Part shown: positions 1 through 64,000 of the stretch, piece by piece | How the letters are laid out: each line of letters begins with the position of its first letter | How positions within the stretch are numbered: the stretch's first letter is position 1 | Source: Tubulanus polymorphus | Taxonomy: Eukaryota; Animalia; Nemertea | DNA: 64,000 nucleotides | Assembly (NCBI RefSeq): GCF_964204645.1 | Contig: NC_134030.1 | Span: 18,994,210 to 19,058,209 of the forward strand | Reading direction: 5' to 3' | Program-made: the position numbers and the translations under genes | The notes under the pieces: generated by a model | The model's database searches: none | What the model saw: the letters and a program-made list of their open reading frames with translations, nothing else | What the model was told of the DNA's origin: nothing

Positions 1-311
1 AAACAAATAAACAAGTCCGCAACAGCCAAACATCTCAAATAGAATATACTGGTGTTTTTTGAACGTTCTTTACTGAGAATGATAAAAGACATAACATTCG
101 TGCCGAAGCCAAATATGGCAATGCTGAAAACGACGTAAGTCGTTACCTGTAGTAGAAGATTGACGTGAAACGGTTTGTAATCGGCGTGATGGATGTATTT
201 ACATCGCGGGTGAGGTTTAAACGCTGTCGTCTCGGTGGTGGTTGTCCGGTCCGATCCGTTGAGGTTGAGAAACCGCGCGCTAACTACGGAATCATTTTCG
301 GGTGCCATCAT
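1..311 (-). CDS. Rhodopsin-class (class A) peptide GPCR, FMRFamide-receptor-like; 5' part only, runs off the left edge
   Basis: Open frame from ATG at 311, absent from the ORF track because there is no stop in the window: MMAPENDSVVSARFLNLNGSDRTTT...QVTTYVVFSIAIFGFGTNVMSFIILSKERSKNTSIFYLRCLAVADLFIC. It has N-terminal glycosylation sequons (NDS, NGS), a TM1 with the conserved Asn (GFGTN) and a TM2 LAVADL motif. Confidence 0.88.
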   Translation of the reverse strand, partial: MMAPENDSVVSARFLNLNGSDRTTTTETTAFKPHPRCKYIHHADYKPFHVNLLLQVTTYVVFSIAIFGFGTNVMSFIILSKERSKNTSIFYLRCLAVADLFIC

Positions 312-941
312 TTTAGGCTCACTCGACGTCGAACAGCTACAGTCGATGAAAATAATATTTTGAAACTTCTCAATCTGCGTACCTCATGTAGCAGCTCAGT
401 CGAAAGCAAGTTGCGCTCTGAGCGAATGACAGTCGACGCCGATAAACGCTGTTAGAGACTATTGAACACGATAATCATCAACGTATGAATTGACGGCGCC
501 GAGTTTTTTTAAAATGTAGTATGCAACTAACTGAAGCAAAGCTTACCGTATCATTATTGTACGAATTCAGAAACGCAAGAACATGCCGTCATACGGTGCA
601 ATTTAATATATCTAGCAATGCAGTACGAGATCACGAAAAACTACTAAACGCTGAGGCTTATCTTCACTTCTTTTCAGTCACCGAAATCCAAAAAGTTTGG
701 ACTTGCTCACGGACTATTTCCCCGTGCATTACGGATCTGCGATGAAACTCTCCTTTCGGCTGAATTTGATCACATCTACAACTCTCTTAAAATGGCTTAT
801 CCCGATAATATTTTGAAAATCGCTGTTTCCAAGGCTAATCAAACAACTTTCTTTAATTCTAAACTTACGAAGAAACGCAGGAAAATGCCGCCATATGCTG
901 CAATTTGTTATATATAGCAATTCCGTTACGGAGCGCAGCAT

Positions 942-1190
942 AGATGACTTCGATAAAATACAGTCACGCGAGATGACTTTATAAATGACTGTCGTGCGAT
1001 GACTTCAAACTGGAACGACAATGAATGACTTCAAAACAACACGGTACGACATGACTGCGAAGTCAAATAGCGTGGGATGACTTCAACGAATTGGTGTGAG
1101 TTGACTCCAAAATATAACGGCACGAAATGGCTTAGAAACAGAATGACTAGTGATGCCTTCAACAAAATGAGGCGCCATGCGACTTCGAAA
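942..1190. repeat. Degenerate ~26-bp periodic array with conserved (G)ATGACTTC core
   Basis: About 10 copies of ATGACTTC or near variants, spaced 24-29 nt apart, with divergent sequence between them. Confidence 0.6.
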
Positions 1191-1240
1191 TAAGATAGGG
1201 AAAATTTTTCTTCATTATTGCAGTGGAACGTCGTTACAAT

Positions 1241-1255
1241 ATAATAATAATAATA

Positions 1256-1291
<36 letters not shown>

Positions 1292-1338
1292 TGGTGATGG
1301 TGATGGTGATGGTGATGGTGATGGTGATGGTGATGGTG

Positions 1339-1413
<75 letters not shown>

Positions 1414-1421
1414 GTAATAAT
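1241..1421. repeat. Compound microsatellite (ATA)n-(ATGGTG)n-(ATA)n
   Basis: Read directly from the sequence. Confidence 0.97.
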
Positions 1422-3165
1422 TTATTTACTTATAGAGCGCATTTCTATAAAACATAATCATTGCACTTCACATTATTAAAACAGATAAGACAGGATGCAG
1501 ATTTCAACGGACTTCATAGTATAGGGTGGCTTATCGACAATTTTGAGTCATATTGTTACCGGGTGTACAAAATCACGAAAATTGGCCCTGATGTTCATGC
1601 AAACTTATCAGGGGGGCTTGAAAAACCGCTAGTTCGTTGTGCAGCTGCGCGGTACGGAATCAAATGAATTCCTATCTGGGTCGAAATTCTAAATGAATAG
1701 AAAAATAAATCGTTATATCCGAGTTGGTTATAACGAGAATCTATTGTATTCGCATACGCGTTCAAAACAAGAGATAATACACCAGCTGTCCGTAATTACG
1801 ATACCGGTTCAAACAGTTTAATTTCCCGTTTGAAAATGGCTCACATCCGACTTGTTTCGATGTCGGGCGCAGGCATGCAAAAATACCATTCTTGAAACGT
1901 AAGCTAAACCCTTTCATCTCATCAACGCAAAAATGTCATTAGCTTTGGTACGAATTTTGGCTTTACTTAAAAATGATCGAATTTCGTAAAGCTTCCCAAT
2001 AACAGAGCTGTCCCTAGCATTTGAATTCGGACGGGGGGAGGGGGGTTATAATAACAATAACATTTGCAAAAAGGCACTTTTCCAAAATCGCAACTAACGG
2101 CCCTGTACATAACATAGCTCTAGGATTTAACACATGGATCTGTCAGAAATTATGATTTTCACAGGTACTCTGCGAGTCGATTTCATTCTCATATATAATG
2201 ACATCCATTTGTTTCTTTTAAAAGTCAAAATTTAGCGTGAGTTTCACTCTTCCTCTTTTAGATTATTTGTCATTTCTAGTATCTAAATGCTTTGTTTTCC
2301 GTCATCAATTTGTATGTACCATGAGTATTTGTCGTGAAAGATATATTTCATTGACAATAAAGTTTATCATTATTATAGAACAGTGTATCAGTAGTCCATT
2401 ATAGAATGACGAATTTGAATATTTGGGAAATCTCTAGTTAGGTTTATATTATAGGTATACACACGCTATATGTCGGATATGACACGGTAACCCAAGACTG
2501 TCATCAATAATTTCAATTACGTATATTTTCAGCTAAAAGCAAACTCAACATACTTGATAACAGATAATAGGAACTTATGAAAACAGCTGTCGGAGAACTT
2601 AAAGCAACGAGACTCTATAATACCGTAGAACTCTAAGTCACGACGGTAGCTTGTGATGATTTGATTCGCGTGTTTTATTGATAATTGTGAGTAACTAATT
2701 TACAATCTATTATAGATCAACGATCAATTCATCTACATTTCGTCCGAAATGGAAGAAAAAAACTATTACTGAAATCTATAATTACCAAGTTGAGAGACGC
2801 GTTTCTGAATTGAGATGCGTCTCCTGGCTGCAAACTCATTTTTGATTGATTTGAACACTTTATTTTTCAAATATAATTTACAGCATAGTGTACAAAGCAT
2901 AATACAAAATACAGTAAATTAGACCTGGAGGGGCCTGTAGAAACTAAGGAATAGTTTGTATAAAACAGGTCCCTCAAAAGAGAAAAGAAAAAAAGAGAAA
3001 TGCAATAAAGAAAATAATATGCTCACAGTCAACCCTTAACACACAAAATGCAATCAAAGTAAACTATGATAACAGCTTTATTAAGATATAATCATTTAAT
3101 AAGCCAGTTATTTTCTGAAATATCCAAAAAACAATAATTTTAGTTCGAATAACTGTATGATAAAA

Positions 3166-5950
3166 TCAAGCACAAAGTTGCTTTCTATAATTTCTTAGGA
3201 ACAGTTTAGAATTTTCCATGTTTTTTAGATTTTCACTGATGTTATTCCAAAGTAAAGGGCCGGATACTTTTACTGAAAATTTTCTTCTTAGACTATTGAA
3301 AGAAAGTGTTTGTAAATCTTGACGTCGCCGAGTATTGTGACTGTGGATTTGAAAATTTTCGAATGATTTCGGTAATTCGGAGTGGACAGATCTGTAGATA
3401 AAAGTACCTAGCTGAAGTTTATTAATATCTTTGAGCTTGAGGATATTAAAAGCTTTGAAAATAGGGTCAGTGTGCGCCAAATAATAGGAATTAGAAATTA
3501 GCTCTTTTTTGCAATACAATTAATGGCTGAAGTTTATTTTCAAAATTTCGTCCCCAAACTAAGTTACAATACTGGAGGTAAGGATCAATAAGCGACAAAT
3601 AAAGGGTACGAAGAGAACTCACTGGCAGCTTATATCTTACTCTATTTATTATACCAATGCTTCGAGAAACTTTTTTTTCAACTGATTTTATTTGATCGTC
3701 CCAGGTTAGATTTCTGTTTGATCTCTATATTGTTAATTGATATTCTCAAGTTATGTTTCAATAGTTTACCGAACACCATAAATGACGTCTTCTTTACATT
3801 TAATGACAGCTTGTTTGTTTGAAACCAGGTATACAATTTTGATAATTCAATGTTTACTGTACGTGCTAATCTGTCTAAATTAATGTCACTATAAAAGGCA
3901 TTTGTGTCATCGGCAAACAATATAAGTTTTAACACATTAGAAAATTTAATACAGTCGTTTACATATAATAAAAAAAGCAAGGGACCTAAAATTGAGCCTT
4001 GGGGTACTCCAGTTTTAACGGTACATAACGAGGATTTATAATTTTGAATTTGAACAAATTGTTTTCTATTCTTCAAATAGTTTTCAAACCAGTTGTTAGA
4101 GATGCCTCTTATTCCATAAAAACATAATTTTCTTAATAAGATTTCGTGATCAACGGTGTCAAAGGCTTTTGATAAATCTAAGAATACCCCAATAGTTGAT
4201 TTGTTTTCTTCTAAATTTTGTGAAATTTCATCAGTTATCAATGTTAAGGCCATGGCTGTTGAATGGTTCTTTCGAAAGCCGAACTGGTTTGGGTGAATGA
4301 TATGAAACTTGTTACAATATTCGGTTAATCGATTATACACTTATCTTTTCGAGAATTTTAGAAAAGCAAGGCAGTACGGATATCGGTCTGTAATTATCAA
4401 AAGAGTCATTATTGCCAGCTTTATAGAGTGGACGTATTCGCGCTACCTTCAGTTCAGCCGGCACTATACCGGAATTTAAGGTACAGTTAAATATATGAGT
4501 TAGCGGGTATTTTACAGAATCAATTATTTTCTTAACTACTTTTACAGAGAAACCATCAGCACCAGCGCCTTTGCTGGGTGAGAAATCATTTACAATCTGA
4601 CTGATTTCATCAGGGTGGGTCGGGAAAAAGAAAAAGTTTTCATTTACTGGATCTGTCAGATATTCACTGAAGTGGACACCTGTATCTGGTATTTGATTGG
4701 CTAGGTTGCTACCAATATTTACAAAGAAAGAATTAAATTCATTAGCGATATTTTCATAGCCGTTTGCAACGATACCGTTCCTTTTGAAAGAGCAAGGTAA
4801 TCTACACCGATCATTGGAAGATTTTCCAATTAGACTGTTTAAGATATTCCATGATTTTTTCATGTCGGATTTGGCTGCAAGTAATTTAGTCTCATAATAC
4901 TTTTTCTCGGCATATTTGAGTGTACGAGACAAGGTACGTTTGTAATTCAAATAATTGTTCAAATGTGATCTATTACGCAAAGATTTTCTGTACAAGCGAT
5001 TTTTGTGTTTAATACATTTCAATAATCCAGATGATAACCACGGTTTATGTAATTTATTTTCGTTTATTTTACGGGGAGTTGAAAAAGGAAAACATTCATT
5101 ATATAATTCCATGAATTTAGTGTTAAATGCGCTGTATGAGAGTTGCGGGTCTGCATTACTATAGATATCCGACCAATCAGTGGCCCCAGAAGAGCTCTAT
5201 TGAATTTTGAAATGTTACGTTCACAATAGTTTCTGTTCGAAGTAACCTCTTGGTCAATTTTTGGCTCAACGTGATTACAGACAGTAAAAATAGGAAAATG
5301 ATCCGAAATATCGGTACAAATAATACCCGTACTAAACACATGGCGAATATCGTTACAAAAAATATTATCTATAAGCGTCGAGGATGTGGGAGTGATTCTT
5401 GTAGGTTTATCAACTAATGGAATGAACCCAAATGAAGTCATATTTTCTAAATATTTATCAGTTGGTCTGTGGGCGTTAACTTGTAGTAAATCGATATTGA
5501 AATCGCCCATAAGATAGCATACTTTGTCTTCTCTATTAAGTTTCACTAAAAGTGGAATTAATTCATTATTAAAGCCATTTATGCTTTGTCCGGGTGGTCG
5601 ATAGATCAGACCAATTAATTTATTTTTTTCTTTTTCAAGAATCAATTCAATAAATAGACATTCAAAAGTATTTCTATCCTCGGATAGATCTGGTCTAAGT
5701 TTCACATTAAAACTTTCTTTGAAAAATAGGGCCAAACCTCCTCCCTGACAATTTTTTCTACACTTAAAAACACTTTTCATACCTGGGAGATTATACAGCC
5801 TGCCATTATCATGAAGTTCGCTAGTCCAGGTTTCGGTTAACTCGAAAATAGAAAAGTCAGTTTTTAAATTGCTCAAAAAATATGAAAATGTATCAAAATT
5901 TCTGTTACAACTACGAATGTTTAAGCACAGATTGAAAAATGTTCCTTTTC
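3166..5950 (-). pseudogene. LINE ORF2 (AP endonuclease plus reverse transcriptase), disrupted
   Basis: APE motifs: LNIRS, ETW, GGGLALF, IYRPP, GDFNIDL, PTRIT...LIDNIF, SDHFPI. RT motifs: NYRPISVL, QFGFR, FLDLSKAFDTVDH, GVPQGSILGPLLF, LFADDT. At least five frameshifts or deletions (~5930, ~5180, ~4335, ~3705, ~3515). Confidence 0.92.
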
Positions 5951-6056
5951 AAACTCTACAATAGAGTTTACATCAAAGTATTGACATTTGTTATAATTAA
6001 AGATGTCGATGATGAATAAGTATAGGGTAGATAATACTCGTTAATAGGTAGCATTA

Positions 6057-7529
6057 TTAGACTGATGTTATCGGTAAATCATCCGGGACTGAAATTCTGT
6101 CCTTTTTGGCTATGTGAACAGTTGGGCTAATATCGGATGATGATGTCTGACTTCTGGTTTGTTTTTTATTCTGATCCGGTGTTAATGCACGAAGAAAGAC
6201 TTGTGTAAGTTCTTTGGCACCATCGATTCCAATATGGATTCCTGACCTATCAGTTGAATCAAATAACGACTGGTTAACTGAAAAATTTGGTTGGAATACC
6301 AAATCATTGTCTATATAGTTCAAATGATTTTCACTGTCACATAGCTTTCGAAGATAGTTATTGATCTTTGAGGAAGTGTCATTGTAGGTTAGCGCGGTCT
6401 TACTTTTTCCTTTACGCGGTAGTATACTAGATACATTAATTTGAGCGCTGGGAAATGTATTTCGAAGGATATTTATCATTTTTGACATATCCAGGATTGT
6501 TTGGTCATGATCGTCTTTGTTTCGAGTCATGTCGTTGGTCCCTAGATGGCAGATTATCGATTTTATTTTCGCATTTTCAATAGACGGGTCCCCTTTCTGG
6601 AGAAGTTTATTTACATCATGGGCCGTTGCACCCGAAACGCTGCACACGTGAACGCTTTCCGGAATATCTGTAAACATCAGGCGAGAGCAGTTCGAGTCAC
6701 CCATAATAATATGTTTCGGGGGCACAATTGTCGAGCTAGCGGTGCGGCTCTCTGCAGGTGACATGTCAGTGACGGTAGACTGAGTATGAGTAGGAGTTTT
6801 AACTGTGGAATGTGATTTGTCCTCACATGATTGATGATCAGTTATGTCGTCGTCAAAATTCAGTCTTTTTTCCAACCCCTGTAATATCGGACATTCTGAT
6901 TTTTTATGCCCTTCCTTACGGCAGTAGAAACATAAAACGCCAGATGGACAATTGGCTGCTAGATGGTCTGGAGATTTACATTTAAAACAGAGTTTGCGAG
7001 TACGCAAGAGACAACGATAATACTGGTGATCCGTTTCACCGCAATACACACACTGCGTTTTATTATTATCGCAGTAAAGTCGGACTTCAAATCTTCCAAA
7101 TTTTGAATTAACTGGAATTATACTTTTCACTTTAAGCAATTTAGCATAAATAGAGCCATTCAAAATATCGGTGTTTTTTATTTTCCCTCTTCTGATACTC
7201 CCATTTATTACCTCACCGTATGTCGATAATTGGGAGGCAATGAACGCATCTGATAATTCAACTGGACGTGCATCTTTAATTGTAACGTTCGTAACATCTT
7301 GTACATCGTCAGCTTTATCAATTTTTAACGTGCGGTCTCTTATGTTCGGTGGATTTTTTATGAAATCCTCAACTGCACTCGTGTCCTTGAACGTAATTCT
7401 ACACTCACCAGTTTTTGTGATTTGAATCGCACGCACTCGAACTGATTTAGATCCCAGGGCTGATAGGATATCACTTTCCGTAATCCTTCCACCATAACAA
7501 ACGACCGTGAGAGGTCTTTTTAGATCCAT
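6057..7529 (-). CDS. LINE ORF1p: RRM-like N-terminus, three CCHC zinc knuckles and SGNH/GDSL esterase
   Basis: Uninterrupted 490 aa. Knuckles: CVYCGETDHQYYRC, CFKCKSPDHLAANC, CFYCRKEGHKKSEC. SGNH blocks: IMGDSN, VSGA, HLGTND, DRSGIH. Confidence 0.88.
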   Translation of the reverse strand: MDLKRPLTVVCYGGRITESDILSALGSKSVRVRAIQITKTGECRITFKDTSAVEDFIKNPPNIRDRTLKIDKADDVQDVTNVTIKDARPVELSDAFIASQLSTYGEVINGSIRRGKIKNTDILNGSIYAKLLKVKSIIPVNSKFGRFEVRLYCDNNKTQCVYCGETDHQYYRCLLRTRKLCFKCKSPDHLAANCPSGVLCFYCRKEGHKKSECPILQGLEKRLNFDDDITDHQSCEDKSHSTVKTPTHTQSTVTDMSPAESRTASSTIVPPKHIIMGDSNCSRLMFTDIPESVHVCSVSGATAHDVNKLLQKGDPSIENAKIKSIICHLGTNDMTRNKDDHDQTILDMSKMINILRNTFPSAQINVSSILPRKGKSKTALTYNDTSSKINNYLRKLCDSENHLNYIDNDLVFQPNFSVNQSLFDSTDRSGIHIGIDGAKELTQVFLRALTPDQNKKQTRSQTSSSDISPTVHIAKKDRISVPDDLPITSV

Positions 7530-7608
7530 GTTTCAACTTGCGGCTAACTGAGAATTGAGGTAAAAATCCAAAAACCATATCAGTGACGGAGAAGCGACTC
7601 CTACACCG

Positions 7609-7618
7609 CCGCCATTTT
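7609..7618 (-). promoter_or_regulatory. YY1-type motif at the LINE 5' terminus (putative internal promoter)
   Basis: CCGCCATTTT on + (AAAATGGCGG on -), about 80 nt upstream of the ORF1 ATG; matches the YY1 consensus. Confidence 0.5.
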
Positions 7619-7739
7619 GAATAAGAATGAAATTCGAAATAATGTTTTCAAAACCAAGTTTTGCGTAGATTAGATCGACAAGTAAATCGCGTTTTCGTTA
7701 ATACATGGACTCTAAAATCGTTTTAGATTCCATTGTTAA

Positions 7740-8028
7740 CCCTTTCAGTGCGTCTACACCACAGTGCGGTGTATAAATCAGTGACAGATTTTGCAAGTAC
7801 ACCGCAATGCTGTGTATTGATGTAATTAGTAATTGGTAATCATCTCTCTTGAAAAATGGCAGCACCAGTCAAACATAGAAATACTAGAAACTAACGATAC
7901 ACCGCGCCGTGGTGTAGACGCACTATAATAGTGGTATTCCCGTTATTCAACACACAAGGGTGGAATTTTTAAAAATTTTCAAATTATCTCCAGCACTATA
8001 GGCTATTAATTACTCAGCACTGAAAGGG
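7740..8028. mobile_element. piggyBac-like non-autonomous element (MITE)
   Basis: TTAA|CCCTTTCAGTGC ... GCACTGAAAGGG|TTAC termini, plus an internal inverted pair GTGCGTCTACACCAC / GTGGTGTAGACGCAC. Confidence 0.75.
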
Positions 8029-8263
8029 TTACAATCGGTGTTATTTCCAGTCGAGCGGCGACGTGTTTCGACGTTTTTTATGACGCTGTTACGCTTGATA
8101 GTTATCTCGGTTATTGCCAGAATAATCAACAGTAGTTAGTCATATACTAAGCCAGTTATGAATTAACTTATCGACATGGCGAATTAGCGTTAAAATAAAG
8201 AGGTTTGAACTTGCTCGCGAACCTTAACTACGTATATTCATTGGTACATCGCTCATTGAATTC

Positions 8264-8394
8264 TATATAAGTTTAGAAACGGTGAGTTATGTGCGCGGAG
8301 CATTATTCGAAAGTTTAGGAATCAAATCCAGAAGCACAGGCGGATTTTAGACAACGCGCGTAAATTTCGTTCGGAAATATTACGATTGACCCAA
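8264..8394 (+). promoter_or_regulatory. Putative lipoxygenase TATA box and non-coding first exon
   Basis: TATATAAG at 8264-8271, donor CAA|GTAAGC at 8395, and acceptor TCCAG at ~9338 upstream of the ATG at 9425. Confidence 0.4.
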
Positions 8395-8711
8395 GTAAGC
8401 TTTAAACGTTTTTGAATTCAGTTTTATTTTCGGATTAAGTATTGGCGATTGCGCTCTCCCCGCATAGTGATAAAAATGTGTCGCCAATTTCCATTGGATG
8501 AAAATAGTTACGAAAGATTTTCCAATACAAATGACTAGAGCCCAGATTTGAGATCTGCAGGATCAAGTTCCACAGTTGTGAGTAAATTTGACTCCAGTGT
8601 TAAAAATCATTCAAAATGATTTGATTTTAACTCTAACTCGCTACTGAGGAACCGGACCAGGGTTGTTGTAACATTCGGTGATATTTGATTGATTGACGTA
8701 GAGCGATTGGT

Positions 8712-9120
8712 AGAGACAGCTGATTGTCTGATGGGGTGCAGGTATGTACAAACTGCAGACTGGCTCATGGGGTATGCAGGGTACAAACAGCAGACTGCTC
8801 GAAAAGGCGTCGCACGAGGGACACAGAAGGCAGATTGTCTGACGGGGTGCAGGGTACAGACAACAGATTGTCTGAGGGGTGCAGGGTACAAACAGCAGAT
8901 TGTCTGAGGGGTGCAGGGTACAGACAACAGATTGTCTGAGGGGGTGCAGGGTGCAGACAGCAGATTGTCTGAGGGGGTGCAGGGTGCAGAGAGCAGATTC
9001 TCTGAGGGGTGCAGGGTACAGACAGCAGATTGTCTGAGGGAGTGCAGGGTACAGCTAGCAGATTGGCTGAGGGGCGTGTGACGGGTTACACAGACAGCAG
9101 ATTGGCTGATGCGTTGCTGG
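8712..9120. repeat. GC-rich minisatellite, ~32-33-bp unit CAGACAGCAGATTGTCTGAGGGGGTGCAGGGTA
   Basis: About 11 variably degenerate tandem copies; they explain the spurious ORFs at 8607-9155. Confidence 0.9.
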
Positions 9121-9424
9121 AACAGACAGCAGGGTTCAGTGAAGATAAGCGACAACGCTGTTAATTGTTACTATGCCATTTCATCTACCGGGTTTACTTC
9201 TTCAAACTTTAAAAAAACTGACCGCAGATTGTCCGAGGAGGTTGATACCGACAGTAGTTATCGTATTATTTAGACATTCTACTAAAAGTTAAATATCGCG
9301 GTCTAGTCTAATATCAGTGTTTTAAAAATTCAATCCAGGCTGACAAGAGAAGAAACAAAAGTGCGGTAGTAAGAATTGAATCGCTGAAAAGATAACTAAA
9401 ACCTTAATAAATACGACGATCATT

Positions 9425-12400
9425 ATGGGTCATAACGTATCGACGCTGTGGTCTCCAGTCGTTATAACTGTCAAAACCGGCGACAGAAAAGGCGCCGGAA
9501 CCGACGCAAAGATTAAAATCCGCCTTCACGACAGCGACGGATGGGTCTCACCTGATATTACGTTGGACAACATGTTCAAAGACGATTTTGAACGAAACAA
9601 ATCCGATACTTTCTCGGTCCAAAGAGAGTTTCCCGATTGCGGGCCTTTCACGTAAGTAGGAACGTATTTTCTGTTTGTTTTTTTTTTGTTCAGTGATATG
9701 TTATTTGTCTGAACGACTGCCGGTTTTTGTCTTGGGCACCGAATTTGAATATTCGAATATTTTCAGAGTCGAAAGCCATTGGAGTGCATCAATAGTCCGT
9801 TAGTATACTAGACCGGGGCCAACTAGTCCAAGGGTCCACTAGTGAGCCCATAAGAGACTTGCCTAATAGTGGATCCTCGGATTAGTGGACCTTAAGGCAA
9901 ATGGTTTCCCAGACTATTGGGCTGATTATGGTGCTATTTCCCACGATGCTATTTACGGGCAAAATGATCGTAAATAAGAGTTTCAAAAGTTTTCATACTG
10001 TCGATTCCAGTGTATTACAGTGCCATGCGATGTATTCAATAGGCAATTGATTGCTTTGTTCCTGGAGACATAGCGATAAGTTATAAGTCGTATTACCCAC
10101 GATAGCTCAACCCCTTCTGAACCCCCCGCCGAAACATCCCTTAATCTACATCGATTAAAACCCGCGATATTGAACTAAACTGACTGCGAAACAACAATTA
10201 TTCTAAGCGGGTGACCTTTGCATCGCCAACAGCTGATGTTAGAAAACCAAACGCATTACAATCTGCTGTAATTGGCCTACTAATCAACTGGTTCAGCAAT
10301 TCGGGTCAATAGTGCAATCGCAAATCTATTCGTCACCGATTTGAAAAAAAGAATCTAGACCTTTCTTATCGGCGATTCAATCGAAAGTCTCATCAGCCCT
10401 ACTGGGTAAAGGTTGTTGAACTATCGGTCTAATTATTCTTGAAAAAAGCGCCGCGCTCGACTAAAAAGATAATACTCGCAACCCTTGTATCATGCATGGC
10501 AATAACATCTAGCTCGAGACCACGGGTATCACGGGTATCACGGGTATCACGGGTATCGCGGGTATCGCGGGTATCGCCGTTTTTCAAAAAGATATGTTTC
10601 TTGCTTCGCTGTGGTGCAGGCTATATAGTATGTGACCGAAACATCGAAACATTTCATATCATATACATTTTAACTGTACGACGAGTACAACAAAATGGTT
10701 TTCAACAATACCGTAATTAATTAATTAAAACCGTCATTTCAAAAAGTTCACTGAAATGAATAGTAACATGTGTCAGAAGTGATAGCCAAGAAATTGATTC
10801 TATTCCCTTCATCAAATCAGAAAATTTTACGATGTCAAAGCGCGTTTTCTAAACAAGACAAGATTTTCTAAGATATTCTAGATATTATGACAATAACATT
10901 TTTTTTTGAAAATGTCCACTCGCGTGTTCAGTTTTTAAATTCATCGAAAACGAAATAAGAAATTAATATGAAATACATTCACTTACAAAATAAACGCCAA
11001 ATTCAAAAAATTCTATTTGTTATTTTGAAACGCCAATATTGATGACGTTGTGATCAATATTGACTACGATTACTGGTCATACAGTCTTTGACGTCATCGA
11101 CGCAGATTGATGACGTAGTGCACATCGACGTAGACCGAACCCCTTAAAAAGCGCGTACTATCGTTGTATATAAACATCAACGTTGTTTATACGCCGGCGA
11201 AGAATTTAATTTTCGATTTTATCCATTTCAAGGGCTATAGAGATCATAAGCGATCAATCGGGTCTTATGCCTGATTGGTACGTCGATACAATACACGTAC
11301 TACACAGACGACTAGAAGAAACATTCGTATTTCCCATTTATCGCTGGATCAAAGAGAAGAGATTGTATATATTCCGCTGTTTGGACGTCAGTCTACCGCA
11401 GTTCGACCCGTATCCCGAGCAACGACGGGAAGAGCTGAGACAAAAGCGGGATGTTTACAAATACTGCGAGAAATACCCCGGCGCCCCGGTGCAGGTAAGC
11501 TACGTTTAATTCGATTTTTATCAGGGGCGGGTCTAAGAATCTGGAAAAGGGGCTAATTAGGCTGCAATGAGCTAATTGTGGGGCAAAGAACTGAATTGAA
11601 GTGTTGCCCGTGCACTGACAGCAGCCAACAGGACTCGAACCAGGTTGTTAATCAACACTGCGCATAGATATACAAGTGCAGTGTCAACGACTGATTTTGT
11701 GGTCACTGCGCCGGCCCGGTGTCTACTGGCTGTTAGCTTAAGGGTATTTTTTGCTTTGATTGTCTTTTTTGGTAACTTAAAAAGCTCACACACAGAAATC
11801 ATATATTACATCTTGCCGGAGGCGCGGCGAGGCCTGTATAGGTCAGAAAATCTTCGTAGGGATGTAGTTGAAATCAAATGTTCAGTTTAGAGTTTTCCCG
11901 CGATATCGGAACGACTATTTAAGATATTTCTAAATTGTGGATCGTTGGCCAAAATTAACGACGACATGACTTTGATTTTCCTGCCCCCTCCCCCTTCCTT
12001 TCCCAACTAACGAGTCGACGAGCGATTGATTAATCGTGGATACGTCTTTTTACAGGTTGAAAATTTACCAAAAGACGAGCAGTTCAGCGAAAAACATCAA
12101 GTACGTAATTTATGTTATTTTTATTTCTGTCCACTCCTAGTGAAATCTACAATTGGATACCGGCAACACCAGACGGCGCAACAAAACACTGGGTCATTCA
12201 TAGTGAAAGGCAGTTCATTTCATTATCAATGAAATTTGAACTTGATTTGTAGGTTTCGATATTGGCGTTTTAGAATAACGATTACAGTTATGAATTTGGG
12301 CATTTATTTTGTAACGAAATATATTTCATAACTCTTATTTTATTTTTGATAGAATTTGATAATTTTTGTTGAGAGGATGTGTGCTAGGTCATCAATATAT

Positions 12401-13350
12401 CGAGGTTAGACTGGTTGTCGGTCAATTCAATTCAATTCAATTTTCTATCGTCGACAGTATCAAGGAATATGCTGGTTGTTTCTCAAAGCGTCTTTTGAAC
12501 TTTTGAGTTAGTTTTCTTGTCTATTTTCTTTTAGGTCGATATGATGTACGCTAAATTCAAATTACTGGGAGAAAAATTCGTCTTCAAGATTTTATCACTA
12601 GGAGATTATTGGGATTCGCTGGATCATCTGAGCACTGCTTATCGCGGCAAAAACATGCATACGCCAAAGGTGTTTATTCATATGATCCTCCCTTTGACAA
12701 TTTTACTGCTCCCAGCCCAGTCCCACTCCTTCAGACATCGATGATCGTAGCGTGAATTGTGCACGATCAGTATTTGGAAAAGTGCTGATGAAATCTAATG
12801 TTCGGTATTTGTAATTCATTTTTAAAAAGGAATCCTTCGACACAATGTGAAATGCGGTCAGTTTTGAAAAGTGTACTGATTAAATATCGAGTGTCTGGTG
12901 TTAGTAATTCATTCGCAATTGAAAATATCTCAGATAAAGTACCGGCTACACGTAGAATGTGAATGATCGTTTTTTTTTTAAAGTTAGCAGATGAAATGTC
13001 TAATGTCTGGTATCTGTAGTTCATTTTCAACAAATGAATACTCTGATCACTATATCTAACAATCATTTAGCGTCTATGCTGGACGTTTTTTCGATTAATA
13101 TATTGTGTATCTTCTTGTATTTTTTTAGGCTACGAAATACTGGAAAAACGACGATTCATTTGCGGCGCAGAGACTTATGGGTTCAAACCCAATGCTGATA
13201 AAACTATGCAATTCGATACCAAATAAGTACGTAATATGCTCCCTCTCCCTCTCCCTCTCCCTCTCTCTAATCCTCTCCCTCTCCTTCTCCATCTCCGTCT
13301 CCCTCTCCCTCTCTCTAATCCTCTCCCTCTCCTCCGTCTCCGTCTCCGTC

Positions 13351-13397
<47 letters not shown>

Positions 13398-13446
13398 CTA
13401 CCTCTTCCTCTCTCTAATCCTCTCCCTCTCCTTCTCCGTCTCCGTC

Positions 13447-13487
<41 letters not shown>

Positions 13488-16400
13488 CTCCCTCTACCTC
13501 TTCCTCTACCTCTCCCTCTCCCTCTCCCTCTCCCTCTCCCTCTCACGGTTGTACCTCTATTCTCGTCTAACAGTTTTGCGGTAACCGATGAGATGGTGAC
13601 GCCGATAACTGAAGGTTCGACGATCGCTAAACTTATCAGCGAAAAGAGGCTTTACATCGTCGATCTGAAAATCCTCGAAGACATAAAACCAGCGGATAAA
13701 ACGAGAGTTGTAAGTTACCGATACGAAATGACATCCAGAGAAATATCTAATAATATCATACTAATCAATATTCTATTATTTCCAATGCAAATTGTCTCGG
13801 GAGATGTCCTCTTAATGACACAATACATCTGGATGATAAATTTGTGAAGGGAGCGAGTGCTGATAATATTGTCTAATAGCCTGTGATTGTACTCAATGTC
13901 GGATCAAACATGCCTCAGGCGAAGCTCTGACCATATTTGGAGGCTTTAGTCGGGCTAATCCCTTTCCAGTTGGACCGTGTTCTGACCTTCCCTATTCGGA
14001 AGATAGTTGCGAAGTTAAAATTTCACGTTCAATCGAATTTTGTCAAACAGGCAGTATCTATGGTGGCTGATAAGGGCCATAGCGTAAAATTCCTGGTATG
14101 TAAATGAAAGCGCCAGAACGCCAGAACGCCAAAACGAAAAAAACGTCCAATTTTCTCTAAAAGTTCGTTTTGGCACGCCAAAACAACGAATATTCCGTTT
14201 TGGCGCCCCGCCAAAACGAACTTACATTTTGGCGCCCCCGCCAAAACGAACTTTAAACCACGTAAAATAATTCTATACATACGTAAAATATTTTCATACA
14301 TGCAAATTTATGCAAATTACACACAAGTTCAACGCACCAAATTGAAAAATGATTTTACTGTGGTTGAATGCTTGTTTTGGCGGGGGCGCCAAAACGGAAA
14401 TAACCGCGCCAAAACGAACTTTCAGAGAAAATTGGACGTTTTTCGTTGTTTTGGCGGGGGCGCCAAAACGGAATTTTCTTTGTTTTGGCGCGCCAAAACG
14501 AACTTTCAGAATTGGACGTTTATTTTCGTTTTGGCGTTCTGGCGTTCTGGCGCCCTCATTTACATACCAGGAATTTTACGCTATGGCCCTTATCAGCCAC
14601 CATACAGATTAAATGTGAAACTGTTTTATAGTTGATCGGGCTATCACGTAGATTCTATTTTGCGGTGGATGATGATCACTTGCCCAAAGAGTTAAGGGTT
14701 TAGATCGTTTGATGCAATCGCGGCCAGGAGGTCGTCAGAACGCATACTGGGCCTTTTTCGAAATTATCTGTAGGTTGCGCCCCAGATTTCCGCATTATGG
14801 ATTGGTGCCCGTGGCAGACGCAGCATTTGTAACGATGTTCAAACTGCCCATTTATTTGGCGGGACCGTTCGTGAATTGCTTCTACCCGCGCCCTGCAGTG
14901 AATTCCTAAACACATGTCTAATGTGGACGAGCATGGAAGAGTGGAATATCGTATGGAAACCCAGGCAGCACATATTTGAAACATATTTGATCGATTTATT
15001 CAAGGCATTTATTCATTTTCTGTCAAAACTGACTTACAATCCTGATTTCAAATTTCGAAATTGATTAGAAAGTAATTTCCTCGTTGTAGCTTTGCGCTCC
15101 GATGGCCTTATTTTTTGTAAACAATGGAGGAAAACTGATGCCGCTTGCGATACAACTGTTTCAAACGCCGAGTCCGAACAACCCAGTAAGTAAAAATGAT
15201 CACATTTTACTTTTCTTTCTAACCTTCGAAAAGACGACCCATTGTCGATAGCATCCAAAGATCATTTCTAGTCAACAATTTCCCATTGAAATGAAATAGG
15301 CCCTCTGGTAAAAAGTATTGATGGCATTGCAGTTTCATTGTATGTTAACATCGTCATTTTCCCTGCAGGTCTTCCTGCCAACCGATGGACAATACACTTG
15401 GCTGGCTGCTAAAATGTGGTACAATAATGCTGATTTAGCCTATCACCAGTCGTTGACTCATTTAGGTAAGTTAAAGGACGAACTATGAAACGAAATGTGT
15501 AAATCATTGAATAGGAAATAACGTGATGTTTTGATAATAATCATCCGTCACTTCACGATAAAATGAACTACGAAAAGCCATCTGACCGTACGATGGAACG
15601 GTCTGACGTCGGCCAAAATAAGAATGGTGGATTAAAGCATCAACGAGTTCAGCCGTATAACTTGATTTTCGTTGGCTGATTTTAGAATAGTCTCAACGAA
15701 TCGGCTTAGGTAGCTCTGTATTCACCGTCTCCAGAGTTTCGCCATAGTGTGGAATGTCGACCATCCTCGCTTGCCAGGGTTTGATTACCGCCTGTTGAAG
15801 CTCACTCAATACAAACCCTGGCCAAAATTCACTGACCTATTACACCGACCACGAAATCCTGGGCGGACAGGTTCCCGGTCAGCGCCCACCAGTCTATATA
15901 TCTAGCCAATCAGATGCGTGGTATTCATAGAGAAAACGTCATGTGCCTTAAAACATCCGATTGGCTAGATATATAGACTGGTGGGCGTTGAGCGGGAACC
16001 TGTCCGCCCAAGAAATCGTGGGTGATGTAATAGACCAATAAAGGGTTTGTTGCCAGGGTTTGTGTTGGCGTATATATTGTTTTAAAGTTTTTGAAAACTG
16101 ATATATGTAACATCAGGCAGCATGAAATTCATTCCTAATTAATTGATATATACATATTAATTCTTTTTACTTGAGGTTTCACCCATTTGCTGATGGAGGG
16201 TGCGGCCATTTGTAGTCACAGGAATATATCACCGTCACATCCTGTATTCAAACTATTGGCTCCACATTTTCTAAACATCATGGCCATCAACAGGTAAAAT
16301 AACCAGTATCAGCCTACATTCAACGCCATGTTATCATCAATATAAACCGAAATCGTTAAACAAATAACAAGAGCCCAGGTCCACAGTTCTGAGTATAGAT

Positions 16401-19400
16401 TTGATACAGAGTTAACTTAAATCATCATCGAAAATGAACGTGTTTCAACTCAGAGAAACCTTCGAGAAATTTATGGAAAAGTGCCCTTTTTGCAAATATT
16501 ATTGTTATATCCTATAGAACTGCTCTTTCTGGGACCTCGCCAAATGCTACCATGTCTAACATGAAAGGTCCGCCATTAATCTTTTGTTTCAATCTGTATT
16601 TCAATTTGTATTGAGTTATATTTTGCTTGGTTTATCTCACACAGTTTGGCGTTGGAGAGATTGGTCAGTCCTGGAGGTTGGATTGACAAAACTATGACGT
16701 CTGGAGCTAGCGGTTTATTTGATATCGTCGTCAAAGCGTAAGTTTATCGACTTGGAAATAAGCCTCGAATTATAGAGCTGATGACTTCGGATTTCTTGTG
16801 TAACTTCGTGAACTCTTCCTTCAAGTGTTTCCCATGCTCTTCGGAACAAGACCAGTATAAGATAGAATTAGATGCGCTAGAACGTGGTGTCAGTAGTCCT
16901 CCAGTGGTACTAGACCGAATGATGGAGAGAGACTGGTTAAGATTCATTTAAAAGCCCCTAAACTTAATCGAAAACTTAAACTTAATCCTATACATAGCTT
17001 AGAGCCCTTCCTAGCGTAAAACTAAGTTCTTAGTTGTATAAACATATAGACTTCAAGAACGGTATGGAGCGATATTCGATCGAACTGTTCAATCAAATTC
17101 GCAATTGATAATATCTTAAGGTTTTTTCTTTTTACCATTCTTAAGTTGGAAGGATTGGAGACTCGACTTAGACGGAACGTTACCGAATGAACTGAAAAAT
17201 CGCCAAGTAAGTACACCGACACTGACTAGTCGCACACCGTCGCTTACGATCACCACGCGGTCGAAATAAGTGCATATCTGAAACCGATTGGAATACGCAG
17301 CGAGGCCCGTACCCACATCTAATCACCCGATTGTTTTTTCTTATTAACCAGGTCTACGACTCGAAGTATCTCCCTAACTATCATTATCGTGACGATGCGC
17401 TGTTGTGCTACGACGCCATCGAATCATACGTTACAGAAATCATCGATATTTACTACGGTACGTAAAACGATATGATGCGAAACGATGATATCAAGTACGG
17501 TACCGAGTTCTCCGGTAGATTGAGTCGAGGTGTTCAGTACCTCAAATAACTCTTATCGGCAGTTCATATTATTGAGCGATCTAGTTTTCTAACTACCAAT
17601 TCCGTGTCTCAAACTGCGCATGCGCGTAGGCGCTGTGCATAAAAAATATCAGTGAGATGAAATGGTAGTTAGAAAAGCTCGTTCTCCACATTGACATAAT
17701 ACGCGTATTTATTGCTACAAATATGTAATATCACATTAGTAACTTCTGTCTTCATATCTCACCTTATTGATTGAATTTCTATTTGTGTGTTTTCTGGAAA
17801 TGCTGTGTTTTCTCTCAAAATCCCGTAATACGAGTTCGAGTGTAAAAGCAGCAAAGATTATTGATTTCCCGTTGAATTAATGATAATGATAATGATAATG
17901 GTAATTATAACGATAACGATAACGATTGATAATGATGATGATAATGATAATGATAATAGCAATAGCAATAGCAATAGCAATAGCAATAGCAATAATAATA
18001 ACAACAACAATAACAATAGCAATAATAATTTTATCTCCACAATAAATAACAACTTGTCATATAGAGATATGCGAGAATATACAAATATGAAATATTTTAA
18101 CATAATGTGTTTATAATCGTTTAAATATCATCAGATTGTATCGATACGTTGAAACAAGATGAAGAGATACAGAACTGGGCGTGTGAGTTGTGTAAATCGG
18201 TGGCGGCTGGAGGCTGCGGGATTAAGGTTCGTTTGTAATTCATGTGATGATGTATACTTTACGATGGGCGACTATTTTGGCAATTGGCCAACGATACGTC
18301 GCTTCGTGCCAACAGCAATGTAATATCTAGATACATGACCGATGCACACGGTGAAAAAAAGTGCCGAAATACGAAACGGTAAAATGCGTTTATGAGTTTC
18401 GGTGATTCAGTTTGTTTAACGTTCTAACAAGAAGATTATTTCGAGAAAGAAAAATATTTTTCACCTTGTCACCTCCGAGGCTCTGTAGATTGACGATGAT
18501 GAATTTTTAATGCTGTTTTTGGGCAGAATTTCCGGCGTTAGATCCAAATCTTAAGAGCACTTTAAAAAACCGCTTTCCGTGTGCGCTAGGAAGCTTAACC
18601 ATTTTTTAATCGAACATATTTATTTTATTTTTCATTTACAGGGTGTGCCGGGCGATGGTCGTCTTGAAAACAAAACCGACCTGATATCGATATGCACATC
18701 GATAATATACATGTCAAGCGTGGGCCACGCCGCGGCGAATTTCAATCAGTATGAAGATTATGCGTTTCCCCCGAACTATCCGGCTTGCCTTCACGGTAAA
18801 CCACCTAACAATAAGGTAATATATAGCAAATCTAATGGTAGCTTGTAGATGTATTGGCGTCCCAACCGGTAAAACTCTTTGCGTTCAAATATATTGTCAG
18901 AATACTTCAAATGAAACGGTCATTTTGAGTTATAACGGCAGATTTATCTAAAATACAGCTGTTTTCTCATCTGAATGACTCCGTAGTCACGTTTTTGTAT
19001 TTTCAAAACGTCGCTTGTCCACATCCACTCGTTGTGCCTCTTCAGCGGAATGAAAGGCATTCTTTCTAAAATAAGCATTTTCTGAAGTAGATTAACCGAA
19101 AAAGATACCAGACAAAATTGGCCCTTGGTTCTAGTATATTCCGTGAAAAGATTAACATTCATTTTGTTATAATGCTAAGGAGTAATCCTTCTGGGCCCAG
19201 TTTCACGAAAAAGTTTAAGCCTAAAACGGTTAAGTTTGAATTGTTGTCCTCATTCAAAACATGAAGTAACCAACAGCAATTACACCAAAAATTTGAGTTT
19301 AACTTTTTTTGTGAAACTGAGACCAGATATTAACATTTCACTATGGTTTTTTTACTTATATTAAAATCACTCACGTTTCGTTTTCTTCGTGTAAGTTTAA

Positions 19401-20226
19401 TTTCCCCTCTCTCTCTCCGCTAAAAATAGGACGAGTTGACCGAGCTGGATATCGTTAAGATTATACCGACCAAAGAACAAACTCTCGATACGATGGTCGT
19501 GACGAAAATTCTCAGCAACCGCGCTACGCAGGCGCTGGGGGAATTCGAAGTCACCTACGCCCACGATCCGAAAGCACTGGACGCAATCACAAGGCAAGTA
19601 CTAGTTTTTGTTCGCCAATCTCTCCATTTCCATTTCATCTCAAAATTGGGGCCGCCGGTCTCCTCACATGTTCTCACGGTCTAAACCGATATAATCTATT
19701 AGAATGACATAGACGTAAATATGCCAAATAAGGCTAAAAAATTATACCTCGATTCTTAAGAGCTGAACCGGTCGGCTGGGTCTACCTTATTTAGCGGGGA
19801 GGGGGCAATTTTCAGAAAGTGCCCACTGCATATATTATTACTGATATAAAACTGTCCTTTTTGGGTTTCTCTCTGCCCCCATCAAAATAGATATCATCAT
19901 AAAAAATGATCGATATTTAGAAACAATCTTAAGCATGCAAATATCAAAACTAGTATGCTGATTTAGAAATTGTCTAGGTTCTGTAATTGAAATCGCTTAG
20001 AATATATGTTTGACGTCCTGTATCAAGTTATTGCGTTAGTGAAATATTGCGAAATGTCAGACACGGATTTCTGCACGTATTTCAATTATATTGTGTATTC
20101 TATTTTTTCAGATTCAAGGAGAACCTTAAATCGATCAGCGCAACTATCAAAAACAAGAACTCAACTCGCGAAATGGAATACACGATTTTAGATCCAGCAG
20201 AAATTCCCAATTCTATCAGTATTTAA
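9425..20226 (+). CDS. Lipoxygenase (PLAT plus non-heme iron catalytic domain), 16 coding exons, 672 aa
   Basis: Exons 9425-9651, 11233-11494, 12056-12100, 12535-12669, 13129-13226, 13574-13709, 15090-15185, 15369-15465, 16176-16293, 16645-16737, 17146-17206, 17352-17457, 18135-18226, 18642-18815, 19430-19593, 20112-20226. Total 2019 nt, all phases compatible. Motifs: PLAT (VKTGDRKGAGTDA), WLAAK, HQSLTHLGFTHL, HPVFKLLAPHF, YHYRDD, HAAANF and C-terminal IPNSISI. Confidence 0.96.
10520..10577. repeat. 9-bp tandem repeat (CRCGGGTAT) x6
   Basis: Read directly; lies in a LOX intron. Confidence 0.9.
11020..11210. repeat. Dispersed repeat (probable DNA transposon end); related copies at ~23619-23750 and ~39315-39445
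   Basis: Shared TTATTTTGAAAC..AATATTGATGACGT...ACATC...GAACCC...CGCGTACTA motif chain in all three places. Confidence 0.7.
13240..13543. repeat. Polypyrimidine microsatellite (CTCTCC/CTGTCC)n in a LOX intron
   Basis: Read directly; it produces the low-complexity RG/LS/LP ORFs. Confidence 0.95.
14059..14604. mobile_element. Foldback MITE with long terminal inverted repeats and internal CGCCAAAAC sub-repeats
   Basis: TATGGTGGCTGATAAGGGCCATAGCGTAAAATTCCTGGTATGTAAATGA at the left is the exact reverse complement of the right end; TA at both termini. Confidence 0.88.
15812..16061. mobile_element. Foldback/MITE in a LOX intron
   Basis: AAACCCTGGC...GGGCGGACAGGTTCCC...CGCCCACCAGTCTATATATCTAGCCAATC is mirrored by GATTGGCTAGATATATAGACTGGTGGGCG...GGGAACCTGTCCGCCC...GCCAGGGTTT. 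Confidence 0.8.
17880..18050. repeat. Compound AAT/GAT/AGCAAT microsatellite
   Basis: Read directly from the sequence. Confidence 0.92.
19191..19326. mobile_element. Short palindromic MITE, Harbinger-like (GGCCCAGTT termini, CWG flanks)
   Basis: CTGGGCCCAGTTTCACGAAAAAG ... CTTTTTTTGTGAAACTGAGACCAG. Related elements at ~8560-8660, ~16375, 22853-23003, ~41635-41710, ~52435-52540 and ~61550-61665. Confidence 0.65.
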
Positions 20227-20270
20227 TCACATCCATAACTGTTAAACAATGTTCTTTGAAAGCGCTACAA

Positions 20271-20682
20271 TAGGGAAGTTTCCAGTTTCCAGGCGCCATT
20301 TTGAGGCGGTCCCGCGGGTGCCGCATTGTTGGAAAGATTTTTTAAACTAAAACCTTTAGCGCGATTCACTGTAGTCCATCCCTCTTTTGCTTCAAAAGCT
20401 TAAGTCATCTTTTCGAGGCGCCTTCCTTTAAGTGACGCACATATTTTCTAAACTGTAACTGTATCCGATTGTTGCAGCCGAGAAAAATAAAATAAACACC
20501 ACCAGAAAATAGAAATTGTCACCTTTCTAACGATACATGACTTAAATTTTTGAGGCAAAAGAGGGATGGACTACAATGAATCGCGCTAAAGGTCTTAGTT
20601 TAAAAAATGTGAAAATCTTTCCAACAATGCGGGACCCGTGGGACCACCTCAAAATGGCGCATGGAAACTGGAAACTTCCCTA
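20271..20682. mobile_element. MITE with ~130-bp imperfect TIRs immediately 3' of the LOX stop codon
   Basis: TAGGGAAGTTTCCAGTTTCCA...TGTAGTCCATCCCTCTTTTGC is mirrored by GCAAAAGAGGGATGGACTACA...TGGAAACTGGAAACTTCCCTA. Confidence 0.88.
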
Positions 20683-21501
20683 TTCATGCTGGTGGTGGAT
20701 TAACGAGAATGTATAGTGCTAGGGGACGAAAGATCTGGCAATATTTTGATTCATAGATAGAAATATTATCATGAATGAATATAATGCCATTGCGTAATTC
20801 GTTTATAGCTTCAATACTTGATTTTACCGAAACTGTATCAGTTGCAAACAATTTTTTTTAGTGTTGTTGAATAAAGATTGAATTGAATTGACTTCTAGTT
20901 TCGATTCAATGCATGCCGTCAATATCGTATCACTCATTGAGTCATCGTGAATATTCGATGTCCTCGTTGATTTAAGTTAAAGAAAATAAATAGCATGTCG
21001 TTTACTGTAACCGGCTGGTTGTTGTTGTATCGGCAGGCTGGCTGGGGAACTAGCATTTACACCAGCGGTACAGGATTCCATCCATCAGGAACAACGAGGC
21101 AGTTAAACCTTATACGTACAATCTTTATTGCATCCCGGAATGAGAATGATTATCATAACTTTACACAGTCTTTATATACAGAATCATGAGTATAATGTGA
21201 GAACTATGTGTCAGACAAGTTGTAGACGTCAGGACTCACAAACTAACCCCTAGTGACACATGTATGAGAGACATTAATTAATTATTGATTTGCGCTGACA
21301 AGAGCTAATTACTATGAAAACATATTGAATAATGTCACATGTTTATTACGATTAAGCATATATTAATACTATATTCATAAGTTATTTGCATTATTAATAT
21401 TATTATTATTATTGTCAAGCATTTCCATGTAGTAAGAGATATGAAAATTATGAACCATTCGATATGAAATTGTAGATATATATGATTATAGAATATGCAA
21501 C

Positions 21502-21760
21502 TTATATCAGGGTGACAATACTAGTGTTCGCGCTTTTTCTTCGATAGAAAACAGCTTTCAGTTGATTCCGAAATCGACGCCTCGAAGTACAATAGATGAT
21601 GAAATTACGAGAGGCTACGATCATTCTGATTAGATTTCGAACTAGGTTCAATATCGAGTACGAGGAGCTTTTACCAATCCGCGTTCCGTTCAGAGCTAGA
21701 ATACAACTGGTGATTGCTGCACTCAGAAAAAAGGCCTTTTCTTTAAATGAAAACATGAAA
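21502..21760 (-). pseudogene. Relic of a class A peptide GPCR 3' end (TM7 and helix 8)
   Basis: LNLVRNLIRMIVASRNFIIYCTSRRRFRNQLKAVF resembles the NFIIYC...FR TM7/H8 signature of FMRFamide-type receptors. Upstream TMs could not be recovered. Confidence 0.45.
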
Positions 21761-22643
21761 TAAGAACTAACGGTACTGCTTAAGAAGTTTGAATATTCGT
21801 AAAAATAAATTCGTATGGCTATAGCAATAAAAACCGACTCATTCCAAGTGCTAGTCAGGCACATCTTTACGGGTTTTAGCAAAAATGCCGATCCCGGCTT
21901 AAAATCATTTTGAGCATCGATCGAAAAAAATCACCCGTCGGTGACGCATAAACACGGTGGCTGATTGGCGACATGTCAATATTTTTTTCATCATCCTCCA
22001 CGGAAACGGGCAAAAACAATTCAAACTGCGCAAAAACGAAATATTTTGTTCTTGCGCGTTTAAAAAGTTTGTTTTTGCGCGGTAAAAGTTCGTTTTTGTG
22101 CATTTGAGAGACGCAGTGGCCGCGTGGTTTAAGCCGCCGGTCTTAGCCGCCGGTCGTTAATTCTCGTTCAAAATTTACACGCGCTTCCGAACTCAAATGA
22201 TTCGAGGCAAAATTGCAGGAAAAATAAGTATAAAATCACGTCTGAGATGAACTTTTCACATCGTATTTACGTATTCATATTTCGGATAATTTTGCTGACA
22301 ACACGGATTTAATCGTCTGACCGTCTCGGTTCGCGCTACGTGATTAACGCATTCATCAGATGGTAGTAATATTTCACAGGAGTTTGTTTGAATGCGGCGT
22401 CATTGTAATCATCACCCGCGTGACTGTCTCCGCTAATTTCACACGCGTTCGATTCATTTCAATTTTCATTATCTTTTCGTTCTTTGTCTTTTCGTGTCGG
22501 TGTCTCGTTTCATGCGAACATGGTATCTTATTGTATAGACAACGAACGGTCACGATATCCGACGCATAAATAACAGGTATCTTAACTACCGGTTTTCATT
22601 TACGAGTCGCGATCGAGTTGTGCGTCATTTTCATCCGGTTGAG

Positions 22644-27990
<5,347 letters not shown>

Positions 27991-28225
27991 ACGAAAATAT
28001 CTACGAGTGAGATATGGTAAGGTGGCGCCACTGGTGCTTTGGTCGATGACTCTTCGTCAAGATCAAGTTTTGTTAAGTCGCGGTCAGAAGTTGAGCAGCA
28101 TCACTCGACAGAGATTCGCAAAATATTTATTTAGTAGTCTTTAGTCAAATATGGTCATTCACATCTATATACGTATGTATTCAAATATAGATGGTGTACA
28201 TGTGTAATCCCCGGTACATGTGTAA

Positions 28226-28450
28226 TCATACCAGACCCGATCATACCAGACCCGATCGTACCAGACCCGATCGTACCAGACCCGATCGTACCAGACCCGA
28301 TCGTACCAGACCCGATCGTACCAGACCCGATCGTACCAGACCCGATCATACCAGACCCGATCGTACCCGATCCGATCATACCAGACCTGATCGTACCAGA
28401 CCTGATCGTACCAGACCTGATCGTACCAGACCTGATCGTACCACACCCGA
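28226..28450. repeat. 15-bp minisatellite (CCAGACCCGATCGTA)n
   Basis: About 15 tandem copies; they explain the WYDRV/GSGTI/TRPDR ORFs. A (GAAT)n run follows at ~28518-28550. Confidence 0.95.
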
Positions 28451-29799
28451 TGTCTTTGTGTTGTGATTCATTCAAGCAGACTCTCAAAGCAGTTCTATAG
28501 CCTGTTAGCTAAACCGATGAATGAATGAATGAATGAATGAATGAATGAATGTATGTATTTAGCTTCACTTTAGTCCTCATTTGAAAAAAAGAAATTAAAA
28601 CTAGTCACCCTCGTCACTTTTGGGATTTGGAATAAGACTTTCTATTTTTCACTTTTCTAAAAAGGGAAATAAAACATAAACCTGCCTTGCACGTCAATTT
28701 TCCAAAGAATTTAATGAGAAACAAAGGTACGGTACGTTTTTCTTTGCGTGGGCTAGTAATCTAGTATTCTAATAATATTCAAATACCGATAAATCCATAT
28801 TGACATAATGAGGTGGTCAGATACATAAAATCCACATTGACATATAGATCAAAGTCAAATAGATAAAGTTGTCTCGAGGTAAAAAAGCCTGATTTAGATA
28901 TATTTATAATCATTATAAGGTTGTAATTAAATATAGTAGTCCCCGGTAGTAGTCTGTCAATCAAATATAAAAGAATTAGTAGTATTGTATTCACATACGT
29001 ACGCATGCCTCACCCCCTCTTTAAACTGTATATGTACTTCACATTTCAACTTAACCCCATCCACATTTTTGTGCGCGCGTATTGAAAAACCGTTTAATTG
29101 AAAGACCGATATATTGTGTATCTACAGTTTTCTTGCTGAATTAATAAATATCGTTTTTACTGTTGTACTATTTTTCTTGTCGATTGTGTCGAATGTCTCC
29201 AATCATTTATGAACACTATCGGGTGCCACTACACACAGTATTGCGTACTTAGGATGAAAGTACGACCAGGAGCGGTGTCGTCACTAGACTGATGCAAAGA
29301 CTGCGTTAATTGATTGTCACTAGCTTTAATGAAAAAAATGAAAAAATAAAAATTGTTTAATATAGATGAGTATAGAAAGTACAAAGGTTTCAAAGATAGA
29401 AAATAATATTAATATCTGAACGATAGAAGTACCATCAAAACATATGAATAATAGATATATAAATTCTTTATTACCGGTTTACTATTTAACAATTAATGGG
29501 AATTTTGCTGATTTATCTGTAAATATATATTTTCGATAGGAGAATAATGAATTATTTAATACTACGGACATATTTTGCGATAACATAATATTGTGCAAAA
29601 TAATAACTGAACAATATAGCTGCAAAGCAGCGATAACGGGTTTTCCGCACATCCTCGTTCGTATTCTTGATCTCGTCTGAATACTGTGTCGACGATCGTG
29701 TGTACGCGATGCAGCCAAACCATGCCATAAAGATTGAAGGAAAGTTAGAGTCCTGTTCAACTGTCAAAACGGTTTTATAAAAGGACGGTTGACAAACAG

Positions 29800-30320
29800 T
29801 CAATGAGGCCTACTTTGAAACCATGGATGACTGGACCAGATGGTTATTTTACTCTGGAAAATCGACTCTTAGGCCTCAATTAGTCTTTATGGATTTCAAA
29901 AAAGCATTTGATAAGGTCCAACATCAGCGATTACTAAATAGGCTTTTCGGAAACGATATCAATGATGGGTTGCTTAAATGGCTCAGCAGATTTCTCTGAA
30001 CGAAAACAGGTGGCCGAAATCAACGAAACTGTCTCATCTTGGAATAAATCGGTCTAACTAGTGGAGTCACGCAAGATGTAGTATCCTAAGTCGTCTTCTC
30101 TTCGCTCTCCTGATAGATGATATACACAGAGTAATTCAAAATGTACCGGACGGAGTATATTTCCAAAACGACCTAATTCAAAATGTACCGGACATAGTAT
30201 ATTTCCAAAACGACATAAACAAGCTGTGTTCCAGTCATGGCCAGACACATGGAAGATAGGCTTCAACCTGAAAGGCATGATATGGATATTGGATAAAGGA
30301 AACCCAGGTTCAGATTATAC
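29800..30320 (+). mobile_element. Decayed CR1-type LINE RT fragment
   Basis: Translates in part as VFMDFKKAFDKVQHQRLLNRL...LLKWLSRFL* and later WPDTWKIGFN, with stops and frameshifts. Confidence 0.75.
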
Positions 30321-30324
30321 CTTT

Positions 30325-30880
30325 GTGTTCGAATAAGAAGATTATTTTGTTCGAATAAAGTATACTTATTATCACGAAAATACTATTTCGCTCCATCAGA
30401 ATTTTGCTCTTTGGAAAGAAAAACGCTTCGATCGAACAGTATATCTGTTCGAACAAAAAACTTAATGTTCCGATGAAAATCTTGTTCGAATGAAAACAAT
30501 TCCGTTTGATGGAACAATACGCTTTTTGTTCAAATGAAAACCTTTCATCGTTCTGACAAAAAATGTGTTCGAATAAAAAGCTATGTTATTGTTGAAGTGA
30601 AAAATTTTTGTCCCGACAAACAATTTTGTCGAGTGAAAACAATTTTGTTTCGAACAAATGTTTGAATGAAAATATTTCTGTTCGATTGAAAAACTTTTTA
30701 CAATGTACTTGTTCGAACGGAAAACTTAACATTCTGACAAGTGAATGATAACGATTCTGTTCGTTCGAACAATTGGTTGTTTGAACGAAAACAACTTTGT
30801 CCTAACGGTTTTTTCAAATTGGTTCAATCGAATGAAATATTATTGGTTCGAAGGAAAAAATTTTTGTTTCAACGAAAAAA
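30325..30880. repeat. Degenerate satellite-like array with a recurring TTGTTCGAA core
   Basis: More than 20 variants of TGTTCGAA..AAAA spaced about 20-25 nt apart. Confidence 0.7.
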
Positions 30881-32507
30881 GATCTTTCCCGGGATCCGCA
30901 GTAACTTAAGTTTTTAGGAATTAATTCTTCATCTTTGCCAATAGAATATGGTTAATAATTGTGATTGATCATTGGAAGTCAGAACCAGTTAATCACTTAT
31001 ACATGCATTTTAATAAATCTGATTCCTCCTTTATAGTGAACTTAGCTTTAACCTAGTAGAGGCTACTAGGCTACGTAGGCCTATGTATCTGCGTAGGCCT
31101 AACATCCGGACGGACTGGTTGAGCAAAAATAATATACATGTATACTTTTAATCGCGCTGTTGTTTTAATTCACCATTAATTAATCATTACTCACACAATC
31201 AGTTAGACATCTGTCAATTCGACACCTGTGATAACCGTTTGTTTTGTAATTAATTGTGTGCTCAAACATGTCTGTCAACTTTTGTAGTATTATATAAAAA
31301 GAATGTAAATCCATGAACAAGCAGTTGAGTTTGACACGAGTCTTGGAGCCTGATACATCTTGCAGGCAAATTCCCAAGCTACTCGATTGAGAATCTAAAG
31401 AATAAAATCGTCTACGTTTAGTGCTGAAAACTACTAGCTTTCTCATTGTTGCATAACCAGGATTTAATCGTAGCTGGAGCTTCCCCGAAAGACGAATTAG
31501 AACAATTAGTTTTGTTAAATTGGTTATTGAAAATCTATTCGTTTCAACGAGATGTACATTCACACAAGTTTTGAAAATTCGATTGAAAATCTTTAAAGTG
31601 AATCGTCTTTGAATGATTTGTGACAAAAACAAATTACGTTATTTATCAGAAAACATGAACATCGTTTAGGGTAGAAATAACATGATGCGTTTCAGAGTCC
31701 AAGTTGAAACTTTTATGTACATACGTTTTGATTATCTACTTAGGGCTAGTAGCCAACCATGTCTTGATTTTGAAGATAGTGGAACTTTTTATTGGAAGCG
31801 GAAATTTTTTTAAAGAAAGATGTTCCACATAGGTCGGGTCGTGGAACTTGAGGAGAACCCGCCTGGACGATTTTTGAAAATGAGATGTAAAGAGAAGCAT
31901 TCTCACACCTTCAAGAATATTTGGGGTGAAAATTGTATGTCTTTCTCCAAAAATGTTGCCTGAAATCAAGTAAGTTTGGAAGCATACGAATATTTTGAAT
32001 ATAAGCAAATGAAAATGTTTTACCAATGAATGAAACTTATGAAATCAATGTTCAAATATTCTTAAGGCGGTCATCTGGGTGGAACTTCGTTGAGTGTTCC
32101 GATTTACCATTCACAATGCCGTATTTTGAACTGTGGAAATAAAGCAATTCAGTGGGAAACTGAGTTAATAAAGACATGGACCTCGCCAGTTTTTTCTGAG
32201 TGTCCATATATAAATACTATAATATACAAATGTGATTGTCACCTAAACAATGCAACGACATTAATAAATATACATATACATAGATTTATCATTACTTTCA
32301 TCATGCATGAAGCATTGATTTACATTTTTCCCAGACAGACACAGGTTGACGGTAAGATTATCTGGACGTTCGGTAGAAGTAAGCCTCTTAAAACCGTATG
32401 AATATCATTGCGCTAAATACGCCCGATTTATCCTCTGTTCATCGACATTCTTTAAAAAACAGGAATGTATTTGACACGCGAGCTTTGAATCTTATCACTC
32501 AACAAAC

Positions 32508-33843
32508 ATGAAGGTTTGTACCACGAATATCAACAGGAATCAGAATTATTAGAACTGTTAGTAAACTGTAGGTCTGTGTTGTATACACATGTTCGAATAT
32601 TGGTCATTTTACAGGTCTTCGTTTTGGTTGTCGAAGTCGTGTTACTCATTTCAGGAGTAGTTTCCACCGAAGGTAAGCGAATTGGACCTTATTTGGATCC
32701 TCGTGATTTTAATTATAAAATGAAAAAAATTAAGTGTATCGAATCCGATATGTACATGTATCTCATAAATAACCAACCAAACTCTCGGTTTTCATTCCAT
32801 TCTTATCGATAATTGGTTATGTTGATAATAACGATAATTAAGCAATTACTAGAAAACGGCGTAATGTCGCGCGTGTCATCGCGATAAATTAAAAGTTAAG
32901 TTTTTCCTTTGAAGAGTGCGAGAGCTAACAAAATTCAAGATTTCCGATTGTGGCAATGAGCGAGAAAGCTGCAGTAAATCATGTACCTATCCATAACTCA
33001 AACCGGGTTTAAAAGGAAATCGCAGGTTATTCGATGTTTGTAGACCGCTAACAGCTGACTGACGCGAGGACTGAGACGTGCATGATTCACTAATGAATGA
33101 ATAGTAAATCGTGATTTTAGAGGAAAATATGTGGTGGTGAAATGGACTAGATGATACTAAAACAAAGTATCATTATCGTCAATTAAATCCTCAGAGGATG
33201 TCATAGGTGACTATAGCGCTCTACACACATCAAATAATGCCCATTTCATTAAACTTGGTCTGGGGTACGTAGGTCACTGAATGATATGATATGATATTGT
33301 GTCGGTGCACTTATTCCCGTCATTTCGTTGTTAGGCCTGAGCGGAACACGGATTAACGGGTTCCGCCCAGACAAAGCCTAATTAGTGCTCATGGTTTTTA
33401 ATTATGTTCATGTTTTGTTTATTGTAAATAGCAGCCATTATGTACAAAAGATACTAACATTTATTAAATCACTGTCAATTCTACTAACCGACTCGAAGAA
33501 TGAACAACACTGTTTATAGTCATACTGATTGCTGCCTCTCGTGTTTGATCTTGGATTATAATTATTTGTGTTACGTTGTGTATCAAAGTCTTACATCGCT
33601 ATAGTACAACGCCCGGTTAAAAACCGTTCTCCAAAACAGTAATCGAGTTGGCACAATTTGAAAACGATACTGTTTTTTTTTTCTATTTCAGAATTATCTT
33701 CTCATAGAACCAAAAGGCGTTTTCCGTGTACGTGCGCTGACGGTAAACGAGGTGTAAGATTCTATGAGGTCGGTTGCGGCAATGGATACCACAAATGTGG
33801 TTATAGATCGTACTATAACCCGACAACTTGTTGCTCCAAATAA
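32508..33843 (+). CDS. Secreted Cys-rich prepropeptide, beta-defensin fold, sea-anemone NaTx/BDS-like (71 aa, 3 exons)
   Basis: Exons 32508-32513 (MK), 32615-32672 and 33692-33843, total 216 nt. Product: MKVFVLVVEVVLLISGVVSTEELSSHRTKR-RFPCTCADGKRGVRFYEVGCGNGYHKCGYRSYYNPTTCCSK*. It has a signal peptide, a furin-type RTKR site and six Cys in a CxC-C-C-CC pattern; AATAAA at 33882. Confidence 0.85.
33330..33410. repeat. Dispersed hairpin-headed repeat; second copy at ~41268-41345
   Basis: TGTTAGGC.TGAG.GGAACACGGATTAACGGGTTCC.CCCAGAC.AAGC is present at both sites. Confidence 0.75.
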
Positions 33844-35165
33844 GGGATCTGTTATGAGTCGATAATTCGACGATTCTAATGAATAAAGGATATCATTTCA
33901 ATGCAATTGATTATCGGTCTGTTTTTTCGTTGATTTTCCTGGTTGAGATACGTAGTCGCTAAAATATCGAAAGTTTGCTGCTGTTCTAGAATGAAATAAC
34001 CGATGTTCGGTTGGTCTGATACAGCGGGAAACTGTGCCGAGGATTGTTTTGCCCGCGGGTGCGATGGGAAGCCGCCAACGCTATTGTGGCAATCGATGAT
34101 TCCTCATGTTGCAAGCAAATATCCGCCGGGTGTCGCTAGTGTAGATGATAAATCAATCTCGTATATGTACGACGTTCAGAAGCTTTCTCGGTTAATGAAG
34201 ACATAAATCTGAATTGCTACAAGTATCGACATTTTAAAAATCCCTATTCTGCATCGGAATGCAGAGCTTAACTACAAAATGACGTCGATAGGAACTATTG
34301 TTGAATAGTTTATCGTTTCCAAATCATCGAGTTGTTTTCTGTAAGATTGTTAATTCGATTCAATGCACACGAGATTCTGTAGAAAATGTTATTGTTGCAA
34401 CCAGCGTAGTTAGGTTTATATTTTGTAACTGTTTGTACTGCTGCTGCCTGGCAGTAACATATTAAGGTCAGCTAATCATTTAGCAACACGTCAATCTGTG
34501 TTAACTTATTGTTTTTAATAGTGCGTGGATATTTTGGTGGAAAATTATAGACTTTCTAATTTCCAACACGTAGATGACCTTAAAATCGATTAAACAAAAT
34601 CATTTCTTTATCCAAGGTGCATTCCGATAAAGTTCACTTTTGAAAATCGCAAACAATTCCAAAACGCGTAATGTTATTCTTGAATTAGCCCCAAGAATTA
34701 AAAGTCAGCCCTCACTTACTGCTGGTTAAACCCTAAGTACCGGTAGTACTTGGTCTCGATGAGTACGTAGAATGATCCTTAATAATATATATAATAACGG
34801 GCTAGAGAGGGCAGGGGCGTGCGACGGCATGCGAGGACGATCTAACTATGCCATCTCGAGAGTCACGGAGATCACCACGACAGAGGCTATCCTGGTTTCT
34901 CTCGGTGACTGATCGGTGACATAGAAATAGTTTTTATAAACAGGTCTTTGCTGCTGAACGGCACTTCAAAGCAAATCTAGTGATTGTACTCTCCCCTTTG
35001 TACTACATGCACTTTTTCGAATTTAATTTGATGTCCTACTGATCACTCGCGACAATGGCGGATCAGTCCATTACCATCTCCACAGGTAGAGAAAATGTTC
35101 GTCATAATAGAGTTAAATCTTTGTTTTTTAAATTTGATCTACAAATCTCGCACATGATACCAATA

Positions 35166-38100
35166 CTAAAACCTATGTACTGCATACGAATAATCAGTTG
35201 TTGTATCGTCGGTGGCGCCCCCTAATGCATATTTATCGCAGATATATTCCACAGAAGCGTAAGAATATAGTTGGACGTCATCGTCCACGCGCTCACTGCA
35301 GGTACGATTATTTCCGGCTTCCATATTCATGTACGGCGTGGTATCTTTGCCCTTTCCGGCTTCCATATTCATGTACGGAGTGGTATCTTTGCCCTTTCCG
35401 GCTTCCATATTCATGTATGGAGTGGTATCTTTGCCCTTTCCGGCTTCCATATTCATGTACGGAGTGGTATCTTTGCCCTTTCCGGCTTCCATAATCATAT
35501 ACGGACTTGCAACGTTGCCCTTTACGGCTTCCATATTTATGTATCCAGATGTATTTATGTTGTTATCAGCCTCTGAACTCCCGGCCTCGAAATCCAAACG
35601 CGGATTTGTATCTTTTTTTAAGCTTGTAACATTCGGAATGGTTTGCAGTAATCCGGCCTCGGTATCTGACTCGATGTCGTCGTCCAAAACCTCATAGACT
35701 TCGTCTACCTCCAGCGGTTGCTGCTGATTCGTAGTCGGGGCTGTATCCTCCACGCGACCTTTACCGGACTGTCGTCTGCGTCTGAAAAATGTGTTATTTT
35801 GCGCATGAAAAAAAGGAAAATGCTGATCGTAAAATGAAGCCATTTTTGTAATTCATTGTGTAAGACCTTAATAATGACCGATCGCCTCTAAAGATGAAGA
35901 ACTTCTCCAAAACATCAGCTAACAACTAGGCAATCTCATAGGATCTGCTAACAACTATACTGGTGGCTGCCAAAATTCGAACTCTCTCCCTCTCTACTCG
36001 TTTCCCAACTTAACTACTCTCTCGCTCTACCAAGTTTCAACCACGTGATCTCTCCCTACCAAATTTAGTGTGGTTTCTACAGAATCTGCAACCTCCATCA
36101 ACCACTCTCCGACTAGAAATATATTTCCAACCACCAACACTACATACCAAGTTTCCGAATCATGTTTCTGAATTACTCCCTTAGACTAAGCTATTTACAT
36201 TTCTTGTTTTCTTCGTTAAAACCAACTATTCACATTTAATCATTATTTTTATATGTTATTTGTTTCCCCAGACGTTATTAATATTTATACCATAATTTGA
36301 GTAACCCTAGTCAACTATCAATTGCACGGTTAAAAGAAAATCCCGGATAGTTTGGAATCGGTCCGGGTTAATTAAGTCATCTAGATGTGAACACTCGTAA
36401 ATCTGCCCGGTTTATTCAGCCTCGAACTAAAAGGATTTCTATAAAATTCAGCTGAGTGTATACCTGCATATGATGATAACAACGATGATAATGATGAGGA
36501 GAAAACCGGTCGCTCCACCAGCGATGTAGCCAATCATCGTACCCCAGTCACGAGTGGTCCGGTTACTGCTCTCCGATTCTGTCGGATCGACGCGGTCAGT
36601 CTAAATGAAACGAACAAGTTTCATTATCTTGACATAGCTGTCAGGGAAGATAATATTCGCACTAGTTATGGTTATAACAATTATAAGATAGGCTTGAACC
36701 AAAATGAACGCGTATCATCAATATACTAGACGATTATATAGTTTAAAATACACTTTTGTATCAACCTGAAAGCAGTTTCTTAGTGATTGTGATGTTTTTA
36801 TTTGATTGTGCCACGGATGTAGATATACCATAGGCCTACTTAGATATTTCAAATGAGATTTTGATTATATCTTCAATTCTTACTAACCTCGTATTTCGAG
36901 CCAACTTTTTCTACATTCACCAGCTTGATTCTGAATGATAAAGACAAACTTACACTCGAATCAAATCAAATTTACAGCATACAAATGACAATGCATGACT
37001 GGCGAACGAGCGAATCGAGTGAATGACTTTATTCGTTGCCCAACTTCATAATCATAATTTAATTCTCAGTTATCGACTTAGCAGATAGTAGAATGATAAC
37101 CGAAGTCGATGCCCTATTTCTTAATGCATAATTAGTACGAAGACTCCCTTCTGAGATGCGAGTACTTAATTTCTAACATTTTTAGAGCTAAAATCTAAGA
37201 TTTAAGAGCAGTTTAATCGAGTCCGTGATTAATTTAATGATACGAACGAGGATTGCCAAACAGAAGGGATTTCTCAACAACGTAAAGATCTTTATCTTGC
37301 CCCTGAATATCTGACGTCTCTTTTGACAGTTAATAATGTTAAATGAAATGGACACTGACCCCGATTCAAAGATTGCAGTTTGTGTCCTGTTTGTTGAGGG
37401 ATCTACAAAAGAAAAATAACTAGACAATTACGTTCACTATGGATGGGTTCGATTTCTCTTTGCAATGATTGTTCTTTTTTTTTAGATAAAAGTAACCGAC
37501 TATTCTGTCCTAGAAAAAATACACTGAAAGGAGCTACTGGTACAAATTAGCGCGAAACCAGTGAACTTGTAACTTCTCATCGAGTTTATTTGTTTAGGTA
37601 GCTGAATGTGGGCATATTTCATCTTATATATTTTCTTTTCTAGGGCTGCTTTCTAGTATAAGCTAACTGTTGCTTCAAAGCAGTCCCTCATCTAATATTA
37701 TTATAATTTTAATGTATTTGTTTATCCATTAATTCTGTAAAAATGTTACATGAAAATCAAATCAAATCAAATCAAATCGCATAATTGCATATTACCATTC
37801 GTCGTTATATTAACTCCCGCCGTCGGCCGTACGCTGGCGCCATCTTTATGCGCGAGATGATCTTTGAAACCTACGTTCGAAAATGAGTGAATCAGTTAAC
37901 AATTTTCCTGAGTTCGAACGATAAGCAAACGTCACCAACTCATACTAAAGTCACCGTCTTGGATAGCGCCTCGGTGTGACAATGTCATCCCAAATCAGGC
38001 GTGATACAAGATGGCCGCGTTGATGTGAATTTCAAGTTTAATTTTGACGTACTAGGGGGCGTGACAGTAGGATTAGAAAGTATCTGTACATCACCGCCAT

Positions 38101-39663
38101 ACATCCACCTCTCGTCACAACTGAATGTGTAAACGACTTCGGTTCCATTCACAATTCGCATAAATTCAATCTAAAATGATGCATTCATTAAATATAACAA
38201 TAATGAACTTAAAATGAAATCGTGAACGTCGAGTAATTAGTAAGTTAAATATCTGAAATAAAATGTCAGGGTTTGAACAATGAAAATCAAATCTACGGAA
38301 AGCTATGATTTTGGTTCGTTGCGTTCGCATTTCTTATCAATTCCATCTAAAATGAAGCATTCATTACACAAACAATCAGTGAATAATGAACGTATTCGCG
38401 GAGGCTGAATAATTCGATTGATAGAATTGTGTAAAAATGTTGATAATAATTATCTTATGTTTGGGTTTTCAATGATAAAAATCTGACGTGTGGGATGATC
38501 TATCTCTGGGTTATTATCCTTGTTCAGCTTATTGCTTATTGCTAATCGCATTTAGCTTATTGATACATAGGTTAGCGTGGGTCATGAAATAACGGCGGAT
38601 CCCTCGATGTTTGACTAAATTGGATCGTGTCGAACATACCCCGCTAGAGACCGAAATGTGCCTACCTTTTGTGGTGCCCAAGCTTTGTCATAAATAGAGA
38701 AATAGGATTCCACTTTCAATACGACCTTTTCAGGAATACTTATGTCCTTGGCCCGCAGTAACCACATCTTGTATGTGTTTCTCTTAAACGTGGCATCTTC
38801 CAGATGTATTGTCGTGTTTTCTGTATTTCTGCCGGTCATTTTTATGGAAACATGTCCCGTGAATCCTCCAAAATTCCAGTTTCTAGTGTATGCAACTAAC
38901 GTCCAATTTACTGAAATTCAAATCAGCTATATTTTACCAAAACCTATTATGACGGGACAGCCATTTAAATCTCAATTACTTAGTTGCAGTCCATTCCTAA
39001 AATCATTTCTGAATAAGAAAACTAAAACTAAGTTTATTGACGCCTCGTAAAATAACACATATAATTGCTTAAAATTGTCGATGATAAAAGTTATGATATG
39101 AATTACGTAAAATTAAGGCTCAATAAAGTTTATTTTTGGATTGAAATATTGATAATTGAATTGACTTGACCGGCGACCAGTATTGCCTCGATATATTGAT
39201 AAATTATCTTGTGCATATTTTGAAAAGATACCTCTCAATTTATATTTGATGAATTTCAATAATCATAAAATTATTTGATTACATAACATACGTTAAAATT
39301 CACAATTGATCTTGTTATTTTGAAACACCAAATATTGATGACGTCGTGTACATCCAATCACACAGAACCCCTTGAATAACGCATACTAGGTATCAATGTA
39401 TGTAAACATAATTGTAACGGTTTTTACTGCGTCAAAAAATTTTCCATTTTGAGAGACAAATTGATATATAGAAATATATTCCCCAATAATTATAAACTCT
39501 TTAACTCTGAGCCGTCAAACCATATCTATGATTGCTTTGCGTATTGGATACCTCCGATCAATTTGAAAAATACATTATCGGTCCCGAACTTACCGGGTCT
39601 GCTTCTAGAAGCAGTTATGATTAAAAGCCAGATAAGCAGCCCTGCGCAAACCCTCCTATCCAT
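35166..39663 (-). CDS. Type I membrane protein: signal peptide, PLAT/LH2-like domain, S/T stalk, TM, and cytoplasmic tail with tandem YxxM motifs (~448 aa, 8 exons)
   Basis: Exons 39663-39594 (MDRRVCAGLLIWLLIITASRSRP), 38910-38666, 38170-38053, 37870-37796, 37402-37360, 36930-36888, 36600-36464 (TM IGYIAGGATGFLLIIIIVVIIIC) and 35781-35166. Total 1347 nt, in phase. PLAT-like pattern: WTLVAYT...GGFTGHVSIKMTG...FKRN...KDI...W..QKI...YTFSCDERW. The two 43-nt stalk exons are the least certain part. Confidence 0.78.
35313..35545 (-). repeat. Coding 42-bp minisatellite (EAGKGKDTTPYMNM)n
   Basis: Four near-identical units and two diverged ones in the last exon of the PLAT receptor. Confidence 0.92.
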
Positions 39664-40045
39664 TTCACTAGCGACCAGTCGGTCTCATACAAATTATGCG
39701 CATATATCGCCTGGTAAATTGGCGTTCCTCAATTCACGATTTTACTTCCTCGATTTCTAGTACATTTTATCAACAAGCGAAAATGACAGCTGTATTGTCA
39801 CAATATATAGATATATAATAATTAATGGCACATATAATTGAAATTTCATATCTGCGGGTGTTTTTTTTGTCTCCCCAACATTTTTTTAACTATAGCCGTA
39901 TGTGAATAGCGGTTTGCAGCATCCGGGGACGTGACAAAGGAAATATAGAAATTTGATTTTTTATATGTCGAGGTATACCTTTAATGATTGATAAAATGAT
40001 CTGTTAATGTAAACTACTGAATGTAGTTATATGTATATCGTAGTC

Positions 40046-40744
40046 GAATCCGGGTCATTATACCTCCGCCCAAAATACCTCCACCCAAATATCCCACACC
40101 CAGAATCCCTCCGCCCAGAATACCCTCCTATGTTTCCAAAATACCTCCAGGCCCTAGATCGAATGGGTTTATGCCTGAAGAACAATCATTAGGAACCTAA
40201 TTTTTTAGAATTTATCCCATCAAAGTTTGAATTTACAGCCACGATATTCAAATAAACCAAAGTTCTGTAGTTTAAAAGTAGTTAATTGAGCAAAACAAAG
40301 TATAATGTTAATTTCAGTGTATTGTTCGAAGATCATTGTTGCAGTTAAATGGAAATGAACTGAATTTAGTGTGTATACCGAAATGTAGTACATTGTTTTC
40401 TTACATTATAATCCCTATCCCTACCTTGTTTGTTCAAATTGGGTCGATTTGTAAATTTCCCAGCCATAACTAATTGGAAGTGAACATTGTCATTAATTGT
40501 TATTCAATTATTATTCAGTAGAGGCTTATATATATACCGTAATACATTATATATGATCCTATACATGCATGTATGATAGTCAATATTGGTGGTACAAATA
40601 CATCTAAATAATAGAATTATAGTATTTCTTTTAATTATGGGTGGAGGTATTTTGGACACATATGAGGGTATTCTGGGTGGAGAGATTCTGGGTGTGGGAT
40701 TTTGGACGGAGGTATTTTGGGCGGAGGTATTATGGGCGTATCCC
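40046..40744. mobile_element. Mutator-like (MULE) non-autonomous element with 9-bp TSD
   Basis: ATCGTAGTC is duplicated at 40037-40045 and 40745-40753. The ~85-bp imperfect TIRs are built of ATACCTCCGCCCAAA sub-repeats. Confidence 0.85.
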
Positions 40745-42454
40745 ATCGTAGTCTGCATTTCGTTTCTCTTCAATTAGAATATCTCGGGATATCATAAACA
40801 TTTATATTTCAAGCTTCCCTTAATGTCGTCAACATCCGTGAAATTAGCACTTAAATAAACTGGAATTGCAATAGTTTATTACGCATAGTTTAATTAGGAG
40901 ATTTTCAACTCAAACCCGGCAAAAACTATAGCCTATCAGATTGACATACAAGTGTAATTTGGTTAACACTTTCGATACCAAGATATTGATTTCAATGTGA
41001 CTTCCCTTAGTCTTAGGTAAAGATTTCTCTTACTAGAATATTTAGTATTTTCTGTTGTTAAGGTAAAGTGTGTTAAGGTATAGCGTGTAGTGCGGTGTCG
41101 CCCTGCACTGCTTATTGTCCGTATCAATACTTAAATATGCAAATTAGCCTACTTTATATGCCCTCTTATATTGTGTGTCTCTTCTAGAAACGCATCGGGT
41201 AAAAGCAATATTCAACCAACGTAACGATTTTAATGGCTCCAATTTTGAGGATGATCATTAACGATACTGTTAGGCTTGAGTGGAACACGGATTAACGGGT
41301 TCCACCCAGACCAAGCTTTTATTAGTAAGCATAGTTTTAATTATATTGATGTCTTAATTATTATGAATAGTTACCATATGTGTGTATTAAAGTCTTACAA
41401 TAATCGCCAAGGCATTAGATAATCAAAATATCTTTCGAAGCAATTCGTCAATACTTCAGACTACGATTGGTAAATGTCCCATGGTTTGATCCGTCGACCA
41501 TCATTCCCTCAACAGTCTACTATCAAGACTACTCAGAGTTGTAACACTGACCCAAGATACGATAATTATTTTACTGGCTCAAGCTCTGTTCCACGAATGT
41601 TGAAATTGACTATCTTCTGCCTACCAGACACAATGGTCTAGTCAACAGTTCTGAGTTAAGATTTGACTCATTGAAAATGAACTAACTTACAACTGTGGAA
41701 CTTGATCCATAGTCTTATGTTTAAGCTGATCTCCGTACCGTGTCGTCAATCGACTTTATCAGGATTTCTTGCTTGGTTTATCTGTTCTTGGAAGTTGTGT
41801 TGACTAGATCAACGTCATCCACGCTTCGAGCTTAATTTTTCACGGGTCATTTGTGACCGAGGGAAAAAGCAACGGTTGAATTAATTAATCAGCTATGCGC
41901 TTTTTAAATGTCCAATGACTCTCAACAAGCCGATTCTATGCACATTGAACAGCTGAACGTGAAGTGTGAAAGGCAATCGTTCGATTCTCTCTACCAACAG
42001 TAAAATGGGTTATTCGTTGTATCATAAGATGGTCTAAGTAATTATCGGTGTACTTTGTTTGTCATACTACTAGCATTAATACTTTAATGAATATGTCAAG
42101 GCAATAGTATGCCAAGTGTTTTTTTTTTTTTTTTACTTTTTATTACTCCGAGTCATATCAATCATGTGACGATAACAGCTTATACGCTCGCTTCGGGTCT
42201 TTAATCAAAGTTGTGACATTTGATATATTTAAGATTGTTAAATCGCTGGACAGATGTGATAAAATCAGATCGAATTAAAAACAATCGTCAGCAGCGTATA
42301 AACATGGTCTAGCATATGGGGTAATCGAGTTTACTGCCTGATGGAACACGGGAGTTTTTCATGTGACTAAGTGGGAAGGGCTTTACACGGACGACATTTA
42401 AATGAACATCTGAGTAAAATGATCAATGTTCTTATTCATCGATGTATGATTGTT

Positions 42455-45400
42455 TCAGCGAGTTCTCCAAGCTCGTTTGCTTCTAGCTCGTATTGATTTC
42501 ATATCGATAGTGAGGATGGTGTAAAGAAGTGGATTCAGTGACGAGTTGATCGGTAGGAAAAGTACCGCCAACCAAGCCGCCACTTGGTTCGGTATCTCGA
42601 CTCGGAATACAGCGCAAAACTGAACGATAATTATCGGTAACCAGCAAAATAGATTACAAAGATTTATCACTAAACTCCTACGTGCCAGAATCAATTCGGT
42701 AGGATCAGCTCTCCCCGAGCCAGACCTGCTTCCAGATACTAGTCTATACATATGTGCATACGTAATTAAAATTGTAGCGAGTACGGCCGAGTTAAACACG
42801 GCAAAAATAGCGAATGAGTATTGCCAGGCGGGGACATCGATGGTTATAAAATTCATAGGTAGACAAACCCCAGTTGCACCGTAAAAATTGTTTCCGAAGT
42901 AAGAAGATGACGATAGCGGTAGCAACGAAATGATAAACAAAATGATCCAACATACACAGCACATGCCGGATACCGAATTCGAAGACATAATTGGGCTTCC
43001 AGAAAATGGGTCGACGATATTCGAGAATCTTTGACGCGTGAGCATGAGGAGAAATGTCAGTGATCCCTCACACGAAATAGTCACTATAATCCCAGCGAGT
43101 CGACACAAAGAACTATCTGTCCAACTTTCAGAATTTAGGAAATAAACACCTTTATAAACATAATCAGCTCCGGCGATCACAAAAAGATAAATCGACATGA
43201 GAAAATCGCAAGTGGCGATATTAATGATGAGGATATCGGAGCAAGTGTTCCTTGATTCAGAGGATGCATTTCGAAATGCTTGAACGCGAAGTAAAATAAC
43301 AAAGCTGTTCGCAAAAAAGCTGAATGATGCGATTGCCCAAATTATTGCCCTAAGAACAGTGTTACCCATCAGGTCGGAACAAGATGAATATTGATCAGCT
43401 TCTGGTTGACACCGTCTAATATTCGGAACCATGCACCAAAATTGGTACGCATCAGAAGCCAAAGAACTCAATAAGGTTAGACTGTCAAAAACGTTTCTTT
43501 CTACGGAGATAACTCTAGAATTTTTGGTTAGATCAAGATTTCTAAGTTTCATCAATCCGAAAAACGTGTTTGGTGAAATATACCTGATTTTGTTGCTGCT
43601 GATATTTAGCGACTCCAAAGCGGATAGACCACTAAATACATTTCCCTCGAGTAACGATAAGAACAGCCCGTGAAGGTCTAGATCACGTATCGACTTTAAC
43701 CCTTAAAAACTGCCTTCTTCTGAATATCTCACTGGATTTCCAAAAAGCAAGAGCGCTTGTAAGCTATACAAACCGGCGAATGTATTCGCGGACAACGTAG
43801 CTAAGCGGTTATATGTAATGTCTAATGTATGTAGATTATACAGGTTTGAAAACGCATTCGTAACAATGTGAGACAAATTGATGTTACGTGATATATTTAA
43901 GAAATGTAGATAGTAGTACGAATAAAAGGTGTAATGATTGATTTCAACTCGGTTTCCTGATAAAATCAGAACTCGAGTTGATGCCGAGAAAAGATCAGTA
44001 ATTTCTCCTAAACCAGCATCATTACAGTCAATTAAATGGCCTTGGCATTCACAACTATTTGGACACGTGACATCACAGAAAGATTCATAATCCGAGTTAT
44101 GTTTACAATTTACAACACCATCACAAACTTCAGATTGAGGTATACATCGGTCTTCCTGACCACATTTGAACATACCAGGACATGATAAAGTCTGACAGGT
44201 TCGCTCGTCTTCTGAATTAGGACAATCGGATCGACCATCGCACACCTGTCCCGTCGGTATACAGTAAGATGCTGGACATTTAACAGTACCAGCTGGACAT
44301 TGGAAATCAGTACAACCTCGTATGTGTTCGAGCCTTCTACATATGGGATGACCTGTTGGCATTCGTTCTAAAATACATCTGTGACGTCTAGAATAACAAT
44401 GAGGAGATTCAAAAGAACATCTTTGTTCATCAGATTTCTTACACGACAATGTTGTGAAATTAGTCATACAGTAGTTCTCTGTAGTGCACTGATTCTCAGG
44501 GTTAACAGTTATATTTGTGTCTATCTCATCTTCTTCGAGGTCCCCACCACAATCTACAACACCATCACGATACAATAGAGAACTGATACATTCACCATTT
44601 ACACACAGAAACCCGTTACATTCATCTGAAGAGCAGCCGATCTCATCGGATTTATCTTTACAATCAACCAGTCCATCACATCGATTTTATTTACCCACAC
44701 ATTGTCTATTTTTGCACTTAAACTGTTCAGTGGAACACATTATGATAGCACGAGTTCTCATCTGATCCGTCAGCGCAATCTCGGACAAAATCGCACAAAT
44801 TACTCACTGATATAACCTGTCCATCTGGACAGTGGAACTGACTCTGTAAGTTTGAACCCGAACAATCGAGTTCATCTTCACCGTGTTGACAGTCGTTTCT
44901 GGTATCACATACGCGATGGCTACTGATACATCTTTGGTCGTTGCATTGAAATTGCCACGATTTACAACCACTTACAGAGCCTAACTCTTTACTAGTTACT
45001 TTATTGGCACAAAGCACAGAATGCGCTACATCTGTGACATTATAGAAATCTGTCACTGACCATTCCACTGATTTGATATATGTTATCTCATCCCTGGTTA
45101 CGATTGGTGTGATAGCGAGAATACCACTATTCGCAGCCTTTGCCAGTATCGCACCATATTGAAATTTGTAATGGAATGTTTGAATCAAATGATCAATTCT
45201 CAATTCATTGGATATCATACCTATGTCACCGCCGATTGTAACACACATTTCCTCAGCTCTCCGAATTGACAATCTCTGAGTATCCCAAGCTGTAAGTATC
45301 TGATAGCAATGTCCTTCTATACCAATCCACCCTCGTAGACACGTTGAGTTACCTACTTCAAATGTCTGAGAATAATGACTCTTGTTTCCCCTCGAAACAT

Positions 45401-45623
45401 TAAATTGCTGATTATTAATAGTTGTGTAGTTATTTGTGTCTGTTTCACAAATAAAAGTCGTGTGAGTCTCCTCGATTTGACACGGGAATCGAACCCAGTT
45501 CGCTGAACCTCGTGGACTATTCAGTATCATCGCCGTACACGGCATATTGACGTCATTTATCGGTTGTGTTCGTAGAGGAGATATCAATCCTTGAATATAT
45601 TCTGGTATCGTTTCGTTTATCAT
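42455..45623 (-). pseudogene. GRL101-like LRR-containing GPCR (C-type lectin, LDLa repeats, LRRs, 7TM); intronless and disrupted
   Basis: CTLD-like segments (CLRGWIGIEGHCY, NWVRFPC...FICE), several LDLa units (CDGRSDCPNSEDE), LRRs, hinge SSCSDLM, and 7TM with GVCLP, CWLP, PINSSLNPLLY. One frameshift at ~44740, TAA at ~44688 and an in-frame TAA at 43703-43705. The 5' end is missing at the minisatellite. Confidence 0.88.
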
Positions 45624-45625
45624 AT

Positions 45626-46023
45626 CATTGTGAGGGCGATATAGGTGTTGTAATTGTGAGGGCGATATAGGTCTATATCGCCCTCAAAATCACAGCATCT
45701 ATTTCACCCTCACAAACGCAGCATCTATATCGCCATCACAATCGCAGCATCTATATCGCCCTCAAAATCACAATTACATCTATTTCACCCTCACAATTGC
45801 AGCATCTATATCGCCCTCACAATCTGTTTCTGATTGCCGATTGCCGACACAAAAAATGGTCGACAATCAGGTATCTGATTGCCGATTGCCGACCCGAGAA
45901 ATGGTCGACAATCAGGTTTCTGATTGCCGAATGCCGATTGCCGACCCGAACAATGGTCGACAATCAGGTTCCTGATTGCCGATTGCCGATTGCCGACCCG
46001 AGAAATGGTCGACAATCAGGTTT
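45626..46023. repeat. Two adjacent minisatellites (~26-bp GCAGCATCTATATCGCCCTCACAATC; ~43-50-bp CTGATTGCCGATTGCCGACCCGAGAAATGGTCGACAATCAGGT)
   Basis: Read directly. The first array starts with two inverted units and abuts the truncated LGR 5' end. Confidence 0.88.
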
Positions 46024-46958
46024 CTCGCGGCAATTTGAAACCGAACCACTCCCCTCATTTAAGAAAACCCTGCGCGATGGAACTATTTTGACCTATTCTG
46101 GAGTTGAACTATTGCTCAACTCCAGAACAGGTAAAAGTAGATCTGCGGGTTGGTTCCAATATTTTCAATGAGAAAAGTATCAATACGTAATTAAAAGTAC
46201 TAATCATTGAACCATTCGAACGATACAAATTCTATGTAATTACTGACGCAGAATAATGTATGCTGATCCCAGGCAGAGATCAGCTGATATTAAGCATTGC
46301 GCGCATTAATCTAATTTTGCAAATGAATTTCAATGGGCGTAATTATACTTTTGAAGTGAATGCGTTTTTAATACTGTATGCACGATTTTGAAATACAGTC
46401 GGACCTCACTAAAACGATGATCGTGGAAAATGAACAAAATCATCGTACTAACCTCTTGATAATTTCTAAGACAATTTCATAATAACCTCCATGATTACCT
46501 CATCGGATACCGTATAAACAAGTTTATGAAGATATCATTCTAGAACTATACTGTGTGTTCTGCGTGCGTCGACTACGTCGATTGTGATTCCATTTGTTGC
46601 ACTTAGGCCCTTTTGCATCAACATATTTACACTAACCAACTTTTGAGCAACCGGTCCCAGGTGTTTACATTACTTTATCATTAAGACTCCAAATATGTAG
46701 ATTTTATTGAAATTGTTAATTGTTAATGTTGTGCTTCCGGGCTTGAGTACACTACATGGTCTAAGTAACCGCGCGTTCACAAAATGTTACGATAATTTTT
46801 AGCGCAACAATCAATTCAACCCATTTAATAAAATCATGGTCGACGTTGTCTCATTTGGGTTAACCATATGCCGCAAATCCGTAACGTGGCGGTAATCTCT
46901 CGTCGGTTGGGTTAGTTCAGATTGTCGCATAGAATTGTAAAGGTACCTTTAGCTAGAA

Positions 46959-49900
46959 ATGGATCCAATAATTGTTGCATTGGTGGTAGGTTTAATCGCC
47001 GTGATTTGTATGTATTCCAAGAATCGTAAACGCTACAATCTGCCGCTTGGACCGAAAGGCTACCCTTTTATCGGTAATACTCTAGGTAAGTCGATAGCAT
47101 ATTTCGAGTTTATTTGAATCTGTGTTTTTGATTTCATTTACTACGAATATATAATATGTCAAAGTCGATACCACGGGCGTAAAAAAATCCTGACCCCTGT
47201 CCGGACATTCAAGTTTTCATATTATTTCATAAGTTCGGCATTCGACGGTCATTCACAAATGTGTAAGATTTAACGGCTAGGAATTCGACCACCATTCGAT
47301 TGGAAAAAACATTCCATATTTAGGCATTCTACTTACGACTGGATGTGTAATCATCTATTTATAAGATGGTTACTTCCTGTTTTCATTTCTAGTAATCTCA
47401 TCTAAAAAAATCATATCGACCTGTACCATTGATATCAGCTAACATTCAATCCATCTACAGTGCAGGTCGCAGGCTCTAACACCCGAGGCGTAGGTGCACT
47501 GCACTCATTCTGGTCTTTTTTTCTTAACTCACCCTTGCAAATTCGTTATTTATTCGTGCCTGATTTTAAAACGGCAGGGAAACCACTTCCTTACGAAAGC
47601 TGCGAATGTTATTCGTGGCTCTAGACAGACATTCCACTCTCAAACGATATTCAAAATGTAAAAAATTCTCCCCGCCGCACAGCAACCCCTCAATAAAGTA
47701 TACACTTTGACTGTCTTGTCGTCTAGCAGGGCCCAAAGCTGCCAGCATGAAGCGCATGACAGCGCCATCTACATTATTATTTTTGTGATACTAATCAATT
47801 GTGCGATGAGTAACATCTTATGCAAGCGTCAAAAATCCTGATACCCCTTGTCCACAAAACGTCAGGTATTCGATCGAATATTGCATTAAATGTTGTCAAC
47901 GCCCCGGAATTGTAAACAAACTGCACGTTTGTATAAAGAGCAAGTCTTTACAACGGTCAAATGCTCTCGAAAGTTTTAGCCGGTGTCAAAGGTATTCTGA
48001 TGCAAGATTGGTGTGAGCAGATGGCCAAATATGTTTATGTATCTATATATATTATACTTAATAGGAATTTCTGGTTTTTTTTTTAAAGTTTAAATCTTCT
48101 ATTTTTAGAGTATCATGCAGTGGGCCGTCCTACATGGATGCATTTTACCAATCTAGCTAAACAATACGGAGACGTGTTCCATTTCAAATTAGGTGACAAT
48201 AAACACGAAAATTAGTATTTTTGTGAACTAAATTTTCAGTTTAATTCCAATGCGAATATGTGTGTTTACTTTTTTAGGATACGGAAAACTAGAACATATA
48301 ATTGTTTTGAATAATGCCGACACGATTTGGAAAGCGTTCGTTCACACGGATAAAATCGATAACAAACCGAACATCTGGTCACGTGAGTATCGAAATGAAT
48401 ATCGAATTCAATCAATAGTTTGTAAAACTAGAAATATTCGGGCCTAAATATATGAGCATACGGTTGTTGATTGATAAGCGTGAGTCTATCCGGGTAACGG
48501 TTTTAAGATTTTCCGCCACATGAAAATCTCGCCCTTCCAAATTGAATTTCATAACACGATGATCGATGATTCACATCTTGATTAAGAAAAACATATAATG
48601 ATTTGACTATTTCTACTGAACACTAGATGATCGACAGTAATCTCTTCAGAGTGTACTGAGAATGCTAGCGAAGCACACGAATCATTTTAAGGATTGATAA
48701 CTTGAGGATATTTTGATAGGTCCTGACCCTATACTTTGATCGATACTGCAGAACTTTGGAACAGTGTCTTCGATTTGAGAATATGCGAAATACTGCTCAT
48801 GGTAGAAATAAGATTAAAGTCCACTATTTACGAATTAAAAGAATTTCAAAATCGAGAATTTATTCATTCAAAAATCTAATACACGACGTTTCGATCTCAC
48901 CCTAGAGATCATCGCCGGGTGTGAGAAATAGACTAAAAACAGGGGTATATATACAGAGGAGGACAGGTTAATTGAGTAAATTGGTGAGTGAGTAAATAAT
49001 TAGTGTTTGGCAAGGCATGAAGTAATATACTTAGACAGAAGGGAATCGTACGGAAGAGCAATGCGGCCAACAACATTTTATTTTCCGTTTAAAAAGTGGA
49101 CTTTTCGAGTTTATCTGGCGACTTTTCGACTTAATAAGTCGACTTTTCGACTTAGTAATCAATAATCGTACACTAATTTTACGAAGCTGTTAGAATGGAC
49201 GGACGATGATGTCGGAGTCCGCTGCTGACCAACAGTTACGACGGTGTTTATTAAGGTGAATTACATATCAATTTCCTCAGAATTACTTACTCGGAGAATG
49301 ATGAAAAAAAACTTACTAAAAAAATGAAAAAAAACTTACTCTGAATAAGAAAAAAAGTATTTTCTTCTGTAGTTTCTTAGTTGGAATAGCATTCGAAAAA
49401 AGTGTAATACAAAATATAAGACTTATGATAATAATAATAATAATAATAATAACATATAATAATAATACTAATAAAATTTTTACTTTTTAAAGCGCTAAAT
49501 CTCTTTATGACTCAAAGCGCTTTAAAGACAACATAGATAATTTGAAAAAGAGTATTCCGTTGAGCTAAAACATTCCAGTTGTAAGTTTCATTAAGAATAT
49601 GTGTTTTAGCGTCTCTTCTTGAAGATTAGAATCGACTCACCCTCCCTAATATGTTTTGGAAGTGAGTTCCATAGCGTTTTGGTGGGAAACTACGAAAAGA
49701 TTGGCTATCACTACGGGATGGGTGGTTTACATAAAATATAATTATGAAGACCAGATTGATTAAGATGACGACTAGGAGTATAGTGATAAAAGTTCAGACA
49801 CAGATAAGATGATGCAGAGTTATTGAAACATTTATATGTCATGAGAAAGTACTTGTGCGTGAACAATAACAATGATCCCATGACAAAATCGTAATTGAAT

Positions 49901-50249
49901 TATAAATGTATCACTATTTTTTTATCGTTTATAGTTGATTTCTTCACGGATGGTAGTCGAGATATCGTGAACGGTCAACCTCACGATCTCGTTTGGAAGT
50001 TGATGAGGAGTATTACCACAACCGGGCTCAGGTAAATAAATCGACAGAACAGATCGTGACTTTGTGCATCATGTATATAAGATATCTGATGATAAGACGT
50101 TGTTTATTGAATCAGATTTTAACTTGGCTCATGTTAACAGTCTCGGACTATTAAATCCTAGTCGTCATAGTATAGAAAAACTAGTGTTATTTCTGCTCAT
50201 GTTTGTTTGAAGACTGCTATAAATTGTATCTGTTTCTTTCATCTCCTGA

Positions 50250-50320
<71 letters not shown>

Positions 50321-53300
50321 TATACATGAACTCTTCTTTTTGACACTTGATTCTTGTTCTCCTTTTTATTGTGAAAAGCCAGTAATGTCATCAATATATA
50401 AAGATTAAAATTGAATTGACTTGAACTGTTCAGGTTTGAGCCCAACGCACACGTACAGGACCCGATAAACATAGAAACATTGAAACGCAGAAACAAACGT
50501 GTACGAAACCATGTTTTTCAATTTTTCGAAAACGTCCACGACACAGAGAATCGATCGAAATATTTTTCGGTCACCTGCTCTGCGTTTCCCTGCATCGTGT
50601 TCATTGGGCTTAATGGTGCAAGCGCAGCGAGTGGCACACGTAGAAACGAATGCTCATGGCACACGTATACCGATACACGAAAGGGAAAGCCTTTTCTGGA
50701 GTCTTTCGTCACTTGCGTTAATCCGAAACACGGTTTGCCGACGATCAGGTGGTTTCGAGATTCACTAAAACGTTGTTTCGCGTTCGTAATGTTTAGAATA
50801 GAAAAACAAGAAAAGACGCGGACACGTGAATGTCGCACTCAGATTTGTATATTTATACGTAACTTCTATCATAAAGTGAATGCGCGGAGAACGTATTTGG
50901 TAATCGTCAGCTCCTCAAACCTAGGTATTAACCCACTAGACACCGCGACTTCATGTTCCTGAACAACAAACGCTCAATTAGCCAATTTAATTTGCATATA
51001 AAGATAAAGATCAGTAGAGATGCGGTGTGAAAACTACTGATGCATTACAACCATTGGTTGAATCTCTATCGCTGTATAGATTTGGTCAATCATTGGTTAA
51101 AAGTTTGACCTTTGACCCCCTCAAACTATAGGTGGCGCTATAATACAGCGGACGTTTTGCGGAGATACAAGTTGAACGTCGACGGACATTCTGCGGTCTA
51201 ATGGGTTTTAAAGCAAATAGAAATATAATTCACATTAACTAAAACATGCCAATTATGCATTTCTGAACAAAGCCTAATTCTTTAAATCATTGGAATACAT
51301 AATGATTTCTATCTATATGTTTTATTTAGATATTAGAGATTGCTTATTATAACACCAGGAAGATATACAACGTGTCCAATACTTGACCATATTTCAACAT
51401 TGTAGGAATTCGTTGGCGCTGTCTGACAGTAAGGTTCATTCAGCCACAGATAGAGGTATTGAGGTCGTTAGTAGAAATCTGGACAAACCCTTTGATTTGA
51501 AGTCGACATTGTACCTGATGGTTTTCAACGTCATCTGCGACATGATGCTAAACAAACAGTAAGCCGCTACTGCTATGCACTAATATATTCACAAAACGTC
51601 GCACTTAGAAATATTAACGCTTATTGTGTTTGCTTGTTTTTTAATGGGGTAACGGCACCGCTACTGTGGCAATCGAGGATTCCACGTATGGCAGGTGAGG
51701 ATCCGCCAGGTTCGCTAGTGGTTACTCGGTCACTGCGCTTCAATTTCTTCTACATGTCAGTTTATATTAGAATCCATTCATTTAATTAGTAAATCAAATT
51801 CCAGTAGAACTGTACCATAATACTCTTCGGTAACGTTAATCTTGTATATATGTGGTATCTTGATGATAGGTAAGAATATCTAATGGTATCCTAAATAAAT
51901 TTGGTTAAACCTTATTTATACAGGATATCATCAGAAATTCATACCTATCATCAAGGTGTGAATCGATAATCAACAGGAACATAAACTTTATGTTTCTGTT
52001 CATTATCGATTCAGACCACGCATCGAACGTGACCAGTTCACCAATTGGTTTTTCTCTAAGGTTTGAAGCGGATGATCAAGAGTTTGAAGATTTATACCGA
52101 TCCATGGAGGCGTTGAGCGAAATATTCGGAAATGTCGGCGTACTAGAAGACGTCATACCTCTGATGAGGTATATACCGTACAAGATACCATCGACTAGGA
52201 AATTCATCGAACATTATCACCACGTTCTCGAGTTTTTGAGAAAGAACTTTTGCGAACATGTTGATAATTTCAACCGCGGTAAGACAGATGTTCAATTATC
52301 TGGGGCCAATTTGTCAAAACGTTCGGTAGAGTCAACCAGTGAATAGTTGACGTAGTGATAACTTACAGTCCGTTGTTGCTATGGTATTTTTATCCGCCGG
52401 TTATCTTCGACCAGCTTTAGGGCAAATGACCCTGCATCCAGCTCCACAGTTCTTAAATTTACTCCGAGTTAAAATAAACTCATTTTCAATGAGTTAACTG
52501 AGACAAATGTTAACTCATAACAGTGGAACTGTGGATTCTGGAGTACCAAATTCCACCGTAAATGGCGTTTGAAAAAGTGCTATTTTTTCGCCCTCCGGAT
52601 TCGCCATAACTTTTCCAAAAAAAACCTTACAATATTTTCCATATTATTTCAGTCTTAATGTTCCGTTGCATATAATCTGAAAGAACAGTTTTATACGCAT
52701 TTCCCTTATCATTTGAGTTCAATCAAATATTGGTTTTTTTCATTTTTTATTGCCGTAAGTGAAAGAGATTAATGTGTATGGAATTTAAGATCGAATTCCG
52801 AAATTGTGTTCGAGCGTTTTCTTATTTCTTTGCAGAAAATCTAACGGATATCACGGATTATCTGATAGAAGCGAGAGAAAGAACTCGTGATCGTGATCCA
52901 AAATTAGCAGATGATTTCAGCGATAGACATCTGGTTCAAATCCTCAACGATATTTTTGCAGGTAGATTGCGTCATAACCGATTTATTTATCGACATATTT
53001 TAATTTTGGCCTACATGTCAATTTCCCATCGGTCACCTTAGCCGTGGCCACTCGGAAAGGATTTGGCCCGGGCCAAATAGGCACGGATCAGGCTCGAGCC
53101 AATTTTGGCCTGTGCCTAATAACTGAGCGCACTCAAACACAAACCACTCACTCGATGCTAAACAATGCTCAGCCGCTCGTGTGATCGCGGCTCTTGGTGA
53201 AGGTTCTGGGAACTGTCAACGTCGTTTTAAGTAACTTCACCGGGTGATTCGGACCCGCCATTTCTCAGTTTTGAGTGAAACGGGTTTTTCACTAAGTCCC

Positions 53301-55051
53301 CAAACATACGTCATCAGATAATTTACGTCGACATGTCGCGAAATATCGCGTCATGTACTCACGATATGTCGACAGGTTCATGTCTACTTGACGCGATATA
53401 TCGCGATATGTCGACATCAACAAGGCGACTTGTTGAGTTGGAACGCGACGACTGGAAGCCCCTAAAAATAAGTACGCACTAACGGCGCTTGATGTGTTTT
53501 ATCTCTGAATGGAGCTCACATGTTCACAGTTTCGTGTTTTTTTTAAAGCTGGGATTGACAGTCCTAGCCAATCGTTGAACTGGATCATGTATTTTCTGGC
53601 AAAATATCCCGAGGTACAGAAGAAAATTCACGCCGAACTTGATGAACATATCGGTATGAAATTTCGCTAATAATATACGTACTTTAGTTTAATTAAGCTA
53701 GTATTCTACATCTGGTTTCCTATATCTTGTCGACAGGAGCACGACGCTTGAAAATGGCCGATAAACAGCAATTAGTCTATTGCGAAGCAGTGATGTATGA
53801 AGCGATGAGGTTGTGTCCTGCTGCACCTTTAAGCGTACATTCAGCCGCGTGCGACGTACAACTAGGTAAGATGAAACGCAAGCAATGTCCGTCTAGTTTC
53901 TTCGGACATCGGATCTAGCGACACAGTGTTACCTCACATCTGTAAATGTAGGTCACGTGGACTACATCCTCGCTTGCCAGGGGTCCGTTATCGCTCCCCG
54001 ATAACTCGCTTCCGCCACATTCCCCTGGCCTCACGAAGCGTGATTTCATTACTGGTGCATGACGTCATATATCGATTTGCGAAATACTTCCTTGTTCGGT
54101 AAAACGTTTGCTGATTGGTCCATTTAACGGGAATTCCAACAGCAGCCTTAATGTCGTTTGTTACAAGCACTGTGATTGGTACGACCGGATTCTGGTCGGC
54201 TAATAACGACTCCAACGACTCGTGAGATCAATGGGTTCGGGGAACAGATTTAGCTAAGTGGGTTCGAATCCCAGGACGGGTGAGGATGCGTGGACTAGGT
54301 CATGAGTCAAATTAAACCTTCCACAACCGTGGAACTGGATATGTAGACGTCAAATTAAACTAATTGTGAATCTGAGGCCTAAATCGACAGTTGAACACGG
54401 CATAAGTCAGTGTAGACTTGAATCCAGAGTCAAATTAAACTGGAACTGGGTCAAAAGTCTATTTAAACCTACATAACTGTGAACAACGTAACACGTTTCA
54501 GAATAAAATCCATTTTATTTTAACGTCTAATTGGAAGTAAACACACATTATTGTCAATGGAACTTGTCAAATTAAACCCGATTGAAGCTACACAGCTAAG
54601 TCTTGATTGGATTAATGTGATATTATCTGTCACCATTATAACATATAAGTATTATGTGATGCTGATTCGGGATCATTTCTGTCTATTTGCAGACGGTTTT
54701 GACATTCCTAAAGATAGTCAAGTTTGGGCGAACCTCTACGCTTGCCACCACGACAGCCGGGTCTGGGACGACCCGGAATCGTTCAAACCCGAACGGTTCA
54801 TTCACGCTGATGGGAAGTTGGTAGCTCGCCCTAAATCGTGGTTACCGTTTGGCGCCGGCCGTAGATCGTGCATCGGTGAAAACGCCGCCAGACAACACGT
54901 GTTTCTCTTTTATACGAGCCTGATGCAGAAGTTCAGTATTCGATTTCCGGACGCCAGTCCCATGAAAACGTCACCGCTAACTTCTGATTTCGTAGACAAC
55001 CCGTTTTTCTGCAGGTCGAAGCCATTCGATCTGATTATCAGTGAACGATGA
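46959..55051 (+). CDS. Cytochrome P450, clan 2 (CYP17/CYP1-like), 10 exons, 500 aa
   Basis: Exons 46959-47085, 48109-48192, 48278-48382, 49935-50031, 51406-51558, 52061-52278, 52836-52961, 53549-53653, 53737-53865, 54693-55051. Total 1503 nt, in phase. N-terminal anchor plus LPLGPKGYPFIGN, WKLMR, I-helix AGIDSP, EAMR, FKPERF and heme motif PFGAGRRSCIG. Confidence 0.95.
48881..48922 (-). ncRNA. Degenerate minimal type I hammerhead ribozyme (Penelope-like relic)
   Basis: Minus strand reads ACAC-CCGGCGA-T-GATCTC-TAGGGT-GAGATC-GAAAC-GTC-GTGT. Stems I and II pair, GAAAC and GTC are present, and the core has two mismatches to CTGANGA. Confidence 0.55.
49425..49860 (-). mobile_element. L2-type LINE 3' fragment
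   Basis: Minus strand encodes LWNSLPKHIREGESILIFKK, then an AAAGCGCTTTGAG...TAGCGCTTT stem-loop and a (TTA)n tail. Confidence 0.7.
50254..50319. repeat. (TA)n microsatellite
   Basis: Read directly from the sequence. Confidence 0.95.
50932..51205. mobile_element. piggyBac-like MITE in P450 intron 4, mirrored from ~63717 to the window end
   Basis: TTAA|CCCACTAGAC ... GTCTAATGGG|TTTTAA. Confidence 0.6.
53965..54288. mobile_element. Non-autonomous DNA element with 9-bp TSD (MULE-like); mirrored at ~59486-59815
   Basis: CGTGGACTA is duplicated at 53956-53964 and 54289-54297; termini CATCCTC...GAGGATG. Confidence 0.8.
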
Positions 55052-56267
55052 AGGACAAAAAACGCGAAATTCAATTTTGATTCACTTAATTAATATCAAT
55101 TTCACTAATTTACTGTGGTTGCTGTTTTCATTCAAAAATGCTTGGTGTGCAAACTTTTTTCTCATTTCACATACGTTTTTAATGGACGCGAATTTAATGA
55201 TTACGACACACAATGTTTAGTGGTTAGAGGGTTTAATCTTAGTTAACTTTTAGGTGGTTAGGTAGAATGTGTTCGTCTTGTCTCGTTTTTATTCCAGGAA
55301 TTGTTCGCTATGACCCTTATGCGCCTCCATACATACAGAATATACATGTATGAAAAAACTGACACGATACACAAACCATACAAATAACAGACTCACAAAT
55401 TAAAACATATTTAGAATTTATTATTATCATTTGAAAATATGATTTCCTTTTAAAAGATTTACATAAAATTCTACTAGGATTACATGAAAAAGCTTGATTT
55501 AATTTGTCGCTTGGAATGTTAAAAATTCCACCATATGAAAAGCTCACCATAATAAGAGCATTTATAATATAAGTTACCTCCACTTGATTCCAATGATAAG
55601 GCAAAATTCCAATAACAATCTTAAAAATAAAATGAATGCATTAAATTTCCTCAAACAGTCATTTAAAAGCAATGAACCCTTTGAAATACTGAATTTTTCA
55701 GACATGTTTATTATACTATACCTCGTGTGTGGATCGGGGAAGTTTGTGCGAAGAATGGGTGTGTGTATTGTGGGTGCTTCACTTAATTTCCTTCATTTGA
55801 TATCGGCACATTTTATACTCGTATTTATATTCATGTATAAATATTATGTTATAAAATGTTTCGATTACTTTGAAAAATAAAGATTATTATTATTGATATT
55901 ATCATTATTATTATTATTCACTGGTTTCGCGGGTATTATTATTCGCGGGTCGACTGAAGTATGATTCACCATACAATCCAACATCTTCCTCAGCGCCTAG
56001 GATTACGCGTGGAGCAGTATTGGATGAGTGCTGCCCCCTAGAGGTGTTAGGTTGCTGCCTGCCGGGGTCTGGTCGCAACATGTTGTCGATTCGTGCGTAG
56101 ATTGTCTCATCTTCACCGATATCCTGAAATAGAATAATGCTTATGATATCCTTTCTAAATGTATGCGGATATCTAGAACCAGTCTGGACCCTGCACCCAC
56201 TCAGCCGGGATGCCCGCAGATTGACGTGGTCGTTCCAGGCTTGTTATAGATTGTTGTTTACGGGGAA

Positions 56268-56913
56268 CATCCTACTGTACGACTAACGCCAATGAGAGCT
56301 TTACCTCCGGGTCGAAGATGTCTGTGAGCGCCTGCTATAAACCGCCCTACTGCTTCGTACCCAGCGTCGACCATACTCAAATCAGGGAAGTGTGATGAGA
56401 CACACTTCACACTCATCACACTTCCCTGCTCAAATCTAGCACCGTTAACTTACTGACATCTTCAGCATCAGTCGGTAGATAGAATAACGGATAATCCCAG
56501 AAAATCAAATCGAGTTTCTCGTCTTCGGCAACACAGTTGAATACATCGGAATATCTTACCTCTCCAGGGACGTTGTAACGATTGAAGTTGTAACGGGTGT
56601 TGTCCAGAGCTCGACGATTTATATCGGTAGCCAAAACATAGCTCAAATTTGTTTTATTGCGTAGATACAACGCTGATACAACCGGTTCCGCATTTCCGCT
56701 ATTTCCAAGAATCTAGCACCGGTTTGAGTTGCTTCTGGTCAATTTTCGACAAATCCCTCGATTCCGTCCATGTAGAAGACGCCTTTGAAATTCACGAATT
56801 TGTGGTCGCAAAGCGTAAACTCGACTTGTCCCCCCCCCCGACTCCGCGATAGCCAGCTGTCGTTTTGTTAAACCCGCTTTGCGATCTTCATATAGCTTCA
56901 GTTTGGCTTCCAT
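56268..56913 (-). pseudogene. Intronless class I SAM-dependent methyltransferase (HemK/PrmC-like), disrupted and 3'-truncated
   Basis: Reconstructed motifs: GVFY, RFLEI..CGTGCIS, VLATDINRRALDNTRYN, VRYSDVF, DLIFWDYP, VDAGYEAVGRFIAGAHRHLRPGGKALIG. Lesions: C10 run at 56830-56839, TGA at 56739-56741, indels around motif I, and a 46-bp insertion. Confidence 0.82.
56383..56428. mobile_element. 46-bp mini-transposon (17-bp perfect TIR, 7-bp TSD) inserted in the methyltransferase
   Basis: CTCAAAT|CAGGGAAGTGTGATGAG-12nt-CTCATCACACTTCCCTG|CTCAAAT. Removing the element and one TSD restores LDLSMVDAGY. Confidence 0.88.
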
Positions 56914-58718
56914 TTCGAGCGATAGTTTTTTTCGACCGTATACAGACGTTTTTAGAAATTGTACAATGATAATTTACAATTATTTTTCATGATTGATAAA
57001 ACCCGTCTCGATCTGCATGAGTGTATAGCATAGTATAGTATAGTATATTTCGCCGAATAGATTGATACACAGATAAGCCTATGTAATTATACTTCAATAT
57101 GATACGAAACAGTATGAACATATCATATCAATCATTGTAGCAATAGATTATGCGAGGAATTAGGCCAAGTTGGCTTAAACTAGTCCAAATCCCTCGTCCA
57201 TTCGCTGCCTCATACCGTATAAACCCTCATGTGCACACGTTACCAGACATTTAGGATACATAGGTTCTTCCACCAGTTCCACCTATTCAACCCGTTCCAC
57301 CTCTTCCACTCATGTCTGAGGTTTCTGATGTCGGTTTCATTGAAGGAGGTGCGTGCACTGTATCTCACGTCCAGAGATACCGCAATCCACTTAGAGAATT
57401 CTCTAAATTAATAATCGCAATCTTTTTTTTAAAATTCTTTTGTAGATGAGAACAGAGAACATGGCGCCACGACTGATCGCGTTTATGTTGAGGTTTGTGT
57501 CAAACCAGGCTAGAACTACTCATTCCCCCGTAAACAACAATCTATAACAAGCCTGGAACGACCACGTCAATCAGCGGGCATCCCGGCTGAGTGGGTGCAG
57601 GGTCCAGACTGGTTCTAGATATCCGCATACATTTAGAAAGGATATAATAAGCATTATTCTATTTCAGGATATCGGTGAAGATGGGGCAATCTACGCACGA
57701 ATCGACAATATGTCGCGACCAGACCCCGGCAGGCTGCAACCTAGCACCTATAGGGGGCGGCACTCATCCAATCTGCTCCACGCGTAATCCTAGGCGCTGA
57801 GGAAGATGTTGGATTGTATGGTGAATCATACTTCAGTCGACCCGCGAATAATAATACCCGCGAAACCAGTGAATAATAATAATAATGATAAGATCAATAA
57901 TAATAATCTTTATTTTTCAAAGAAATCGAAACAGTTTATAACATAATATTCATACATGAATATAAATACGAGTATAAAATGTGCCGATATCAAATGAAGG
58001 AAATTAAGTGAAGCACCCACAATACACACACCCATTCTTCGCGCAAACTTCCCCAATCCACACACGAGATATAGTATAGTAAACATGTCTGAAAAATTCA
58101 GTATTTCAAGAGTTCATTTTTAAATGACTGTACGAGGGAATTAAATGCCGTGTTCGATTTTTAAGGTTGCTATTGGAATTTTGCCATATCACTGGAATCA
58201 AGTGGAGGTAACTTATATCATAATGCTTTTATTGTGGTGAACTTTTCATATTTTGGAATTTTTAACATTCCAAGCGATAAAATAAATCCAGCATTTTCAT
58301 GTAATCCTAGTAGAATTTTATGTAAATTTTTTAAAAGGAAATCATATTTTCAAATGATAACAATAAATTCCAGATAAGTTTTAATTTGTGAGTCTGTTAT
58401 TTGTATGGTTTGTCCATCGTGTCAGTTTTTTTTCATGTATATTCTGTATGCTTAGGGTCATAGCGAACGATTCTTGGAATAAAAACGAGACAAGACGAAC
58501 ACATTCTACCTAACGACGTAAAAGTTAACTAAGATTAAACCCTGTAACCACTAAACATTGTGTGTCGTAATCATTAAATTCGCGTCCATTAAAAACGTTT
58601 GTGAGATGAGAAAAAGGTCCGCACACCAAGCATTTTTGAATGAAAACAGCAACCACAGTAAATTAGTGAAATTGTTATTAATTAAGTGAATCAAAATTGA
58701 ATTTCGCGTTTTTGTCCT

Positions 58719-61700
58719 TCATCGTTCACTGATAATTAGATCGAATGGTTTCGACCTGCAGAAAAACGGGTTGTCTTCGAAATCAGAAGTTAGCGGTGAC
58801 GTTTTCATGGGACTGGCGTCCGGAAATCGAATACTGAACTTCTGCATCAGGCTCGTATAAAAGAGAAACACGTGTTGTCTGGCGGCGTTTTCACCGATGC
58901 ACGATCTACGGCCGGCGCCAAACGGTAACCACGATTTAGGGCGAGCTACCAACTTCCCATCAGCGTGAATGAACCGTTCGGGTTTGAACGATTCCGGGTC
59001 GTCCCAGACCCGGCTGTCTTGGTGGCAAGCGTAGAGGTTCGCCCAAACTTGACTATCTTTAGGAATGTCAAAACCGTCTGCAAATAGACAGAAATGATCC
59101 CGAATCAGCATCACATAATACTTATATATTATGATGTTGAATAATATCACATTAATCTAATCAAGACTTAGCTGGTCCAACGTTTGTGTAGCTTCAATCG
59201 GGTTTAATTTGACAAGTTCCACAGTAATGTGTGTTTACTTCCAATTAGACAGTTATATGAAATGGATTTTTTTTGAAACGTGTTACGTTGTTCACAGTTA
59301 TGTAGGTTTAAATAGTCTTTGGACCCAGTTCCAGTTTAATTTGACTCCGGATCCAAGTCTACACTGACTTATGCCGTGTTCAACTGTCGATTTGGGCCTC
59401 AGATTCACAATTAGTTTAATTTGACGTCTACATATCCAGTTCCACGGTTATGAAAGGTTTAATTTGACTCATCACCTAGTCCACGAATCCTCACCCGTCC
59501 TTGGATTCGAACCCGCTAAGCTAAATCTGTTCTCCGAACCCATTGACCTCACGAGTCGTTGGAGTCGTTACTAGCCGACCAGAATCCGGTCGTACCAATC
59601 ACAGCGATTGTAACAAACGGCGTTAGGCTACTGTTGGAATTTCCGTTAAATGGACCAATCAGCGAACGTTTCACCGAACAAATAAATATTTCGCAAATCG
59701 ATATATGACGTCATGTGCAACAGCACTAGTAATGAAATCACGCTTCGTGGGGCCAGGGGCTGTGGCGGAAGCGAGTTCTCGGGGAGCGATACCGGACCCC
59801 TGGCAAGCGAGGATGTAGTCCACGTGACCTAGTTTTACATATGTGAGGGAACAATGTGTCGCTAGATCCGATGTACGAAGAAACTAGACGGAAACTAGAC
59901 GGACATTGCTTGCGTTTCATCTTACCTAGTTGTACGTCGCACGCGGCTGAATGTACGCTAAAAGGTGCAGCAGGACTCAACCTCATCGCTTCATACATCA
60001 CTGCTTCGCAATAGACTAATTGCTGTTTATCGGCCATTTTCAAGCGTCGTGCTCCTGTTGACAAGATATAGGAAACCAGATGTAGAATACTAGCTTAACT
60101 AAACTAAAGTACGTATATTATTAGCGAAATTTCATACCGATATGTTCATCAAGTTCGGCGTGAATCTTCTTCTGTACCTCGGGATATTTTGCCAGAAAAT
60201 ACATGATCCAGTTTAACGATTGGCTAGGACTGTCAATCCCAGCTTAAAAAAAAAACACGAAACTGTGAACATGTGGGCTCCATTCAGAGATAATACACAT
60301 CAAGCGCTGTACGGAAGCGATAAAGGGCCTCGAGATTTCGCGTTCCAACTCGACGACAAGTCGCTATATTTATGTCGACATACCGCGATATATCGCGTCA
60401 AGTCGATATGAATATGTCGACATATCGTGACGTTTTGACGACGTATTTCGTTTTCACGACCATTTTCCTCGCGACAAGTCGACATATTCATGACGACTTG
60501 TAACTCAGTCGTCATATTACTGGTGTCCTCATCTTACATTCAGACATGTCTTCAGATGACGGCTTGTCCCGTGGAAAATGGGCAAAAAAGCGAGATATGT
60601 CGTGAAAACGTCACGATATGTCGACATATTTATGTATATATCGCGATATATCGACATAAATATGGCGACTTGTCGAGTTTGAACGTGACAACTCGAGGCC
60701 CTTTATCGCTTCCGTATTTGGGGACTTAATGAACAACCCGTTTCACTCACAACCGAGAAATGGCGGGTGCGAATCACCCGGTGAACTTACTAATCCAAAA
60801 AGTCGTTGACAGTTCCCAGGAAACGTCGAAGCAGACCCGAACCAAAGTTTAAGCACGGGACAAAGTGATTGCGTTTGAATTGCAATTATTTCTGGAAGTG
60901 ACACACTTTGTTTGAGCATTGTTCAGCATCGAGTGAGCGGTTTGTGTTTGAGCGCGCTCAGTTATTAGGCGCACTAGGCAAAAGTTGGCTCGAGCCTGAT
61001 CCGTGCCAAATGGGCCCGGGCCAAATCCTCTCCGAGTGGCCGCGGCTAAGGTGACCGATGGAAAATTGACATGTTAATTGAATTGAATGTCGATAGATAA
61101 ATCGTTAATGACGGAATCTACCTGCGAAAATATCGTTGAGAATTTGAACCAGATGTCTATCGCTGAAATCATCTGCTAATTTTGGATCACGATCACGAGT
61201 TCTTTCTCTCGCTTCTATCAAATAATCCGTGATATCCGTTAGATTTTCTGCAAAGAAATAAGAAAACGCTCGAACACAATTTCGGAATTCGAACTTAAAT
61301 TCCATACACATTAATTTCTTTCACTTAGAGAGATAAAAAAATAACATTCAATTGAACACAAATAATAAGGGAAATGCGTATAAAACTGTTCTTTCAGATT
61401 ATATACAATGGAAAATTCAGACTGAAATAATATGGAAAATATTGTAAAGTTTTTTTTTTTGGAAAAGTTATGGCGAAGCCGGAGGGCGAAAAAATAACAC
61501 TTTTTTCAAAAGCCATTTACGGTGGAATTTGGGAGCACGATCTGTACTCCAGGATCCACAGTTCCGCAGTTGTTAGTTAACATTTGACCCAGAGTTAAAT
61601 CATTGAAAATGCGCTGATTTAAACTTAAGTTGATTTTAACTCAGAACTGTTGAACTGGATGCAGGGGTCATTTTCCCCAAAGCTGGTCGAAGATAACCGG

Positions 61701-63517
61701 CGGATAAATACCATAGCAACAACGGACTGTAAGTTATCACTACGTCAACTATTCACTGGTTAACTCTACCGAACGTTTTGACCAATTGGCCCCAGATAAT
61801 TGAACATCTGTCTTACCGCGGTTGAAATTCGCAACATGTTCGCAAAAGTTCTTTCTCAAAAAGTCGAGAATGTGGTGAAAATGTTCGATGACCTTCCTAG
61901 TCGACGGTATCTTGTACGGTATATACCTCATCAGAGGTATGACGTCTTCTAGTACGCCCGAATTTCCGAATAGTTCGCTCAACGCCTCCAAAGATCGGTA
62001 TAAATCTTGAAATTCTTTATCATCCGCTTCAAACCTTAGAGAAAAACAAATTTGTGAACCGGTTACGTTCGATGCGTGGTGTGAATCGATAACGAACAGG
62101 AACAAAAACCACATTTATTCAGGATATCATTAGAAATTCATACCTATAATCAGCTGACAAATGCCGTTGTCGTTCTAGTTACCATAATAAGTATTAGTGT
62201 AATTTCTACAGCCATGTCTCTATATATGTATCTGTATGTATTTGTCCATATATGGTAATTTTGTAATCTTTCTGTGCTCTACGCAAATGTCTTTTTGCTG
62301 AGCCAAAATAAAATAAACTTCTCCTAGGCGTAATATGCGATAAGCGAATAGTAGGATAGCTTCGCAGAAAAGGCTGAATTATCTATTCAAGCTACTATAT
62401 ATTTTGTAGCGATAGCTTGTATTCTTCTCAATAGAATCTTATCAACCTCTAAGTACTACCGGTCGTGACGTAAACTGATCTGAATATGAGTTCATGTTCA
62501 ATGCTGTCCCTGACTTAACTGTTCTTAATTGAGGCTACATAATAATCATTTCGAGGGTCAAGTCTCTTAGGTCGTGGTGTTCCAGCAATCATATTCAGCA
62601 GTTAAATTATGCTCGATATGAATTTTGCATATTTATTGTGAAAATATATCTATACAATCATGAATATTATTACTCAAAATCTTCGACGCATTTAAGTTGT
62701 TGATTACTTATTTATGTGAATGTAACAGCACTAAATTTTTCTTCAAAAGTTTTCTAAAGTTTTCTCCTTTTTAATTGAATATCTGGGCATCATTTTTGTC
62801 GTTATGTAATAAGCTCTGTATATATCAAATTCAATTTTGTATAATCTACCTTGATAATCTGATTATTTTAGTAAATCGATACTACATGTAGACTCTCCTG
62901 TTTTTGAACTACGAGATTAAGATCACATCACATTTGACTTGGTGAGTAGAAACCTACTTCACTTGAAATTTGGTCATTGAATGGAGTAAATGATTAGGCA
63001 AAATAAGTTCATTTTCAATTATTTTTGAACAGGACGTTAAGGCTCATATGGCAATGTTTTCAAACAAGTCATCAAGATATCATATTAGGTACAAGTTTAC
63101 CTTTCCCGAAGAACATTATGGTACAGTTGATTAACTAATTTAAAAAGTGGATTCTAATTCAAGTGACATGTAGAAGAAATTGAAGCGCGGTGACCGAGCA
63201 ACCACTAGCGAAACTGGTGGATCCTCGCCTGCCATACGTGGAATCCTCGATTGCCACAGTAGCGGTGCCGTTGCCACATTAAGGCAAAAATCAAGCAAAT
63301 ACAAAAAGCGTTCTTTATGTGCGACGTTTTGTGAATATATTTGTGCATAGCAGTAGCGGCTTACTGTTTGTTTAGCATCATGTCGCAGATGACGTTGAAA
63401 ACCATCAGGTACAACGTCGACTTCAAATCAAAGGGTTTGTCCAGATTTCTACGAACGACCTCAATACCTTTATCCGTGGCTGAATGAACCTTACTGTCGG
63501 ACAGCGCCAACGAATTC
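58719..63517 (-). CDS. Cytochrome P450 paralogue (exons 5-10; exons 1-4 expected beyond the right edge)
   Basis: Exons 63517-63365, 62034-61817, 61247-61122, 60242-60138, 60054-59926 and 59077-58719. Exon lengths match the + strand copy, splice sites are intact and there are no stops. Confidence 0.94.
60310..60716. mobile_element. TA-flanked MITE with 25-bp perfect inverted ends
   Basis: TACGGAAGCGATAAAGGGCCTCGAG ... CTCGAGGCCCTTTATCGCTTCCGTA, with internal ATGTCGACAT repeats. A related but different sequence occupies the same intron site in the other P450 copy (~53305-53485). Confidence 0.82.
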
Positions 63518-64000
63518 CTGCAGTGTTGAAATATGGCCAAGTTTTAGACACGTTGTATATCTTCCTGGTGTTATAATAAGCAATCTCTAATATTTAAAAA
63601 AAGATATGGATAGAAATCATTATGTATTCCAATGATATATAGAATTAGGCTTTGTTCAGAAATGCATAATTGGCATGTTTTAGTTAATGTGAATAATATT
63701 TCTATTTGATTTAAAACCCGTTAGACCGCAGAATGTCCGTCGACGTTCAACTTGTATCTCCGCAGAACGTCCGCTGTATTATAGCGCCACCTATAGTTTG
63801 AGGGGGTCAAAGGTCAAACTTTTCACCAATGATTGACCAAATCTATACAGCGATAGAGAATCTGTATAATTATCTAGTTCAAAATAACCAATGGTTGTAA
63901 TGCATCAGTAGTTTTCACACCGCATCTCTACTAATCTTTATATGCAAATTCAATTGGCTAATTAAGCGTTTGTTGTTCAGGAACATGAAGTCGCGGTGTC

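Follow-up and report, generated by a model that had tools for sequence, protein, structure and literature searches.

A chimera of a PLAT family and an Ig-receptor family at LOC141907020 of the ribbon worm Tubulanus polymorphus

Gene model and protein topology of LOC141907020

In the window, i.e. the whole analysed stretch of 64,000 nucleotides, LOC141907020 was found on the minus strand between positions 39663 and 35166. Its 8 exons have GT-AG ends and compatible phases and form an open frame of 448 amino acids, the product of which is letter-for-letter identical to RefSeq XP_074652659.1 (Tubulanus polymorphus). The gene was confirmed as a true spliced hybrid of two gene families with the coordinates first described, and represents a new chimera of a PLAT family and an Ig-receptor family. 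The features are as follows (TM, transmembrane segment).

39594..39663, minus strand: exon 1, phase 1, with the start codon and the signal peptide, assigned to the PLAT family (z 18 to P0017, below 2.5 to Ig receptors; its DNA matches the C8 gene at 74%)
39010..39447, unstranded: dispersed high-copy repeat within intron 1 (many contigs have matches of 72-77%; very high depth)
38666..38910, minus strand: exon 2, N-terminal two thirds of PLAT, residues 24-105 (outside the coverage of the spliced run X2)
38053..38170, minus strand: exon 3, residues 106-145, with the C-terminal third of PLAT, the NGT sequon and the FxC..W motif (spliced to exon 4; in a variant directly to exon 5)
37796..37870, minus strand: exon 4, phase 1-1, which opens the stalk and is the last one assigned to the PLAT family (z 4.4 and 6.4 to P0017 and P0018; intron 3 matches the C11 gene, z 10; joint 37870/38053; absent in a variant)
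37403..37795, minus strand: intron 4, phase 1, putative fusion point of the PLAT-family and Ig-family halves
37616-37778: 163-bp high-copy repeat inside intron 4
37360..37402, minus strand: exon 5, phase 1-2, a small exon of the stalk in the Ig-family pattern (P0008 and P0015 agree in phases and donor; DNA z 8.4 to the Ig gene L036; protein match alone not significant)
36888..36930, minus strand: exon 6, phase 2-0, a small exon of the stalk, assigned to the Ig family (intron 5 matches the C19 Ig gene, z 12.5; joint 36930/37360)
36464..36600, minus strand: exon 7, stalk end, single TM (about 36466-36534) and juxtamembrane Cys, assigned to the Ig family (six Ig receptors match with z 10-16; spliced joints with exons 6 and 8)
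35166..35781, minus strand: exon 8, RRRR, entire 204-aa cytoplasmic tail and stop, assigned to the Ig family (82 matches in its own genome; joint 35781/36464, CT..AC; absent in a variant; grouped in the tree with the Ig subfamily with two small stalk exons)
35685..35696, minus strand: membrane-proximal acidic tyrosine Y273 (YEVL; equivalent Tyr in 16 of 16 family proteins)
35311..35543, minus strand: 42-bp tandem repeat with six YxxM 14 residues apart (5.5 copies, 92%; Tyr codons at 35543, 35501, 35459, 35417, 35375 and 35333)
35175..35267, minus strand: C-terminal tyrosine cluster YSYASV, VEYI, DYSYAV (YSYATV in paralogues)

In the spliced contigs of run X2, PLAT exon 3 is joined to the stalk, TM and tail exons. 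This run stems from one study and is transcript-like, not on record as RNA; its listed splice joints cover exon 3 onward, with exons 1 and 2 and introns 1, 2 and 4 outside them. The splicing of the PLAT exons to the TM and tail exons, on which the preliminary description of this locus had made its reading depend, is thereby found for exon 3, and exons 1 and 2 lie outside the coverage. Variants without exon 4 or without the entire tail exist among the contigs, and the form without exon 4 appears to preserve the frame. Of the variant differences listed (the best-supported 40 of 142), those in exon 3 all change amino acids. A second, near-identical assembly copy as the source of the variant contigs was not found (one search scored 40 of 1377 candidates), and the gene is single-copy in the assembly.

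The protein begins with a predicted hydrophobic signal-like segment, which is conserved in three paralogues. The ectodomain has six NxT sequons and a stalk with 25% S/T, followed by a single TM (Kyte-Doolittle peak 2.97), RRRR and the tail. All of these elements had been named from the sequence alone and were recovered, which supports a type I topology. The protein is single-pass, without a catalytic domain and with tyrosine motifs in its tail, as in non-catalytic tyrosine-phosphorylated receptors.

The PLAT ectodomain and the tyrosine tail

The PLAT domain spans residues 24-140. Residues 23-142 matched Pfam PF01477 with 27.6 bits (cut-off 23, E 5.3e-6), compared to 35.3 bits for the paralogue P0017. 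Only the isolated domain passes; Pfam misses PLAT when given exon 2 alone, single exons or the whole protein, and phmmer against the PDB with the single domain as query gave no match. The AlphaFold2 model (pLDDT 94) is superposable on the lipoxygenase PLAT beta-sandwich (1lox; Z 15.1, rmsd 2.3, 110 residues); its input alignment included PLAT rows, and the Atlas's own model agrees (TM-score 0.77-0.85). The extracellular PLAT fold proposed in the preliminary description is therefore upheld.

The core residues T, G, F, W and FxC..W are kept, and the fold is the same as in known PLATs (Z 12-15), namely those of lipoxygenases, LOXHD1, polycystin-1, lipases, the alpha-toxin C-domain and Rab6IP1. 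The polycystin-1 PLAT is cytosolic. The domain of LOC141907020 differs from these in forming a type I ectodomain on its own, in its sequons, in its lost acidic columns and in its net positive charge, combined with aromatic loops. At six consensus columns, D/E is found in 64-89% of 36 other PLATs, and the residues here are T, K, K, Y, Q and Q; all six acidic columns are lost in all four receptor PLATs. These columns include what we take to be the lipoxygenase calcium ligands. Since all six acidic positions are lost, calcium-bridged membrane binding in the style of lipoxygenases is unlikely; an anionic surface and a protein are both candidate ligands, and the lipid or membrane sensing first proposed is one hypothetical function. 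An origin of the domain from the lipoxygenase gene that lies in the window at a distance of 14-29 kb was rejected, as this gene is absent among the kin of exon 2 and of the subfamily profile.

The six YxxM motifs of the tail are YINM, YMIM and four YMNM, with tyrosines at Y324, 338, 352, 366, 380 and 394. The expected number was 0.70, and none of 20,000 shuffles reached six. They are not six independent events, because all stem from the one 42-bp tandem repeat. The preliminary description had listed the six motifs together with YEVL, YSYASV, VEYI and DYSYAV in a kinase-less tail of about 200 residues, all of which are present. No strict ITIM or ITSM was found in the C-terminal cluster, and no strict ITAM or ITIM in P0012, P0017 and P0018 (patterns Yxx[IL]x6-9Yxx[IL] and [ILVS]xYxx[ILV]; definitions from bioRxiv 10.1101/2022.03.04.482883).

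Paralogues have up to 19-34 repeat units. In 111 distinct units, Tyr is kept in 89%, with 43 synonymous and 12 replacement changes; conservation is 85% for Met at +3 and 92% for Met/Ile at +1; the units are not independent, and their Pro, Ala and Lys are conserved as strongly as Tyr. Met at +3 with Met/Ile at +1 is the p85-type pattern. The family unit is YMDM/YIDM, with D at +2 in 81 and N in 26 of the 111 units. Judged from these sequences, YMNM, with its Grb2-type YxN, is a variant that arose locally in a single tandem repeat and was spread by repeat homogenisation.

The CD28 motif emphasised at the outset is present as YMNM, and the likeness is weak. LOC141907020 resembles CD28, ICOS and DAP10 in being single-pass and non-catalytic, with YMNM identical to CD28 and YINM to DAP10 (PMC5852076, PMC5068240). 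It differs in having six tandem-repeat motifs instead of one, PLAT instead of IgV, and neither PYAP nor PRRP. With a PLAT ectodomain it lacks the IgV domain and homology that define the CD28 family, and the match is a convergence of 4 residues without homology.

Two parent families and the fusion

The 5′ flank and exons 1-4 are shown by sequence comparison to derive from a PLAT family of five loci, and exons 5-8 from a large family of Ig receptors, the YxxM repeats of which are 14 residues long. Exons 1-4 gave no match to Ig members, and the locus was absent from the Ig exon search. The non-coding DNA of the PLAT half is closest to the C11 copy. From exon-by-exon kinship, intron kinship, exon phases and tree support (100/99), we infer that the family switch lies within the phase-1 intron 4. 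The same comparisons show that signal, PLAT and stalk took the place of the signal and Ig exons of an Ig-superfamily receptor, within the stretch occupied by the C6 Ig cluster. The fusion is judged to be old, because the exons are 68-78% identical to both parent families and most introns are unalignable. In the tree, the LOC141907020 protein forms a long branch (0.79).

The paralogue survey proposed earlier led to two parent families. Instead of one lone PLAT receptor, a small family of extracellular PLAT receptors was found in the genome, with two genes on C3, one on C8, and LOC141907020. Since the C3 and C8 members share another TM and an A-x-YSEV motif in their different tyrosine tails, LOC141907020 is the derived form. 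The C8 relative has six NxxY motifs; further C8 PLAT loci and partner Ig genes lie outside the regions read. For the C11 copy, no convincing TM was found within about 16 kb downstream, and a candidate GPI-anchor exon was dropped, no canonical acceptor being found.

The tail is not peculiar to PLAT. It recurs in a family of about 40 loci, most of which are Ig receptors, and LOC141907020 is an exon-shuffled chimera. The ectodomain of the tail family was modelled as an Ig fold (pLDDT 86), and the top 50 Foldseek matches are Ig-fold entries by title. P0001-P0016 of this family are homologous to LOC141907020 over exons 5-8, with the stalk, the TM, the acidic Tyr, the 14-aa repeat and the YSYA[ST]V end, and the exon phases of LOC141907020 are those of the P0002/P0008/P0013/P0015 subfamily. 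In contrast to them, LOC141907020 has signal, PLAT and stalk in place of Ig exons, and its unit is fixed as YMNM (YMDM in the others). Broken tail copies are also present in the family.

No receptor with signal peptide, PLAT and TM was found outside T. polymorphus among about 250 PLAT proteins, in searches which favour multi-PLAT proteins. An Atlas search with P0018 gave no match, and no paper was found on PLAT ectodomain receptors or nemertean Ig receptors. The lack of a described precedent, as first claimed, stands: a PLAT ectodomain with an Ig-family TM and YxxM tail was found described nowhere.

Possible function and significance

We consider it probable (roughly 0.6) that LOC141907020 arose by exon shuffling and encodes a functional type I receptor that has tyrosine motifs but no kinase and couples a PLAT ligand to PI3K. 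Ligand binding by PLAT would lead to receptor clustering, and a Src-family kinase would phosphorylate the acidic Y273 and the repeats. The tandem SH2 domains of p85 could then bind pYxxM pairs at their spacing of 14 residues and thereby activate class IA PI3K; Grb2 might be a further partner at five YxN sites. A p85 gene (SH2-iSH2-SH2) is located at C2:27.96 Mb, and about 55 SH2 exon matches were found in the genome. DAP10 YINM binds p85 and CD28 YMNM binds PI3K (PMC5852076), and Grb2 binds YMNM (PMC5068240). The activating output of the Ig family would in this way respond to a PLAT-type ligand, probably during recognition of an immune type or during uptake; the immune role is suggested by analogy.

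Other readings of the same features are less probable. YxxM also fits the YxxPhi sorting motif, and all eight YxxL/V/M sites of the tail match it, so that an endocytic or scavenging receptor could use them, unphosphorylated, as repeated AP-2 signals, with PLAT capturing lipoprotein, lipid particles or secreted proteins and PI3K playing no or a secondary role. Secreted lipases bind lipoprotein and partner proteins via PLAT, the LPL-GPIHBP1 entry 6oau is among the PLAT fold matches, and the NxxY of the C8 relative is an uptake or PTB-type signal. This is unlikely, since the units keep Met specifically at +3 and Met/Ile at +1 and not any bulky residue, and the repeat numbers of the paralogues seem excessive for sorting alone. 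A self/non-self or adhesion receptor (allorecognition, gamete or neural), in which PLAT would be a generic beta-sandwich replacing Ig and binding a cell-surface protein, is consistent with the lost acidic columns, with protein binding by PLAT in Rab6IP1 (3cwz), with the amino-acid-changing differences in exon 3 and with the precedent of Hydractinia Alr, whose clustered genes encode IgSF receptors with tyrosine motifs in an invertebrate (bioRxiv 10.1101/2022.03.04.482883). However, LOC141907020 is single-copy in the assembly, the best-supported 40 differences are too partial for a selection test, and aromatic loops with positive charge equally fit membrane binding, which makes this reading quite unlikely.

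That the gene is no more than a rearrangement by-product, tolerated in an unstable cluster, transcribed without selected function and with repeats grown by slippage, would agree with the lineage restriction of the gene, the variants without exon 4 or tail and the broken tail copies. We regard it as very unlikely, because despite its age the fusion retains the frame through all eight exons, and likewise its canonical splice sites, its sequons and its fold, and the variant without exon 4 also appears in frame. That two neighbouring genes were merged by assembly or annotation is barely conceivable: the junction intron does contain a high-copy repeat and its joint is absent from the listed joints, but one spliced contig (depth 115.2) leads from exon 3 to exons 5-6, a DNA-like contig links 37937 to 37454 across the fusion junction, and neither an Ig exon nor a second signal exon was seen in the 393 bp of intron 4.

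As in paired or decoy receptors such as CEACAM1 and CEACAM3, where domain exchange placed related ectodomains on different signalling tails (PMC2110893), the Tubulanus PLAT receptors join related ectodomains to different tails; these ectodomains are 37-63% identical, and the tails have no strict ITAM or ITIM. The tails of Alr are of the ITAM/ITIM type, and Alr has no PLAT. Amphioxus FrLRR is an exon-shuffled invertebrate receptor that signals via Grb2 (PMC10199209), and differs from LOC141907020 in being GPI-anchored and without a tail.

A doubtful extension of the receptor reading is that extracellular PLAT serves as a pattern-recognition module in ribbon worms. The YSEV-tailed C3 and C8 receptors, a PI3K-activating LOC141907020 with its captured Ig-receptor tail and a polymorphic tail-less decoy might form a paired-receptor set that reads anionic membranes of microbes or dying cells without calcium.

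To our knowledge, PLAT has been described in the cytosol, where it docks to membranes, and attached to secreted enzymes, but not as the sensor of a signalling receptor. LOC141907020 illustrates the swap of a sensor domain onto a ready-made tyrosine tail in a spiralian; its phase-1 breakpoint is mapped, and the genome contains both parent families. Nemertean immunity is almost unstudied across the phylum, and constructs from LOC141907020 would allow tests of vertebrate-style YxxM/PI3K signalling and of paired-receptor logic in nemerteans.

Gene model and the PLAT ectodomain

The gene LOC141907020 of the nemertean Tubulanus polymorphus lies within C6:18,994,210-19,058,209 of the 268 Mb assembly. 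It comprises eight exons at the following window positions.

Exon 1: 39663-39594, minus strand
Exon 2: 38910-38666, minus strand
Exon 3: 38170-38053, minus strand
Exon 4: 37870-37796, minus strand
Exon 5: 37402-37360, minus strand
Exon 6: 36930-36888, minus strand
Exon 7: 36600-36464, minus strand
Exon 8: 35781-35166, minus strand

All exons (8/8) conform to the GT-AG rule and their phases are compatible, resulting in a protein of 448 aa with a single stop. A search with the tail of a paralogue retrieved P0012 (XP_074652659.1, uncharacterized LOC141907020), which is identical to this model. The motifs listed in the preliminary description were all found in the protein, and the receptor it reported is real.

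The proposed PLAT nature of the ectodomain was confirmed by profile search and fold comparison. PF01477 matched residues 23-142 with 27.6 bits (cut-off 23), and Atlas's own structure model of the protein reached TM values of 0.77-0.85 against PLAT domains. The AlphaFold2 model of the domain (pLDDT 94), whose input alignment included PLAT rows, matched rabbit 15-lipoxygenase with a Z of 15.1, and the best ten rows were all PLAT proteins.

Judged by its residues, the domain is an atypical PLAT. At six columns where 64-89% of 36 other PLAT repeats carry an acidic residue, the window protein and the three aligned paralogues have only non-acidic ones, and the net charge of these domains is +2 to +7 compared to a median of -3. 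For some lipoxygenases, calcium-dependent membrane binding via the PLAT loops is documented, and it is no general rule (PMC7436259); in the receptor domain, a calcium-bridged mode is unlikely. The domain retains aromatic loops (W35/F37 and Y93-Y97), and the lipid sensing suggested earlier is one candidate option for the ligand.

Further genes were identified in the window. The lipoxygenase gene carries its own canonical PLAT exon, which is not closely related to the receptor PLAT.

3166-7529, minus strand: LINE-type element, broken, retaining a gag-like ORF1 and parts of the endonuclease/RT
9461-18848, plus strand: lipoxygenase gene
25327-27990, plus strand: intronless 887-aa frame, secretin-family (adhesion-type) GPCR
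~32589-33843, plus strand: two-exon secreted peptide gene, frame intact, KR site; the mature peptide has six cysteines (CxC...CC), resembles sea-anemone defensin-fold toxins and gave no Pfam match
42455-45623, minus strand: LDLa-LRR rhodopsin-type GPCR whose reading is spread over three frames; short introns or frameshifts may interrupt it
51990-62114, opposite orientations: two near-identical cytochrome P450 genes

Chimeric origin of the receptor gene

The kinship of the two halves of the gene differs. Exon 2 has four relatives in the genome, on C11, C8 (57-59%) and as a pair on C3 (25%). The tail exon gave 82 genome matches at ~40 loci, chiefly at 17.5-22.8 Mb of C6 and on C9, and most of the retrieved tail-family genes bear another ectodomain exon (66 matches). 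The fold predicted for this exon is that of an Ig domain (pLDDT 86; best Foldseek matches Ig-fold).

In the exon-by-exon comparison, exons 1-4 matched the PLAT genes with z values of 4-43 and the Ig genes not at all, whereas exons 6-8 matched the Ig genes (z up to 19) and shared no more than a weak TM likeness with the PLAT genes. At the DNA level, the 5' flank and introns 2 and 3 resemble C11 non-coding DNA (z 6-10), while exon 5 with its flanks and intron 5 resemble Ig genes (z 8 and 12.5). The phases of exons 5-8 (1-2, 2-0, 0-2, 2-end) are those of the Ig subfamily P0002/P0008/P0015; in the PLAT genes the TM exon is entered in phase 1. A tree of the TM and proximal tail placed the window protein, on a long branch, with the same subfamily (100/99). 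As judged from these comparisons, the gene is a chimera of a PLAT-family and an Ig-family half. The switch is located in the phase-1 intron 4, which contains a 163-bp high-copy repeat. Since the C3 and C8 PLAT genes have in common a different TM and an A-x-YSEV motif, the window gene is the derived form, and its divergence from both parent families shows that the fusion is old.

A second PLAT receptor, P0017 (C8:15.41 Mb), has a tail unlike that of the window gene, with YSEV, YVND, six NxxY, four YEP repeats and YAEL. Eight more distant PLAT exons were found on C8 (0.9, 3.1-3.5, 4.1, 9.4 and 16.0 Mb), seven of which span profile positions 2-89, as does exon 2. Given these exons, the extracellular-PLAT family is probably larger.

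On C6, the proteins P0006, P0010 and P0011 combine the same TM and tail with a third type of ectodomain, in which a weakly Ig-like domain is accompanied by unassigned beta-rich segments. At C11:11.417 Mb, an orphan repeat-tail fragment without a TM exon upstream adjoins an unrelated gene.

Splicing and variation at the locus

Spliced contigs came from run X2, which, like every other run, is not recorded as RNA. These contigs omit introns exactly, with joints at 35781/36464, 36930/37360 and 37870/38053 (plus-strand CT..AC in each case), and their loose ends fit the exon 6-7 join. One contig, with a depth of 115.2 at both joints, connects exon 3 to a variant exon 5 and then exon 6. Splicing thus carries the 3' third of the PLAT into the stalk and on to the TM and tail, across the junction of the two halves. 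Joints for introns 1, 2 and 4 were absent among the X2 joints listed. Exons 1-2 had almost no X2 depth, and depth holes in such data prove nothing. The proposed splicing of the PLAT exons to the tail therefore holds from exon 3 onward, while exons 1-2 and the joints of introns 1, 2 and 4 rest on phases and the RefSeq model.

Both X1 and X2 contain a variant missing from the assembly. Its contig omits window 34796-36444 and with it the whole tail exon. An X2 contig at the depth of this variant joins exon 6 to 7 and continues beyond the exon 7 donor, so that the variant would encode a tail-less receptor and appears to be spliced in X2. In X1, a deletion of 37455-37936 removes exon 4, and the variant contigs have ~2x the reference depth. 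Among the best 40 of 142 differences, seven lie in exon 3, with five amino-acid changes and none silent. The variant is possibly a decoy allele or an unassembled copy. Over most of exon 2 (38714-38900), X1 gave no placement of the higher-depth variant at the 90% likeness level, and X2 depth was zero; strong divergence of the exon between alleles, or its removal by filtering, may account for this.

The tyrosine tail and its predicted signalling

The six YxxM motifs of the tail derive from a single 42-bp repeat, for which the Ig-family consensus is YMDM. Among 111 distinct units, 89% retain Tyr, whose codon shows 43 synonymous and 12 replacement changes, and 85% retain Met+3; position +2 is Asp in 73% and Asn in 26 units. 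Selection on YxxM receives modest support from these sequences, because the flanking Pro, Ala and Lys are conserved as well. The motif search revealed no strict ITAM, ITIM or ITSM in the tail.

The DAP10 motif YINM and the CD28 motif YMNM bind p85/PI3K (PMC5852076), and YMNM is bound by Grb2 (PMC5068240). A p85 gene (SH2-iSH2-SH2) is present at C2:27.96 Mb. The protein would work like a non-catalytic tyrosine-phosphorylated receptor: a ligand would cluster it, a Src-family kinase would phosphorylate the tail, p85 and perhaps Grb2 would dock, p85 multivalently, and the output would be PI3K. We give this sequence as a whole a probability of about 0.6. An uptake receptor driven by YxxPhi signals is unlikely, and a protein-binding receptor for self-recognition or adhesion is less likely still. 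That the gene is a neutral chimera is more doubtful than either, and an artefact is highly improbable.

The protein belongs neither to the CD28 family nor to the ITAM/ITIM receptors, and its membership of the local Ig family extends to one half of it. In agreement with the earlier statement that no described PLAT-only immunoreceptor was known, profile and word searches of limited sensitivity revealed no signal-PLAT-TM protein outside T. polymorphus, and no literature on such a receptor was found. Domain swapping among receptors has precedents in CEACAM3 (PMC2110893) and amphioxus FrLRR (PMC10199209), and invertebrate IgSF clusters with tyrosine motifs are already known (bioRxiv 10.1101/2022.03.04.482883). 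What is new is the PLAT-for-Ig variant.
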